A stretch of 64,000 nucleotides of DNA from Planctomycetota bacterium. GTDB lineage: Bacteria; Planctomycetota; UBA8108; SXIK01. Under the pieces are notes generated by a model that was not told where the DNA came from, did not search any database, and was given only the letters and a program-made list of their open reading frames with translations. The position numbers and the translations under genes are program-made. The DNA is taken from NCBI GenBank assembly GCA_965223265.1, contig OZ244999.1, forward strand, positions 1,792,001 through 1,856,000. Direction: 5' to 3'. This document shows positions 1 through 64,000 of the stretch, in pieces; the stretch's first letter is position 1, and every line of letters begins with the position of its first letter.

Positions 1-1021
1 TTACGGGGTCGTACTTGTGGTCGTGGCACTTGGCGCAGTTCATCGTCAGGCCGAGGAAAGCTTTCGAAGTGTGCTCGATGGTATCGTCGAGCCATGTCGT
101 GCGGTTGAAGAGGTAGTAGTTGCGTGCCAAAAAGCCTGTGCCTGTCACCGCGTCGAGGTCAGCCGGTGCGATCTCATCGCCAGCGAGCATCTCGAGCACC
201 ATGCGGTCGTATCCTTTGTCGGCGTTGAGTGAGTCGACGATCCAGTCACGCCAATGCCAGATGTGCTTCTGGCTGTTTCTTAGCTGCGCGCCGAGGCCGT
301 ACCAATCCGTGTAACGCCAAACGTCCATCCAATGGCGTCCCCAGCGCTCGCCGTATTGAGGGTTGGCCAGGAGTTCCGCGACGACGCGCTCGACAGCTTC
401 GGCGCTGTCGTCGTTGAGGAAGGCGTGGATCTCTTGTCGCGACGGGGGCAGGCCGATGAGGTCGACGTAGAGGCGTCGTAGGAGCAGTGGCTTGGAAACC
501 AACGAGACGGGGCGTAGTCGCCGCTCTTCATGCTCGCGGGCGATAAACGCGTCGATCGGGTGATCGCGCCACTCCGGCGTGTTCACATCAGGCACTGGCG
601 GTCGCATCGGGCGAAGAAACGCCCAGTGTTTGTTCGGATCCTCTTCCGGACGGTCGTCGGCAGGAGCGGGGGCGCCAGCAACGACCCAAGCCCTCAGTCT
701 CGCGACCTCTTTCGGTTCGAGTGCACGCCCTTCCGGGGGCATGCGGTAGCTCGCGTCACTGCTTGAGATGCGGTCGATCAGCAGACTCGATGCGGCGTTC
801 CCGGGGACGATCACAGCGCCGCTGCCTCCGCCTTTGCGGATCAGGCTTGCTGCGTCGAGACGAAGCCCCGCCTCACTCTTCAGGGCGCCGTGACAGGCGT
901 AGCAACGTTCGCGCAGAATCGGTTGAACGTCGCGCTTGTAGTCGACCTCAGCACCGCTCAGTACGCCGCCGGCGGCAGCCAAAAGAAGACTCGAAACGAA
1001 GAACGCACTTGGTGATGGCAT
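1..1021 (-). CDS. Planctomycete cytochrome c (PSCyt1 + DUF1549/PSCyt2, probably DUF1553 beyond the edge); 3'-truncated by the window edge
   Basis: Absent from the ORF track because it has no stop in the window. Manual minus-strand translation from ATG 1021: MPSPSAFFVSSLLLAAAGG (signal) ... VDYKRDVQPILRERCYACHG (CxxCH) ... RMPP ... HWAF ... HPIDAFI ... LLRRLYVDLIGLPP ... YGERWGRHWMDVWRY ... AFLGLTMNCAKCHDHKYDP. Confidence 0.9.
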   Translation of the reverse strand, partial: MPSPSAFFVSSLLLAAAGGVLSGAEVDYKRDVQPILRERCYACHGALKSEAGLRLDAASLIRKGGGSGAVIVPGNAASSLLIDRISSSDASYRMPPEGRALEPKEVARLRAWVVAGAPAPADDRPEEDPNKHWAFLRPMRPPVPDVNTPEWRDHPIDAFIAREHEERRLRPVSLVSKPLLLRRLYVDLIGLPPSRQEIHAFLNDDSAEAVERVVAELLANPQYGERWGRHWMDVWRYTDWYGLGAQLRNSQKHIWHWRDWIVDSLNADKGYDRMVLEMLAGDEIAPADLDAVTGTGFLARNYYLFNRTTWLDDTIEHTSKAFLGLTMNCAKCHDHKYDPV

Positions 1022-1266
1022 GACTATGACAGTCGCTCCCCGCACGACAATAGCGCGCCGGCGGACCACGCCTGGCGGAACGATTTCTGTGACGCAGTGT
1101 ACCTCACGCGTTCTCTGGCTCGCTACTCGTTTTCGCACAACCGGCGTTGAGCGTACTCGTAAATGCTAGACGGTCAGGTGATCACTGAGCCGTTTCTCCT
1201 GCTCGGTGAGTCGTCGGCCTTGCGATTTGTTTTCCTGCCGAAAGCCGCGCCGGTTTTCAGACTTAG

Positions 1267-1425
1267 CAGCCCGTTGAAAAAGTCATTCGGCCGAGAAACC
1301 GGCCTCTTCACGCCCAGCTCGACCGCGTCAATACTCGAAAATCTCGGAGATTACCTGCGTTTGCCGCGGCCGATCTGGACGCGAAGAGACCAGTTTTCGG
1401 CTCGAAGCACTTTTTCAACAGGCTG
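1267..1425 (+). mobile_element. 159-bp MITE, copy 1 (non-autonomous; IS5/IS1182-like ends)
   Basis: Terminal inverted repeats CAGCCCGTTGAAAAAGT ... ACTTTTTCAACAGGCTG; TTAG on both flanks (1263-1266, 1426-1429); no transposase; same sequence recurs at 3372 and 15344. Confidence 0.88.
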
Positions 1426-1434
1426 TTAGAGCAT

Positions 1435-1669
1435 TCTTCAAAGAAAGTCCCTAGCACTTTCCAAAAAACTTACCTCTAGAAGGTAGGGACACAGGGGTTG
1501 AGTGTTCGCGCGTTGAGTCTATCCGGTGATCCTTGCTGTCGTTCGGAAGTGAAGAGATGTTTCCGTTCCGAAATCCGTACCGCTTTTCAGAGACTGAGAA
1601 ATCTTCAAAGAAAGTCCCTAGCACTTTCCAAAAAACTTACCTCTAGAAGGTAGAGACACAGGGTTTGAG
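1435..1669 (+). repeat. Two 68-bp AT-rich direct repeats (1435-1502 and 1602-1669)
   Basis: TCTTCAAAGAAAGTCCCTAGCACTTTCCAAAAAACTTACCTCTAGAAGGTAG(G/A)GACACAGGG(G/T)TTGAG occurs twice, 167 bp apart, with 2 mismatches. Confidence 0.9.
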
Positions 1670-1674
1670 AGTAC

Positions 1675-1819
1675 GTGCTTCGAACCGAAAACTGTTCTCT
1701 TCGTGTCCGGATCGGCTGCGGCAAACGCCAGCAATCTCTGAGTTTCTTGAGTATTGACGCGGTCGAGCTGGGCGTGAAAAGGGCCAGATTCTCGGCCGAA
1801 TGACTTTTCCAATGGGTTG
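1675..1819 (-). mobile_element. Degenerate, inverted, end-truncated copy of the 159-bp MITE
   Basis: Reverse complement reads CAACCCATTGGAAAAGTCATTCGGCCGAGAATCTGGCC...TTTTCGGTTCGAAGCAC, alignable to copy 1; the right TIR is missing where the 68-bp repeat sits. Confidence 0.8.
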
Positions 1820-1892
1820 GTAAGGCAAAGCTTTCGCGACAGCCGTCGTCAGAGCTTCTAACGAAACCTTGTCCGAGGTGCGGGAGGATGTC

Positions 1893-3371
1893 ATGCACAC
1901 TTTTCGGATTTTTCTTGCCTTGACCGGATTGATGGGCGTTGGGGTTGTTTTGTTCGTTTCAGTTCGCTCACCGGTGGCCTCGCTGGAGTTTCAGCAAATC
2001 ACGAAGGATCAGTACGAGGAAGAGCTGAAGTCTGCTCCGTACGCCGGCCGCATCGCCCGCGCCCGCGAAGTGCTGCTCGGAACGAGCGACGCGGAGGTGG
2101 CCGTCAAGGCGCTGCGGGAGCTGCGCGACGTCTCAAAGGAGCTTGGCCGTGAAGCCGAGGCGCTCGAGGCGGTCGACGCGTTTCTCGCCAAGGCGCCCGA
2201 AGGGAGCGCGCTTTACCAAGACGCCTACTACGTCAGAGCGCGGCTACTTTTTAGAAGCGGCGAGACCGAAGCTGCTCGGACGCTCTTTTCGCAGGGGAGC
2301 GCGAGCGGCTGGACACCCTACGACCGCGAAGATCCTTTCGAAGCTCTCAAAGACACGCTCTACCAAAACGATGTCGCAAGCTATGCGGTCGAGAACTGCA
2401 ACCGCGCCCTCGTCGACGAAGCGTGGTATCAGCGTGAAGGGGACTATCTGAAGATCCTCGGCATCAATCTCCTCTGGAGGGCACGCAAAAGCGGCGAGAC
2501 CTTCGCCGAGCGCGACGTCTTACCGCGGCTCGGAGACCGCACCGATGCGCCGCACCATCGCCAGGCAGCGACGGTCGTCTGCCTGATCGCGGACGGGCGC
2601 TACGCCGAGGCGCGAGACGAGATCGGCGTGCTCGAGCGTCAGCTTGCGGAGGTGCAGCCCGGGGCTGCCGGGGATGCGCAGGGATACTTCCGCGCGAACG
2701 AGAAACGCAACGTGCCGCTCTACATGGCAGCGGTGCTGCTACTAGAAGGACGCGACCTCTCCGGCGCGCGCGCCGCGATGGGCGACTTCTACGCGCTCAA
2801 CACCGACCGCGCCGAATACGTGCGCGAGCGGCTCATGCGTCTTGTCTTCACGCTCGAAGGAGGAGGCGCATCTCCGTACCGGCGCGCTTCGACGGTGACG
2901 TCGTTTCTCATCGACAGTGGATTCACTTCGGACCCGGCGATCCTCTCTCAGTTTGAGCCTAGCTCACACCTCTGGATCCTCGACCACCAACTGATCTCGC
3001 TCTTTAATCAGCGGCGCTGGGACGAGGCCGTAGCGGTCGCCGAGGAAATGGCAGCGCAGTACGACCCAGAGGACATGGCCGCCAACAACGGTCTCTACAC
3101 GCTGGGGCTGATCCACCTGCGCGAGGGGCGCTTCAGCGAGGCCGAGACGGCGTTTCAGCGTCAGATCGCAGCCGACACGCCGGCGCGGTGGGAGCGCGCG
3201 GCCAAGGCCAAGCTCGCCGAGACATGGATCGCACTCGAGAGACCAGCCTCCGAGGTGCTCAACCTGACAGTCCGCCTTCTGGATCAGGCCTCGCCGGAGG
3301 AGGCCGGCTTCCACGGCTACGGCTTGAGTGTCCACCGCGCCGGACGCTATGCGGTTCGCCAGCGCGGCTAG
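1893..3371 (+). CDS. Exported/membrane-anchored tetratricopeptide-repeat (TPR-like) protein
   Basis: ATG 1893 with SD GGGAGGA; hydrophobic N-terminus; TPR-like helices (AYYVRARLLFRSGETEAARTLF; LYTLGLIHLREGRFSEAETAFQ). Its TAG stop lies in the CTAG target site of MITE copy 2. Confidence 0.75.
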   Translation: MHTFRIFLALTGLMGVGVVLFVSVRSPVASLEFQQITKDQYEEELKSAPYAGRIARAREVLLGTSDAEVAVKALRELRDVSKELGREAEALEAVDAFLAKAPEGSALYQDAYYVRARLLFRSGETEAARTLFSQGSASGWTPYDREDPFEALKDTLYQNDVASYAVENCNRALVDEAWYQREGDYLKILGINLLWRARKSGETFAERDVLPRLGDRTDAPHHRQAATVVCLIADGRYAEARDEIGVLERQLAEVQPGAAGDAQGYFRANEKRNVPLYMAAVLLLEGRDLSGARAAMGDFYALNTDRAEYVRERLMRLVFTLEGGGASPYRRASTVTSFLIDSGFTSDPAILSQFEPSSHLWILDHQLISLFNQRRWDEAVAVAEEMAAQYDPEDMAANNGLYTLGLIHLREGRFSEAETAFQRQIAADTPARWERAAKAKLAETWIALERPASEVLNLTVRLLDQASPEEAGFHGYGLSVHRAGRYAVRQRG

Positions 3372-3530
3372 CAGCCCGTTGAAAAAGTCATTCGGCTGAG
3401 AAACCGGCCTCTTCACGCCCAGATCAGCCGCGGCGAGCCTCGAAAATCTCGGAGATTACCTGCGTTCGCCGCGGCTGATCTGGACGCGAAGCGACCAGTT
3501 TTCAGCTCGAAGCACTTTTTCAACAGGCTG
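3372..3530 (+). mobile_element. 159-bp MITE, copy 2 (variant)
   Basis: Same TIRs and length as copy 1; flanked by CTAG (3368-3371, 3531-3534); internal substitutions relative to copies 1 and 3. Confidence 0.88.
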
Positions 3531-3649
3531 CTAGGTAACGCTTTGATCAACAAGGCTGGTTGCTTCGATACGACCAGATTCCATGAACAACGAGGTGTAT
3601 CGTGTCAAATCCAAACATGACCGTCGAGTGATCCTTTTCGGCGATCGCT

Positions 3650-4297
3650 TTGATCAGACTCTCATCGATTGTGCTTCTGGCAGGCTCGCAGTTGCTCTTT
3701 GCGAACACGCCGACGAACTTCGAATTCGCCGTTACGGAGGCCTGTAATCCGTGTGATACGGGCGATGGTGCGAACGTGGGCGCCTGCAGCGTCGGCGCAG
3801 GAGGAACGGGAACGACTTCGGCACCGGTATTTCTCTTTCGCGGCTCGGCGATTGAACTGGTTACAGATCTTGAGCTGTCCGGGATCACGTTCGCATGGAG
3901 TCACACCCGGACGTATGACAGTGGGCTCACTTCACTTACTTCGGTTCCCTTGCCATCGATCAGCGGCGAGCGATGGATTGGTGGACTCTCCGAGCTTCAC
4001 ATAGAGGAGGAAGCCAGCGGAGACATTACGTTGATAGTAAATGCCTCGACAAAGCGAACGTTCGACGAAAGTGGCGGGAGCTACACTGCACCGGCCGACT
4101 ACACGGCCACCCTAATCGAGGAAAATGCAGGAACGTCCACCGAGGAGTACATTCTCACTCATGTCGACACTGGAGAGGTCTACGTATTTTACGGATTCGC
4201 CGCAAGTATCGATGCGGACCTCCACGGAAAGCTCAAGCGTCGATCGAGTCGTCACTTCGAGGAGACGTCGAAGAACGGCAACGAATACGTCTATCAC
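3650..4297 (+). pseudogene. Rhs polymorphic toxin, fragment 1 (signal peptide + DUF6531-like domain), interrupted by IS1380
   Basis: MIRLSSIVLLAGSQLLFA signal-like N-terminus; PVFLFRGSAIELVTDLELSG...WSHTRTYDS resembles DUF6531; frame continues at 6064 after removing the IS and one ATCAC copy (EYVYH|TSGVDAGRV). Confidence 0.85.
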
Positions 4298-6058
4298 CCC
4301 GGGTTATTCACGAGGACGTCTGTATGTGACCAATGAGCGCACGGCGACGCCGCGTAGCTCCGTGTCGTCGATGATCGCACTGATCCCCATGCGGTGACAG
4401 CAGACGGCCCCCTTTCCCCCAGCGGTTCGGGAGTGCAGATGGGCAGCGGGTTGTCGTAGTGCTCATTCCTTGAGGACCGTGGAAAGGTGTGCGTGGGACG
4501 GAGGCGGAATCCAGCTGCGGGAGGTCGGAGGATCGGGGACGCCTTGGTTTGACCGCCACCTTAGCATTCTTTGGAACAGCCGATTCCACAGCGGCAGTGC
4601 GGCGAGCGCCACGTCGACAAACAGACGCCGGCCACCTTTGGCGACCCGTACAGCCGTCTTTAGCAGCGTGCGTTGAAGTCGAGCGACATCCCAACCGTTG
4701 CCCGCCCTGGAGGCGGCTTCGAGCTCGCCTCGGAGAATCGACAGAAGGTTGTAGGCTAGAAGCGCGAGCAGAAGGTTGACCTCGTTCTCGACGAACTTGG
4801 GCGAGGAGAGGTGGGGAGTGATCGACTGCGAGAGCTCGCCGAGCCGGTCCTCGAAGGTGCCGCGACGGCGGTAGTGAGCGAGCAGATCGCGACTTCCGGG
4901 TCTTTCGGAGATCGACCAGTTCGTCACGAGGAAGAAGTGCCTCGGGAAGAACTCCAGCTGGCCTGTCTTCGGGTCGGGCTTGTCCACGACGACGAGGATG
5001 ACTCGTTGCGAGTGCTGCCACGTCTCAGCCCGGTACTGACCCAGCTCGATCACTTTCTCGTACCCCTCGCTCGGTGGTCGGCCGACCGGGCGTCTGAGAA
5101 ACGGCTTCGCAAGTTCCTCGAGCACCTCGTTCTTCTTCAGTCGCCCGATGAATCGAGTACCGTCGTCACTCAGTGCGTCGAGGACTTTTCCGACGGTGTA
5201 CCCTGCGTCGAGGCGGACGTCGACCGATCGCGAGAAACGTGCGGTACGTTTTACCGCTTCGCGGATAAACCGCACGGCGCCGTTTGCGGTGTGGACGTTT
5301 CCTGCTCGCAGCACCGCGTGAACGAATCCGTCGCCAAGCCGACGGCTGTCGTAGTCGCCGCCCGGAGCGAACCCGGCCACGATTGGGTGGTAGACCTTCT
5401 TCTGGTAGTAACCGTGGTACGCGCCGCCCTCTTGGTCTCCGTGGACCTCGATCGGGAAACTGTCGATGTCGAGGGTCGCGCGCTGGACTGATCGATCCTG
5501 GCCGCTTGCACGAAGATGGCGCTCAACCCAGTCTGCCAGAGCGGCCCTGACCGCCTCGACGTTCGACTTGAAGACCGTAAGGTTGTCGGTCAGCCGCGAC
5601 TGAGTCGGCTGGCTCGCCATCCGCTCCTCGAGAACAGCCTCTCCTGCACGGTTCCAGGTGGCGATTCTCATCGCCGGGTCGTGCGCCAGCAGATCCACGT
5701 CGTCGTCCGCGCTGTAGCCAAGAGCGAGGGAAAAGATTCGCTCTCGGAGTAGCTCGTCGAGGTGGTACCGGATTCGATCCTGCCTGCGCCGGTCCCTGAG
5801 CTGCGAGGCGACGCTATCGATCAAACCGAGCCGCGCGTCCGTCTCTCGCAGCAGGAGAACGCCACCGTTGGAACTCAGCCGTTGATCCCTTGCCCTCACC
5901 TTCACGCTGCGGTTGAATGTGGACTCGAAGAAGACGTGTCTCTCTTCACTCAATGCGTGATTCCTCCGTTTCAGGTTCTTTTCTCAGGTCGCACTGGAAT
6001 AGATGCCTGAAACGGACTTTTTTCGCGCCTCTTCTTCGGTCTTGGTGAATAAACCGGG
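4298..6058 (-). mobile_element. Complete IS1380-family insertion sequence (1761 bp)
   Basis: 14-bp IRs CCCGGGTTATTCAC (4298-4311) / GTGAATAAACCGGG (6045-6058), 1 mismatch; 5-bp target duplication ATCAC (4293-4297, 6059-6063). Confidence 0.93.
4463..5953 (-). CDS. IS1380-family DDE transposase (DDE_Tnp_1_4)
   Basis: Motifs LSSNGGVLLLRE, ALGY..DDD.D.L.HDP, ASQPT.SRL, TLDIDS...VHGDQEG..YHGYY...YHP, LRAGN, VRLDAGY, YRRRGTFEDRLGEL; TTG start with SD GGAGGA. Confidence 0.93.
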   Translation of the reverse strand: MSEERHVFFESTFNRSVKVRARDQRLSSNGGVLLLRETDARLGLIDSVASQLRDRRRQDRIRYHLDELLRERIFSLALGYSADDDVDLLAHDPAMRIATWNRAGEAVLEERMASQPTQSRLTDNLTVFKSNVEAVRAALADWVERHLRASGQDRSVQRATLDIDSFPIEVHGDQEGGAYHGYYQKKVYHPIVAGFAPGGDYDSRRLGDGFVHAVLRAGNVHTANGAVRFIREAVKRTARFSRSVDVRLDAGYTVGKVLDALSDDGTRFIGRLKKNEVLEELAKPFLRRPVGRPPSEGYEKVIELGQYRAETWQHSQRVILVVVDKPDPKTGQLEFFPRHFFLVTNWSISERPGSRDLLAHYRRRGTFEDRLGELSQSITPHLSSPKFVENEVNLLLALLAYNLLSILRGELEAASRAGNGWDVARLQRTLLKTAVRVAKGGRRLFVDVALAALPLWNRLFQRMLRWRSNQGVPDPPTSRSWIPPPSHAHLSTVLKE

Positions 6059-6063
6059 ATCAC

Positions 6064-8228
6064 ACATCTGGTGTTGATGCGGGAAGAGTTGACAAGATCA
6101 ATATTAAGGATGGATCCACGACTCTCTACACTGTCGACTACACCTATTCAAGCAACAAGATCTCACAAATCGTCGTAAAAGAGGGATCCACCGAGCTGAA
6201 GAAAGTTGAGTATACCTACTTTAGTAGTGGTGCCGGGCATCATGCCGACGTGGGAACCGATGGTGACCTTGTCCAGGTAAAGAGTTCTGAGAAGGCTTCC
6301 GACGGCTCGAGCTGGATCACTCATACATCTCAATACCGCTACTACTCCGACGGAGATTCGGGCGGTGGGGATCACCAGCTGAAAGCAGTTTTCGAAGCTG
6401 ATGCTGTCGAGCGCATGATCGCAGACAACGTGAACATCTCGTCTGCGAGCACGGTGCTCACGAAGGCGGATTCCTATGCTACGGGGGGTTCCGCAGCCGT
6501 AGAGGACTTCTCCTCGCGCAGTTTTACGTATTACACGAGTTCTCTCAATACGAGCGCGACGATCACGACCCCTTGGGGCTCTGAGAATCTGAACACGAAG
6601 TATGGCGGGAGCAACATCCTGGAGACTGATTGGGTTAAGACTGAGACTGTGCACGCCTCGTGCTCTAGCTGTGGTGGTGATACTCCTGGTGGGGGACTGA
6701 AGCGCACCTACTTCTATATGTACTTACCGCAACCGTCGTCTGTATCGGAGGTGACTAGAATCGTCGTCGAAGATACAGAGGAGTCTGGCGGTGAGGAAGC
6801 GTACCGGCGCATTTTCGGCTTGAACAAGCACGGAAAGGTGTTGAGAAGGACGCTGATTGAAAATCCAACCGCGGCGACGCTCGTCGCATGGTGTGACTCT
6901 GTCAAATTGACCACAGCTAGCCGAGTTAGCGAGTTGCGAAAGCCGTCTGCTCATGACGTAACTGATAACGCGGACATGAAGAAGTTCCTCGATCCAGAGG
7001 GCGGGTCGCCGGCTGGGCAAAATGACACCGACACATTGAATGCAAGCGAAGGCGCTATTTTCGTTTTCGAACATAACGGTGACGATCGTCGAACTGGCAC
7101 GCGGCTAAAAAACGGACGGTCCGGTACGTCCTACTACATCAGCGCTACGGACTGGGGCGACGGCATCGCGACTGACGAGCCGGAGCATCTTCCGGTTGCG
7201 AGATACAGGTACCCCACCAAGACGACGGTGCGCGGCTCGGGAGTTGTGACTGACATTGACTACGATTTTTGGGACACAGCCGACACCCAAATCAAGGTGG
7301 CGACTACAACACTGCCAGCGATCCCCGGAAGCCAGAATGGATCGAACGTCCGAACTGAGACGAAGAAGTATTTCGATGATCTTGGACGTCTGCGATGGGT
7401 GAAAGACGGCGAAGGGAATATCACTTATCACTCGTATCATCCGGAGCTGGGTGGCTTGGCGTATACGATGGTCGACGTCGAGACTGATAGCCTCCCGAGT
7501 GACATCACATCTGGCGTCAGCGGTAAGTATGTCAAGTGGGTGAACGACTCCGGTGGTAGTACCGCGCCGAGTGAATTCTCCAATACCGATAACGATAATT
7601 TGGAAATTGTCACGAAGACGGAATACGACGATCTTGGACGTTCTGAAATCCAGATCGATGCGAACGGATTTGAGCACCACACCGTCTACGAAGACGGGCG
7701 AACGATCGAGTATCCGTTCTGGAACGGATCGAGTGGGCAGCCTGAGCGTTCCATTGAAGTCGTAGAGACTGACGGCGCAGGAAATGTAGTCGATCAGTTT
7801 ACGATGACTCCATCTCAGGCAACATCGACCGGTTCTTCTCCTAATAAGGTTCCGAGTGGCATCAGCGATGCGGACAACCAGAACGACTACCTCAGTTGGA
7901 CGCATTTCGGATACGGTGTAGTCACCGGCGAGCTCATCGAGGAAGATCGCTATTTTGACATTCCCTCATCCATTAATCGAGACTTTGGTACGCTCTCAAC
8001 ACACTTCCATCGAACAGCCTTCAAATACGATGGTTTGGGTCGTGAAAAATTTATAATTGACGTCGTCAGCGGCACGCTGACGAGCAACGGCGTCGAGCAG
8101 ATCACTCAAAAAGTCTACGATGTGCGTGATCGCCGCACGAGCATCAAACGCGGTATTAGCGGCTCGAGTCACAACATGGGATCGAACTATGCGATTCCCA
8201 CGACCGGCATCGATACCGTAGAAGAGAG
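6064..8228 (+). pseudogene. Rhs polymorphic toxin, fragment 2 (YD/Rhs repeats), between IS1380 and IS66
   Basis: Open in the frame of ORF 6250..8232 from 6064; YD repeats (YFDDLGRLRWVKDGEG, EYDDLGR, YDGLGR, YDVRDR); CSSCGG motif. Confidence 0.88.
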
Positions 8229-8300
8229 GTAAGCGTCCGGTGAACTCCATCTGGCGTCGCGCGCCGTTGTGTGGAGACTTCGTGGTCGAGGAGGTGAACC

Positions 8301-8651
8301 ATGAAGAGCTCGAGATCGAGGCGTCGTCTGCAGCACGAAATCGACGAGATTGTCGCAGCGTACCACCGAAGCGGTCTTTCGCAGTCGGCGTACTGTGAGT
8401 GCGAAGGACTATCGCTGTCAACTCTGAGCAACTGGCTCTCGAAGGCGCGCAAGGGTCGGACGAGGCAGCCGGCGAAGCATAGCTCCGGGGAGTCACAGTT
8501 TGTCCCCGTGAAGCTCGTGGACGATTGTCGCTCTCAAAGCTGCGGCACCCTGGAGGTAGAGTCGGCGCGCGGCTACTTGCTCCGTGTTCCAGCGGGAATT
8601 GAGCCCGAGCTGCTAGCGCGTTATGTGCACGCGCTGGAGGAGAGATGCTGA
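8301..8651 (+). CDS. tnpA: IS66 accessory protein TnpA (HTH)
   Basis: SD GAGGTG; IVAAYHRSGLSQSAYCECEGLSLSTLSNW HTH; FVPV motif; first ORF of the IS66. Confidence 0.88.
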   Translation: MKSSRSRRRLQHEIDEIVAAYHRSGLSQSAYCECEGLSLSTLSNWLSKARKGRTRQPAKHSSGESQFVPVKLVDDCRSQSCGTLEVESARGYLLRVPAGIEPELLARYVHALEERC

Positions 8652-9007
8652 CGCTCTCTTCGAGCACACGCATCTACGTCGCTACAGGAGTCACCGATAT
8701 GCGCCGTGGCTTCAACGGTCTCGCCGCGACGGTCATGGGCGAGTTGAACCTCGAGCTTCTGTCGGGCCATCTTTTCGTGTTCTCGAATCGCCGTCGTGAT
8801 CGCTTAAAGGTGATGTACTTTGATGGAAGTGGTCTGTGGGTCTGCGCCAAGCGACTTGAGAAGGGAACGTTCAAGTGGCCTGAAGCCGGCAGCGACGTTG
8901 TCGAGATGACGAACGAGGAGTTGCTGCTTCTACTCGGTGGCATTGATCTCACTGAAACGAAGCGCCGCCGCTGGTTCGGTCGTGAAGCAAAGCGACACGC
9001 TATGTAA
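8645..9007 (+). CDS. tnpB: IS66 accessory protein TnpB
   Basis: RIYVATGVTDMRRGFNGL...GHLFVFSNRRRDRLKVMYFDGSGLWVCAKRLEKGTFKWP, the canonical IS66 Orf2 pattern (not the IS200/605 TnpB nuclease). Confidence 0.95.
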   Translation: MLTLSSSTRIYVATGVTDMRRGFNGLAATVMGELNLELLSGHLFVFSNRRRDRLKVMYFDGSGLWVCAKRLEKGTFKWPEAGSDVVEMTNEELLLLLGGIDLTETKRRRWFGREAKRHAM

Positions 9008-9062
9008 TCGTTTGTTTCAAACTTTCTTGACGCGCGATGAAGACTCGCTATGATTCTTCGCC

Positions 9063-10622
9063 ATGGTGGTTGGACTTGTGAAGAGAAACGAAGAGCTCCA
9101 GAGAGAAAACGAGCGTCTTCGCGAGGCGCTCAAAGCGCTGGAGGTGCAGCTCGCCTCTAGTGAGCAGGAGCGCGAGATCCTGGCGCGTCTGCTTGCGAAT
9201 CTGCGCAGCCGCAGTTTCGCAAGGACCTCTGAGAAGCTTGAGCCAGGGCAGTTGACCTTTGACTTCGTCGGTAAGCTTGTTGAAGAGGCCGAAAACGAAG
9301 TCGAGGAAGAGATCGAAGAGGAGAGCTCTGAGGCGAAACGCAAGCGCCGCCCGAAGCGCCGCAAACCTGATTCGATTCCGGAGTCAATTGCGCGTGAGCG
9401 AGTCGTTCTTGACGTGGCGCCGGAGCTTCGCGTGTGCAGCTGCTGTCACTCGGAGCTGCATCGCATCGGCGAGGATGTCACCACCGAGCTCGACTACGTT
9501 CCGGCACGCTTTGTCGCTCGGGAATATGTCCGGCCAAAGTACGCCTGCAAGCTCTGCGAGGAGGGCGTCATACAGGAAGCTTTGCCAGCCCGGCCGATCA
9601 ACAAGGGACTCCCCGGTCTAGGACTGCTGACGCAGGTGCTCGTGGCGAAGTTCGTCGAGCACATGCCTCTGTATCGCCAGGAGAAAGCATTTAAGCGTCA
9701 GGGAGTCGAGCTCCCACGCTCGACTCTGTGCGACTGGGTTCAGGCCATGGCGACGCTTCTTTTGCCGATCTGGCAGTCGCTCAAACGCGAAGTGCTCGAG
9801 AGCTCTGTGATTCAGGCTGATGAGACTCCAGTTGTGGTTCTCGACAGGCGAGGGGCGAAGAAGGGTTACCTATGGACATATGGGATCCCATGGGAAGACG
9901 TTGTGTTCGATTTTGCCGAAGGGCGCAGCGGGACTTTTGCCGAGGAGTTTCTCAAGGACTACGAGGGTCACGTTCAGTGTGATGGCTACTCAGGCTACGA
10001 TGGGCTCGATGTGAAGCGCATCGTGCGCCTTGGCTGCTGGGCGCACGCGAGGCGCCGTTTCTACGAAGCACGCTCGGAGTCGCGCACAGCGAAGGTCGCA
10101 CTCGCATCGATCCAGAGTCTGTACCGCGTCGAACGCGAGGCTCGCGCGGAGGGTCTCCGTGGCGATGAGCTCGTAGCGTTTCGTCGTGAGCACGCCGGCC
10201 CGACTCTCGAGAAGCTCAAGGGGTACCTCGAGGAACGTCGTGCACACTTTCTTCCTAAGTCTCTCACCGGCGATGCGATCGGCTACACTCTCAATCAGTG
10301 GAGTGCACTGGAGCGCTACCTTGAAGTGCCGCTGGCCGAGATCGACAACAACGGCATCGAGAACGCCATCCGGCCGGTGGCGCTTGGCCGAAAAAACTGG
10401 CTCTTCGTTGGACATCGTAACGCTGGGCCACGAGCGGCGACGATGCTCTCGCTCGTCGGAACCTGCCTGCGACTGAGGATCGATCCGGCTGACTACCTGC
10501 GCGACGTGATCGAGAAAATGGCGCAAAACCCGTCTCGTGCCGAAGAGTTGACGCCGAGACGTTGGCGATCGGCGCGCGAGTCCGGGAGGACCGACAGCGC
10601 CAACACCTCGAGCGTCTCGTAA
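9063..10622 (+). CDS. tnpC: IS66 DDE transposase TnpC
   Basis: Leucine zipper, zinc finger (CSCC...YACKLC), KFVEHMPLYRQ, IQADETPV, QCDGYSGY, GCWAHARRRF, EIDNNGIENAIRPVALGRKNWLF. Confidence 0.95.
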   Translation: MVVGLVKRNEELQRENERLREALKALEVQLASSEQEREILARLLANLRSRSFARTSEKLEPGQLTFDFVGKLVEEAENEVEEEIEEESSEAKRKRRPKRRKPDSIPESIARERVVLDVAPELRVCSCCHSELHRIGEDVTTELDYVPARFVAREYVRPKYACKLCEEGVIQEALPARPINKGLPGLGLLTQVLVAKFVEHMPLYRQEKAFKRQGVELPRSTLCDWVQAMATLLLPIWQSLKREVLESSVIQADETPVVVLDRRGAKKGYLWTYGIPWEDVVFDFAEGRSGTFAEEFLKDYEGHVQCDGYSGYDGLDVKRIVRLGCWAHARRRFYEARSESRTAKVALASIQSLYRVEREARAEGLRGDELVAFRREHAGPTLEKLKGYLEERRAHFLPKSLTGDAIGYTLNQWSALERYLEVPLAEIDNNGIENAIRPVALGRKNWLFVGHRNAGPRAATMLSLVGTCLRLRIDPADYLRDVIEKMAQNPSRAEELTPRRWRSARESGRTDSANTSSVS

Positions 10623-10761
10623 GCCCCGAGACTGCTTCGAGCGCACTCCCGCAGTGACGGAAGCGGCGACCGACTCGGGGCGACAACTGACTGAGATCTC
10701 GACGCCCTGCGATCACGGCGTCGGTGACGACGGTGGAATCACCGGACGCTTACGAAGAGAG

Positions 10762-13700
10762 TGAATACGACGGCGGCGGTGTTGGCGATGGACACATCAC
10801 AAAGAAGAAGGAATATCACACGACGACTGCGTTCACCGGCCAGGAGTTTCACGTCTCGTACAGGGGGGACTTGCGTGGAATCGAGCCGTTTTATGGCAGT
10901 GGGGCCACAGAGACAGCCATAGGGCCGTTTACCGTCTTCGACGTGAACTGGGCCGGTGAGAGGGTTGCCAACGGTGTGTTTGACGTCAATCCGACGTGGA
11001 CCGGGTCGTCTGGAGTTCTGAAGAACGACGGACTCTCGGATTATGCCGACTCGACTGAAACAAACCGAAAAGCTCTCACCACCCAATCCTATGACAATCT
11101 GGGGCGTGTTTATGAGACTGAAGTCTGGACGATCGATTCGTCGAACGGGCAAAAGGGAGCCAAATTCCTGACGGAGAATTTCTATGATCGAAACGATAGT
11201 TTGGTTGCCGAAACGACGAAAAATGCCACGTTCGTGGAACATGCGTACGACGGTGCGGGACGAAACTATCAGACTCGTATTGTGGCCGACGAGATTGCGT
11301 CCACTCCCTATTCTTCTGGATCTTTCGTCTACCGTAATCCGAAACCTGATCCAAACGTAAGGGACATGGATGCGTTGACGTCCGGAGGTGGGGACGACGA
11401 CATTCTTGAGATTGAGCACGAAGAACTCGACGACTCCGGAAACGTCTTAGAAGAGCACGTGTTCGAGGCTAACCATGACGACGGCGACGGTCTCGACGTT
11501 ACAGCCGATGATGACTATGTGCGTTCGTCGGAGTTCTTTTGGTATGACGCAGACTCGGAGCTCTTGACGACGATAGCTGACTACGGTAGCGGTGACACGA
11601 ATTCTGGAAGCGGCTCGTGGGACCGATTCGCTATACCAGCGAGAGGTGCTGCCCCGACTTCGAGTAGTGATCAGAAATTGGTCACCAAGTTCACGTACAA
11701 TACCGCTGGGCTCTTGGAGACAATCACAACACCAACCGGCTCGTCGGGTGAGACCGTCCAAAAGATTTTTTACGACGACCTCGAGAGAACCGTCTACGTA
11801 GCCGAGAACTTCGATGACTTCGTCGCAACGACCGAGGCGAATACGGGCGGGACTGATTCGTCCGAGGATCGAGTCACTCGGATAACCTACGATGGACTCG
11901 GCAACATCATCGAACATGCCGCTCTCGACCCGGACGGCAATGGAACGACGTCAGACGCGCAGTTGACGACATATCTGTACGAGGATTCCCATTCGGCGTC
12001 ACTCGTCACCAACATCATCTACCCAGATTCATCGGACACTACCTCTTTGGGTACGGATCAGGTGAAGCTCGAATGGGATCTCGACGGTTCCTTAAAAAGG
12101 AAGACAGATCAGCGCGGTGTGGTCATTGAGGGTACTTATAACAATCGTCGACAGCAGGAGTTTCAGAAGGTTACCGATTTAGGAAGTGGCGGTGTCGATG
12201 GCCATGTTCGTGCGGTCAAACGCGAGTATGACTCTCTGGCACGATTGGAGAAGATTACCTCGTACGAAAACAGTAACGGAACTGGGGAAATTAGGAATCA
12301 GGTTCTCCTAGAGCACAATGATCTTGGCGAAGTGACTCGTTCGTGGCAATCGCATCAGTTGGGCAAGACCTCTTCGACACCAAAGATTGAATACAGCTAC
12401 GACTTGACGTCGTCTAGCAGCGTCTACAACGATGGAGCACGTCTGGAATACGTTCAGTATCCGGATGGGCGCAAAATCCACCACGGCTATTCTACGAGCG
12501 GGTCTGTTGCCGATCGAATGAATCGCGTCGCCACGATTCACGAAGACAACGGGTTGGGATCGGCCGGGACGACGATATTGAGCTATGCGTACAGTGGACT
12601 CGGGCGGCTCGCAGAGGCTGGCCTCGAGGAGCCCGGTGTTCGCCTAACTTACCATCAGGGGGACAACGACGATGCTTATGAGGGGCTAGACCGTTTCGGC
12701 CGCCCGAAGGATCACTTCTGGGATGGTGATGGCGCAACAGCGGATGTCGACCGACTTAAGTATTCGTATGATCGTGCCCACAGCCTGACACAGAGGGAGA
12801 TTGATTCGTCTATATATTCCACCCAAGACAAAGACCAAGTCTTCGAGCACGACGGCCTCGAACGGCTGACGTCGTACGAGCGGAGAGTGCTCGTCACCGG
12901 GCCAATCAAGCACGAGCAGGACTTCACCCTCGACCAGCTCGGCAACTGGACGGATCTTGTCGAAAAGACCAATGGCTCGACGGTCCTCAACCAAGACCGT
13001 GACCACAACGACGCAAACCAGCTAGAGACGATCACCGAAACGACCGGACCAGCTTGGATTGATCCGGTGTTCGATGCGGCCGGCAACATGACAGAGGGGC
13101 CGAAGCCCGGAGATGAGACGACCAAGCATCGCTACGTCTACGATGCGTGGAATCGTCTTGTCAAGGTGAAGGACTCGGCTGGGACGACGACCCTTGCCAC
13201 CTTCGAATACGACGGACTCGATCGTAGGATTCGAGTCGAAGACAGCGCTTCCAACGACTGGGACTTCTACTACAACGAAGACTGGCAAGTTCTCGAGATC
13301 AGAAAGAACAGCAACGCGAACCCGCTGAAGCAGTTCGTTTGGCACCCGTACTACGAAGACGCTCTTGCTGTTCGCTTTTGGGACAGCGACACCAACGGGT
13401 CTCAGACCACCCACTACTACACCCACGACGCCAACATGAACGTGACGGCGTTGCTCGATGACAACGGTGTCGTCAAGGAGCGCTACGAGTACACACCGTA
13501 TGGGGTCGTGAGCGTGCTTACGGCTACCTTTGGCACGCGGAGCTCAACGCTGTATGACCAGGAGGTGCTCTACACTGGTCAGCGACGCGAGGCCATTTCT
13601 CAGCTCTACCATTATCGCTTCCGCGAGTATCACACAGCCCTCGGGCGCTTTCTGACGCGCGACCCTGCCGGCTACCTGGATGGTCTCAATCTCTACGAAT

Positions 13701-14365
13701 ACGTCGCTGGCAACCCGCTCATACGGCTCGATCCGTATGGGTTAGGATTCTGGGGCTGGGTCCAAGGTGGGCTCGACGTCGCCGGATTCATTCCGGGGAT
13801 TGGAATCGCTGCGGATCTTCTCAACGCAGGGATCGACGCGGCCCAGGGGAACTGGGCGGACGCCGGGCTGAACGTTGTCGCGGCGGTGCCTGGTTTTGGG
13901 GACGGTGTCAAGGCGGCGAAGATAGGCGTAAAGGTCGCACGTCGCGGCGGTCGTGAAGCTGCTGACGCCGCGCGGCGCGGAGTGAATCGGCGAGGAGCTG
14001 CTGGAGGTGGCAATCTTCGACAGACCCAAAAGAAAAAGACGGCCAGAGAGAAGCAGAGAGAGCGCAAGCGGAAGGAGGAGGAGAGAAAGCGTGAGGAGAA
14101 AAAGCGCGAATGCGACATTCTTAATGCCGCGTATCATGCCGTGTGTGACAACCTTTCTAAATGCAAACCTTGTTTGGACTGCAACGAGTATGATCCTATT
14201 ATCGCTGGCATTAAAGAATGTATCCGGTTGAGGGAGAAGTGGCTCAACAAAGGATGTTGCATGACCAACCGCGCAAACTGTTGGAGACAGCACAGACAAC
14301 AGATAAAGCAGGTGAAAAAACGCCTAAAGAAATGTAAGAAACGCAAGGAAGCTGCATGCCGATGA
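10762..14365 (+). pseudogene. Rhs polymorphic toxin, fragment 3 (YD repeats, Rhs core, PT-TG pre-toxin, Cys-rich cationic tip); open as a 1213-aa ORF from GTG 10724 inside the IS66 end
   Basis: YVYDAWNRLVKV, ERYEYTPYG, YTGQRRE, YHYRFREY...GRFLTRDP, NPLIRLDPYGL (PxxxxDPxG); then LDVAGFIPGIGIAADLLNAG...GNWADAGLNVVAAVPGFGD (PT-TG-like); last 84 aa contain 11 Cys. Confidence 0.92.
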
Positions 14366-14538
14366 TGCGGTGAGTGAAATCGATCGAGGGCCAAGGCATT
14401 CGCAACGGGCTCCGAATGCCTTGGTTTCTCGCTGAGAGCGAATTCAATCAATCCGTGGACGGTTTGTCTTGACGGCGGGTGGGGTACAATAGGTATCGGC
14501 TGTACATGCTTTCGTCGCTGGCGAGGTAAGATATTCAG

Positions 14539-15165
14539 ATGCGACGTGTTCCCAAATACCAACGACAGACGCTTCGCTGCCCAGTTTGCCATCAGGATCG
14601 AGTGATCGCGAACGAGAGTCCGCTCCTGACGGAAGTGCTCGGAGATCGGGACTACCTCAAGCCACAGGAGTTGCTGGCCAACACTCCCTGGGCATGTAGG
14701 ACGTGTGTCTCCGGCGGACGAGCAACCGAGGGGCGTTTGCGCGGAGAGCATGGCGACGTTTTGGCCTGGTTTGACGAGGAGAAAACGTGCGTCGACTGCG
14801 GGTCAACGTTCGTCTTTTCGGGAGCTGAGCAAAAGTACTGGTATGAGGAGCTCGGGTTTCCGGTCTACTCGCGCCCAAAGCGTTGTGTGGCGTGTCGACG
14901 TGCTTATCGACGTCAGAGAGAGACACAGAAGGACTTGCAGACCGCGCTGTCCACGTACGATCCCGCAGCTCCCGAAGAGCTCCTGACCATCGCGGGCCTC
15001 TATCTGGAGCTGGATCGACTTCGAAAGGCACGGGAGTTCCTCAACCGTGCGCGGAACAAGCTCGATCGCTCAGAGGCGACCATCGAGACTCGTGAGCAAC
15101 TCGCTCAGATGGAGACACTATTGTCAGCTGCCGAGTCTCGCGCTGTGGACGAGTCGGACGGCTGA
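14539..15165 (+). CDS. Zinc-ribbon (zf-trcl-like) + TPR-like protein; positional candidate immunity protein
   Basis: SD GAGGT; CPVC...CRTC, then EKTCVDCGSTFVFSGAEQKYWYEELGF...PKRCVACR (zf-trcl pattern); C-terminal TPR-like helix pair; first gene after the toxin. Confidence 0.75.
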   Translation: MRRVPKYQRQTLRCPVCHQDRVIANESPLLTEVLGDRDYLKPQELLANTPWACRTCVSGGRATEGRLRGEHGDVLAWFDEEKTCVDCGSTFVFSGAEQKYWYEELGFPVYSRPKRCVACRRAYRRQRETQKDLQTALSTYDPAAPEELLTIAGLYLELDRLRKAREFLNRARNKLDRSEATIETREQLAQMETLLSAAESRAVDESDG

Positions 15166-15343
15166 TGGCGCTCAACGGGTGAGTCGTTTCCCAGCCAGAG
15201 CAACTCGCGACGCGATGCACCACGCCTTTCCGCAATGCTGGTGACCTCGGGCCGCTGAAGCGACAGGTGCAGCTGGCGACGAGTACCTCCGGTTGCGGGC
15301 GTTTCGAACGCGAGTCGCGCGTCGAAGAAGATGCGGTCGTTAG

Positions 15344-15502
15344 CAGCCCGTTGAAAAAGTCATTCGGCCGAGAAACCGGCCTCTTCACGCCCAGCTCGAC
15401 CGCGTCAATACTCGAAAATCTCGGAGATTACCTGCGTTTGCCGCGGCCGATCTGGACGCGAAGAGACCAGTTTTCGGCTCGAAGCACTTTTTCAACAGGC
15501 TG
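15344..15502 (+). mobile_element. 159-bp MITE, copy 3 (reads identical to copy 1)
   Basis: Same TIRs; TTAG flanks (15340-15343, 15503-15506); the right TTAG contains the TAA stop of the minus-strand gene at 15503. Confidence 0.88.
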
Positions 15503-16876
15503 TTAGCCCGTCAACACGTAAGGGCCGGATTCGGTGCTCCCCCAGAGCTCTCGGAAGTTCGGATCGTTCGCGTCGACAAAGTCGGATGCCACCGGGTTAT
15601 TGTAGGCGGGAACCGGCCCTGGCGCGTTCGCGCCAAGGAGACGGTGGACGTATCTCAGGTTGTCCGTGCACCCAGGCTTGTGAGGGTCATGGCGCGTGTA
15701 GATCGTAGGGCCGCCATCGTAGCGGATGCGGACGAGGAAAGGTTTCAGTCGAGGCCGCTCCGCCTTGGAGAGTTCTTCCAGCTTGGCGCGGTTGAGCGTT
15801 ACACCAAGCCCTGGACCGTTTGGCAATCTGACGCTGCCGCCGACGACCGGCATCTGTTCGTTGGTGACATCCTCAGTCCAAAGATGACAAAGATTCACGT
15901 GGTCGATCGTTGCCATCTTGAAGACCGCTACTTCGTGCGCCAGGAACGCTTGGTTGATCGTGCCACCAGCTTGCTGCAGCATGATCGGGGCGTTCACTGA
16001 CTCGGCGATCGCGTTCGCCTTCGCCGCTGCACCAATGGGGGCGTGTCCGGCCATCATGCCATCGCAGATGCGTTCGGTGAGCAGTTCTGGCGGACCGTGA
16101 TGGATCAGAATCGAAAGACGGCATTTTTGGCGTAAGTGCCGGTATCCCTCTCGGTCCCGCGGCTGAATCGGATCCTCGACACGTGCAGCAATCGGAAAAC
16201 GCTCGAGCTCGCGCAAGACCGGATAGACGGCTTCGACGTTGGAGTTGCCGTTGAAGTCGTAGTGAACTCGAAAGCCCGGCGGTGCGACGCGCTGCATCGC
16301 TACCGTTTGACCCACGACGTTCTGGATTTCATCGACGTGATACTTCAGCCAGCGGTAGCCGCGTCGTGAGACGCTTTCGACTTCCTCGGCCATAGCGTCG
16401 GGATGCTGCGATACGGTCCACGCCGCGACTGGGGTCCAGTCTCGCACCTTCGCGCCGATGAGCTTCCATGCCGGTACCCCGAGGAACTTCCCCATGAGGT
16501 CGTAGCAGAGCATGTTCATCGGCAGGTTTGCGTTGTCGCCGATCCAGTCGAAAGGGCTGGTGCCGACGTAGCGATCAACGTCCCAGCCGCTCGAGTCGAG
16601 TCCCCAAGACTCCCCGAGACCTTCGATGCCTGCTGTCGTCTTGGCGACGAAGATCGTACGCCCCTGAATTTGTAGCCCATGATAGCGCAAGAGGCTTTCG
16701 CCGTTGTACTCGTGGTAGGGCGCCACGATCTCGTGTCGCTCGATCTCGGTGATGCGAAAATCGCGCGCCCTTTTCGCCGCTTGAGCTAGAAGACGGCCCG
16801 GCACGGACCCGAGAGTCAACGCAGCTGCTGAGCTGGCGGCGGTTCTCAGGAAGTTTCGACGATTGAAGCGGGGCAT
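15503..16876 (-). CDS. Tat-exported mandelate racemase/muconate-lactonizing (enolase superfamily) enzyme
   Basis: Twin-arginine signal NRRNFL; GIEGLGES; YDLMGKFLGVPAWKLIG; WLKYH, DFN, VEDP; LPNGPGLGVTLN. Confidence 0.85.
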   Translation of the reverse strand: MPRFNRRNFLRTAASSAAALTLGSVPGRLLAQAAKRARDFRITEIERHEIVAPYHEYNGESLLRYHGLQIQGRTIFVAKTTAGIEGLGESWGLDSSGWDVDRYVGTSPFDWIGDNANLPMNMLCYDLMGKFLGVPAWKLIGAKVRDWTPVAAWTVSQHPDAMAEEVESVSRRGYRWLKYHVDEIQNVVGQTVAMQRVAPPGFRVHYDFNGNSNVEAVYPVLRELERFPIAARVEDPIQPRDREGYRHLRQKCRLSILIHHGPPELLTERICDGMMAGHAPIGAAAKANAIAESVNAPIMLQQAGGTINQAFLAHEVAVFKMATIDHVNLCHLWTEDVTNEQMPVVGGSVRLPNGPGLGVTLNRAKLEELSKAERPRLKPFLVRIRYDGGPTIYTRHDPHKPGCTDNLRYVHRLLGANAPGPVPAYNNPVASDFVDANDPNFRELWGSTESGPYVLTG

Positions 16877-16892
16877 GCCGAAGTCCTCTTGT

Positions 16893-18161
16893 CTATAGCT
16901 CGCGGATACGGATATTGCGAAACCTCAGGTTGTTCGGCTCACCGTGGTCCTGCAGACCGATGTGCCCCGCGAGCGGACGATCCTTGACCGCTGAGTCGCT
17001 GAGGTCGATGTCGATGATCTTCTCGTCGTTGAGCTCGACTTCCAAATGCGTGCCGCGACACGTCACGATCATGCGGTTCCAAGTGCCGGGAGGGTTCGAC
17101 ATGTTTTTTGAAGCGCCGACTGTACTGATGATCCCGCCGTGATCATGGTGCGTGAGCTTGCCTTCCTTGCCCAACGAATCGAGGATCTGTGCTTCGATGC
17201 CGGTGCTGACGGGATCCTTGATGTCGCCGACGCGGAAGAAAACGCCACTGTTGCCCTTGGGAGGGTAGGTGTATTCCAGATCGAGGACGAAGTCCTTGTA
17301 CTTCTTCTCCGTCCAGATGTAATCCGAGTAGCGCTGCCAACCCTTCTCGCCAGGGCGCGGCTTGATCAAAAGGACGCCATCGGCCTGCGGTAGCCAGTTG
17401 CCGGTCGTCTTCCAGCCGGTGAGATCTTTGCCGTTGTAAAGCGACACCCATCCAGCGACGTTCTCCCCGGGACCGAGCTCGCGTAGTCGGAGGTTACGCC
17501 AGCGCACCTCGTACGGTCCGGTGCCTCTGCCGATACCGTGAACCTGCAGCCCGATGAAGCCGCGCGGGTGGGTGGCGTATTTCTTCTCGTCCGTGAGATC
17601 TGAAATGAGCGCGCCGTTGATCCAAACGCGGATCTTCGGACCTGAGGCAATCACACGGTAGTGATTCCAGGCGTTGTCTTTGAAGTGCTTGTGAGGCTTG
17701 AGTAGCTCTTGGGGGGTCATCCAACCGCCGGCAGCTTCGCCGTACAGATAACCAGCCTCAGCACCGTTGGCGCCGCTTGCTTCGATTTCGACTTGGGGAC
17801 CGTTGACGCGTCCATTCGGCGTTCCGTTTTTTGTCCGCGAACGGATCTGCACTCCAGAGTTGAGTGCGCTGTCGACGTTGACCTCGAATTCGAGCTCGAA
17901 ATCTCCGTAGATCTTGTCGGTACAAAGAAACGAATTTGGGCTGCCTTCAGTCGTCTTGCCGACGATCGTGTCGCCTTCAATGCGATAAGTGGCGGTGCCG
18001 TTGCGCTGCGTCCAACCCTTGAGCGATTTGCCGTCGAAGAGCGAGACCCAGCCGTCCGTGGGCGCTGCGATGGCGTCCTGGTCGGCCGTGAAGCAGCCAA
18101 AGGCGAGTGTCAAAAGAGATGCGAGGCCGATGGAGTACGCGGCGAGCGACGAATGCTTCAT
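16893..18161 (-). CDS. Secreted tandem DUF1080 (3-keto-disaccharide hydrolase family) protein
   Basis: Signal peptide; two domains, each with W.SLF/Y.GK.L.GW, Y.DF.L, NSGV..R, Q.EI/EAQI, WN, G.IGLQ.HG, V.W/FRN.R.REL. Confidence 0.92.
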   Translation of the reverse strand: MKHSSLAAYSIGLASLLTLAFGCFTADQDAIAAPTDGWVSLFDGKSLKGWTQRNGTATYRIEGDTIVGKTTEGSPNSFLCTDKIYGDFELEFEVNVDSALNSGVQIRSRTKNGTPNGRVNGPQVEIEASGANGAEAGYLYGEAAGGWMTPQELLKPHKHFKDNAWNHYRVIASGPKIRVWINGALISDLTDEKKYATHPRGFIGLQVHGIGRGTGPYEVRWRNLRLRELGPGENVAGWVSLYNGKDLTGWKTTGNWLPQADGVLLIKPRPGEKGWQRYSDYIWTEKKYKDFVLDLEYTYPPKGNSGVFFRVGDIKDPVSTGIEAQILDSLGKEGKLTHHDHGGIISTVGASKNMSNPPGTWNRMIVTCRGTHLEVELNDEKIIDIDLSDSAVKDRPLAGHIGLQDHGEPNNLRFRNIRIREL

Positions 18162-18294
18162 GATGGTTTCCTGTGGTATGGTGCGTCGAGGAGCTGGTCT
18201 CGTGACCCGAGACTCCGGTGCTCAGCATAGGAATTCAGCGCGGTGGCTGCAAGGCGAGATCGAGAAGGTCTCGTGTTCGCTCGTGCGATCTGGA

Positions 18295-19254
18295 TCATGC
18301 GCGGGAATCTTTCGGCGTTCGTCGTAAGAGAAGCCCGAGGTATTGATCGTCGCGTTGGCGCGTGCGGTTGACTTGGGCGTCGGCGTCGTATGTGAAGACA
18401 CCACGACCGCTCTTGACGCCAAAGTGTCCGGCCTCAATGAGTTCTTTGACCGTGTCCGGCAGCTCGGTGTCGGCGCGCAGGTGGGGCGCGAGGTTGGAGT
18501 AGACGCGGCTCGTGATGTCCCAACCGGCAAAGTCGATGATTTCGAGTGGTCCCATCGCAGCGAGTCGTAGGCCTATGCTGCCGCAGACGGCGCGATCGAT
18601 GTCTTCGGCGCTGGCGATGCCTCTGTCGAGTAGGTCCCAAATCTCACGAAACATGGCGACCTGGATGCGGTTAACGAGAAAGCCGGGGATTTCGCGGTTC
18701 AGCCGTACGGGTTCTTTGCCGATGCTGAAAAGCATGTCGCACGTCCGATCGATGGTCTCAGGCGACGTTTTCTCTCCGGGCACGACTTCGACGATGGGGA
18801 CAATGTGGGGCGGATTGAACCAGTGCGTGACCACGGCGCGCTCCGGGCGTTGGAGCCTCGAGGCGATGTCGGTCATCGGATAGCTGGAGGTGTTGCTGGC
18901 GAGGATCGTCTCTGGAGCGGCCGCCTCTTCGAGACGTTGAAAGAGCTCCTGCTTGACGGTCAGGTCTTCAGCGACCGCTTCGGTAACGAATGAGGCGGGT
19001 TTGACTGCGTCGACTTCGCTTGTTTCGAGGCGGATCCGCTCGATCACTTGCGGTATGTCATCAGCGCGCATCAGCTCGGCGTCCACGAAGCGCTGGAGGT
19101 TGTCGCGAATGCGATCGTGAAGTGTTGCGCGTGCGGTCTCCATCGGGTCATACGCGTGGACCGTGTGCCCGGCGAGTGCGAAGGTTTGCACGATGCCGTG
19201 TCCCATGGTGCCGAGTCCGATGACTGCTGCGATTCGATCGATTTTTTTCGACAT
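18295..19254 (-). CDS. 3-hydroxyacyl-CoA dehydrogenase family protein
   Basis: VIGLGTMGHGI Rossmann motif, EAVAEDLTVK, LASNTSS, HWFNPP, PGFLVNRIQ, MGPLE..D..G, GHFGVKSGRGVF. Confidence 0.93.
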   Translation of the reverse strand: MSKKIDRIAAVIGLGTMGHGIVQTFALAGHTVHAYDPMETARATLHDRIRDNLQRFVDAELMRADDIPQVIERIRLETSEVDAVKPASFVTEAVAEDLTVKQELFQRLEEAAAPETILASNTSSYPMTDIASRLQRPERAVVTHWFNPPHIVPIVEVVPGEKTSPETIDRTCDMLFSIGKEPVRLNREIPGFLVNRIQVAMFREIWDLLDRGIASAEDIDRAVCGSIGLRLAAMGPLEIIDFAGWDITSRVYSNLAPHLRADTELPDTVKELIEAGHFGVKSGRGVFTYDADAQVNRTRQRDDQYLGLLLRRTPKDSRA

Positions 19255-19531
19255 GTTTTGCTCTTTTGATCTCTCTCACAAGCGATCACCGGAGTTCCTA
19301 TCTCTTTCGCTGCGACAGCTGCCGCGCTTCGGATCTCGCCATCAATACCTACTCTGGTCCAGAAGTGGTGGTCGTTGCGTCATCTGAATCGACGCACGTA
19401 GAATGGCCCAGCCGAAGCGTGACATCGCGAAAAAGCCAATGGCCGAGGTGGTCGGCTGATCTCGGCTCGACATCGTGTCGCGAGTGTCACGACGTTGACA
19501 GCTAACAGCCTCTGTGCGGCAAGGGTAACGC

Positions 19532-20146
19532 ATGTCTCAGCCTAAGCGACCCAAATGGAGCCTCAAATCGACGTTTCTCTATCTTTGCGCCGCAGTTCTC
19601 CTCGTCGTTCCATTGATCGTTTTCCTATTCGACGGATCGATTTGGGCGCGTCTTGAGCTGGCCACGACGGTTCTGGCCGTTGGTCTCTTTTTGTTTCTAT
19701 CGCACGTGCTCTACCACGGCCTTCGTTTCGAGGGCGATCGACGCTTCAGCCTGATTCGTCGCCGAGCAAACAGCGCTGATTTCACTTCTTATTTCGCTTG
19801 CGACTCGTTCGTTGGTCTCTTTTCGACGCTCGGAGAGGTGGGAGGTTTGGCCGGACTTCTGATCGGCTTTCTGCTTGATGTGATCGTCTCGCTGCTTCTG
19901 TCGCTGCTCGTTGCGGCGCTGTTTTGGTTAGGCACCAACGTGCTCATCGTTTCAATCTCTGCTCTCCTTCTCCCGCTCTATCTGATCTTTCGCAGATTCT
20001 TGATGTACGTCGTCTGGTATGGGCGGAGCAGTCGTGGGCGATTGGGGAAATCCTTCTTTGCCGCGGCCTGCTACACCGCTGCCAGCACTCTCTGGCTTTA
20101 TGCTGTGCTTTTCTTCGGTCACTTTCTAGCCAAAGCAGCGACCTGA
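19532..20146 (+). CDS. Hypothetical integral membrane protein
   Basis: 204 aa with about 5 hydrophobic segments; no family recognised. Confidence 0.65.
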   Translation: MSQPKRPKWSLKSTFLYLCAAVLLVVPLIVFLFDGSIWARLELATTVLAVGLFLFLSHVLYHGLRFEGDRRFSLIRRRANSADFTSYFACDSFVGLFSTLGEVGGLAGLLIGFLLDVIVSLLLSLLVAALFWLGTNVLIVSISALLLPLYLIFRRFLMYVVWYGRSSRGRLGKSFFAAACYTAASTLWLYAVLFFGHFLAKAAT

Positions 20147-20193
20147 CTCTACTCTCGAGTGGTCACGCCGGAGGCGCTGCGGCGGTGCAGCGT

Positions 20194-21174
20194 TCATTTG
20201 ATTCTGAACCAATTGAGGCGCCAGCGCATGGTGTAGTAGTAGAGTCCCAAAAGGCGTGCGAACACGACACCGAGGTACATCCAGAGCAAGGGGACGAGCG
20301 CGAGAAACCACGGTAGGCTGGCACCGATGATCAGTGCGCCTCCAGCTATGAGAGCGAGGGCAGAAACAATGAAAAACAAAAGCAGATAGCTTCCCGGAGA
20401 TTTTAGTATCGATCGCACAAGGAAAGGGTATCTGAATGCGGAAAGGGGCCCGAGAAGGACCACCGCAAGAAACGAAACTCCAAAGAAGAAGAGTCCGAGT
20501 AAGATCCCACTCAGTAGAAAAAAGATGTGCCACGCGAGCGACATGGGAGTCGCAAAGAGCGCGACATTGACGGGCACGAGTGGCCACCAAGCGGCGACCG
20601 CTGCGGCGCACGAGTGACGCAGCGATCCAAAGAAACTGTGGAACTCGTCGCTGAGGTCTGGCCAATCGGGAAAGCGATTTTGGCCGTCCGCGGTTTCGAC
20701 GATGACGTCGAACACGAGTCGCAGGAAGTATGTCGAGACGACCGCGCATCCGAGCCACCCAAACACCGAGAGCATCGATAGGTAGATGAACGGCGTGGCG
20801 AAGACCCAGCCGACAAGCAGAGTCGTCAGGCCATCTGAACGGAGAGGATAGAGAAAAGCGCCACCTACATAAGACCAAAGAGTACGGTCCACGTCGTCGT
20901 CCGACAGACTCCACGCGGCGTCGATCTCTTCGGCGCTGTTTTCTGTATCGTCATCGGTGTCAGCGCTCTCCGCCTCGCCTTCTTCTGCCTCAGATGTGTC
21001 GGTGAGCGCCAATTGCTCACCACACTTCGGACACACGATCGGTTCCCCGCGCGAAACAAACGCCTCGCCGCACGGGCATTCGATCTCTAGTTCAACGTCG
21101 TAAAGGTCGGCGTCGCGATCGAACTCGGGGTCGTCGTTCACGTCGACTTCCGGATCGCCATCCCACTCATGCAT
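20194..21174 (-). CDS. Zn-ribbon/acidic N-terminus + multi-TM membrane protein (DUF4013-like)
   Basis: Likely start ATG 21174; CPCG...CPKCG zinc ribbon, acidic linker, GAFLYPL, TADG...PDWPD, several TM helices, ARLLGLYY C-terminus. Confidence 0.65.
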   Translation of the reverse strand: MHEWDGDPEVDVNDDPEFDRDADLYDVELEIECPCGEAFVSRGEPIVCPKCGEQLALTDTSEAEEGEAESADTDDDTENSAEEIDAAWSLSDDDVDRTLWSYVGGAFLYPLRSDGLTTLLVGWVFATPFIYLSMLSVFGWLGCAVVSTYFLRLVFDVIVETADGQNRFPDWPDLSDEFHSFFGSLRHSCAAAVAAWWPLVPVNVALFATPMSLAWHIFFLLSGILLGLFFFGVSFLAVVLLGPLSAFRYPFLVRSILKSPGSYLLLFFIVSALALIAGGALIIGASLPWFLALVPLLWMYLGVVFARLLGLYYYTMRWRLNWFRIK

Positions 21175-21449
21175 AGTGCTCTTCAGCCCTTCCTGGCGTG
21201 AGAACTCATCCTGACGTCTCCCTGACATACGGTACTGGCTGGTGCGGATAACTACCAACCGAAACCGGGAGCGGCGGCGCCCGCGTAGCCGCGGGAACAC
21301 ACTTACTGAGGAGACTGAACAATCGTCCTCCGGCCTGCGTCGGAGTCTCTCACCAGAACAACGATCAGGCGTCGTTTTTAGACTTCCGACGAATTCCTAC
21401 AGCCAGCTTGGCGAGAACATGCCGAACTTGAGAGTAGAATGTGTCCACC

Positions 21450-22925
21450 ATGTATAAAGATCGAATCACGCTCTGGGCTCTCTCCTGGTTTTTCGCTCTA
21501 TCGTTCCAGCTCACCGGGTCAGCCGAACCAGACTTTCGCGTGCCCGTAGGTCAGCGACAACTCTTCCTCGACGACCACGGCGTGCGCGAACTCGAGAATT
21601 TGGTGCGCACGCTCCACCAGCCGGAGAAGCGCGGCGCGGTGCTGCGCAGCCCGAGGCCGCAGCAGACGATCCAGACGCGCACGACGCCTGTCTGGGATCC
21701 GGTCGCCGAACGCTTCAAGTTCTGGGTCCTGACGATCGACCAGAATCTGTGGGAAAGCGTCGACGGGCTCAACTGGACGCCAGGCGCGCAGACGAATCAG
21801 CGCGCGAATATGGTGGTCTACGACCCGATCGATCCGGATCCTTCTCGCCGCTTCAAATGCGCGCGACTGGGCCGCGGCTTTGCCGTCTCACCCAATGGCG
21901 TGACGTGGACGCAGCTGGACGTACCTGCGATCCAGAGTTCTGACGAGGGTAACTTTAGCTACGACCCGGCTCACGGGCTCTTTATCCACACGGTCAAACG
22001 CTCGGGTCCGTATGGCCGCTCCGTCGCGATCGCCACCAGTCGGGATTTCGAGACATGGGAAGACTACGGCGTCGTTTTCCATGCCGATGAGCTCGATCAG
22101 GAGCTGGGGCGTCGACGCATCCAGGCGCGACGCGCCAATCCCAACCTGAAGCAGACCGAGTACGACACGCCCGAGGACTACAGCGTGCAGATTTACAACA
22201 TGGGTGTCTTTCACTACGAGGGAATCTACATCGGGCTGCCTTCGATGTATCACCACACCGGCAAGGTCCCCAAGGATTGGCCGGGGTTCGACAAAATCAA
22301 GCTTTCGCCATACATCCTCGGGCTTGTCCGCAAATACGGTGACTACACCGGCTTTTACGACATTCAGGTCGTCTGTAGTCGCGATCTGCGCAACTGGAAA
22401 CGCGTGGGGGAACGACGGCCGTTCATCGAAAACTCACCGCTCGGAGCAGGCGCTTACGACACGCAAACGATGTGCGGTCCCTCGTCGCCGCTCGTGCGTG
22501 GCGACGAATTATGGTTTTTTTACACGGGCATCAAGAATTACGCCTTCATCGGCTCCGGAGAAGATCCTGGCTACGATGACTACGTTCCCGACGCAGGAGC
22601 AGTCTGCCTCGCCGTGTTGCGGCGCGATGGTTTCATTTCGCTCGATGCCGGGGAGCAACCAGGGCGTTTGACGACGAAGCCCTTCAGACTCGGAGGCGAC
22701 CGACTGCTGATCAACGTCGCCGTCAAGCTCGGCGGCGAAATGGTTGTGGAATTGCTCGACGCCAAGGACGTCGTTCGCGCTGTGTCTGAACCCGTGGCAC
22801 TTGACCAGCGTCGTGGCGAGATCTCGTGGAGGTCCGGGAGCTTAACTCCCCTCGAAGGGAGCGTCGTCAGTCTTCGGTTCACGCTGCGGAATGCTGGGCT
22901 CTATTCGTACTGGATTGGCGACTAG
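21450..22925 (+). CDS. Secreted glycoside-hydrolase-like (GH32/43-type five-bladed propeller) protein
   Basis: Signal peptide; RQLFLDD, Asp-box-like ESVDGLNW / SPNGVTW / TSRDFETW / CSRDLRNW, GDELWFFYTG, LRRDGFISLDAG...G.LTTKP. Confidence 0.7.
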   Translation: MYKDRITLWALSWFFALSFQLTGSAEPDFRVPVGQRQLFLDDHGVRELENLVRTLHQPEKRGAVLRSPRPQQTIQTRTTPVWDPVAERFKFWVLTIDQNLWESVDGLNWTPGAQTNQRANMVVYDPIDPDPSRRFKCARLGRGFAVSPNGVTWTQLDVPAIQSSDEGNFSYDPAHGLFIHTVKRSGPYGRSVAIATSRDFETWEDYGVVFHADELDQELGRRRIQARRANPNLKQTEYDTPEDYSVQIYNMGVFHYEGIYIGLPSMYHHTGKVPKDWPGFDKIKLSPYILGLVRKYGDYTGFYDIQVVCSRDLRNWKRVGERRPFIENSPLGAGAYDTQTMCGPSSPLVRGDELWFFYTGIKNYAFIGSGEDPGYDDYVPDAGAVCLAVLRRDGFISLDAGEQPGRLTTKPFRLGGDRLLINVAVKLGGEMVVELLDAKDVVRAVSEPVALDQRRGEISWRSGSLTPLEGSVVSLRFTLRNAGLYSYWIGD

Positions 22926-22973
22926 CACGAGGAAGAGCACCGCGACTGGCGCTGCGGTCATGAGATTGCGACT

Positions 22974-25445
22974 CTATGGAGACGACTCGATCTCCCGGAA
23001 TCGAAACGCGACGCATAGACTCGACGCGTCCGCATTCGCTTCTGCGACCGCCATACAGTTCGCGCTGTCAGAATGCTCGTAGGAGAAGCTGGCAAGATTT
23101 GTGACGCCCTGAACGTCAGGCGCAGAAACGTTCCAGACACGACAGCGGTTGACGCGCACCACCAAGCGATATGAAGTTTCTGGTTCAGCGACGAGACCGT
23201 CGAGTCTGACGAAGCTCCGCCGATTGTCCTGTGCCGTCGTGGCGATGGCAGATGCTGCGAGCTGTGGACACGTCTCGGGAGTTTCTGTCATCTTCCAAAG
23301 GGCAACATTGAACGGGGCCTCTCCCGGAGGCTCGAGCTCTCCGTCGACGATCAGTTCTACGAGTCGAATTGACGCTGTCCCCGAAGTGAACGTCGTGCCG
23401 ACGTGAAGAACCTCTGAAGCGATCTCATGAACCTCTGGGCGTACCTCGCCACTACCGACTGGCAGCGGCAGACCGGCTCCAGTCGTTCCCGTCGTAAAAA
23501 GAGTAGGACTCTCCCGTGGTGGTTCGAACGCATCGCCGATCCGCACGCACCCACTTCGAAAGACGACGATCTCCCGATGAGGCACAATAGCGAGAAACTC
23601 CTGCGACAACGAACCGAGGAGTGGATTGACATCTTTGTCGACGCGGAGGGGCGGCAGCCCAGGAAAATCGACAGCGACGTCGAAGCGATTGATCACCGGA
23701 TCGCGCGACAGGCCAAACGTGAGGGCGTACTCGTTCTGATTCAAGTAACCAGAAGCGCTGGAAGTGAACTGAACGCGGTGCACTTGGTGTTCGTTAAACT
23801 CTTCACCGTCGACGTTGATCCTGACGACGGCGCCGAACTCGTTTTCAAGCCACGGTTCATGCGCCAGATCAGATTCGACCGGACAGGTCGATTCGACTTC
23901 CGGGAGGTTGGACACCGGACGCACGCGGACATACTGCTTTTCGTCGGGCCGCGTCGAATCGCCATACAGAATGTTTTCGTAGAAGTGGCTCAATCGCTCT
24001 TGACGATTCGATTGAAAGAAGTTGGCGAGTGCGCAATCGACATCGCCGTCTTGATCCCAGTCACCCCAGGCGGGGACGACCCCAGGAAAGTCGCGGCGGT
24101 CGTTATCGGGGTCCGCCGGGTCTTTGAACGCCAAGTGGTGTGGGTCGATGTCGTGGGTGGCGAGGTAGAATCCGGGCGTCCCGCCGGTTTCGAGGAATCG
24201 GTTGAGATGGAATGCGTCACGAGACGTGAGGTCAAGGTCGCCGTCATTGTCCCAGTCGATCACCGACAATCCAACAGACCAAACGTGAAAGGCGGGGGCC
24301 TCGATCCGCTGGGGCGCGGCTGCGGCGAACGTGCCGTCTCCTAAGTTGTCCCATATGACGAGCTGTTCTGGAAAACGGTAAGCGATCGCGAGGTCGAGGT
24401 CGCCGTCATGGTCGTAGTCAAGAAAAGCAGCTCCTTCATCTAACGTCGCGCGAGTGATACCGACGTCTGTCGGCTGAAGCGGATCGAATCTCGGCGTGCC
24501 GACAGTCGAGCGGTTTTGATAGAGCGTTGCGTTCGAGAACAGATCGAGATCGCCGTCCTGATCGTAGTCGGCGAATTGAGCTCCTTCAGGGTTGGGGGTG
24601 TCGGGAGGGTTGATGATTCCTGCATTTTCGCCGCGCTCTTCGAACCGGTATCCCTCGTCCGTCCCCAGATTGACGAACAAGAAGTTGCGACTGCCGTTTC
24701 TTGGATATGCCGGAAGAAACATGTCCAAGTCACGATCGAAGTCGATGTCACCCCAACAAATCGTTTCCGTGAGGGAGCCGCAGAGTGGCGAGGGAAATAA
24801 CTCACTCGGAATAGCTTCGTCTGTGGCATCGACAATCTCTCCATCGCTATACCGCAGGAGCGCGAAGCAACGAGTGAGAAGCTGTTCCTCGCGTCTCGGT
24901 TCTGTCGCGATCTCCGGTAAGCCGTCGTTGTCGAAATCTCCGAACGACGATCCGTAACGCCACGTGTCCGTCCCAAGAAACGCAGGGATTTCCTCCCAAT
25001 CAGTGCCTTCCATGTTGCGCCACAGCGTTCCCGTGCGATACGCGAACAGGTCGATCCAGCCGTCTCGATCAACGTCACCGAAGGAGATGGCTCCGGCCGT
25101 CCCTAGGTGGAACCCTTCTGAGCCCCAGCGACGTAACGGAACATCGATCGTCGGGGCGTCGCCGTCGACAAAGAGGAACTGGAGGACGAAGATTGCGTCT
25201 GAGATGTCGACAGTGAAGTCGCGATTCGCGTCCGCTGGTCGTAGGTGCGGCGGCCGCTCTGCTCCATCGACGAACAGAAACTGAAGAATTGAGATGGCAT
25301 CGGATATGTCGACGGCTCGATCTGAGTTCGCATCGCCGGCCACGATCGGCACGTTCGAATTCAGAGATTCCGATTGTGCTCGAACTTCCTGGATTGCCAG
25401 GCCGAGCGCAACGTGTAGAACGATTGCACTCGAGAAGCGTCTCAT
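22974..25445 (-). CDS. Secreted dockerin-like + FG-GAP/VCBS (CRTAC1/ASPIC-UnbV-like) protein
   Basis: ATG 25445 with SD GGAGGT and signal peptide; duplicated GDANSD..VDISDAI.ILQFLF; repeats FGDVDRDGWIDL, FGDFDNDG, WGDIDFDRDLD, FADYDQDGDLD; SGYLNQNE..LTFGL (ASPIC/UnbV-like). Confidence 0.8.
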   Translation of the reverse strand: MRRFSSAIVLHVALGLAIQEVRAQSESLNSNVPIVAGDANSDRAVDISDAISILQFLFVDGAERPPHLRPADANRDFTVDISDAIFVLQFLFVDGDAPTIDVPLRRWGSEGFHLGTAGAISFGDVDRDGWIDLFAYRTGTLWRNMEGTDWEEIPAFLGTDTWRYGSSFGDFDNDGLPEIATEPRREEQLLTRCFALLRYSDGEIVDATDEAIPSELFPSPLCGSLTETICWGDIDFDRDLDMFLPAYPRNGSRNFLFVNLGTDEGYRFEERGENAGIINPPDTPNPEGAQFADYDQDGDLDLFSNATLYQNRSTVGTPRFDPLQPTDVGITRATLDEGAAFLDYDHDGDLDLAIAYRFPEQLVIWDNLGDGTFAAAAPQRIEAPAFHVWSVGLSVIDWDNDGDLDLTSRDAFHLNRFLETGGTPGFYLATHDIDPHHLAFKDPADPDNDRRDFPGVVPAWGDWDQDGDVDCALANFFQSNRQERLSHFYENILYGDSTRPDEKQYVRVRPVSNLPEVESTCPVESDLAHEPWLENEFGAVVRINVDGEEFNEHQVHRVQFTSSASGYLNQNEYALTFGLSRDPVINRFDVAVDFPGLPPLRVDKDVNPLLGSLSQEFLAIVPHREIVVFRSGCVRIGDAFEPPRESPTLFTTGTTGAGLPLPVGSGEVRPEVHEIASEVLHVGTTFTSGTASIRLVELIVDGELEPPGEAPFNVALWKMTETPETCPQLAASAIATTAQDNRRSFVRLDGLVAEPETSYRLVVRVNRCRVWNVSAPDVQGVTNLASFSYEHSDSANCMAVAEANADASSLCVAFRFREIESSP

Positions 25446-25716
25446 GTGGACCTCCGGAACCGTCGTCGGGCGAAAGAGGGCGAGACAGGCGAGCTGGCTA
25501 TTCGTTGGGAATAGCCACTGGCGCATGTTTCGAATAAGAAAGTCCCTACGTGCGATCAAAACACCACATCGCTGCGGGCGCAACGATCAAGTGTCGTGTG
25601 ATGTCGTCACGACTGACAAAGCCGTTCCCCGTACTTCGTGCGCAGAGTTCTCGACACAACGGAAGTTGACGTCGGTCTCGCTGGCGTCGACGATCGTTAC
25701 GTGAAAGACGACTGAG

Positions 25717-26499
25717 GTGGTCATGATTCGCACGCTGTTTGTGTCCATCGGCGTCCCTGCGGCTCCGCCCGATGGCAGAGGCACGCTTCGACACTGGGTT
25801 CCATCGCCGGTGATTGCGGTAGCCGAGGTTCTTGCGATCGTGCTTCTCTTCACCGGATGCACGTCGATGTATTGGAAGGATCGCGGAAAGGACCTGGTCG
25901 ATCCGTTTGGTTTTGGTTTCGGCTCGGGTGGTCTTGGTTTTAACGTCCGCGCAACGCATTTCGTTCAGGTCGGATTCGGCGGAGAGCTCGACTTCGAGCG
26001 CCGCTTCCGCTTCCTCGGGCGCGATGTCGACTGGCCTGGATACACAGCGTTCGAAGCGGGCGTGGCGCCACTTGGCTACATTCGTGCATACGAAGATGGG
26101 GGTGTCGACGCGACGTCGCGCGGAGTGCTTTTCGGGCGGACCTTCGGCCGCACCGGTGACGATGGCTCGCGCGAGCTGTCGGTGTTCGCGCCCGCTCGCA
26201 GTGACTACTTCGCTGGCTACGATCGGCGGCTCTTCGACATCGGCGTCTCCGTGCGCGTGCTCATCGGTGGTGACGTCGAGTTCAATCCGTTTGAGTTGGT
26301 CGATTTCGTCCTTGGATTCTTTGGCGCCGACATTGCTGACGACGACGGCTCCGCCGACCACGGTGCGGACGCACAACAGCGCAGGCGCACGCCGGACGTG
26401 CCAGCGGATGCCCAGCCGACCGTACCCCATCACGACAACACACCCGGGAACGACTCTCCCAACGTTCTGGAAGGCCAGCCCATCGACCAGCCTCGGTAA
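25717..26499 (+). CDS. Hypothetical putative lipoprotein
   Basis: LAIVLLFTGC lipobox-like motif, YWKDRGKDLVDPF, beta-rich core, FNPFELVDFVLGFFGADIADDD; start uncertain. Confidence 0.6.
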   Translation: MVMIRTLFVSIGVPAAPPDGRGTLRHWVPSPVIAVAEVLAIVLLFTGCTSMYWKDRGKDLVDPFGFGFGSGGLGFNVRATHFVQVGFGGELDFERRFRFLGRDVDWPGYTAFEAGVAPLGYIRAYEDGGVDATSRGVLFGRTFGRTGDDGSRELSVFAPARSDYFAGYDRRLFDIGVSVRVLIGGDVEFNPFELVDFVLGFFGADIADDDGSADHGADAQQRRRTPDVPADAQPTVPHHDNTPGNDSPNVLEGQPIDQPR

Positions 26500-26529
26500 A
26501 CCTACGACTGATCTGACTCTCGGCGCTGT

Positions 26530-28209
26530 TTAGCCCAAGAACGTATCCGGCGGGATCGCCGTCTGCTCGGTCACGACCTCGACGACGCACGGACGCCCCG
26601 CCGCCAGCGCTTGCTCGAGCGCAGGTGTGATCTCGCCTGGGCGTTCGACCCTGATGCCCTCGGCGCCCATGCTGCGTGCAATCGCTGCGAACGATGCGTC
26701 GCTGAACTGCCAGAGCTCACCGTGGCGGCCTCGCAGCTCGCCGCCGTAGGCCTGTTTGTAGACATCGATCTCTTGGTTGAGCGAGCGGTTGTTGTTGATC
26801 ACAAGCACGGCTGCGATGTTCCAGCGCACGGCTGTCTCGAGTTCACTTAAGTGGTACCAGAAACCACCGTCGCCCGAGAAAAGGACGACCGGACGGTCCG
26901 GGAGCGCCAGTTTTGCGCCGAGCGCCGCGGGCAAGCCCCAGCCGAGCGAGCCTGCGGCACGGATGAACTCTTGGCCCGGTCTCGTCAGATCGATCATCGT
27001 GCCCGTCCACATACCCGAGTGACCTGTCTCCGACACCAGGAGTGCGTCCGACGGGAGGAGGTCGGTGAGATCACGGCAAAGCCGCGCCGGCTCGATCGGC
27101 ACCGCGTCCGAGGCGAAGAGCGGCTCGTACTCACTGCGCCAAGCGTTCACGAAGGACTGTGCGTGCGCCACCCAAGGGGCGCGGATCTGGCTCGTCGTGC
27201 TGTCGGCCGCTTCGCTCAGCTGCGATAGCACCGTCTTCGCGTCTCCTAACAGCGACACTTCGTTGGGATAGTGTCGCCCGAGCTCGGTTGCTTCGATGTC
27301 GAGCTGTATGACCGGTGTCCCGGGCGGAGGCACGCGCCACTGAAACGTCACCTGGCTTCCCGTGTGGCTGCCGACGAAAAAGACGAGGTCGGCTTCAAGC
27401 ACTGCCTGGTTGGCACTCTTACGCGAATACCAACCAGGTACGCCGACATTCAGTGGGTGGTCACCGCGCAAAACGTCCTTGGCGTTGAGTGACGTCGCCA
27501 CTGGAATGTTCAGCTTCTCCGCAAGCACTCGCAGTTCCGGTCCAGCTTGCGAGGCTCGGACGCCCCCGCCGGCAACGATCACCGGCTTCTTAGCTGCTTC
27601 GAGCCGTCGCACCGCGGCGCGAACCACCTCCGGATCGGCCGCAGGGCGAAAAGGCGGCACGGCGCCGAACTGAGATTCCACGATCACCTCGAGATCGGCC
27701 TCCTGGAGCTCGACTTCGCCAAGGTGTCCTGCGAGCTCGATATGGGCTGGCCCTGGCGTGCCAGTCGTGGCGGCGCGAAACGCTTGCCGCATAACGTCTG
27801 GAAGACGCGCCACGTCGTCGACGTGAGCGCTGTACTTCGTCACGGGTCCGAAAAGCGAGAAATCGTCGATCTCCTGGTAGGTGTGACGGTGACGCGAGTA
27901 GGAGTAGGGGCCGCCTGTGAAAACGACCAGTGGTGAGCAGGCGAGGAAGGGATCACGCAGCGCGGCCGCTAAGTTCGCTGCGCCGACGCACTGCGCGAAG
28001 CTGATGCCGGGTCGCCCACTGGCGCGCGCGTAACCGTCGGCCATGTAGGCCGCGGATTTCTCCCCGTGAGTCATGACGCGCTGAATTCCCGTGCGGTCAT
28101 CAAGCTCGGCGAGCGTGCGGCTCATGATCGCCGGCACAAAGAAGACGTGGGTGACGCCATAAGCTTTTAGTGAGTCGGCGATGAACTGGGCGCCAGAAAG
28201 TTGTGTCAT
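26530..28209 (-). CDS. Thiamine-diphosphate-dependent enzyme (acetolactate synthase large-subunit-like family)
   Basis: SGAQFIADSLKAYGVTHVF, HGEKSAAYMADGYARASG, KPVIVAGGG, GSLGWGLPAALGAK, ThDP motif GDGGF...NN; likely start ATG 28209. Confidence 0.92.
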   Translation of the reverse strand: MTQLSGAQFIADSLKAYGVTHVFFVPAIMSRTLAELDDRTGIQRVMTHGEKSAAYMADGYARASGRPGISFAQCVGAANLAAALRDPFLACSPLVVFTGGPYSYSRHRHTYQEIDDFSLFGPVTKYSAHVDDVARLPDVMRQAFRAATTGTPGPAHIELAGHLGEVELQEADLEVIVESQFGAVPPFRPAADPEVVRAAVRRLEAAKKPVIVAGGGVRASQAGPELRVLAEKLNIPVATSLNAKDVLRGDHPLNVGVPGWYSRKSANQAVLEADLVFFVGSHTGSQVTFQWRVPPPGTPVIQLDIEATELGRHYPNEVSLLGDAKTVLSQLSEAADSTTSQIRAPWVAHAQSFVNAWRSEYEPLFASDAVPIEPARLCRDLTDLLPSDALLVSETGHSGMWTGTMIDLTRPGQEFIRAAGSLGWGLPAALGAKLALPDRPVVLFSGDGGFWYHLSELETAVRWNIAAVLVINNNRSLNQEIDVYKQAYGGELRGRHGELWQFSDASFAAIARSMGAEGIRVERPGEITPALEQALAAGRPCVVEVVTEQTAIPPDTFLG

Positions 28210-28274
28210 AGGGCTATGCCGTCGGTCGTGTCGATTGCTTCGCGGTGTGCCTCTCTTGAGAGCAGCTATTGACG

Positions 28275-29180
28275 TCACACACCGCGCGGTCTAAGAAAGT
28301 CCGGCGACTCCCACGCTGGATCTGGATAGGTATAGAAACCTTTTCCCGTTTTGATGCCAAGCTCACCACGTTCGATCTTGTCGAGGAGGATCTGCGGTGG
28401 CCTATCGGCTGGATCTCCCGATTCGTCGTAATAGACAAGCTCGATATCACGCACGACATCGAGACCGACGCGATCCATCATCGCGAACGGCCCCATCGAT
28501 GTCTCCATCTGGATCATCCACGTGCGATCGACGTCCTCGGGTGTGGTGACCCCTTGGTCGACCAGCCGCAGAGCCTCTTTTTTGACGGCGCGCCAGATGC
28601 AGTTGTAGGTGAAACCTGTGTTTTCCTTTTGCACGACGAATGGAATCATGCCGATCGATCGCATGAACTTCTGAACGATCTCGAGAGTCTCGTCGGAGGT
28701 CTTCGTCCCGCGCATGCATTCAACGAAGTTGTGCTTGTAAACCGGGTCGACGAAGTGAGTATTCACCACCTTGTCGCGCCGCGACACGGCGGACTCGATG
28801 CGCGCGATGCGAAGCGAGGAGCTGTTGGTCGCCAGGATGGCCGCCGGTGGGGCGGTCCCGTCGAGCGCATGGAAGAGACGCCGTTTCACCTCGAGGTCCT
28901 CTGTGACCGCTTCGATCGCTAGTTGAGCGTTCGCCGCGGCTTCGTCCAGTGACGTTGAGTAGCGCAAGCGCGCCAGGATTGCCTCCCGCTCGGACCTGGC
29001 GACAGCCTCGGCGGCGATCTGCAGCTCCAAGAGTTGTTCAATCGCACGCGGCGCCGCCTGAGCTGCCTCTCGTGAGATGTCGTGCATACAGACGGCGTAG
29101 CCGTGCACGGCGCATTGCAAACCGATCTGCCGCCCCATGTAGCCGCAGCCGGTGACGCAGACTTGGTTGACGTTGGTCAT
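28275..29180 (-). CDS. 3-hydroxyacyl-CoA dehydrogenase family protein (second paralog)
   Basis: VTGCGYMGRQI, EAVTEDLEVK, LATNSSS, THF..P, MGPFAMMDRVGLDV, GELGIKTGKGFYTY. Confidence 0.92.
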   Translation of the reverse strand: MTNVNQVCVTGCGYMGRQIGLQCAVHGYAVCMHDISREAAQAAPRAIEQLLELQIAAEAVARSEREAILARLRYSTSLDEAAANAQLAIEAVTEDLEVKRRLFHALDGTAPPAAILATNSSSLRIARIESAVSRRDKVVNTHFVDPVYKHNFVECMRGTKTSDETLEIVQKFMRSIGMIPFVVQKENTGFTYNCIWRAVKKEALRLVDQGVTTPEDVDRTWMIQMETSMGPFAMMDRVGLDVVRDIELVYYDESGDPADRPPQILLDKIERGELGIKTGKGFYTYPDPAWESPDFLRPRGV

Positions 29181-29923
29181 GTTTCCATGGTGGCAGAGAA
29201 AGTGCGGCGAGAAGTGGTGTGGACACTACGATACAGCCGTGAAAGAGAGTGTTTGCTGGCGCAGATAAGTTTCGCCTCGTGTGAGCTTCGTCGGAACGAT
29301 TCGCAAGATGTGTTTGTCGTCATGAGCGAGCTTGGGGTCTCGAGGTTACGCATCGCAAGGAGAATACTCTGCATCGTGCAGCGTGTCGACCGTGCGGTCG
29401 TACCGCATGGTCGTTCGTATACATGGGAGAACACCACTCCTAACGCTCTTCGCCGCTGGGCTCGTCGCCTCGTTCACGCTCACAAGACTGGACGGCACAC
29501 AGGAGTGTGCCTGCTACTTTGGCCGGCCGCCCTTTCGCCGACTTGGTTTCCATGCGCGTTGCGTTTGCGTCGGCGTGGGACGGGCGAGGTGAAGTCATCG
29601 CATGAAGCGCTTCTGTTTTGCAACGATGGCGGCTCTCGTTGGTTCCTTCCGGGGAATCTGTGACACAGAACGAACAGCAGGCATGAACGAAACAAAAAGC
29701 TCCATCCGGTAGCCATTCGCGGCCCGTCTTTTTGAGCGGACCGTGAAATCCCATGACGATCCACACGACTACAGAGTGACGGACTTCTGACAGAGAAAGC
29801 GTATGGTAGCGGTCGTCGAAGTGGTCAGCGCCACGACTTTCGTGATTGCTACACCCACACGTTAGAGGTACACCGAAGTCGTTCGGCGGTCACGAACGCA
29901 AGCCGTAGCTGGAGGATGAGATC

Positions 29924-30460
29924 ATGACCGCAGCTGCTGAGTCGGAACCGCGCCGGTCGAGGCCTTGGCTCGACGCGACGTTAGGCTTCGTGGTTGGCGC
30001 CCTCGTTCTCGGCCTCATCGCGGCCGCCGTCTGGGGCGGACTCGCAGCGTACAACTTGGTGCAGGAGCGCAATCAGGAAACACTAGCCACCTCCAGACTC
30101 TGTGGTTTTGGCGCGACATTCACACCGGAGGCTGCTGTAGATCCGAACCATATTGCACGCCGCCTCCCGGGCATGCACGTCTTCAACCACGTTTACAAGA
30201 TTGATCTTTCCGCCAAGACTCGCGCCTCCCGGCGGCAGCGCCAAACAAGTCAGCTGACCGATCAAGATCTCGTGGACTTGAACGAGCTCCCGAGACTTCA
30301 AGAGCTGGACTTGGAAGATCGCCCGATCACCGATGCTGCGCTGGTTCACCTGCGAGGCCTTGCCTCGCTTCGATGGCTCAATCTTCGCGGTACGCGATTG
30401 ACCCCTCGGGGTGTCAGCGACCTTCAGAACGCCTTGCCGCTGTGCCAGATTCACTACTGA
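29924..30460 (+). CDS. Membrane-anchored leucine-rich-repeat protein
   Basis: SD GGAGGA; one TM helix; LPRLQELDLEDRPITDAALVHLRGLASLRWLNLRGTRLT...LQNALPLCQI (PVC-type LRR). Confidence 0.8.
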   Translation: MTAAAESEPRRSRPWLDATLGFVVGALVLGLIAAAVWGGLAAYNLVQERNQETLATSRLCGFGATFTPEAAVDPNHIARRLPGMHVFNHVYKIDLSAKTRASRRQRQTSQLTDQDLVDLNELPRLQELDLEDRPITDAALVHLRGLASLRWLNLRGTRLTPRGVSDLQNALPLCQIHY

Positions 30461-30651
30461 GTCCCGCCATCGCGAGAGACTTCGCGACCGGGACGATCTT
30501 GTCCTCACAAACGAGTGGCGCCGAGATCGCGATGGCGTGTTCGCATGATCTTCGCTTGAAAGGTGGTCGAGTCGGGTGACAGAATCAAACGACTCAACTC
30601 CTCTGTGCGTGCACGCTCTTGTCGAACTCGTTGTCCGAATCGGTAACTCGC

Positions 30652-33600
30652 ATGTCCCAACGTCGCGCGGTCTTCCTGTGGGCGTGGTGTCTCTGTCTGC
30701 TGACCCCTTCCCTCGGCTTGGCTGGCGCGCCGACATCGTTCGCGGAGGTGTACTCGAGTTACACCGAAACCGTCCGACCGATTCTTGAGCGCTATTGTCT
30801 CAAGTGCCACAACGCCGACCAGTTCAAGGGGGACCTTGATCTCGAGCGGATGACTTCTCTCATGGAAATCCGCCGCGACCCGCGTGTTTGGCAGAACGTC
30901 GTCTTCATGCTCGAGAGCGGCGAGATGCCACCAAAGAAGAGTGCACAGCTCTCGGCGGAGGAGTCGAAGCGGCTGCGCGGCTGGATTGACGCCTATCTGA
31001 AGGCCGAGGCGTACGCGAACGCGGGCGATCCGGGCGCGGTCGTCCTGCGTCGTTTGAGTAACGTCGAATACAATCGCACGGTTCACGACCTAACCGGCGT
31101 CGACTTTCGGCCGGCCCACGAGTTTCCGGCTGATAGCGCCGCGGGGGAAGGCTTCACCAACACTGGCGAATCGCTCGTGATGTCGCCGGCGCTGATCGAC
31201 AAGTACCTGGCGGCGGCGCAGGACGTAGCCCGCCACGCTGTTCTCCTCCCTGACGGATTTCGTTTCTCAAAGGCGACGGCACGACGCGATCTCACCGATG
31301 AGGTCGTCGATCAGATCCGCGAGATCCATGCCCGCCACACGGAGGTCCTCGAGTTTCGAGATGAAGGCAACGTCACTCGCATCCGGTGGGGTCGCGTCGA
31401 TCTCCTGCCCTATGTTCGATCGCTGATTGAGCACCGCGAGCTCTTGCGGTCAAACGTAGCGGCGGTGGATCAGGTCGCCGCGAGCGCCGGGATCAACGCG
31501 CACTATCTCCACCAGCTTTCTCGGCTGCTGGTCGGTGAACGCGACTTGTCCGCCTTACTCGCGAGCGTGCAAGCTCGACTTCTCAGTGCGTCTCTGGCAG
31601 ACGCACCATCGATCGTCGAAGAAATCGAAACGTGGCAAAACCAGGTGTGGGAACTCAAGAACGTCGGCCAAATGTTCAATCAGGGGCAAGAGCCGGTCGA
31701 TCGACTGGCGTACGTCCAGGAGTTTCGCCTGCCTCTGCGTCCAAAGGAAGGGAGCGAAATCCTCTTGTCGCTCGCAGCAGGGGATGCCGGTGACGGCGGC
31801 GGCGACGACAAGACTAAGGGCGATGTCGTCGTCTGGGAAAACCCGCGTTTCGAGCGTCAGGGAATGCCGCCGCTCCTCCTCCGCGATCTGCGTCCCTTCC
31901 TGAAGCGTCTGGCCGTCTTTCGACATTTGACTCTCTCTTGCACGAAGGACTATCTCAACGCCGTGGCGGCCGCGGCGCGGGAGACGGACTATGACCTCGC
32001 CGCCCTAGCGCGAGAGCGTGGGCTCGATCGGGAGATCTTGCGTTCGTGGGTGGAGTACCTGAATCTGCCGCCGCCGGGGGGAGAGTTCGCCACCTATGCC
32101 CCGCGGCCGGGCCGGATTCTCTTGATGGTGGGCGACCCGAAGAGCCTGCACCCAGGCGATGCCGGCTTGACTCGATACCTGCGCGGCCGAGGACACCACG
32201 TCACGCTCTACCAGCCGCGGGGTCAGACGTCCCGGCAGCAGTATGACGCTGCGATGGCGAACGACGTCGCCATCATCTCTGAGTCGATTGCCGCGACCGA
32301 TGTAGAGTTCAAAGGAGAGCAGAGCCTCAAGAATGTGCCGCGTCCCATTCTCTCTTTTGAACCTTACGTGTACGACGACGCCGGCTGGACCGGCACGGAG
32401 GTTTTCTGGGATTTCGGTCACACTGGCACCAGCTCCGTCGCCGGTCTGCAGCTCGACGAGCTCTCCGATTCGCTCCACGTCGCGCCCGGCGACCACCCCC
32501 TCGGACTCGGGCTCAGCGACGAGGTTCGCGTCTACCACTCACCCTACAGCCTGGCGTTCGGGATTCCCGGCGCCGAGGCCGCCGTCATCGCCTCGGCGGA
32601 CGCGGCGGCGAAGTACCCGGTCCAGTTTGTCTATAACCAAGGCGACCGATTGGCCGACGGCTCGGTCGCACCGGCCGCTCGCATTGCGCTTTACCTCGGG
32701 CAAGCGGCCGCTGACAACCCAGACGGCAACCACCCAACGGATTGGGCGAACCTCACCTTTGCCGGACGGGCGCTGATCAACGCGGCGATTGAGTACGCCA
32801 TCGATTCGCAGCGGATCCACCGACCGAGCCTCAAAGCGTTAGCGGACGTCGACCGCAGTGAGCCCTGGCGCGACGTCGACGTCACGGGGCTTCTCGCTCA
32901 CCGAACGCACGACGTCGAAGGGCATGAGTTCATCGACGGCTGGGACGGTCCGGGGCATCCGAGCTTGGTCGCGAACTCCTCCCTCCAATCTGTACGCATT
33001 CCCGGCATCGTGCCGCCCCACTCGGTCATGGTCCATCCGACGCCGACGCACTTCGTGGCCGTCGGTTGGCGCAGTCCAATCAACGGCCTGGTGCGCGTCG
33101 AGGTCGCCGTAGTCGATGCACATCCCGAAGCAGGCAACGGACAGACCTGGTCGTTGAACCTGCAGCAGGGAACGGAACGTCAGCGCCTGGCTGGAGCCGC
33201 CATGGACCACGGCACGAAAGTCCGGCCGCCGCCGCTTGAGGATGTCATGGTGCGCAAGGGCGATTTCTTGTCGCTCCTGATCGGCCCCCGCGATGGCGAC
33301 TGGGCTTGCGACTCGACACGAATCAATCTGGTGGTCACCGAGACCGCGGATCCGCTGCGTTCGTGGAACCTCGCCGGCGACGTCGCCGACGATATTCATG
33401 CCGGCAATCCTCACCCCGACAGATTCGGCAATCAGCTCGTCTGGTATTTTTTCAAGGGAAAAGTTGGCGACTACGATGAGCTCGGGGCTCCGATGCCGAA
33501 TGGGTCGCTGCTGGCGAATTGGCGTGCAGCTATGCTCAAGGCAGACGGCGAGCGCGCAGACCACCTCGCTGATCGTCTGACCGAGCTTCTGACGAGCGAC

Positions 33601-35697
33601 GCGAAGGCAGCGGCGACCGCCTCGCCACCTGACCGTGTGCTTTACCATCAGGTGCGCGCGGCAACTTCGCCGCTGTTCAAGAAGTTCGACTACCAGACAC
33701 TTCTGACCCGCGATGATCTGCCGTTGTCGGACGCCCCCGAGAGTGACTACGGGTTGGCGACGGAGCGCTTCACGCACCATCCAGGAAAGCGCGACGAAGA
33801 CGGGTCTGAGTCGCACGCGACCCACATCGTGCTCGAGGCGCCGCATGCCATCAGGGTTCGACTTCCAGCCGACCTGATCGCGGGGCGCGACTTTGTTGTC
33901 GACGGCAGGCTTGCCCCGACGGCAATGCATGGGACGGTTCAATTGAAGGTGACGCCGGCTGAAGAATCTCCCCCCGTGGGCCTGGACCCCGACCTTGCAG
34001 TCGTGGTACGCGAGGGAAGCGTCGCCGAGCAGCGGATGCAAAAAGCTTTCGCCGACTTCCGCGGTCTCTTTCCACGCGTTATGTGCTGCCGGACCATCGT
34101 TCCACTCGATGAAGTGGTGACGCTGGTCATGTACCACCGCGAAGACGAGCCGCTGAGTCGATTGCTCTTGAGCGAGAGCGAACGAGCTCGGCTGGACCGG
34201 CTCTGGACGGAGGTGCGCTACATTAGCCAGGATGCCTTGGAGATTCAGGAGGCGTACCCGCTCTTCATGGAGTTCGCGTCACAAGTCGGAGACGTTCCCA
34301 AGTTCTCGCCGCTTCGCGAACCGATTCGCAAGCGGGCCGAGGAGTTCGCGAAATGGCTCGAGGAAACGGAGCCGATCCATCTCGAGGCGCTCATCGCGTT
34401 TGCCGAGCGCGCTTTTCGGCGCCCGCTCGACGACGCGGAGAAACGTGAGCTTCGTGACATCTATCGTGAACTGCGGGCCGCAAACGAGAGCCACGACGAG
34501 GCCTTTCGCGGCGTGCTGACTCGCATCCTCGTTGCGCCTAGCTTTCTCTACCGCATCGAGCAGCCCCGCCCCGGAGATGAGCCAGGTCGCGCGAACGACT
34601 GGGAGCTGGCGACGCGTCTGAGTTATTTCCTCTGGTCGACGATGCCGGACGAAGCTCTGAGGCAGCAGGCTGCGGCCGGTCGGTTGCAGGACCCCGAAGT
34701 GCTGGCTCGCGAAGCGCGCCGGATGTTGAGGGACTACCGAGTGCGAGGACTGGCGACAGAGTTTGCCTGCCAGTGGCTTGGTTTTCGCGACTTCGATACC
34801 TACAACGAGAAGAACGAGCGCCAATACCCGACTTTTGCCGAGCTCCGCGGCGCCATGTATGAAGAATCGGTGCGGTTCTTTGTGGATCTGTTGCAACGCG
34901 ACGGCGGAGTTTTCGAGATTATCGATGCCGACCACACCTTCCTGAACGGTGCGCTCGCTCGACACTACGGCATCGGGGGTGCCGAGGGCAGCGAAGGTGC
35001 GGACGATGCTGAGGGCGATACTGAGGGCGCCGTAGCTGTCGACGGTGATGCCGGCCGCTGGGTCCGCGTCGATGGAATGAAGCGCCGGTCGCGCGGCGGG
35101 GTCCTTGGCATGGCGACCATGCTCTCGAAGCAGTCCGGAGCCACTCGCACGAGCCCGATCTTGCGAGGGCATTGGGTCGTCGAGACGCTCTTGGGCGAAA
35201 GGCTCCCCGACCCACCCGCCAATGTTCCAGAACTGCCGGACGCTGTCAGCCGCGACGGTTTGACCGTGCGAGAGCTCACCGAAAAACACGTCAGCGCTGC
35301 GGAGTGCGCCGGCTGTCACTCCCGCATCGACCCCTTCGGCTTCGCGTTGGAAGCGTTTGACGCCATCGGCCGCTTCCGGGAGCGTGACTTCGTGGACAAG
35401 CCGGTCGACGCGCACGTGAAGCTTAGCGACGGAACCGAATTCGCCGGCATCAAAGGGCTGCGATCGTATCTCATGAGCAACCGCCGGAATGACTTCCTCC
35501 GACAATTCTGCCGCAAACTCTTGGGCTTTGCACTGGGGCGCTCCGTGGAGCTCTCCGACGAGCCGCTCATCGAGACCATGATCGAGGAACTCGCAAGACA
35601 CGACTTTCGTTTCTCTGCCGCAGTTGAGACAATCGTGCGCAGCCAGCAGTTTCGCTATCACCGCGGCCTGGAAGCAACGCGCGAGACGTCAGAGTGA
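30652..35697 (+). CDS. DUF1592-family planctomycete cytochrome (PSCyt1, DUF1587, DUF1595, DUF1592, DUF1588, DUF1585)
   Basis: Signal peptide; YCLKCH; LRRLSNVEYNRTVHDLTGV; FAERAFRRPL; ELATRLSYFLWSTMPD; RTSPILRGHWV; CAGCHSRIDPFGFALEAFDAIGRFR; RKLLGFALGR. Confidence 0.93.
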   Translation: MSQRRAVFLWAWCLCLLTPSLGLAGAPTSFAEVYSSYTETVRPILERYCLKCHNADQFKGDLDLERMTSLMEIRRDPRVWQNVVFMLESGEMPPKKSAQLSAEESKRLRGWIDAYLKAEAYANAGDPGAVVLRRLSNVEYNRTVHDLTGVDFRPAHEFPADSAAGEGFTNTGESLVMSPALIDKYLAAAQDVARHAVLLPDGFRFSKATARRDLTDEVVDQIREIHARHTEVLEFRDEGNVTRIRWGRVDLLPYVRSLIEHRELLRSNVAAVDQVAASAGINAHYLHQLSRLLVGERDLSALLASVQARLLSASLADAPSIVEEIETWQNQVWELKNVGQMFNQGQEPVDRLAYVQEFRLPLRPKEGSEILLSLAAGDAGDGGGDDKTKGDVVVWENPRFERQGMPPLLLRDLRPFLKRLAVFRHLTLSCTKDYLNAVAAAARETDYDLAALARERGLDREILRSWVEYLNLPPPGGEFATYAPRPGRILLMVGDPKSLHPGDAGLTRYLRGRGHHVTLYQPRGQTSRQQYDAAMANDVAIISESIAATDVEFKGEQSLKNVPRPILSFEPYVYDDAGWTGTEVFWDFGHTGTSSVAGLQLDELSDSLHVAPGDHPLGLGLSDEVRVYHSPYSLAFGIPGAEAAVIASADAAAKYPVQFVYNQGDRLADGSVAPAARIALYLGQAAADNPDGNHPTDWANLTFAGRALINAAIEYAIDSQRIHRPSLKALADVDRSEPWRDVDVTGLLAHRTHDVEGHEFIDGWDGPGHPSLVANSSLQSVRIPGIVPPHSVMVHPTPTHFVAVGWRSPINGLVRVEVAVVDAHPEAGNGQTWSLNLQQGTERQRLAGAAMDHGTKVRPPPLEDVMVRKGDFLSLLIGPRDGDWACDSTRINLVVTETADPLRSWNLAGDVADDIHAGNPHPDRFGNQLVWYFFKGKVGDYDELGAPMPNGSLLANWRAAMLKADGERADHLADRLTELLTSDAKAAATASPPDRVLYHQVRAATSPLFKKFDYQTLLTRDDLPLSDAPESDYGLATERFTHHPGKRDEDGSESHATHIVLEAPHAIRVRLPADLIAGRDFVVDGRLAPTAMHGTVQLKVTPAEESPPVGLDPDLAVVVREGSVAEQRMQKAFADFRGLFPRVMCCRTIVPLDEVVTLVMYHREDEPLSRLLLSESERARLDRLWTEVRYISQDALEIQEAYPLFMEFASQVGDVPKFSPLREPIRKRAEEFAKWLEETEPIHLEALIAFAERAFRRPLDDAEKRELRDIYRELRAANESHDEAFRGVLTRILVAPSFLYRIEQPRPGDEPGRANDWELATRLSYFLWSTMPDEALRQQAAAGRLQDPEVLAREARRMLRDYRVRGLATEFACQWLGFRDFDTYNEKNERQYPTFAELRGAMYEESVRFFVDLLQRDGGVFEIIDADHTFLNGALARHYGIGGAEGSEGADDAEGDTEGAVAVDGDAGRWVRVDGMKRRSRGGVLGMATMLSKQSGATRTSPILRGHWVVETLLGERLPDPPANVPELPDAVSRDGLTVRELTEKHVSAAECAGCHSRIDPFGFALEAFDAIGRFRERDFVDKPVDAHVKLSDGTEFAGIKGLRSYLMSNRRNDFLRQFCRKLLGFALGRSVELSDEPLIETMIEELARHDFRFSAAVETIVRSQQFRYHRGLEATRETSE

Positions 35698-35731
35698 CAG
35701 GCGTGATTTTTGGCGTCCGCAACCACCGTGA

Positions 35732-37087
35732 GTGCAGGTCGCGAAGAATAGGAAGAACCTCAAAGTGAGAATCTCAGCCGACGACAAATACCAGATCTCG
35801 CGCCGAACGATGCTACGCGGTCTCGGGGTCAGCATGGCGCTCCCGTGGCTCGAGTCCCTTCCTGTCTGGGGCGATGAGCCCGTCGCCCGCGACCGCAGCA
35901 GTGAGCCGCCGGTGCGCATGGCTGTCCTCTTCGCTGGCAACGGCTTTCACAAAAATGAGTGGTGGGCGAAGGGGAGTGGTGCAGAGATGGAACTCGGTAA
36001 GGCGCTCCTGCCACTGAGCGCTCATCGCGAGAAACTCCTCTTCATCCGCGGCCTCTACAACGAACAGGCGCTCAAGGGAAACATCCACAGCTCTCAGACG
36101 GGGAATCTGCTTTCCGGAGCGCCTCTCGCGTCGGGTGGAAAGATTCGTTCGGGCACCAGTGTGGACCAGCTCATTGCCCAGAAGCTCGGCCACCAGACCA
36201 AAGTGCCGAGCCTTGTCCTCGGCTGTGAGAAGTCGATCGCCTCGGTGCACCGCGAGTACTCGATGCTCTACAGCTCGCACATCTCGTGGACCTCGCCCAC
36301 CACGCCGACGCCGCTTGAGATCTATCCGGCACTCGCCTTCGATCGGCTCTTCAAGGATGACACTGCGACGAAGAGTGGCCGTCGCGCCTTGGATGCCGTG
36401 CTGTCGGAGGCGAAGCGTCTGCGCCTTCGGGTCAGCTATCGCGACCGGCATAAGCTCGACGAGTATCTCAACTCGGTGCGCGAGGTCGAGGCCCGGATCG
36501 AGCGCTCCGGAAACGAGGGCCGGCTGCAAGGCTGGCGGCCCTCGTTGACGACGCCCAACATTCCGCGCCCGAAGGACGGACTGCCTCAGGACATCGACGA
36601 GCACATGCGCCTCATGTGCGACATCCTCGTGCTGGCGTTCCAGACCGACACGACGCGCATCGCAACGCTGAAGCTCAACAACGACCACTCCTCGCTACGA
36701 TTCCCGAATCTGGGGGTGGACTACATGATCCACCATCTTCTCTCCCATACCGATTCGGATGACTGGCTCAAGGTCAACCAGTTCTTCATTGAGCAGCTGG
36801 CTTACGTCGCGAGCAAGCTCGATGCGATCGAGGAGGGGGACCGCACGGCTTTGGACAACTCGATGATCTTGCTCTGCTCCAGCATGATTCACGGCAACCA
36901 CGACGCGAACCAACTGCCGGTCGCTGTGCTCGGTCGCGCCGGAGGAAAACTCAAGACCGGCCGCACGCTCGATTACCTCGACAAGCCGAACCGGAAGATG
37001 TGTAGCCTTTTCTTATCCATGATGGACAAAATGGACGTCCACCTGGACGAGTTCGGCGATTCGAAGGAGCGTCTCGCTGAGGTTTGA
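35732..37087 (+). CDS. DUF1552 (HXXSHH) family protein, Tat-exported partner of DUF1592
   Basis: ISRRTMLRGLGVSMALPWLESL, SVDQLIA, SLVLGCE, DRHKLDEYLNSVREVE, LAFQTDTTRIAT, HHLLSH, LDNSMIL, NHD..LP; true start may be GTG 35765. Confidence 0.93.
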   Translation: MQVAKNRKNLKVRISADDKYQISRRTMLRGLGVSMALPWLESLPVWGDEPVARDRSSEPPVRMAVLFAGNGFHKNEWWAKGSGAEMELGKALLPLSAHREKLLFIRGLYNEQALKGNIHSSQTGNLLSGAPLASGGKIRSGTSVDQLIAQKLGHQTKVPSLVLGCEKSIASVHREYSMLYSSHISWTSPTTPTPLEIYPALAFDRLFKDDTATKSGRRALDAVLSEAKRLRLRVSYRDRHKLDEYLNSVREVEARIERSGNEGRLQGWRPSLTTPNIPRPKDGLPQDIDEHMRLMCDILVLAFQTDTTRIATLKLNNDHSSLRFPNLGVDYMIHHLLSHTDSDDWLKVNQFFIEQLAYVASKLDAIEEGDRTALDNSMILLCSSMIHGNHDANQLPVAVLGRAGGKLKTGRTLDYLDKPNRKMCSLFLSMMDKMDVHLDEFGDSKERLAEV

Positions 37088-37450
37088 CGGGAACGGTTGC
37101 AGCCGGGGGGGCGACGCGAAGCCCTGCGCTCGCTCATATGTGTAGTGTCCGTGTGGCGAGATCGGTATGATTCGGTCGTGTGGTGGAGAGACATGCCTGG
37201 CTGCAGGCATCTTATCCGTGGCATGACCATCGAGCAGGTTATCTGACGTGCCCAGAGTTTTCCGCTCGTGGAAGATCGCTAGCGGTCTCTTGGTGCGACC
37301 GCAAGGGAGCTCGTTCCCGTCGTCGCTTTCGGGCTGGATCGAGGCGCCTTTGACTCTGGCGGGGGACGCGACCCACTACGGGTTCGTCACCTCCGGCGAG
37401 GCCGAGCCCTGAAGCAGTGGCAATCGCAAGGTCATTCGCTTGACAAGCTT

Positions 37451-37987
37451 GTGAATCGGCGCCGATTGGACGAACCTCCCCCGGAGTGGAGTGAGCCCGA
37501 CATCTATGACTACGGCGTCGAGGGGATCCTGATCGTCGAGCATGATTTACTCGTCGATCTGTTGGTGCTCAACGGGCTTCACAGTCGCGAACGGGTGCTG
37601 ATCGTATCGCTCGATCTTTATCCCACGTACCTGGTTCCTGTCGCGGCGGAGCTACTCCGCGAGCGTGAGGACTTGCCGGTGTATCTGCTGCACGACGCGA
37701 CCGCTTCCGGAGTCACCATGCTAGATCGTTTGGCGGCGACCGACACATTTCCGATCACGAACCATCCCACGATCGATTTGGGAATTACTCCCGATGACGT
37801 TCGACGACTCCGACGGCTCCGGCCCATGAAACCAAAGAGATTTGACTATGAAGCGCCGATAGATTTCTTACTCTCCGCCGAGCTCGCGAGCGGACTCGCC
37901 CAGGCGTTTTTTCATCGAGTCTCGTTGGCAAGAGTCTTAGAGGAAGACCAGGCGGACCGAGACGGCGCGGGCGGTGGGTTCGGGTAG
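37451..37987 (+). CDS. Hypothetical protein (possibly N-terminally truncated; Toprim-like LLHDA..G segment)
   Basis: EPDIYDYGVEGILIVEHDLLVDLLVLNG...PVYLLHDATASG; frame is open upstream to 37283 without ATG/GTG/TTG. Confidence 0.55.
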   Translation: MNRRRLDEPPPEWSEPDIYDYGVEGILIVEHDLLVDLLVLNGLHSRERVLIVSLDLYPTYLVPVAAELLREREDLPVYLLHDATASGVTMLDRLAATDTFPITNHPTIDLGITPDDVRRLRRLRPMKPKRFDYEAPIDFLLSAELASGLAQAFFHRVSLARVLEEDQADRDGAGGGFG

Positions 37988-38092
37988 CAGGGACGCGGCT
38001 GCCTGTCCGTGTTTTATCCATTTCGCGAGAGCGAATTCCTTTCTCGTCGGGCTGTTAGCCATGGAGTCTTTCTACAAGCTGGTCAGGAGCGG

Positions 38093-39856
38093 ATGGACGC
38101 ACTTTTCGGTTTTACAGGGCCAGCAGACCTAGCCCAACGGGAGCGCATGTCAGAGGAGCTGACGCATCGCGGCCGCAGATCAGTGCTGGTTCACGAGGAC
38201 GGACCGTGTACGCTCGGGCTGCGCACGGAGCTTGATGAGCCGATGCGAGGTCGCGTCGGTTCAGGGGTGTTTCACCAAGGTTCTCAGCACGACTCCCAAG
38301 CCATCGTACTGTCCGGATTTCTCACGCATCGAGATGCCGTGCCGACGCTGGCAGATCTTCTGGATTGGTATCGCAGCGAAGGGATTTCATTCGTCGAGCG
38401 ACTACGCGGCGCGTTCGTCTTAGCGATCAGCGACGGACCACGGCTCCACCTGGCTCGAGACGCCGCGGGTGAGCGTACTGTGTACTACGCCGCGCACCGG
38501 GGCCGCCTCATTTTCGCGAGCGAGCCTAAAGCGGTCGTCGCTGCCAGCGGGTTCTCCCGGCGGCTTCGCGCTGCAGCTGTCGCTCAGTACCTGACCTTCA
38601 GCTTCGTGCCGGAAGAAGGCACGATGCTTGAAGGCGTCTACGAACTCCGGCCGGGACACGTTCTGACGTTTGACAGCCAGGAATCGACTGGCGCGCTGCG
38701 TCAGCACCGTGTCTTCCACTTCGAAGACCCAACGACCAACGGTGACATTCCTGAGACAGAATGGGTCAGCAAGTTTCGTTCGGTCTTTCAGCAAGCCGTC
38801 TCCGAGCGATTGCCTTGCCAAGAGCCGGTCGGGGTATTTCTCTCCGGCGGTCTAGATTCCAGCGTCGTTGCCGCGGAGGTCGCTCGACAGCATCGCCATG
38901 TCGTCAAGACGTATTCGATCCATTTTGGCAAGAGGTATCCACATGAGCTCGAATTCGCCGGCGCAGTGGCTCGACGATGGAGGACTGAACATGAGGAAGT
39001 CTTCGTGCGCCCGAAGGACTTCCTACCTCGCTTGCGTCAGATCGTTTGGCATTTGGATGACCCGATTGGCGATCCAATCACCGTGCCGAATTTCGAGTTG
39101 GCCAAGCACGTCTCGCGCGACGTTCGCTGGGTCTTCAACGGTGAGGGAGGAGACCCATGTTTCGGCGGGCCGAAGAATATCCCGTTGCTGCTGACGCATT
39201 GGTACGGGGGGCTAAACCGTCCGGCCACCTTTCGAGAGAAAGCCTATCTCGAGTCCTATCGCCGTTGTTATGACGACTTGAACCAACTGTTGACGCCGGA
39301 TTTTCTCAGCCAACTTGATTTTGAGGCGGATCTCGAGAATGTCGTGAAGCCTTTTTTCGCAGCGCCTCGCCCAGTCAGATTTCTCGATAAATTGGCAGCG
39401 ATCAACATTCGCCTCAAAGGCGCGCATCTGATCCTGCCAAAGGTTGAACGCATGGCTGGCGCGTGGGGCTTGGCGCCGCTCGCGCCGCTGTTTGACGAGG
39501 ACGTTCTTCGCTTCAGTTTCGAGATGCCTGCCAGCTTGAGATTGCACCGGGGCATTGAAAAAGTCGTTCTCAAGAGAGCCTACGTCGACGATCTGCCGCC
39601 GGAGGTCATCGCTCGACCCAAAAGCGGCATGCGCGTTCCTGTCCACTACTGGTTCCGCAAGGAGATGCGACGATACGCGCGAAGTATTCTGCACCCGCGT
39701 GAGGTGCGCCGCGTTGGGATCTTCAACCCGGAGCGTGTTCGTCAGCTTCTAGACTACAACATTGAAAACAGCCCCGGGCGCTATGGACTGCGTCTGTGGA
39801 TGCTCGTCACGTTCGAGATTTGGCGTCGAATCGTCCTGGAGGGCGAGAGTGTCTAA
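38093..39856 (+). CDS. Asparagine synthetase B-like ATP-dependent amide ligase lacking the N-terminal Cys
   Basis: ATG 38093 with SD AGGAG; LTHRG, LRGAF, LARD..GER..YY, FASEPKA, GVFLSGGLDSS, GEGGD, EK.VLK.A...LPPEVIARPKSGM. Confidence 0.88.
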   Translation: MDALFGFTGPADLAQRERMSEELTHRGRRSVLVHEDGPCTLGLRTELDEPMRGRVGSGVFHQGSQHDSQAIVLSGFLTHRDAVPTLADLLDWYRSEGISFVERLRGAFVLAISDGPRLHLARDAAGERTVYYAAHRGRLIFASEPKAVVAASGFSRRLRAAAVAQYLTFSFVPEEGTMLEGVYELRPGHVLTFDSQESTGALRQHRVFHFEDPTTNGDIPETEWVSKFRSVFQQAVSERLPCQEPVGVFLSGGLDSSVVAAEVARQHRHVVKTYSIHFGKRYPHELEFAGAVARRWRTEHEEVFVRPKDFLPRLRQIVWHLDDPIGDPITVPNFELAKHVSRDVRWVFNGEGGDPCFGGPKNIPLLLTHWYGGLNRPATFREKAYLESYRRCYDDLNQLLTPDFLSQLDFEADLENVVKPFFAAPRPVRFLDKLAAINIRLKGAHLILPKVERMAGAWGLAPLAPLFDEDVLRFSFEMPASLRLHRGIEKVVLKRAYVDDLPPEVIARPKSGMRVPVHYWFRKEMRRYARSILHPREVRRVGIFNPERVRQLLDYNIENSPGRYGLRLWMLVTFEIWRRIVLEGESV

Positions 39857-39980
39857 CAGCGCACCAAAGTAGCAGACACGCCGCTGTGTGCCTGCCGGTG
39901 TTTCGCATCACGGCACGGGGAGCATGCCTGTTACTCTTCCAACAAGCTGCCAGTGCACACCGATGTGATTCGTTTGAGCG

Positions 39981-42900
39981 CTAGCAGGCGGGAGGCTCCG
40001 CACACGGCAGATCGTCGGGTGTCGGATCCGCTCCGCATGTCGCAGCGGGGGCGGGCAGCGGGCCGAAGCCGCGAAAGAGGTGGAGAATGAGAACCACGGC
40101 GTCGGTGAGCGTGTGGCGGCCGTCGTCGTTTGCGTCAGCCGCTGAGCCGCAGGCTGGTGGAGCGCCATCACGAAAAATGAAGTTGAGGAGCGCGATCGGG
40201 TCGGAGACGTCGACGGCACCATCGCCCGTCACATCGCCGCGCCGAAAGCGTGGCCTGTCGTCCGCCTCGTTGCGCTGATACGAGGTCACCTCGAGCCTGC
40301 GCAGGGGTTCGAAGTCGGCGTCGAGATAGGTTGCCGTGGCTTGGCCGTCACCCTCTGGCGCCGTCAGTTCAACAGCGTGCACCTGTTCAGCGATTTTGGC
40401 GACGTTCACCGGTGCGTCAAGCACGACCCAATAGCGCGGCGCAGCGTTGTGGCGAAACGCCGAATAGACGAGTTGAAAGTATTCATGGATCACTTGGTGA
40501 CTACCGCCAAGGGTTACCTCCGCGCGCACTAGGCTCGCCGGCCCGGTCTCGAACTCGCTCGAAGCCGGATCGTAGCGCTCTTCAAGCTGCAGCTGCGTAC
40601 CGTCTTCGAGCTGCGTCTCGATGCTCCAGAGAGGCAGCGACGCATAGCTGCACGAACCGTATTGAATGAGCGGCATGTCTTCGACGCGGGCGCGAAACAT
40701 CTCCGTTCCCGTTGAACGAGTGAAGAATGCTTCATCCAGCTCAGGCGAGGGGCCGATCGGTTCATCGCCCCGCGCCCGCAAGACGAGTGGCGTGACGAGT
40801 TCGATCGTCAAACTCCGATCGTCACCGAAATGAAAGTCTTGGCTGTAAGTGAAGCGATAGATGGTCTCCTCCGGTCGCGCCGCCGAGGGTGGAATCACCT
40901 GCACGCGCATCCGGCCAGGACCGACCGGGATCGCCTGCGTCTCCTCCGGACCGATGACGACCGCGTCGAAGAGGTCGACTTCGAACTCGGAGTCGAGCGT
41001 CGGTAGGGGTACTGGGCCAGCCCGGAAGCGCACGTGGCTTTTCAGCTCGTACTCCTCGCGTAGGCCACGGTTGACGCCGGCGACGGCAAAAACGCCGCAC
41101 ATTTCTGTGCCCGGAGGGATGAGCAGCTCGAACGTCGGTGTTGGTGGTGGTTTCTCTGTGAGTAGAAACGGACGTACTTGCTTGACGGCCAGAGACTCAT
41201 CCGGGAGAACCTTGAACTCCATGTCGAGGAGCACCTGATCGCGCGACACGCCTCCCAATTCGACCGCAAAGTTTTCATCGATGTGGGCCATGAGCGCGCC
41301 GAGCTCGCTGAGTTTGGCGTCAGACATGACGAATTCGCCATCCTCCACGAGAGTCGACGGCGAGGCACGAAGAATGCGCACGACCTCTCCCCCTGCAACT
41401 TCGAGGAGCGATTTTTCGGAGAGCACTCCAGGTGGTGGACTGACGACGCTCACGTCGCCCACTTGCGCCGTGATGACGTAGCGCCGATCGGCTGCGTTCG
41501 AGGGATTGCCAGTGAATGCGACGCCATTGACCTTCTCGTCGACGAAGGCCCGATTGACCAGCACCGCCATCGCAGACATCTCCTGCGGAATACCGAAGAA
41601 GTCTCGCTCCTCGTAGGCGCCAAAGTTCCACAGGCTTGACCAGACGCGCTTCAGAGCTCTCTCGATCGTACGTTCATTCTCTTGACGCTCATCGCAAAGC
41701 GATGGTCCCACATCGTCACCGTCAACTTGGTCGGCGATGCAGGCCGCCGTCGAGTCGTAGAGCCCAGCGCCGTTGAATTCGAGAGCGTCCTCGGCGTTTG
41801 AGGACGAGCGATGACGAACGCGGACGCTCCGCGGCGTACCGAGCACTTCCTCGATGCGCGCGACGATCGATTGAATGAGCACAGGATCGACGCGGCCCTC
41901 CGTCCGCATGTGCTGGCGGAGCGCGCGCAACGCTTCGACGCGCACCTGCGGATCGCTGCGAAACGCGCCGTCCGCGAAGAGCTCTAGGAGAGACTCCTCA
42001 TAGGTCACGGTCCGCCCGTCGACGATCGAGCCGATTGTGTTGGCGCGCAGAAATTCGAGATAGTGCGCAATCGGAACGGCAAAGCCGCGCTCGCGGTAAC
42101 GACTCCAATCGCCCGTCAGCACTGTTTGTAAGCGGGCAAGGTTCGATGCTTTGCCGCCGAACCGCGCTTCCGGTACGAACTCGGCCGTCGGCGCATCGAG
42201 TGCATTGATCTCTTCGAACGTTGCGAGGTGGCGAAAGTTTGGATCGATTTGAGGCTCGACTGAAATCGTGCGGCCGCGACTAGCCCAGAACTCCGTTGCC
42301 TCGTCGAGCGACGCGGCTTCGACGGTGAACGATGTTGTGTCGACGTCGAGGCGTACCAGCTGCCCGTCCCAGGACTGCAGGCGCTCGAGGGCCTGCGCGA
42401 CAAACGCATTCGGAGTGCCGCGGCGTGCCAGGCGCACGAGAAGGTGACTGAGCTCGCTCTGCGGTGCCCCAGTGATCACGCCGCCCACGATGCCGCGGAT
42501 GTCACTTGGCGCCTCATCGACGACGACGATGGTCTGCAGGCTCCACCCGCCGCTGCGGTCCGCGTCGTCAAACTCCTCGCGCGTCATGAGGCGTACACGA
42601 CCGAACGTGACACCGCGAACGTACGCCGTGTAGTCGCCACCTGACGACAACGTGTCGTCAAAGATCGGGAACCCTGGTGCGACCCAGTTCGCAGCACGCT
42701 CGCGCGCTGCGAATGTGCTCGGCGCATATCCGAGTGGGTCCGGAAGGAAAAGACCTTCTAGACGTCCGTGCAGGTCTCGTACTTCGTCGAGCGTCAACAG
42801 TTCTTGCGGGTCTGAGTTGTCAACGGCGACATCGAATCCGTAGACAACCTCTCCACTCTCGAGGCGTAGCTGCGTGATCGCTCCCGCGAAGTAGTCTCTT

Positions 42901-45413
42901 GTCGCCCGAACGGCTGTCAGTCGGTTGTATTCAGCGAGTGCCAGATTCGGGAAGCGCTCGGGAAACGCCGCCGCAAGGAATTCTTGATGCAGGCGATGGA
43001 TGCGGACGTTTTGAAACAACGTCGGCAGAAGTTCGGTGTCGTCGCCACGCGCCGGCGCGACGAACTTGGTGGCTCGCAGCCTCGCGTCCGCCGTGCGTGC
43101 GACTGATACGTTCTCAAAGTCGAGCTCAGTGCAGATCTTCTCAAGGAAGAGATCGGTGATGGGGCGCGGCGCGTTGTTTTGAAAGACGGTGACGTTCTGT
43201 CCTTGGCGGTTGCCCGTGGCGAGATCATCGTCGCCGTCGAGATCGATGTCGCCCACGGCAGAGAAGCGCGGGCCGAGCCCTGATGGCAAGACCTGTTCCT
43301 GGAGGAACGTGCCGTCGCCGCGGCCAAGTGCTAGCGCCACGGTGTCGGTCTTCTCACTCGTCGAAGCGACGTCGACGTTCCCGTCGCTGTTGGCGTCGAG
43401 GACGGTTATGTTCGTCGGTTCGTGCGTCAGAGGAAACGTCACCGCCGAGTCGAACGTGCCGTCCTCGAGCTGGAGCCACACGGCGATGTCGTTGGTGAAG
43501 TTGTTGCCCGTTGTCAAGTCAACGTTGCCGTCGCCGTTGAAGTCAGCCGCGGCGATCGAAATCGGGCGCCCTGAAACCAAGAGCATCTCCGGCGCCGAAA
43601 AGGTTCTTGCTCCCTGATTGAAGATGACCGAGACGTCTGCCGAGCCTCGGTTCGCCGTCGCTAGGTCAACGTGGCCGTCACCGTCGATGTCCGCAGCTGC
43701 GACCGAAACCGGAGAGTCCCCGACCAGATAGTTCGACTGCTCGTTGAACGTTCCGTCGCCGCCGTTGAACAAGACCGTGACGTGATCTGCGCCAGCGTTC
43801 GGCGCTAGGATTTCGGGAAAACCATCGCCGGTGACATCCGCGGTCGTTGCGCGCGGTCCAGCGCCCCGGGTCTTGTAGACGATCCGCTCTGAGAACCCTC
43901 CGTGCCCATCGTTGAAGAAGAGACTGATGCTGGCGCCGGCGTAGAATGCGAGATCGAGGTTGCCGTCCTGATCGTAGTCGCCCTTCGTCAAACTGAAAAA
44001 GAGATGGTTCCGTTGGAACAAGAACCCGCCGTCGAACGTCCCATCCCCGTGTCCTTTGAGGAATGAGAACGAGCCGTCGCCTGAGTTGGCCGTGACGATA
44101 TCCGGCAGGCCGTCGCCATCGAAATCGCCGATCGTTATGTCATGCGGCCGGGCGAACGCTCGGTATTTCGCCGGCGCGACGAGGGCGCGAACGCCGTCGT
44201 CGCTGTTCCAAGAGATCGTCAGGTGCGTCGGATTCCCGGCACCGGATATGAGATCCGGATCGCCGTCGTCGTCGAGGTCTTCGGCTGCGAACGCATCGGC
44301 TGCCACCGAGACATCTACCCGCCCCGCGAAGCTCCCGTCACCGCGATTCCATAGCACGCTGACAATGCCGGGCACGAATGCCCCGACCGCAAGGTCGACG
44401 TGGCCGTCGAGATCGAAGTCAGCACACGCGATGCGGCTTCCAGCAACGAAGTAGGTGGCCTTCTCGACGAAGTTGCCGCTAGATTCATTGATCCAGATTT
44501 TGAGAAGATTGCGTCCACCAGCGACCAAGTCGATGTCGCCGTCACCGTCGAAGTCGGCGGCGTCGGCGAATCGCAGACTGTCGCCAACTTCGATCTCGAG
44601 CGGGGCACCGAAGGCGCCGCTGCCGTCGTTCCAAAGGACGGAAAGCGTCAGGGACGTCTCGTTAGCGACGACGATATCTGTGCTGCCATCACCGTTGAGA
44701 TCGGCGACGGCGAATCGGAGCGGCTTGTCACCTACCGCATAGCCGGCGGCCTCACCGAAGTTGCCCCCGCCGCTGCCGAGAAGAACGAACATGCGGTCCT
44801 CTATGGGATTTGAAACCACCAGGTCGACATTGCCGTCGCCAGAGAGGTCGGCGATACGGATCTGGCGCGCGAAGTTCGGGAGCGGCAACGGAGCGGGCAC
44901 GGTGAAGTCGCCGGTCCCGGAGTTGACAAGGAACTGGAGGAACTCGGAGTGGACACTCACAAGGTCCACGTCGCCGTCGGAGTCGAGGTCGCCGGCAGCC
45001 AGATCGAAGACTCGGGCGTCAATGGAGAGCTGGCGGTTCGGCTCAGGATCAAGAGCACCCGGCGCTTGGCTGTAAAACAGTGCTACGTTTGATGCATCGG
45101 GCGGCAAGTCATCCGCGACCGCTAGGTCCGTCAGGCCATCGCCGTTGAAATCGCCGAGGGCGACGCCGCGCGGGGTACCTTGTGCACCGAGCGGCAGGGA
45201 TTCGCCCCCGACCGCGGACCGGAAACGCTCGCATTCGTCCGGAATCGAGTTGGCGTTACAGTCGGCGCTGGTCCCCGACGACAAATCGTCTCGGTCGGGA
45301 ATGCCGTTCAAGTTGCAGTCTGCGCGCAGCCTGGGACCGACGCAAAGCACGATCGCAAGGAGTGCTGACGCGGCGCTGACCAGAGCCTGGCCGTCGTAGC
45401 GACGCTCGATCAT
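39981..45413 (-). CDS. Secreted FG-GAP/VCBS + phosphohistidine + PEP/pyruvate-binding (ATP-grasp) dikinase-like + dockerin-like protein
   Basis: Signal peptide; DCN.N.IPD repeats; many GDFNGDG..DLA repeats; GVIT...SELSHLLVRLARRGTPN; FGGKASNL, GFAVP, RSSSNAED..FNGAGLYDS, KRVWSSLW, MAVLV, GVAFT, DMEFK, KQVRP; C-terminal FRRGDV.GDGAVDVSD. Confidence 0.88.
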   Translation of the reverse strand: MIERRYDGQALVSAASALLAIVLCVGPRLRADCNLNGIPDRDDLSSGTSADCNANSIPDECERFRSAVGGESLPLGAQGTPRGVALGDFNGDGLTDLAVADDLPPDASNVALFYSQAPGALDPEPNRQLSIDARVFDLAAGDLDSDGDVDLVSVHSEFLQFLVNSGTGDFTVPAPLPLPNFARQIRIADLSGDGNVDLVVSNPIEDRMFVLLGSGGGNFGEAAGYAVGDKPLRFAVADLNGDGSTDIVVANETSLTLSVLWNDGSGAFGAPLEIEVGDSLRFADAADFDGDGDIDLVAGGRNLLKIWINESSGNFVEKATYFVAGSRIACADFDLDGHVDLAVGAFVPGIVSVLWNRGDGSFAGRVDVSVAADAFAAEDLDDDGDPDLISGAGNPTHLTISWNSDDGVRALVAPAKYRAFARPHDITIGDFDGDGLPDIVTANSGDGSFSFLKGHGDGTFDGGFLFQRNHLFFSLTKGDYDQDGNLDLAFYAGASISLFFNDGHGGFSERIVYKTRGAGPRATTADVTGDGFPEILAPNAGADHVTVLFNGGDGTFNEQSNYLVGDSPVSVAAADIDGDGHVDLATANRGSADVSVIFNQGARTFSAPEMLLVSGRPISIAAADFNGDGNVDLTTGNNFTNDIAVWLQLEDGTFDSAVTFPLTHEPTNITVLDANSDGNVDVASTSEKTDTVALALGRGDGTFLQEQVLPSGLGPRFSAVGDIDLDGDDDLATGNRQGQNVTVFQNNAPRPITDLFLEKICTELDFENVSVARTADARLRATKFVAPARGDDTELLPTLFQNVRIHRLHQEFLAAAFPERFPNLALAEYNRLTAVRATRDYFAGAITQLRLESGEVVYGFDVAVDNSDPQELLTLDEVRDLHGRLEGLFLPDPLGYAPSTFAARERAANWVAPGFPIFDDTLSSGGDYTAYVRGVTFGRVRLMTREEFDDADRSGGWSLQTIVVVDEAPSDIRGIVGGVITGAPQSELSHLLVRLARRGTPNAFVAQALERLQSWDGQLVRLDVDTTSFTVEAASLDEATEFWASRGRTISVEPQIDPNFRHLATFEEINALDAPTAEFVPEARFGGKASNLARLQTVLTGDWSRYRERGFAVPIAHYLEFLRANTIGSIVDGRTVTYEESLLELFADGAFRSDPQVRVEALRALRQHMRTEGRVDPVLIQSIVARIEEVLGTPRSVRVRHRSSSNAEDALEFNGAGLYDSTAACIADQVDGDDVGPSLCDERQENERTIERALKRVWSSLWNFGAYEERDFFGIPQEMSAMAVLVNRAFVDEKVNGVAFTGNPSNAADRRYVITAQVGDVSVVSPPPGVLSEKSLLEVAGGEVVRILRASPSTLVEDGEFVMSDAKLSELGALMAHIDENFAVELGGVSRDQVLLDMEFKVLPDESLAVKQVRPFLLTEKPPPTPTFELLIPPGTEMCGVFAVAGVNRGLREEYELKSHVRFRAGPVPLPTLDSEFEVDLFDAVVIGPEETQAIPVGPGRMRVQVIPPSAARPEETIYRFTYSQDFHFGDDRSLTIELVTPLVLRARGDEPIGPSPELDEAFFTRSTGTEMFRARVEDMPLIQYGSCSYASLPLWSIETQLEDGTQLQLEERYDPASSEFETGPASLVRAEVTLGGSHQVIHEYFQLVYSAFRHNAAPRYWVVLDAPVNVAKIAEQVHAVELTAPEGDGQATATYLDADFEPLRRLEVTSYQRNEADDRPRFRRGDVTGDGAVDVSDPIALLNFIFRDGAPPACGSAADANDDGRHTLTDAVVLILHLFRGFGPLPAPAATCGADPTPDDLPCAEPPAC

Positions 45414-45569
45414 TTCCGTCCGCTTCCAACGGGCTGTTGTTAAGGACCAGGCCGAATCGTTGCTCGACGGCGCGGATTCAGCGGGGGATAGAGTAGTATA
45501 TTCTTCCAGATCGCCTTTCGATTGTCACGCCTTGGCGGAAGGCACGGAGCGGAGACCGAGGAACGGACC

Positions 45570-48500
45570 ATGCACGAGCGGCTGCTTTCTCGCAACATTC
45601 AACTCATGGTGGTGAGATCGCTCGTCGTCGTGATCACCCTCATGCTCGCGGGGACGTCCAGCGCTGTGGTTCGTGCTGCCGACGTCCGTGATCAGCTCGG
45701 TCGCCTCGAGATCAAACGCGGCATCTGCGTTCTTCTTGACGTGCGTGACGGGGATTATCCTCTCCAAATCGCACGCGCGAGTGATTGCATCGTCTACGCG
45801 CAGTCGCCGCACGAAGCGATCGTCCGTGCTTTACAGAAGGCCGCTATCGACGCCGGCATGTTCGGTACCCGCGTCTACGTCGAGCGCGGCAGCCTTGACC
45901 GGATACACCTGGCCGACAACCTTGCCGACGGCGTGATTGTCAACGTCACAGAGTCCCAGCGGCTCAGCCCACTTGCCCGCAGCGAGATTCTGCGTGTGCT
46001 TCATCCGGGTGCCAAGGCGATCCTCGGCACCGAGATTCTGACGAAACCCCGTCCTGATGGTGCCGACGACTGGGGCCATCCATATCACGGACCGGACAAC
46101 AATCCGCAATCGAGAGATCAAAACGCGCGCGCACCGTTTCTCACGCAGTTTCTCAGTGAGCCGTGGTATGCGCCGATGCCGCAGATCACGGTCGCGTCTG
46201 GTGGACGCGTGTTCAAAGCGTTCGGCCACGTCGCTATGAAGAAGCGTGAGTGGCCATGGCTCAACGTGTTGGTGGCGCTCAACGGATACAATGGCACACC
46301 GCTTTGGAAGCGGCAGTTGAGTCCGGGTTTCATGTTCCATCGAAGCACGCTCGTCGCGACGCCGGAAACCGTGTACCTCGGTGACGACAAGTCGACAAAG
46401 CTACTTGACGCGCGAACGGGGGAAGTGCGCGACGAAATCGTTGTCCCGAGAGAACTCGATCCTGACGGCGTCTGGAAGTGGATGGCGCTCGAACGTGGAG
46501 TTCTGTACGCCTTAGTCGGCGCGAAAGAACGACCAGATGTTGTCCTGCGCGGACGGCGGGATGCGCCCGGTTGGCCCTGGAGTGGAATGGGGCGTGGATA
46601 CGCTCGCGAGACTCCATACGAGTGGGGATTCGGTCGGACTTTACTGGCGATCGACCTGCGAACCAAAGACGTGCTGTGGAGCCACAAATCATCGACACCG
46701 ATTGACAGTCGAGCTGTGTGCAGTACAGACGGTCGCATCTACTTCTACAGCCACCAGAGCTACTTGGCTTGCATAGACGCAGCAAGCGGTGAGATCTGTT
46801 GGCAGACCTCTGACCCAGATCTCTTGGCAGCCATCGGAGAACACGACGGCGCGCAGACACCGCCGAAAGGCTTTTCTAGTAGTGCGTACGTCAAAGCCAA
46901 CTCCCGGGGGATCTACTTCGCTGGTCCTCAGAGAACCGCGCTTGTGGCAGTGAACCCGCGGAGCGGCGAGCTGCTGTGGACGTACCCGCACGGAAACTAT
47001 CAGCTCCTCCTTCGCGACGATGGTCTCTACGCCATGGGTCGCATGGAAACCAGCAAGGTCTTCGAGTATAGCACCGGCGCTGTGTTGGCCGACCTCGAGT
47101 GCTATCGTGGCAACTGCACGCGCGCCACCGGCGGTGTCAATGACATCTATACACGCGGCTACCGCCACACTGGCACGATGCGTCTTGACCTTTCCGGGGA
47201 GAAGCCGAACGCGCGTCGACTCCCCCTCATGCGGCCAGCGTGTCAGGATGGGGTGATCATTTCGGAGGGCCACCTTTATTGGGGACCGTGGATGTGCGAC
47301 TGCAATCATTCTTTGGTTGGCGTTGTTTGTCTCTCGCCTGCAGGTGACTTCGACTTTTCTCAGCCTGCCGCTGAAGCGGAGCGACTGGAGGTCATGTCTG
47401 CGGCGAAATATAGCGAGGCCTCCGAGCCGCTGTCGAACGATTGGCCGAGCTATCGTGGTGGTCCCACTCGACTGGCAAGCACCGACGCCGACCTTACCGC
47501 GAAGAGCGAAGAGCTGTGGAGAATCGGCGGGAGGGGCGTCGAGCCGACGGCGCCAGTCGTTCAAGGATCGCTCGTTGTGTGGAGCGGACTCGACGGCATC
47601 GTGCACGGGGTCGACGTCACGACGGGCGAACGACGTTGGACCTTCGCGACTGGCGGCGCCGTGCGCTTTCCCCCGGAACTGGCGTACGGGAGCGTGTATG
47701 TCGGCTCGGGCGACGGTTGGGTCTATTCGCTCTCGCAGCAGACCGGCGAGCTGCAGTGGCGATTTCGCGCCGCACCAGCTGAGCGCAAGATTGCGGTTCA
47801 CGGCCAACTCGTCTCGACGTGGCCGGTGGGCAGCGGCGTGCTTGTCGCAGATGGAGTCGTGTATGCTGCGGCGGGTATTGCCAGTCATGACGGCACCCAC
47901 GTGTACGCACTGGATGCCCGCACAGGAAAAATTCGCTGGCAGAACAACACGTCGGGGCATCTGCTTGGAGACGACCAAGTCAGCGGCATCAGCGTGCAGG
48001 GGCACCTGTTGCTGCACGACGATCGCCTCTATCTCGCCGGCGGCAACGTGATATCTCCTGCCGTCTACGATGTCGCGAACGGGCGCTGCTTGAACGAGAT
48101 CTCCAGCGAATGGTTCGTCGATCCGGGCAACCTCACAGAGGAGTTTCCTAGCCGGCCGCACGACTCGATGTTCTTGCGCGCACCGCGTGGGCGCGAACTC
48201 TCTCTCGTCGATGGCGCTGTCCGCGTCTTCGACGAGCTCCTCTATGCGCCGCCGCAATACCAACGTGCCCGTTACTTCGGTGGCCGCTTTCTCCACGCCT
48301 CACGTGGAGATGTCGTCGTGCGTGCGGAAGCCGGGCGTGTCCTACGGCTCACGTCAGGCGAACGCGCACGTGCTCGGAGGCGGGCACGCGCCGAGCGGCC
48401 GGCGCGCAGCAGTACACTGGCTGACGAGCTCGGCGACGGCGATGTGGTCTGGTCACGCGGCGGCTTGGTTCAGCCGCTGGGGCTCGCGCTGGCTCGGAAC

Positions 48501-48896
48501 GCTGCTGTCGTCGTCGGCACGCACGGCTCCGGCGCGGCTGTATCAAACGCTCAGGTGCAGGTGCTGGGTATCGATGACGGAGAGTTGTTGTGGGACGCGA
48601 CGCTCGATGCCGAGCCGGTTGCGTGGGGGGTGGCGATTGATCGCCGAGGCTGCGTTGTGGTCACTACCGCCGACGGAGGTGTTGCTTGCTTCGGCGGAGG
48701 CGCCGCCGCGGCGACGCGGGCACCGTCGGAGGACAGAGACGGAGGCAGAGACGGAGACGGAGACAGAGACGGAGACGGAGACAGAGACGGAGACGGAGAC
48801 AGAGACGGAGACGGAGACAGAGACGGAGACGGAAACAGAGACGGAGGCAGAGACGGAGGCAGAGACGGAGACGGAAACAGAGACGGAGAGACATAG
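45570..48896 (+). CDS. Secreted SAM-methyltransferase-like + PQQ-like beta-propeller (BamB-type) protein with a DRDGDG low-complexity tail
   Basis: Signal peptide; RGICVLL...LADNLAD...EILRVLHPG; DDWGHPYHGPDNNP; LVALNGYNG.PLW; DWPSYRG...R; many D..TG...W.F repeats; VSTWPVGSGVLV.DG.VY.AAG. Confidence 0.82.
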   Translation: MHERLLSRNIQLMVVRSLVVVITLMLAGTSSAVVRAADVRDQLGRLEIKRGICVLLDVRDGDYPLQIARASDCIVYAQSPHEAIVRALQKAAIDAGMFGTRVYVERGSLDRIHLADNLADGVIVNVTESQRLSPLARSEILRVLHPGAKAILGTEILTKPRPDGADDWGHPYHGPDNNPQSRDQNARAPFLTQFLSEPWYAPMPQITVASGGRVFKAFGHVAMKKREWPWLNVLVALNGYNGTPLWKRQLSPGFMFHRSTLVATPETVYLGDDKSTKLLDARTGEVRDEIVVPRELDPDGVWKWMALERGVLYALVGAKERPDVVLRGRRDAPGWPWSGMGRGYARETPYEWGFGRTLLAIDLRTKDVLWSHKSSTPIDSRAVCSTDGRIYFYSHQSYLACIDAASGEICWQTSDPDLLAAIGEHDGAQTPPKGFSSSAYVKANSRGIYFAGPQRTALVAVNPRSGELLWTYPHGNYQLLLRDDGLYAMGRMETSKVFEYSTGAVLADLECYRGNCTRATGGVNDIYTRGYRHTGTMRLDLSGEKPNARRLPLMRPACQDGVIISEGHLYWGPWMCDCNHSLVGVVCLSPAGDFDFSQPAAEAERLEVMSAAKYSEASEPLSNDWPSYRGGPTRLASTDADLTAKSEELWRIGGRGVEPTAPVVQGSLVVWSGLDGIVHGVDVTTGERRWTFATGGAVRFPPELAYGSVYVGSGDGWVYSLSQQTGELQWRFRAAPAERKIAVHGQLVSTWPVGSGVLVADGVVYAAAGIASHDGTHVYALDARTGKIRWQNNTSGHLLGDDQVSGISVQGHLLLHDDRLYLAGGNVISPAVYDVANGRCLNEISSEWFVDPGNLTEEFPSRPHDSMFLRAPRGRELSLVDGAVRVFDELLYAPPQYQRARYFGGRFLHASRGDVVVRAEAGRVLRLTSGERARARRRARAERPARSSTLADELGDGDVVWSRGGLVQPLGLALARNAAVVVGTHGSGAAVSNAQVQVLGIDDGELLWDATLDAEPVAWGVAIDRRGCVVVTTADGGVACFGGGAAAATRAPSEDRDGGRDGDGDRDGDGDRDGDGDRDGDGDRDGDGNRDGGRDGGRDGDGNRDGET
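48731..48892 (+). repeat. Hexamer/18-mer tandem repeat (GACAGAGACGGAGACGGA)n encoding (DRDGDG)n
   Basis: Direct reading of 48731-48892; purine-rich GAC-GGA / GAC-AGA units in frame up to the stop. Confidence 0.92.
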
Positions 48897-48950
48897 GCGG
48901 AGGCGCAGACGAGAAGCGGACGTACACGCTTGCGCACACCTCGATACCCG

Positions 48951-49028
48951 CACGCCCACGCCCACGCCCACGCCCACGCCCACGCAAACGCAAACGCAAA
49001 CGCAAACGCAAACGCAAACGCAAACGCG
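48951..49028 (+). repeat. Compound hexamer microsatellite (CACGCC)5 CACGCA (AACGCA)6 AACGCG
   Basis: Counted directly; lies between two convergent genes. Confidence 0.93.
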
Positions 49029-49102
49029 AACGGCTCAGACAGGGCTACGGAACCCGACGCTCACGCGTCGATGAGCCGGCACGTACAGGCACAGGCAATG
49101 AC

Positions 49103-50119
49103 CTACCGAGACGGCTGCATGCCGCCGCGAATCGCCCCTGCGGCAGTTGCGCCGTAGTTTGCCGCGAAGGCCGCGTCGAGCGGGCGACTGTTCGGCACCG
49201 CGAGCCAGATTCTCAGCAGGTGGCGGCGGAGCTCGGGGGTGTCGTGGTCGACGAACTCTTCGCGCCGGTGAAGCGTCACCCAATTGTTGAGAAACAGAAT
49301 GTCGCCGGGTTGTTGCGTAAAACTAACGTGAAATTCTGGGTTCTCGGCCAGCTTTTCGATCGCGTCAAGAGCTTCCCTTTGCACCGCGCTCATGTCAGGC
49401 AACTCCGGCATGGCGTAGGCTCGTTCGATCAGGACGCGCAGTAGGTTCGCTGCGAAGTGGTTTTCGCAAAACGAGAAGATCGGCTGTGCGCAGTAGGGGC
49501 GCTCGTTGCCGAGGTCGACGTTGTGCCGCTTGTAGTAGTAGGGCTGCATGAGGACTCGGAGGAGATCGGGCCGCGTCTCGAGGAGCTCGTTGTAAATCGA
49601 CACGGAACTGACGATTCGGTTCTCGCCGCCGGATCTCGCCTGTCTCACACAGAGAAATGAGATGACGTCGCAGCGGTCCGTGTGAAAACTGAGCCGCTTT
49701 CGCGTGTTCGGACCGCGGGCGCGCGGATCTTCTTTTGCATAGCCTTCGTCGCGAACGCTGAAGATACGCTCGCCGTTCGCGCTTTGGGAAAGCGGCGTGC
49801 CGACGTGGCGTGCGAGCCCCCAAAAAAGTGTTCGGAGTTCGGTCTCGTCATACGCTTCGATCGGCAAGCCACGGATCATCGTCGCGCCTGATCCGTGCTC
49901 GAGCGAGTGCTGGATGGCCGCCAAGCGCTCGCCGAATCGCGGCAAGGGAAAGGTCTCGGACGTTACCGCATCGAGGTCAAGTCGCTGAGTTGTGACTGCC
50001 TTCACTGCTCGAGTCAGCTCCGATACCTCTTCGGCTGCCAGAGTGTGGAGCCAATCAGCCCGTTCGAAGAGCTCAGCGCCGCGCCAAGCCGCAGAGGTTT
50101 CAAGAGGTTTCGCGTTCAT
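49103..50119 (-). CDS. TauD/TfdA-family Fe(II)/2-oxoglutarate dioxygenase
   Basis: AAWRG, LEHGSG..MIRGLP, SQSANG, LSFHTDRCD (HxD), GGENRIVSS, QPGDILFLNN...LHRREEF, RRHLLRIWL; likely start ATG 50119. Confidence 0.88.
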   Translation of the reverse strand: MNAKPLETSAAWRGAELFERADWLHTLAAEEVSELTRAVKAVTTQRLDLDAVTSETFPLPRFGERLAAIQHSLEHGSGATMIRGLPIEAYDETELRTLFWGLARHVGTPLSQSANGERIFSVRDEGYAKEDPRARGPNTRKRLSFHTDRCDVISFLCVRQARSGGENRIVSSVSIYNELLETRPDLLRVLMQPYYYKRHNVDLGNERPYCAQPIFSFCENHFAANLLRVLIERAYAMPELPDMSAVQREALDAIEKLAENPEFHVSFTQQPGDILFLNNWVTLHRREEFVDHDTPELRRHLLRIWLAVPNSRPLDAAFAANYGATAAGAIRGGMQPSR

Positions 50120-50260
50120 GGCGTCTATCTTACTCGACAGGTTGTTGAACTTGAGGCCGCGCTTGGCGACATTGTTGCCACGTGATCCATTCGCGTCGCG
50201 GGCGATGACGTCTTCAGGATTGCGTACCAGTCCGCGCCACGCGGAGGAACGGAGAACAGT

Positions 50261-51169
50261 ATGACAGCTTCGCCTCGGTCTGAGTGCGTTCTTGAGCTCG
50301 ACCAACAGCGCCAGGTCGTCTCAGGTAGTGAAGAGAAGCTCGCAGCAGCGATCCGTCGCGGTGCGGATCTTCGCATCCATACCGATTTTCACTGGAACGA
50401 TCACGTCCAACCTGGGTCAGCTAACCCCGAGCTTGTTGAGGAGGTTGGCATCTTTCAGACCACCTATCTGGTGGAAGGCCATTGGGTGGCCGGCATCGTG
50501 ACGCTGCGTCAGCCACACAATCCCATGCTCGGTTTCGGTCCGCGCCCCTCCATGTCGTTCTTCATGTACAACCAAAACGGTCAGCAGGCGGTGGCGCGCC
50601 CCTATCTTGACGGTGAGCCCACGACAGGAAAGCTCGGTCCCTCGCCCGTGCGGCCTGATCCACAGGCGCCGAAGTACGAGCCGCTCGATTCTTGGGACGC
50701 CGGCACGAACGCACCCAGCGTCAACTTTGTCTGGAACTTTGAGAAGTTTCGCTTCCTGGTGCGGGACGATTGGCAGGAGGTCTATGCGTGCGGCGCGGAC
50801 GGGGCGGTGACGTCCGGGTCGCTGGCCGATCTGCGCGCGGCTTTCATCGACGGTGCTGCCGTCAAGGTCGGCATCCGTGGCCTGTGTCGCGATCTCGCGG
50901 CGGACTCCGCCGCAGCGCTCGAGCATGAGGTGTTCTTCGAAGTCGGCGTCAGTTTCTATCAGCGCGACAGCAAGGTTTTGAGCGGTGGTACGTACCCGTT
51001 CATCCGTGTGCGCCCCGGGGTGCCGATGAAGTACACCTCTGGCGGCTGGGACTTCGGCTGGGGATTCGTGCGCACCGACGGCTACGTCGAGCGTTGGCTT
51101 GTCGATCCGTACACGCTCAAGTTTGAAAAGAGCAGCGATCGCTGTGCCATGCGCTGGTTCGTTCGGTAG
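50261..51169 (+). CDS. Hypothetical protein of unknown function
   Basis: SD GGAG; well-formed 302-aa ORF (LAAAIRRGADLRI, GFGPRPSMSFFMYNQNG, TNAPS.NF, RTDG); internal duplication hint SGSEEKLAAAIRRGA / SGSLADLRAAFIDGA. Confidence 0.7.
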   Translation: MTASPRSECVLELDQQRQVVSGSEEKLAAAIRRGADLRIHTDFHWNDHVQPGSANPELVEEVGIFQTTYLVEGHWVAGIVTLRQPHNPMLGFGPRPSMSFFMYNQNGQQAVARPYLDGEPTTGKLGPSPVRPDPQAPKYEPLDSWDAGTNAPSVNFVWNFEKFRFLVRDDWQEVYACGADGAVTSGSLADLRAAFIDGAAVKVGIRGLCRDLAADSAAALEHEVFFEVGVSFYQRDSKVLSGGTYPFIRVRPGVPMKYTSGGWDFGWGFVRTDGYVERWLVDPYTLKFEKSSDRCAMRWFVR

Positions 51170-51205
51170 TGATCCCTCGAGGACGAAAAGGACGCGATGA
51201 ATTTA

Positions 51206-51233
51206 TTGACATATCGAGATATCACGATATATT
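51206..51233 (+). promoter_or_regulatory. sigma70-like promoter (TTGACA-16bp-TATATT) overlapped by operator palindrome ATATCG-N8-CGATAT
   Basis: TTGACA 51206-51211; palindrome ATATCGAGATATCACGATAT 51211-51230; -10 at 51228-51233; ATG 51240 has no SD. Confidence 0.75.
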
Positions 51234-51239
51234 TACCTT

Positions 51240-51617
51240 ATGAGATCAACGAAGACCGGAAACAAGTCCGTTAGAGCCAGGAGCGCTAAAGCACGGCCGA
51301 AGCGAAGAAAGGCGGTGCGCCCGACGCTTGACTGGGACGCCCTGACCCGAGCTGCCGAGTGCCTGAAGGTGCTAGCTCATCCGGCGCGCCTGCGTATGGT
51401 GCAGATGCTCTTAGGTGGCCGTTACAGCGTTGGGGAGCTTGCCGAAGCTTGTGCCATTCAGAGCCATATGGCGTCCGAGCACCTTCGACTCCTTCAGCGG
51501 TGCGGCTTTCTGGGCAGTGAGCGTCAGGGGAAAAACACTTTCTACAGCGTGGCCGAACCACACCTCGAGAGCCTGATGGCTTGCATCGAAAACCGTTTCG
51601 GCGGCAACAGCCCGTGA
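51240..51617 (+). CDS. ArsR/SmtB-family transcriptional repressor (probable persulfide sensor)
   Basis: AAECLKVLAHPARLRMV, SVGELA, SEHLRLLQRCGFL, RQGK..FYSV; Cys near the C-terminus (LMAC); heads the sulfur cluster. Confidence 0.9.
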   Translation: MRSTKTGNKSVRARSAKARPKRRKAVRPTLDWDALTRAAECLKVLAHPARLRMVQMLLGGRYSVGELAEACAIQSHMASEHLRLLQRCGFLGSERQGKNTFYSVAEPHLESLMACIENRFGGNSP

Positions 51618-51639
51618 ACACCAGTTCCGTTTTTTCTAA

Positions 51640-51659
51640 ATATCGTCATCTCTCGATCT
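51640..51659 (+). promoter_or_regulatory. Second copy of the ArsR operator-like palindrome ATATCG-N8-CGATCT
   Basis: ATATCGTCATCTCTCGATCT between arsR and the rhodanese gene; same half-sites and spacing as 51211-51230. Confidence 0.65.
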
Positions 51660-51699
51660 TTTGGACTCATTCTGTGGAACGTTCCTGTGGAGCACATCT

Positions 51700-52254
51700 A
51701 TGACACAGCCTACGATCACTCCAGCGGAGCTTTACCGATTGCGAAGCGAGGGCGAACCCGTCGAGTTGATCGACGTTCGAACGCCTGCCGAGTTTCGTGA
51801 GGTGCATGTCGAGTTCGCGCGCAATGTCCCGCTTGATCAGGTCACACGCGTCGCGACTGCGCCGAGCGAGCACGGATCTCCCAATTCTCTCTACATCATC
51901 TGTAAGAGTGGCAGTCGGGCGCGCCGCGCGGCCGAGAAACTCACTCATGCCGGTTCGGAGCGAACTGTCGTGGTCGAAGGCGGCACCGAAGCCTGGGTCG
52001 ATGCGGGTCTTCCCGTCCGACGCGGCAAGAAAGCGATCTCGCTTGAGAGGCAGGTGAGGATCGCCGCCGGCTCACTTGTTGTGCTGGGTGTTGTACTTGC
52101 CGCGACCATGCACCCATACTTCGTCGCGCTGGCGGGCTTCGTCGGTGCCGGCCTCATCTTTGCAGGCGTGACCGACACCTGTGGCATGGGGATGGTGCTG
52201 GCAAGGATGCCCTGGAATCGAGCGTCGAAGGAGGCTAAGGCATGTTCGAACTGA
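51700..52254 (+). CDS. Rhodanese + DUF2892 membrane sulfurtransferase (YgaP-like)
   Basis: LIDVRTPAEFREVH, active loop CKSGSR, VEGGTEAW..AGLP, ISLERQVRIAAG, GAGLIFAGVTDTCGM...LARMPWN. Confidence 0.92.
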   Translation: MTQPTITPAELYRLRSEGEPVELIDVRTPAEFREVHVEFARNVPLDQVTRVATAPSEHGSPNSLYIICKSGSRARRAAEKLTHAGSERTVVVEGGTEAWVDAGLPVRRGKKAISLERQVRIAAGSLVVLGVVLAATMHPYFVALAGFVGAGLIFAGVTDTCGMGMVLARMPWNRASKEAKACSN

Positions 52255-53081
52255 GCGTCCTTTTCGGACTGCTCGTGGGGCTTTCGCTCGGGGTGACTGG
52301 TGGCGGCGGATCCATTTTTGCCGTGCCGCTTCTGGTCTACGGCCTCTCGACGACGCCACGCGAAGCCGTCGGCATGTCACTGGTCATCGTTGGCGTGACG
52401 GCCTTCGTCGGATTCCTTCAAAGACTGCGGCAGGGCGAGGTCGAGGCGCGCGCGGGAATCATCTTTGCTCTCTTTGGAACGCTCGGGGCACCGGTGGGGG
52501 CGTTGATTGGTGGGCAGGTGCCCGCGACGGTACTTCTTCTTTTCTTCTCGCTCTTCATGGTCGCCGTCGCGTTTCGAATGTGGCGAGGGGCAACCGCTCT
52601 GCGTAGCCGCTGCGGTGCCACCGACGACCTGCGACCCGCGAACGTGGGCGAGAGCGAGCAGAGCGGTCGATCTTTGTGTGAACGCGACGGTGCCGGTCGT
52701 CTACTCCTGTCGCTGCGATGCATCGTCGTGCTTGGACTTGTCGGCTTACTCACGGGAGTACTCTCCGGGCTTTTTGGCGTCGGTGGGGGACTCTTCATCG
52801 TTCCCGCACTGGTCTTTTTCACACACATGAACATTCGGCGCGCGGTCGCAACATCCCTCTTCGTGATCGCGCTGATTAGTCTTTCAGGTGTCGTGTCCTA
52901 CGTCTCTGCGGGTGGCATATTGAATTCGGTGGTAGCACTCCTCTTCTCGCTCGGCGGGATCGTGGGGCTCTTCCTTGGGGCGAATCTCTCTCGCAGAGTC
53001 TCAGGGCCGACGCTGCAGCGAGGGTTTGCTGCTGCCATGGTCGTCGTTGCTGGATGCACTGCGGCCGGGGCTATCGTTTGA
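52242..53081 (+). CDS. TauE/SafE (TSUP) family sulfur-compound exporter
   Basis: GLSLGVTGGGGSIFAVPLL and SGLFGVGGGLFIVPAL, AVATSL; about 8 TM helices. Confidence 0.92.
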   Translation: MFELSVLFGLLVGLSLGVTGGGGSIFAVPLLVYGLSTTPREAVGMSLVIVGVTAFVGFLQRLRQGEVEARAGIIFALFGTLGAPVGALIGGQVPATVLLLFFSLFMVAVAFRMWRGATALRSRCGATDDLRPANVGESEQSGRSLCERDGAGRLLLSLRCIVVLGLVGLLTGVLSGLFGVGGGLFIVPALVFFTHMNIRRAVATSLFVIALISLSGVVSYVSAGGILNSVVALLFSLGGIVGLFLGANLSRRVSGPTLQRGFAAAMVVVAGCTAAGAIV

Positions 53082-53117
53082 GCCGACGCGTACACCGAAC
53101 ATCGGGAGGACGCACTC

Positions 53118-54533
53118 GTGTACTTTTATCAGCGCTTCATTCCTGGTCTCGCGATTTACTCCTACCTCGTTGCCGACGAACGCACCAAGGAAGCCGCCGT
53201 CATCGACCCCACACGCGATGTTGATGCGTTTCTCACACTCGCTCGAAATGAAGGTTTCCACTTGCGCCACGCGCTGGAAACCCACGTGCATGCAGACTTC
53301 GTCAGTGGCGCAGCTGAGCTGAAGCAGCGCCTTGGCGATGATTTCACAGTCCACGCCTCTTCCTTGGGCGGTCCAGAGTGGAGTCCGGCGTACGCGGATC
53401 ACCACATCGGCGACGGGGATGAGGTCTCGCTGGGCTCCGTCGTCCTGCAGGCCATTCACACCCCAGGGCACACCCCCGAGCATGTGTCGTGGGCGCTCTA
53501 TGACTCTAGCCGCAGCCGCGACACCCCATGGCTTGTCTTCACCGGCGACTTTCTCTTCGTCGGCGATGTCGGCCGCCCTGATCTTCTCGGTGAAGAGGCG
53601 CGAAAGAGACTCGCTTCACAGCTCTATCACAGCGTTTTTGAGAGACTCCCAGCTCTTCCTGACTTCACGGAGATCTTTCCCACGCATGGTGCGGGATCTC
53701 TTTGCGGCAAGGCGATTGGGTCGCGTAGCTCGTCGACGGTCGGCTTTGAGCGGCGCTACAACGTGGCGCTAGAAAAGAGAGCCGAAGAGGCATGGATTGC
53801 TGCTCTTCTGGGTGGCATGCCGATCGCGCCTCCCTACTTTCGTCGCATGAAGCGAGTCAACGCTGCCGGTCCACGCATCCTCGGACTTGAACTGCCGGGG
53901 CAGCGGCGTTTCTCCGCGCGAGAGGTGAACGAGCGCACGTGCGAGGACTGCCTCATCGTCGACACGCGAAGTCAGGAGGCCTTCGCTTCGGCACATATTC
54001 CGGGTGCCATCAATATTCCGATGGGGCCGAATCTACCGACGTGGGCTGGCTGGGTCTTACCCTATGATCGGCCGACGCTGCTGGTCCTCGATGATCCGTC
54101 GGACATGCCGCAGGTGACGACTCATCTCATCCGTGTGGGATTCGACGACGTCGCCGGCTGCCTTGAAGATGGAATGCTTGCGTGGGAGACGCAGGGCTTC
54201 GAGCTTGCTCACCTCGATACGGTTTCTGTGCATGATCTGTCGTCGCAGCTCAAGAGTTCGACGGCGCCGCCTTTCGTTCTCGACGTTCGAACCGAGGGCG
54301 AGTGGACTTCAGGGCACATCGAAGGCGCCCAACACATTCACGGCGGTCTGCTTCAGGAGCGTTTTGACGTCGTGCCTAAAGATCGCTCGATCGCAGTTGT
54401 CTGCGGTAGCGGCTACCGCGCCTCGATTGCTGCCTCGTTCCTGAAACGTGAAGGGTACGAGGACGTCTCGAATGTGCTTGGCGGCATGAGCGCATGGACC
54501 TCTGCAGGCTTAGAAACCGTGACGGACGAGTGA
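53118..54533 (+). CDS. MBL-fold persulfide dioxygenase fused to two rhodanese domains (CstB-like)
   Basis: ETHVHADFVSG, HTPGHTPEH, FTGDFLFVGDVGRPDL, HGAGSLCGK, HIPGAINI, HIEGA, CGSGYRAS. Confidence 0.92.
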   Translation: MYFYQRFIPGLAIYSYLVADERTKEAAVIDPTRDVDAFLTLARNEGFHLRHALETHVHADFVSGAAELKQRLGDDFTVHASSLGGPEWSPAYADHHIGDGDEVSLGSVVLQAIHTPGHTPEHVSWALYDSSRSRDTPWLVFTGDFLFVGDVGRPDLLGEEARKRLASQLYHSVFERLPALPDFTEIFPTHGAGSLCGKAIGSRSSSTVGFERRYNVALEKRAEEAWIAALLGGMPIAPPYFRRMKRVNAAGPRILGLELPGQRRFSAREVNERTCEDCLIVDTRSQEAFASAHIPGAINIPMGPNLPTWAGWVLPYDRPTLLVLDDPSDMPQVTTHLIRVGFDDVAGCLEDGMLAWETQGFELAHLDTVSVHDLSSQLKSSTAPPFVLDVRTEGEWTSGHIEGAQHIHGGLLQERFDVVPKDRSIAVVCGSGYRASIAASFLKREGYEDVSNVLGGMSAWTSAGLETVTDE

Positions 54534-54555
54534 TGCACCCAGAGGTCTGCAGTCA

Positions 54556-55164
54556 GTGGAGGCTAGCATGATCGTCGATCGTTTCAGCTCCGCGGAGTCC
54601 GAGTCGACACGAAGGCTACGAATGTTCGTGGCAGCGCTCGAGAAGAGCGTAGCACGCTCTAAGGATGCCCAGACGATCACCGCGGACGTAAGGGATGTCC
54701 TGCTCGACACCGTTCGGGACCGAGAGTTTGTCTTGCCACGACGATTTCAGCGGCCCGTGCCGAGCGGATACGCGCGCCGGCTTCTGCACCGCAGTGAACG
54801 TCTCCACTACTCGGTCGTCGCGATGGTCTGGGCGCCGGGGCAGGGGACGCCGCTCCACGATCACGCGGGTATGTGGTGCGTGGAAGCGGTGGCGTGCGGA
54901 GAAGTCGATGTTACGCAGTATGAGCGCACGCAAGTTCGGGGGACTCGTTACCGATTCGAGCGCACCGGCGTGGAGCGCGCCGGCGTCGGCCAGGCGGGCC
55001 TCCTGATCCCACCGCGGGAGTATCATACGATCGCGAACCCGGGGCTTGTGCCGGCGATTACGCTGCACGTGTATGCTGGAGAGATGGAGAGCTGCAGTAT
55101 TTACCTGCCGTACGACGACGGGTGGTACCGCCGCCAGGACCGAGTGCTCTCCTACGATGACTAG
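54556..55164 (+). CDS. Cysteine dioxygenase type I family (thiol dioxygenase cupin)
   Basis: YARRLL, VVAMVWAPGQGTPLHDHAG.WC, EYHTIAN, AITLHVY (3-His site); start may be ATG 54568. Confidence 0.88.
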   Translation: MEASMIVDRFSSAESESTRRLRMFVAALEKSVARSKDAQTITADVRDVLLDTVRDREFVLPRRFQRPVPSGYARRLLHRSERLHYSVVAMVWAPGQGTPLHDHAGMWCVEAVACGEVDVTQYERTQVRGTRYRFERTGVERAGVGQAGLLIPPREYHTIANPGLVPAITLHVYAGEMESCSIYLPYDDGWYRRQDRVLSYDD

Positions 55165-55206
55165 CAACCGCGTCGGCACTGGTGGCAAGAAGGCAGAATG
55201 CTGCTC

Positions 55207-55731
55207 CTATGTCCTCCACGCATCGAGGCGGCGTCCACAGAGTTCACGCGTGGCGCCTGGAAGTTGTGTCTCCGCGAGCCTCTCGATCAGGGTTGCGCTC
55301 TCAGCCAGTCCGTGACCGATAAGACCCGCGACGAAGCGGAGATCCTTCTCGCGTCCGGCGACCAACTTGCTGATCGCCAAGTCGTGAACCTCTAAGCACC
55401 AGGCGGTTGCGCCGCCCGTTGATTCGCTCCGCAGAGGTATGAGCCTCTCTTCCCAGCCCGCCGGCAGAGTCGCGGTGTCCGGTCCCACCCCATGTCCGTA
55501 GTATCCGAAGGTCTCCTCGAACGTCGAACGTTCTCCGATCGCTCCGTCGATCAGGATGCTGTCTTCTGGCTTGTTCCGGGGGTAGAGGTCCACTTCCATC
55601 GACGTGACCAGTTCCGTGGGTGCATCCGGAAACGCTGCGAGGAGCGCTTGGCTGCCGATGACGATGAACTCGTCGTGGAGGGTGATCGCGCTTGCAGCCC
55701 GGATGACGTGTTCAAGTTCCGATCGTTTCAT
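55207..55731 (-). CDS. DUF6036-like nucleotidyltransferase-fold protein
   Basis: MKRSELEHVIRAA, IVIGSQAL, SMEVDL (GS...ExD), IDGAIGE.S.F..TFGYY, LPAGWEERL, DLAISKL.AGREKD. Confidence 0.82.
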   Translation of the reverse strand: MKRSELEHVIRAASAITLHDEFIVIGSQALLAAFPDAPTELVTSMEVDLYPRNKPEDSILIDGAIGERSTFEETFGYYGHGVGPDTATLPAGWEERLIPLRSESTGGATAWCLEVHDLAISKLVAGREKDLRFVAGLIGHGLAESATLIERLAETQLPGATRELCGRRLDAWRT

Positions 55732-56071
55732 ACAGGTCGAAGATCTCCTTTCGCTGTGCCGGGGAGAGGACGCCGGCAAATGGCGCTGTTTGGCGAAGGC
55801 GCCTACCTTCTTCGCTCTCTTCGACAAGGATACTCAGGACTTCGTCCACAGATTTTTGGGCGAGGATTTCTTCCCATTCCTCGAACGCTCGCGGCCAGTC
55901 GGATCGTCGCTTCTTCTGGCGTTCCAAGTAGTCGGCTGCTTTTCGAATGAGCAGTGGATCACTGCGGATCCCCGCTGCGATCGCTTGCGCCAGGGCCAAA
56001 CTGCGCGCGTCAACCCACGCGTGCGAGCGCTTGTGAGGGGCTGGGGGGCGTCTTCTAGGGCTGGTGCTCAT
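55712..56071 (-). CDS. Small alpha-helical partner of the DUF6036-like NTase (putative antitoxin)
   Basis: RSLALAQAIA, A.DYLER, EWEEIL, ESEEGRRLRQTAPFAGVLS..QR; overlaps the NTase start by 20 nt. Confidence 0.72.
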   Translation of the reverse strand: MSTSPRRRPPAPHKRSHAWVDARSLALAQAIAAGIRSDPLLIRKAADYLERQKKRRSDWPRAFEEWEEILAQKSVDEVLSILVEESEEGRRLRQTAPFAGVLSPAQRKEIFDLYETIGT

Positions 56072-56103
56072 ACGGTATTCTATGATGTCTGATTCCACTT
56101 CCT

Positions 56104-59100
56104 CTACCGTCTTGCGGGCGGTGCTTTTTGCTGCAGCAAGTAGCCGAGGAGGTGGTTGAAATCATCGCGGGTAACGACCTCCACGAAGTTTGATGGCATG
56201 GGTGAGGTCGTCAAAACTTCACGCAGGGCGATCTCGCTCTTGGGAATGCGCTCCTCCTTGCCGTCAGCTTTGACCAGCGTTAGAACGCTACCGCCATCGT
56301 CGCGCGCAAGGCCGCTGTAGCTGACACCGCTTTTGAGCACGACCAAGGACGCTCGGAACGCCTGGTCGATGTTGCGATTCGGGTCGAGGATGTCCTCCAG
56401 GAGACGATCGAGGCCACGTATGCCGACGCCATCCAGCTGTGGCGCCGACCTGCCCCCCTTTCCGGCGATGCTGTGGCACGGCGCGCAGTGTTTCGCAAAG
56501 ACCTCGGCGCCGCGAACGACGTCTGGCTTGGATTCTCCGAAGGAGCTCCGGCGTGAATCCACCAGCTCCTGGAACTCTGCGATCGGATCTGGGAGTTCGG
56601 CGAGCATGGGCGGGATGATGTCGTTGAGGCCCTTCATGCCGAGGCGCTCGAGTTGTGGCTGCAAACCGCGCGTGAGAAGAAGCTGCGGCGATGCACGGCC
56701 GCTGACCAGCTCCGCGATCAACAGCTCTCCCCCCTCAAGCGAGCGTGCTAGGTAGTCGCGGATGCGCTTGCCGAGATTGAGCGGCACGATGCTCAACGCG
56801 CGCGCGAGAATCTTGTTTGCCGTCTGTTGCCGAAGGTTGCCGAGCAGCGACACCGCTCGCTCTCGCAGTCGGTCGTTTTCGCTACCATCAAAGAGAAGGG
56901 ACTCGAGTTCTGGTAGGGCAGCGGTTGTGTCGAAGCGAAAGAGAGTCTCGTAGGCGGCGGCGCGAACTCCGTCGCTGCGGTCTCGGTCGCGTGCGAGTCG
57001 TCGCACTTGATCCTGCAAGTTCGTCAGACGAAAGTTCGTCGTCAGTGTCAACCCGCTTGAAATCCTGGTGTCGTCGGTAGAACTCAGTGCGGCGCTGGCG
57101 AGCGGTGCGACCAGCTGCAGAATCTCTGCGCTGGCCGTCAACTCGCGTTCGCGAATGGCCTGCCCGACAATCGCTAACTGGGCACTCGCGTCGCCGTCGA
57201 CCCCGCGTTGTTTGTTGATCCAAGCGACGAGTTGCGGCAGCGCGTTCGGCTCCAGGTAACGCGCGAGGTAGGGAACGTACAGAGCTTCACGCTGTGGCGC
57301 TAGCTTGCCGGCGGCGGCTGCGGTGGACACGTGAGTCAACAAATAGGCGGCTGACTCGGGCGTGTGGACACCGAAAATGACATCCAGAATCGCCTCGGTG
57401 TCATCCGCAGACAGCGAACCGGCTGCGAGCGTTGCCCATGAGGATGCGAGGCGGAGCTGCTCGCGCAGCGCCACACGAGTGGTGTGAAGGAGAATGACGT
57501 CGCTCACCGGAACCGTTTCGATGAAATCGATCAATGTTCTTGCATGGTCATTCCGTGGGTGTTCGGTGAGCGCCTGCACTGCTGCGTTTTGCACAACGCC
57601 GTCATCGTCGCTGAGACCTTGCAGGAGCAGCGCACGCTCGCCCTCCCGAAGCGCGGGGCGTGCTGCGAGGATCTGTAGCACGTGTACACGCACGCGTGGA
57701 TCCGGGTGCGCGCTCGCTCGCCGAAGCAGCTCGCGCTCGAGCCGCCCCAAGTGCTCGAGACACCAGAGCGCATGGGCGACCTGGAGCGGTGACCTACCGG
57801 TCTCAATCCCGCGACGTGTGACGCGAAGGAGCTCCGGGGTGGAGGCTGCTCCATGGTGCTCGATCAATTGAAGCTGAGCAGCCTTGCGCATGACCAGGTT
57901 CGGATCTCCCAGCGTCTTGATGAGGTCGGGAATCGTCGCCTTCGTCACATCGGTTGATTGCCTGTCGATGTGCTGACGTCCTGCGTCGTTCGGCCGATAG
58001 ATGACGCGCCAGATCCTACCGCGCTCGCGATCGCGTCCGGGATGCGTCAGAGGAGCCTCGTAGTGACCGATGATGCGGTTGTAAAAATCGGCGATGTAGA
58101 GCGCCCCTTCCGGACCTAGCTCGAGGTCGACAGGCCGGAACCATTCGTCGTCGCTCGTGAGGAGGTCAGGGCGGTGGTGCACTTCATACGTCGCCCCACG
58201 ACGCTCGAGGCGGTCGCACTCGATGCGGTAGGTCACCGGGTTGCCCGTGAAGACAACGTCCTTGTATTCGGGTGGGAACTGATTGGCGTCGTAGTACACG
58301 ATTCCAGAGATGCCCGTTGAGCTGTGTTCGTGGGCGCAGACGTCGGGCCCGAATCCTAGTCCGTCGTGCGGATCACCGAAGCGCGGATAGGAGGCGCCGC
58401 GGATCAGCTGGTAGATGGGGCGTGTGTGGCAATCCGTCGAGAACAAACTCCCGTAGCTATCAAAGGCGAGCCCGAACGGGTTGACCTGGCCGTGCGTGTG
58501 TAGCTCTAACCGTGTCCCGTCAGGCCGAAAACGGACGGTATTGCCGCTGACGACGTCGGTGCTCCAGTCTCCTGTCCCTGTGACGTGTGAACGATTGGCG
58601 AAACCGTGGCAGGCGTAGATCCAGCCGTCGAGGCCGACAGTGAAGGCGTTGACAAGACCGTGCGTATCGACCTGGCCGAAACCACGGTAGAGTTCCACGC
58701 GCTCGTCTTCGCGATCGTCTCCGTCGTGGTCGAGAAGCTTGTAGATCTTGGGAATGCTGAAAACGACCGCGCCGCCGTGGATTGGCACGACGCCAATCGG
58801 AATGACGAGGTCGTCGGCGAAGGTCTTCACTCGGTCGGCGCGGCCGTCGCCGTCGTGATCTTCGAGAATCGTGATGCGATCGCGAGACTTTCGACCGTTC
58901 TCCTCGACCGCGAACGGGTATTCGATCGTGTTGGAGACCCAGAGGCGGCCGCGGCGATCGAAGCTGAGGTTGAGCGGCTTGTAGATCTGCGGCTCAGCAA
59001 CGACGAGTTGGATCTCGAATCCTGGCGGCAACCGGAAGCTCTTCAGCTCTTCGGCCGGCGAGCGAGGTTCGGTGTTGCCGATGTAACCTTCGTAGAGGCT

Positions 59101-59187
59101 GTCATCGGCGCTGGTCATTTCGGTCGCGGTGACAAACACCCAAGCGATCACGGCGACGGCGATGGTGACGACCTCGTGTCGTTTCAG
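56104..59187 (-). CDS. PVC-type heme-binding CxxCH protein (dehydrogenase-like propeller + HEAT repeats + cytochrome c)
   Basis: SFRLPPGFEIQLVVAEP, FDRRGRLWV, EYP, DRITILEDHDGDGRAD, NPFGLAFD, DEWFRPVD...GPEGALYIADFYNRIIGHYE, GRIWRV, HEAT repeats, GAEVF.KHCAPCH, ILDPN, SPMP. Start placed at CTG 59187 (uncertain). Confidence 0.9.
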   Translation of the reverse strand: MKRHEVVTIAVAVIAWVFVTATEMTSADDSLYEGYIGNTEPRSPAEELKSFRLPPGFEIQLVVAEPQIYKPLNLSFDRRGRLWVSNTIEYPFAVEENGRKSRDRITILEDHDGDGRADRVKTFADDLVIPIGVVPIHGGAVVFSIPKIYKLLDHDGDDREDERVELYRGFGQVDTHGLVNAFTVGLDGWIYACHGFANRSHVTGTGDWSTDVVSGNTVRFRPDGTRLELHTHGQVNPFGLAFDSYGSLFSTDCHTRPIYQLIRGASYPRFGDPHDGLGFGPDVCAHEHSSTGISGIVYYDANQFPPEYKDVVFTGNPVTYRIECDRLERRGATYEVHHRPDLLTSDDEWFRPVDLELGPEGALYIADFYNRIIGHYEAPLTHPGRDRERGRIWRVIYRPNDAGRQHIDRQSTDVTKATIPDLIKTLGDPNLVMRKAAQLQLIEHHGAASTPELLRVTRRGIETGRSPLQVAHALWCLEHLGRLERELLRRASAHPDPRVRVHVLQILAARPALREGERALLLQGLSDDDGVVQNAAVQALTEHPRNDHARTLIDFIETVPVSDVILLHTTRVALREQLRLASSWATLAAGSLSADDTEAILDVIFGVHTPESAAYLLTHVSTAAAAGKLAPQREALYVPYLARYLEPNALPQLVAWINKQRGVDGDASAQLAIVGQAIRERELTASAEILQLVAPLASAALSSTDDTRISSGLTLTTNFRLTNLQDQVRRLARDRDRSDGVRAAAYETLFRFDTTAALPELESLLFDGSENDRLRERAVSLLGNLRQQTANKILARALSIVPLNLGKRIRDYLARSLEGGELLIAELVSGRASPQLLLTRGLQPQLERLGMKGLNDIIPPMLAELPDPIAEFQELVDSRRSSFGESKPDVVRGAEVFAKHCAPCHSIAGKGGRSAPQLDGVGIRGLDRLLEDILDPNRNIDQAFRASLVVLKSGVSYSGLARDDGGSVLTLVKADGKEERIPKSEIALREVLTTSPMPSNFVEVVTRDDFNHLLGYLLQQKAPPARR

Positions 59188-59269
59188 CGGTCTCGAGCTC
59201 CTTTGCGTCCTGCGAGTAGAGGAGACGATTGTACTCGATGGTACGCTCGAGGTCTTGGGAACGCCTACT

Positions 59270-62200
59270 TCAACGACAACCAGTAGGCGCAGCGCAGCCG
59301 AGACGCCGATCGAGCGTCGGTTCGCCGCGGCCGCAGGCTGGGTAGGGGGCCACTGGCGGCGGTGCGGAACCGAAGAGGTGATTGAGCAGCGCCAGTGGAT
59401 CTGAAATGTCGACGCCGTCGTCGCCGTTGACGTTCGTGGAGGCGACACAGTTTGGGGAAGTGTTTCCTTGGAACATCCAAATCAACATGCAAAGCGCGTC
59501 CGCGATGTCGACGCCACCGTCGTCGTTACAGTCGCCGCGAAGAAACATCGGCGCGAGATGTGTTTCGCAGGGTACCGACAAGCTGGCGCGAAAAGTTTGA
59601 GACATTATAGTGCCGCCGCTCGCCGGGTCGATCAGACGCACGAGAATCTGGTCGATTTCCGCCGCGCCGTCGCTGACGGTGAAGGTCGCTGTCGCCGTCC
59701 CGGTTCCCTGGAGGTAGAGCTGCGACGTCCGCGCCTCAACCGTCAACGAGCTCGCCCTCCAGTCCGCGACTGGTGCAGCGACGATCTGCACAGGTGCCGG
59801 CGCGTTTTCGAACTTCACTGAGACTGTGACGCTTTCGCCGTATTCGATGCAATCGGTGGCTGCAGTGCTCATCGTGAGCTGCGACAGGGTCGCGTCGCAA
59901 ACGTCCCCAATACCGTCTCCATCGACGTCTTCTTGGCGGGCGTTGGCGACGAACGGGCAGTTGTCTTCGGAATCGCAGACACCGTCCGCATCGCTGTCGC
60001 CACCATCGTTTGCGCACGCGCCAGCGTCAATCGCTTCGCCCAGTCGCCACAACCGAAGAACGAGTTCGCCTGTCGCGGAGTGGACGTCGCCACTCACGTA
60101 GTCGCCCTCGGCGGAGTTCGTGGGGAGTGCCGTGAGATCGACTCGTCGCGGCGCGCGATGGGTCGGCGCGCCTTCGGTGGTGTTCAGCTCGAATGCGCGC
60201 TCGGCCCACCCGAGGTTTTCGACCACGCCCGATTCGGCGTCTGTTCTCCAGCTCGACACTCGGAGCTGACCGAGAGTGTCGACCGTGGCGCTGATGGCGA
60301 CAGTGCTGGTGACGCGGTCGAGGGCGAACGTCCGCACCTTCACGCCGTTCAAGGTGGCTGCGGCGCGAAAGTCCGGCGTGAAGAGCTTGCGATAGCCGTA
60401 GTCGAACAAGCGGTATGCGTCGCCGCTGCGGTCGTCCGACTGCTGCAGCGCCACGTTGAGCGTGCGGCCGAGCCGTGTCGTCTGCATCACCAGACAATTG
60501 GTGCAAAACGGCGCACCTTCGAACCCCGGAACCGTGACGCCGAGGAGGCCGTTCTTCCAGCCTTCGACACCGGGATAGCTTGCAAAGCCGCGATCGAGGC
60601 TCCAGCACTTGACAGGCTCTACAGCGCCAACCGCCAGATCGAGGTCGGTGCACTCACACGCGGAGTAGTCGCTCGGACCGGTGGTTTCACGTACGAGGCT
60701 GTACTGCCATGCAGACCGCCACAGCGTCACTTGATCTTGCGGCGTGGTCACAACCCCAGCTGCCGGGTGGCTGTAAGCCGTGTCGCTGAGACCGAGGAGC
60801 GACGCCTTGCGGTTCATGAGGCCGACGAAGGCTTCCTTCTTATCGCCTTCGTGTCCGTACGCCTGGGCTACGTGCTCTGCTATCGCCACCGAAGCGCGGT
60901 TTCCCGAGGGACGCATCATCCCGTAGAGGAGCGTCTCCAGCGTCACGCAGTCTCCCTCCTCGAGGAGAGGGCTCATCTTGCTGCCGCCCGCAGCGGCGGC
61001 GACTGCACTGATCTCGACGTTGTCCGCGAGGCTGAGCCCGAGCGCCGGGTCTTCCAGCGCCTCCGCCGTGAGCAACAACGTCATGACTTTGGCGACGCTC
61101 GCCGCGTGCACGCTCGCCGGTTCGCCAGGAGGCATTTCGAGGAACATCTCGCCGGCACGGACGCCGTGCTGCGACTCGGTGAGCCCGTCCGTCAGGATCG
61201 CACGGACGCGTCGACGCACGCCTTGAAACCAATGCTGTGTGCCGGAGCTGCGCAGACCGGCGCCGCTGGCAGCCGCGTAGATCACCCGGATGGAGCCGAC
61301 GTCCACACGCTCCTTGAGATCCTGTTTCGGCGCGCTCACCACGAGGTCATCGATGCCGTCGCCGTTGAGGTCTCCAGCAGCCGAGTTTCGACCGAAGTGG
61401 GCGTTCAGCTCACGGTTGTCACTCCAGGCGTAGACGAATTGCACGCCTGTCGCAGCCAATCCCGTCTCCGCTGCATAGATCACATGCACCGCGCCGATCG
61501 GAACCCCGCTGCCGCTGGGTTCACTCGGCGACCCGGCCACCAGGTCGCATCTGCCGTCGCCGTTGAAGTCGCCGCTCGTCAGGCTCCAGCCGAAGAAGTC
61601 GGAGTCTTCGCTTGGATCCTTGCCGAGTTCGTCCTCGCTCCACAGTTGGCTGTTGGTTGCGAACAGTCCTCCGGCGAAGCCGTAGAGCACGTGGACGACG
61701 CCGACGTTGGCGGCGTTCAAGTCCTCGAATCGCTCGTTGGGGACACCGATGGCGAGATCGTCGCGAGCGTCACCGTTGAAGTCTCCAGCTGTGAGACTGA
61801 GCGCGAAGCGGTCGTTTGCTTCAGCCACTTCGTCGATGCCGGCGCTGTCCTGATGGAAGACTCGGTCGTTGTCGGCGGAGAGGCCGAACGCTGACCCGTA
61901 CACGATGTGCACCGCGCCGGCGTCGGTCGCACCGGTGGCCTCGATGTCTTCTCGTGGCATGCCAACAGCCAGATCCCCGAAGCCGTCACCATTGAAATCG
62001 CCGGAGGCCAATGAATCGCCGTAGTTGTCGCCGTTCTCCGCTTTCGGCGCCATGCCGCTGACGTCAGCATGAAGGAGAAAGCTCCCAGCCGACACCAGGC
62101 CAGCTGCAGATCCATAGACGATCTGGACGGCGCCAGCGTTCGCGGCGGCGCCGATGTTCGCTCCCGGTATACCCATGGCGAGGTCGTGAAAGCCGTCACC

Positions 62201-63721
62201 GTCGAAATCATTCGCCGTCAGGGAGAGGCCGAACCGATCCGACGTCTCAGCCGCTGCCTCTATGCCGTCAGAGTTGCGGTACCACAGTTGACTGCCGGTG
62301 CCCTGGAGACCGCCGTCAGGATTGCCGTTGAGCACGTGGACAACCCCGGCGTCGATGACGCCGTCGACGTCCTCACGTGGGGCACTGACGGCGAGATCGC
62401 GAATACCGTCGCCGTTAAAGTCCGCCGCGACGAGCGCGTGACCGAACTCGTCGCCAGGCTCTGAAGCGCCTTGGACACCGGGACTCGCTTGACTCCAAGC
62501 CTGGTCTTCCTTCGAGCCTATGAGCCCGCGCGGCGAGGATCCGTAGATCACATCGACCATTCCACGAGCTTCGCTGTCGCCTGAAATTCCGACCGCTACG
62601 TCCTCGACGTTGTCACCGTCGAAATCCGCGATGGCCACTGACGATCCGTAGTAGGAGAAATCGGCACCGTTCTCCGCGCGCGAATCGGTCAGGGCCGGGT
62701 CGTCCAGGCGGATGCCAAAGTGGGCCAAGGGCCCAGCCGCGATGTCCGTTAAGTCAACTTGATCTTTGAGATGGTCGCTGAGCTGAAGCGAGGTGGGCGC
62801 CTTCGCATCGGTGCCTTGCCACGCCTGCCAGGAGACGAGCTTGGCAAGGCCGACGTCACGCACCGCCGTGACAAATCCCCGCCGACTCAACGGCGCGGCG
62901 GCGAACTGCTCAACCTGTTCGGCGACCTCAACGCTGCCGCGCAGGTCTTTCCCCGTGCTAGTGCTACTGACTTGCACGATTTCGCCGTTGGCTGTCGTCT
63001 CGATCTGCAGCGACGCCAGGAGGCCGTTTTCGGTGCGGTAGGTGAGAATCCACGTTCCGGGAACGCCGAGGTGTGTGACTTCGAGATCCCCGTCGAAAGC
63101 GTCGTCCGCCTCGAGCTCGAGGGTGAAATCGTTGACGGTGGACAAGCTTGGAGGCTGTGTCGTGACGCGGAGGAGAATCGCCCGCACGTGGGTCTCACCA
63201 TCGGTGCCGATTCCAGCGACGGGGACAAGAACGTTGTACATTGGGGTGATCAGCTGCGGCGTTCGTTCGGACGCGATCGCGTAGTCTCGGACGAGCAGAT
63301 CTGTGCTTGCGGCATCATCGAGCTGCGTGAGCTCGCCGTCCCTTCCCAGTGCGAACAGATCGAGAACGAGCGACTCGTCCTCAGATATGCGACCGAAAAG
63401 GAAGGGAGAGACAGTCGTCGGGCGACCGTGGCGGAGGGCATGCAGCCGTAAGTAGGCGCCTGCGGCCGGCGACGACTCGTCGAGAGCAACCGGTTCGAGA
63501 GCGAGTCCGGCGAGCGTCCAGCTTGTGACGACGTATTCTTCACCGGAACCGACTGCGGTGACGATGTGAGGTGCAACCGAGCCTTGAGGCATTCCCCCGA
63601 GGTGCGTAACGTCGACCTCCTCGACTTCGCCGAGGGCGGGGACGCAACAGAAACACAGGATGCTCGCCAGGAGCTGTCGAATCGGCGGCAACGGAAAACG
63701 GCGCGAGGGTGCGGAATTCAT
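59270..63721 (-). CDS. Secreted integrin-alpha-like FG-GAP + peptidase S11 (D-Ala-D-Ala carboxypeptidase-like) + TSP3 + dockerin-like protein
   Basis: Signal peptide; about 7 FG-GAP repeats (FGHALVAADFNGDG.RDLAVSAP.E); ASVAKVMT (SxxK), LETLLYGMMRPSGN.A, FV.LMN.KA..LGL.DT, TTPQD, GWKNG; DSDADGVCDSEDNCP..ANARQEDVDGDGIGDVCD; FLRGDCNDDGGVDIAD. Confidence 0.88.
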   Translation of the reverse strand: MNSAPSRRFPLPPIRQLLASILCFCCVPALGEVEEVDVTHLGGMPQGSVAPHIVTAVGSGEEYVVTSWTLAGLALEPVALDESSPAAGAYLRLHALRHGRPTTVSPFLFGRISEDESLVLDLFALGRDGELTQLDDAASTDLLVRDYAIASERTPQLITPMYNVLVPVAGIGTDGETHVRAILLRVTTQPPSLSTVNDFTLELEADDAFDGDLEVTHLGVPGTWILTYRTENGLLASLQIETTANGEIVQVSSTSTGKDLRGSVEVAEQVEQFAAAPLSRRGFVTAVRDVGLAKLVSWQAWQGTDAKAPTSLQLSDHLKDQVDLTDIAAGPLAHFGIRLDDPALTDSRAENGADFSYYGSSVAIADFDGDNVEDVAVGISGDSEARGMVDVIYGSSPRGLIGSKEDQAWSQASPGVQGASEPGDEFGHALVAADFNGDGIRDLAVSAPREDVDGVIDAGVVHVLNGNPDGGLQGTGSQLWYRNSDGIEAAAETSDRFGLSLTANDFDGDGFHDLAMGIPGANIGAAANAGAVQIVYGSAAGLVSAGSFLLHADVSGMAPKAENGDNYGDSLASGDFNGDGFGDLAVGMPREDIEATGATDAGAVHIVYGSAFGLSADNDRVFHQDSAGIDEVAEANDRFALSLTAGDFNGDARDDLAIGVPNERFEDLNAANVGVVHVLYGFAGGLFATNSQLWSEDELGKDPSEDSDFFGWSLTSGDFNGDGRCDLVAGSPSEPSGSGVPIGAVHVIYAAETGLAATGVQFVYAWSDNRELNAHFGRNSAAGDLNGDGIDDLVVSAPKQDLKERVDVGSIRVIYAAASGAGLRSSGTQHWFQGVRRRVRAILTDGLTESQHGVRAGEMFLEMPPGEPASVHAASVAKVMTLLLTAEALEDPALGLSLADNVEISAVAAAAGGSKMSPLLEEGDCVTLETLLYGMMRPSGNRASVAIAEHVAQAYGHEGDKKEAFVGLMNRKASLLGLSDTAYSHPAAGVVTTPQDQVTLWRSAWQYSLVRETTGPSDYSACECTDLDLAVGAVEPVKCWSLDRGFASYPGVEGWKNGLLGVTVPGFEGAPFCTNCLVMQTTRLGRTLNVALQQSDDRSGDAYRLFDYGYRKLFTPDFRAAATLNGVKVRTFALDRVTSTVAISATVDTLGQLRVSSWRTDAESGVVENLGWAERAFELNTTEGAPTHRAPRRVDLTALPTNSAEGDYVSGDVHSATGELVLRLWRLGEAIDAGACANDGGDSDADGVCDSEDNCPFVANARQEDVDGDGIGDVCDATLSQLTMSTAATDCIEYGESVTVSVKFENAPAPVQIVAAPVADWRASSLTVEARTSQLYLQGTGTATATFTVSDGAAEIDQILVRLIDPASGGTIMSQTFRASLSVPCETHLAPMFLRGDCNDDGGVDIADALCMLIWMFQGNTSPNCVASTNVNGDDGVDISDPLALLNHLFGSAPPPVAPYPACGRGEPTLDRRLGCAAPTGCR

Positions 63722-64000
63722 TGTGACTGAGACTCCCTTTGTGCTTGTGCTGTGGCCCGGATCGGCTGACGGGGCCACAAGGGAATCGGGGGGTCGGAGA
63801 TTCTTGATGGTTCATGCTTTCGGCCGCTGTTAGCGTCATTTCGGCGGCACAGGTGCGTCCCACGCCCCCAAAGCTTGGCTGCCTCGTCGAGAAGACAGGG
63901 CTTTGTCGCTCGAGGGGCGCGCTCGCCGGGGCCATGCACGCGCACGCGCCAGGCGCCCAACGTCGTAGCGAGAGCAACGTTGGAGAGATGTAGGTGTGGA

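Follow-up and report, generated by a model that had tools for sequence, protein, structure and literature searches.

Does a planctomycete export a dikinase, and what might such an enzyme phosphorylate? The question is raised by P0001, a protein encoded in a 64,000-nucleotide stretch of a Planctomycetota genome (contig OZ244999.1; hereafter the window), in which a first-pass annotation had proposed a secreted glucan-water-dikinase-like module.

Domain organization of P0001

The features of the locus are collected in Table 1. Pfam finds FG-GAP_3 in 13 stretches of the protein, in agreement with the FG-GAP repeats described earlier, together with a PPDK_N domain (residues 1084-1417, E 1e-15) and a Dockerin_1 domain above cut-off. 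At E<=1, Pfam detects no PEP-utilizers mobile domain (PF00391), no CBM and, as the first reading had it, no pyruvate-binding barrel. Matches to TcdB_toxin_midN and to Tc-toxin B-subunits are sub-cut-off or weak, lie inside the FG-GAP repeats and reflect repeat similarity. The predicted signal peptide has a basic n-region, a hydrophobic core and L-R-A preceding the conserved mature start DCN; the Cys/Asp-rich lead motif that follows also occurs on other exported proteins of the same genome. A promoter and terminator scan of positions 39800-40050 gave no candidate, and searches of phage and plasmid collections gave no match.

Table 1. Features of the P0001 locus, in window positions.
Feature	Residues	Position	Strand	Remark
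Asparagine-synthase-family gene		38009-39856	+	convergent neighbour of P0001
Whole gene P0001	1810 aa	39981..45413	-	open throughout; stands alone
Dockerin-like C-terminal tag	~1716-1810	39984..40268	-	Dockerin_1 at 1726-1779
C-domain	~1421-1715	40269..41153	-	no family assigned
ATP-grasp (PPDK_N) domain	~1051-1420	41154..42263	-	
Phosphohistidine swivel domain	~926-1050	42264..42638	-	GWD/PWD type
His990	990	codon 42444-42446	-	predicted phospho-carrier
Engine N-domain	752-925	42639..43160	-	alpha/beta; putative acceptor site
FG-GAP propeller 2	~406-748	43170..44198	-	7 repeats
FG-GAP propeller 1	~71-405	44199..45203	-	7 repeats
Cys/Asp-rich lead motif	32-62	45228..45320	-	DCNxNGxxD x2
Predicted Sec signal peptide	1-31	45321..45413	-	heuristic
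PQQ-type propeller gene		45522-48896	+	divergent neighbour of P0001

All motifs quoted in the first-pass annotation were found in place, including the His990 codon. The module had been assigned to positions 41165..42620; the dikinase engine is indeed there, but its true start lies about 175 residues upstream, at residue ~752 (window position 43160). The His and ATP domains had been recognized correctly, whereas the N-domain, the family of 35 copies and the exchange of propellers had been overlooked.

Structure and conservation of the His and ATP-grasp domains

An AlphaFold model of residues 752-1428 (pLDDT 93.3) was used for fold comparison. Model residues 308-670 match the ATP-grasp fold of rifampin phosphotransferase, RPH (5hv1; Z 29.2, rmsd 2.4, 294 residues aligned), and RPH and HpeI rank best among the structural matches of this domain. 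Model residues 176-283 match the swivel domain of 2e28 (Z 8.6, rmsd 2.5, 99 residues aligned), with further swivel-domain matches to EI (5woy, Z 7.8) and 7cnr (Z 7.5). Because the model places the swivel before the ATP-grasp, the His-before-ATP order is genuine. The earlier assignment of both segments is thereby sustained, and His990 (H239 of the model) is the first residue of a helix spanning model residues 239-247.

His990 is conserved in 74/74 aligned homologs and in 35/35 paralogs, which speaks against a chance resemblance. The ATP site is not degenerate: Lys1088, Arg1202, Glu1208, Asp1209 and Ser1221 are each present in all 74 aligned homologs, and Glu1399, Gln1412 and Arg1414 in 71 of the 74, the other three having gaps. 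By motif alignment, ATP-grasp residues of P0001 would correspond to Lys22, Arg117, Thr136 and Glu297 of RPH (PMC4844700, in extract). The domain carries an Asp-rich insert flanked by Cys1225 and Cys1240 (kept in 74/74 and 73/74 homologs), and in the exported dikinase family the Gln of the 'VQ.M' motif of PPS and RPH is swapped for Thr, Asn or Ser. P0001 thus has two features of the His-swivel dikinase superfamily, a PPDK_N-type ATP-grasp and a swivel domain with a conserved His, and its engine is apparently intact for ATP-driven histidine-relay phosphate transfer.

Relationship to known dikinases

The proposed kinship with glucan and phosphoglucan water dikinases is borne out. The His-domain profile matches GWD at 93%, PWD-like proteins at 91% and RPH-like ones at only 9%, and the His and ATP domains are closer to GWD/PWD than to PPS, PPDK or RPH (profile 93% versus 9-31%); over the whole module, the profile match to GWD/PWD reaches 98.2% (E 5.7e-14). 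The ATP-grasp tree was built with bacterial GWD/PWD homologs because no eukaryotic GWD was among the 120 matches listed. It places the exported family as sister to GWD/PWD (SH-aLRT 96, bootstrap 69), and a clade of the exported family with the RPH-like set is rejected (AU p 0.0013).

Membership in the glucan water dikinases is not supported. GWD1 (EC 2.7.9.4) and PWD (EC 2.7.9.5) share with P0001 the order of acceptor domain, His domain and ATP-grasp, the LSH..R His motif, and N-terminal binding modules ahead of the engine. However, they are cytoplasmic or plastidial and carry CBM45 or CBM20, whereas P0001 is predicted to be exported and lacks both; CBM45 (PF23166) and CBM20 are also absent from 40/40 homologs, and PF23166 is found in both GWD-type controls. 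The GWD central domain is all-helical, with 20 helices (PMC13553574, in extract), and P0001 has an unrelated 174-residue alpha/beta domain instead, which fails to match the profile of 43 bacterial GWDs (E 0.85) and gives no sequence match to 9HA9 or 9QVI; a real bacterial GWD, as positive control, matches 9HA9 at E 1.8e-72. Since a helical central domain that binds glucan, as well as CBM45, is present in the control cytoplasmic bacterial GWDs, P0001 is not a GWD, and a starch or glycogen substrate is without specific support. The GWD-type His domain PF22973 is sub-cut-off throughout the family (at most 24 bits, versus 55-117 in real bacterial GWD/PWD): it matches weakly in 21/40 homologs and 25/35 paralogs, and has no match on P0001 itself or elsewhere in the genome. 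P0001 further differs from GWD/PWD in its additional C-domain, dockerin and Cys/Asp insert, and its ATP-grasp lacks the internal permutation of the bacterial GWD set.

RPH and its relatives (PigC/HapC, HpeHI) resemble P0001 in the ATP-grasp fold, the ATP-site residues, the three-part design and the exchangeable acceptor domain. Their order, however, is ATP-grasp, acceptor (RIF-binding) and C-terminal His domain (PMC4844700, in extract), and RPH is cytoplasmic. PPS and PPDK share the PPDK_N domain, the swivel fold and phospho-His chemistry, but have the ATP-grasp first, the His domain in the centre and the pyruvate barrel last, and P0001 falls far below the NCBIfam PPS/PPDK cut-offs (29 versus 598 bits). 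Ordinary PPS and PPDK genes are also present in the genome. TalE, a phosphoramidate-forming PPS/PPDK-like kinase with an acceptor other than pyruvate (PMC6482885, in extract), belongs to a biosynthetic cluster and has a dipeptide as its substrate; the comparison with P0001 is by description.

The N-domain and the C-domain

The N-domain comprises 174 residues with conserved Lys783, His809, Tyr829, Arg839 and Gly844, of which the Lys and His are retained in distant subfamilies. It has no match among Pfam families or PDB sequences and none by Foldseek at E<=0.001, and the best VIA match has a Z of only 3.4; the absence of a fold match does not prove a new fold. A faint resemblance to polyphosphate kinase (Z 3.0, E 0.18) is at noise level, and a predicted complex of the N-domain with the His domain scores 0.25 against a mark of 0.32, which counts neither way. 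One locus of the same genome encodes an N-domain without His or ATP domains, so that it can stand alone. Judged from its conservation, the N-domain is probably the acceptor-binding part of the enzyme. The C-domain has no match in Pfam, the ESM Atlas or PDB sequences; it contains a conserved YxAxRHN motif, and His1655 is present in 35/35 paralogs.

A constant engine with swapped propellers

The genome contains 35 intact paralogs, which make up 2% of its DNA. Engines of neighbouring paralogs are 96-99% identical, whereas the propellers of the same paralogs are only 29-45% identical; propeller 1 is the most variable part (median identity among paralogs 28%), and propeller 2 is variable as well (32%). 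Within propeller 2, His424 (115/116) and Arg716 (109/116) are fixed at equivalent blade positions, and two of the 35 paralogs have no propellers at all. The DNA tracts common to paralogs extend over 2.0 kb and cover the N-, His and ATP-grasp domains, which makes the N-domain part of the engine. Assembly collapse is excluded as the source of the near-identical engines, as 31-141 sites, scattered and for the most part synonymous, distinguish the tracts. Recently homogenised pairs differ in the ATP-grasp at 1-8 of ~830 nonsynonymous and 12-32 of ~265 synonymous sites; by these counts, the engines are under strong purifying selection. The paralogs are thus a family with a constant engine on which propellers are swapped.

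Predicted export and the dockerin-like tag

Signal peptides were judged by a heuristic. Of 206 close homologs, 81% have a hydrophobic core at the N-terminus, as do 93% of 112 distant ones, versus 1% of 109 true bacterial GWDs, and P0001 is likely exported by this measure, as claimed at first. The Cys pair of the ATP-grasp and the kinds of domain fused to the homologs point the same way. The genome has 324 dockerin-like ORFs and only three cohesin matches above cut-off. Of its 53 CotH-family ORFs, 48 likewise bear this dockerin-like tag. CotH is a kinase that uses ATP to phosphorylate Ser/Thr, and where the ATP comes from is called an unanswered question (PMC7821199, in extract). The CotH kinases resemble the dikinases in ATP use, expansion in the genome and the tag; unlike P0001, they have an unrelated protein-kinase-like fold, transfer the gamma-phosphate and lack a phospho-His swivel. 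No extracytoplasmic source of ATP came to light; the ATP/ADP translocase PF03219 has no match in the genome, which is 92% complete, but the control is likewise without any match, so that this absence carries no weight.

Homologs and gene context

At 50% identity the family falls into 767 clusters (E<=1e-30). Minimal stand-alone members of ~650-710 residues consist of signal, N-domain, His domain and ATP-grasp, with the C-terminal end at KQxRP, and myxobacterial and verrucomicrobial members are mostly without propellers. Many carriers belong to the Myxococcota, a largely predatory group. Across 88 loci, no neighbour family recurs in unrelated genomes except dockerin-tagged proteins, and there is no conserved operon; gene context therefore points to no substrate. 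A PEP synthase gene adjoins one of the 35 paralogs and is read as chance.

Proposed mechanism and alternatives

We favour, with a probability of about 0.5, the reading that P0001 is an exported water-dikinase-type phosphotransferase whose acceptor is an extracellular or cell-surface polymer. After Sec export, Mg-ATP would be bound by the ATP-grasp and, by analogy with the family, His990 would accept the beta-phosphate with release of AMP and Pi. The His domain would then swing over to the N-domain and transfer the phosphate to an acceptor group held at the Lys783/His809/Tyr829/Arg839 site. The FG-GAP propellers may be the counterpart of CBM45, directing one and the same engine to a range of polymers outside the cell or on its surface, of which a non-starch glycan is our first guess and a surface protein the second. 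The dockerin-like tag would keep P0001 in an exported protein layer shared with about 300 other proteins. Points against this reading are the exchanged Gln of the 'VQ.M' motif, the small size of the N-domain and its lack of a fold match, the locus with a solitary N-domain, the members without propellers, the gene context that singles out no substrate, and the homolog P0174.

It is also conceivable, though on balance unlikely, that the family are exported small-molecule kinases acting on an antibiotic, a phenol or a peptide amine, comparable to RPH, HpeHI and TalE, with propellers and tag for display only. Most characterised non-metabolic members of the superfamily use small molecules (PMC4844700 and PMC6482885, in extract; PMC12167813), the structurally nearest ATP-grasps are those of RPH and HpeI, and the stand-alone members lack binding modules; propeller-less members fit a small-molecule acceptor just as well as a polymer. 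The rejected clade with the RPH-like set and the 9% His-domain match argue against this possibility, and there would be no need for identical engines on differing propellers if substrate choice lay with the engine alone.

We consider it quite improbable that the enzyme destroys or senses environmental or prey-derived ATP, with water accepting the phosphate from phospho-His to give AMP and two Pi. The same side reaction is known for GWD1 (PMC13553574, in extract), and the lack of an identified ATP exporter and the many myxococcal carriers are in keeping with it; however, an invariant extra domain with Lys, His and Arg and 35 diversified copies are unnecessary for hydrolysis, and simpler nucleotidases exist.

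A true alpha-glucan kinase, phosphorylating extracellular starch or glycogen to aid breakdown as GWD and PWD do, is very doubtful. The His-domain profile, the sister position in the tree and the shared domain order favour it, but the glucan-binding CBMs and the 20-helix domain are absent, the N-domain neither aligns to GWD nor matches 9HA9, and glycoside-hydrolase neighbours do not recur in the 88 loci.

The chemistry of PEP synthase is reversible, and an engine run backwards could regenerate ATP for the CotH kinases from AMP, Pi and a high-energy donor on the N-domain. CotH and the close dikinase subfamily co-occur in relatives and are both missing from four genomes of family f6, and the faint polyphosphate kinase match to the N-domain would suit such a donor. 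We regard this as highly improbable: that match is at noise level, polyphosphate is by our estimate too weak a donor for the reverse direction, kinship and genome size both confound the co-occurrence, and the adjacency of paralogs to CotH genes is not significant (9/35 within 10 kb versus 5.2-5.7 expected). That P0001 is an inactive structural surface protein with a relic fold, or that its N-terminus is spurious and the enzyme cytoplasmic, is scarcely credible, as the catalytic residues are invariant, purifying selection is strong and hydrophobic N-termini set the family apart from true GWDs, even though the signal peptides rest on a heuristic.

Implications and annotation of the family

If the polymer-phosphorylating reading is extended to the whole genome, these planctomycetes may, tentatively, run large-scale ATP-dependent phosphorylation outside the cytoplasm, with recombination holding the dikinase engine constant and swapping target-choosing propellers, and the dikinases acting on environmental or surface polymers. 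On the same tentative reading, about 88 kinases would be exported, and they would have two unrelated folds, that of the 35 His-swivel dikinases and that of the 53 CotH proteins. We would suggest with similar reserve that the acceptor domain has an undescribed fold and that the system is a bacterial, extracellular equivalent of starch phosphorylation with polymers other than starch as its targets. The genome holds dozens of copies of the gene whose binding domains are interchangeable, and their products would work where ATP-using enzymes are not expected; the dikinases in the literature consulted all act within cells or in plastids. Export of such a family implies a periplasmic or surface ATP source in many uncultured and some cultured bacteria. 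Were the acceptor a polysaccharide, the family would add to the means of attacking or remodelling glycans and be a source of robust secreted glycan kinases. The sister position to the starch dikinases bears on the origin of GWD, with one His and ATP engine joined to different acceptor domains.

A literature search, with most subscription journals outside its coverage, found no paper on the family. Its members are annotated as 'PEP/pyruvate-binding domain', the label that had been foreseen, or as 'hypothetical', 'rifampicin phosphotransferase' or PEP synthase, and mis-annotation as rifampicin phosphotransferase can inflate resistance counts. Fusion partners among the homologs are dockerin, LTD, Lcl_C, BNR, Fn3 and beta-helix domains; in the homolog P0174, a CHAT domain is present and a signal is not evident. 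The stand-alone subfamily has cultured carriers, namely Sandaracinus amylolyticus, Nibricoccus aquaticus and Oleiharenicola lentus, which make the exported dikinase family testable.

Domain organization of the engine

P0001 is encoded by an uninterrupted open reading frame with a GC content of 0.62, the same as that of its flanks. Pfam detects 13 FG-GAP stretches besides the domains in the table but gives no hit to a CBM, a pyruvate barrel or the classic mobile His domain. The NCBIfam models for PEP synthase and for PigC/RedH stay well short of their cut-offs. The first-pass annotation placed a module composed of a His domain followed by an ATP-grasp domain at about residues 930–1420. Every motif it quoted lies at its reported position and the domain order stands, but the module begins at about residue 752, where homology sets in. 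Stand-alone members of 644–754 residues consist of a signal, the N-domain, the His domain and the ATP-grasp domain, and terminate just past KQxRP.

An AlphaFold model of residues 752–1428 has a pLDDT of 93.3. The ATP-grasp domain superimposes on that of rifampin phosphotransferase (RPH; 5hv1, Z 29.2, rmsd 2.4, 294 aligned residues), with HpeI and PPDK as further matches. Residues 927–1034, previously read as a swivel, indeed match swivel domains (2e28, Z 8.6, rmsd 2.5, 99 aligned residues; enzyme I, Z 7.8), and neither His990 nor the ATP-site residues are degenerate in a 74-homolog alignment or in the 35 paralogs of the genome. His990, Lys1088, Arg1202, Glu1208, Asp1209 and Ser1221 are invariant in all 74 homologs, and Glu1399, Gln1412 and Arg1414 are found in 71, the other three having gaps. 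All of these residues other than Ser1221 were also counted in the paralogs, and each occurs in 35/35. Aligned to RPH-like proteins, the conserved ATP-site residues of the engine appear to occupy the places of Lys22, Arg117, Thr136 and Glu297 of RPH, as named in the available part of PMC4844700, with a presumed match of numbering. The homologs depart from the 'VQ.M' motif in having Thr, Asn or Ser in place of Gln.

The N-domain is modeled confidently as an alpha/beta structure (pLDDT 94.5), and searches of Pfam, structure comparison and PDB sequences gave no match to a known fold or family. At locus L184, two adjacent genes encode a dockerin with the N-domain alone and a dockerin with the C-domain alone, and lack His and ATP-grasp domains; they represent either a relic or a case of the two unknown domains being used on their own.

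Coordinates of the features discussed
Feature	Location	Strand	Remark
P0001 gene	window 39981-45413	-	1810 aa
His990 codon	window 42444-42446		
PPDK_N domain	P0001 aa 1084-1417		Pfam, E 1e-15
Dockerin domain	P0001 aa 1726-1779		Pfam
Propeller 2	window 43170-44198	-	
1502-aa protein	window 59270-63778	-	FG-GAP repeats, peptidase S11 / beta-lactamase-like domain, TSP3 repeat, weak dockerin
3' end of PQQ-type propeller gene	window 48686-48896	+	short tandem repeat (DGDRDG units), then more simple repeats
DDE transposase	window 4463-5953	-	left side of window
IS66 transposase	window 9063-10622	+	left side of window
RHS-repeat protein	window 10724-14365	+	left side of window
Bacterial GWD/PWD-like genes	L113:6443-13508	-	
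Bacterial GWD/PWD-like genes	L114:1618-8841	+	
PEP synthase gene and engine paralog	L121:3377-11465 (G000:C1:2536377-2544467)	+	
N-domain and C-domain gene pair	L184 (G000:C1:8069377-8072029)	-	
Presumed CotH-like gene	L035:9329-10597		beside stand-alone dikinase

A constant engine with variable propellers

The genome of the window (G000; 9.18 Mb, one contig) contains 35 paralogs of the module in uninterrupted reading frames, 33 of about 1,800 residues and two of about 1,080 residues without propellers, which together occupy 189 kb (2.1%). Among the paralogs (528 pairs), the His and ATP domains are the best conserved, with a median identity of 57–58%, followed by the N-domain (45%), the C-domain (39%) and the two propellers (28% and 32%). 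In three clusters (9 genes, 10 pairs) the engines are near-identical, with propellers 29–45% identical. The homogenised DNA tracts (96–98.5% identity) start at the N-domain and extend for 2.0–2.1 kb (N-domain, His and ATP domains) or for 3.2 kb when the C-domain and dockerin are included, so that their ends are an independent marker of the engine borders. Within them, the ATP-grasp domain has a pN of 0.001–0.009 against a pS of 0.04–0.12, and propeller pS is saturated at about 0.7. Such tract identity and pN/pS values point to gene conversion or duplication of a cassette in the recent past, with purifying selection acting on the copies. On one cluster, the short-read contigs covering the propellers are of low depth and one engine copy is covered by single contigs of greater depth, the pattern that a collapse of near-identical copies would give; depth here does not measure copy number, and these reads may derive from the source sample itself. 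Two tandem pairs from other genomes are not homogenised (70–74%), and the engine of P0001 itself shares at most 61% identity with any paralog.

Propeller 2 has fixed residues at equivalent blade positions, His424 (115/116) and Arg716 (109/116), and among the 30 best FG-GAP proteins that lack the engine in this genome just one has both motifs; propeller 1 has no comparable fixed non-structural residue. Propeller 2 also has Tyr at position 667 in 72/116 (Thr in P0001) and Arg or His at 736. The conserved residues could form an anion-binding or catalytic site of its own.

Putative reaction

The reading we favor, at a probability of about 0.5, is that P0001 is an exported dikinase. The enzyme would convert ATP into AMP, Pi and phospho-His990, the swivel bearing phospho-His990 would move to the N-domain, and the phosphate would be passed to a polymer selected by the propellers. 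The N-domain has conserved residues, His809 (71 of 74 homologs, three gaps), Lys783 (68), Tyr829 (70) and Arg839 (69), of which the Lys and the His are also found in three distant subfamilies (profile match 98%, 96% and 37%).

Transfer to a small molecule is the foremost alternative, although an unlikely one, with TalE (PMC6482885, available part) as the comparison. Hydrolysis or sensing of ATP is less likely still. The dikinase superfamily gives rise to regulatory kinases, as the accessible part of the VadK paper (PMC13400623) describes.

Relation to glucan water dikinases

As controls, real bacterial GWDs were sought among 301 genomes of the phylum. Seven (G068, G074, G141, G160, G194, G210 and G226) contain both a GWD-like and a PWD-like gene, which are real, cytoplasmic enzymes; the two genes are neighbors in at least five of the seven, and a glycosyltransferase lies alongside in both loci read. 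A xylose-isomerase-like TIM barrel forms the N-terminal part of the PWD-like partner. The control GWDs are part of a large family named alpha-glucan, water dikinase by JGI, and one matches the central domain of potato GWD1 (9HA9) with an E of 1.8e-72.

The proposed kinship with GWD/PWD is upheld for the His and ATP domains, which align with the control GWDs (98.2%, E 5.7e-14, His on His), but not for the rest, as the N-domain does not align (E 0.85) and a CBM is absent. The His-domain profile matches GWD at 93%, PWD-like proteins at 91%, PPS at 31%, PPDK and RPH-like proteins at 9% each and enzyme I at 2%; that of distant subfamily c separates the groups less cleanly (GWD 68%, RPH-like 53%). 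PF22973, the GWD His domain, gives sub-threshold matches in 21/40 homologs and 25 places at E<=1 in G000, every one a paralog His domain and none in P0001; PF00391 matches no paralog of this genome. ATP-grasp profiles alone, of unequal depth, fail to tell the groups apart (E 3e-28 for RPH-like and 3e-22 for PWD-like proteins).

In an ATP-grasp tree of 58 rows and 302 columns, with larger groups thinned to about every second row, 'RPH' and 'PWD' labels set by model and motif, and eukaryotic GWD and TalE left out, the P0001 family forms one clade (100/99), sister to GWD+PWD with an SH-aLRT of 96 and a bootstrap of only 69. A clade of the P0001 family with the RPH-like set was rejected (AU p 0.0013). 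Among ESM Atlas neighbors, which are PPDK_N clusters, a eukaryotic GWD cluster ranks 27th (0.91).

On these comparisons the engine is predicted to be GWD-like in working, yet P0001 is not a GWD. That it is nevertheless a true alpha-glucan kinase is improbable. GWD1 comprises two CBM45, a 20-helix central domain, a His domain and an ATP domain according to the available text of PMC13553574, in which the word 'bacteri' is absent, and the accessible parts of two starch papers (PMC12892837 and 10.64898/2026.09.25.754361) present GWD as an enzyme of eukaryotes. Literature searches, covering main texts, turned up no account of the putatively exported family, and the supplements of the GWD phylogeny preprint might contain bacterial sequences.

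Genomic context and CotH

Dockerin-tagged proteins are the sole neighbor families that recur across unrelated loci. G000 has 324 dockerin-like reading frames versus 3 cohesin matches above cut-off, and 48 of its 53 CotH-family reading frames bear a dockerin-like tag. The 1502-aa protein of the window is a further predicted exported enzyme, built on the chassis of P0001. Relatives of the same order have 16–51 CotH matches each, except for one with 12. CotH occurs in 26 of the 31 genomes used for the module search, and both CotH and the module are absent from the four genomes of family f6, a co-occurrence confounded by kinship and genome size. Adjacency of CotH genes to the paralogs in G000 is not significant. 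At three deltaproteobacterial/myxococcal loci (L035, L040 and L043), what we take from its motifs to be a CotH-like gene adjoins a stand-alone dikinase.

The CotH kinase consumes ATP, and the available part of PMC7821199 calls the question of where this ATP comes from unanswered. Regeneration of ATP by the engine is slightly more improbable than an alpha-glucan activity. Ordinary PPS and PPDK genes are located elsewhere in G000. One of the 35 paralogs, at L121, is immediately preceded by the ordinary PEP synthase gene in the same orientation.

Predicted export and distribution

The N-terminus of P0001 has a basic n-region, a hydrophobic core and L-R-A ahead of a conserved mature start. This mature-start motif with a preceding hydrophobic stretch was detected by script in 30/35 paralogs (best 12-residue mean 1.98–3.08), and the stretch is visible by eye in the other five. 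The same heuristic gives pass rates of 81% among close homologs (n = 206), 93% among distant ones (n = 112) and 1% among true bacterial GWDs (n = 109). An Asp-rich insert in the ATP-grasp domain is flanked by Cys1225 (74/74) and Cys1240 (73/74), a pair that would fit an oxidising compartment. Other members are fused to extracellular modules, save one CHAT-domain case. An inactive or cytoplasmic protein is the least probable reading of all.

The module matches 27 of the 31 genomes searched, G000 included, with 1–10 matches in each matching genome other than G000. At E<=1e-30, HMMER against 50%-identity representatives returned 767 clusters, a number that rises to 1,839 at E<=1e-10. A scan of a genome collection confirmed the module at 423 places. 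Titles of the 78 loci listed among these include Planctomycetota, Verrucomicrobiales, Myxococcota, Deltaproteobacteria, Anaerolineae and Kiritimatiellae; a few titled Bifidobacterium, Enterobacterales or Rickettsiales are probably mislabelled bins. A more distant stand-alone subfamily, with cultured species among its carriers, goes under the annotations PEP/pyruvate-binding protein, PEP synthase or rifampicin phosphotransferase. Giant proteins of 3,336 and 6,419 residues also contain the engine, and in one homolog, with no obvious signal peptide, a CHAT protease domain precedes it (P0185, P0186 and P0174 for the giant and CHAT forms).
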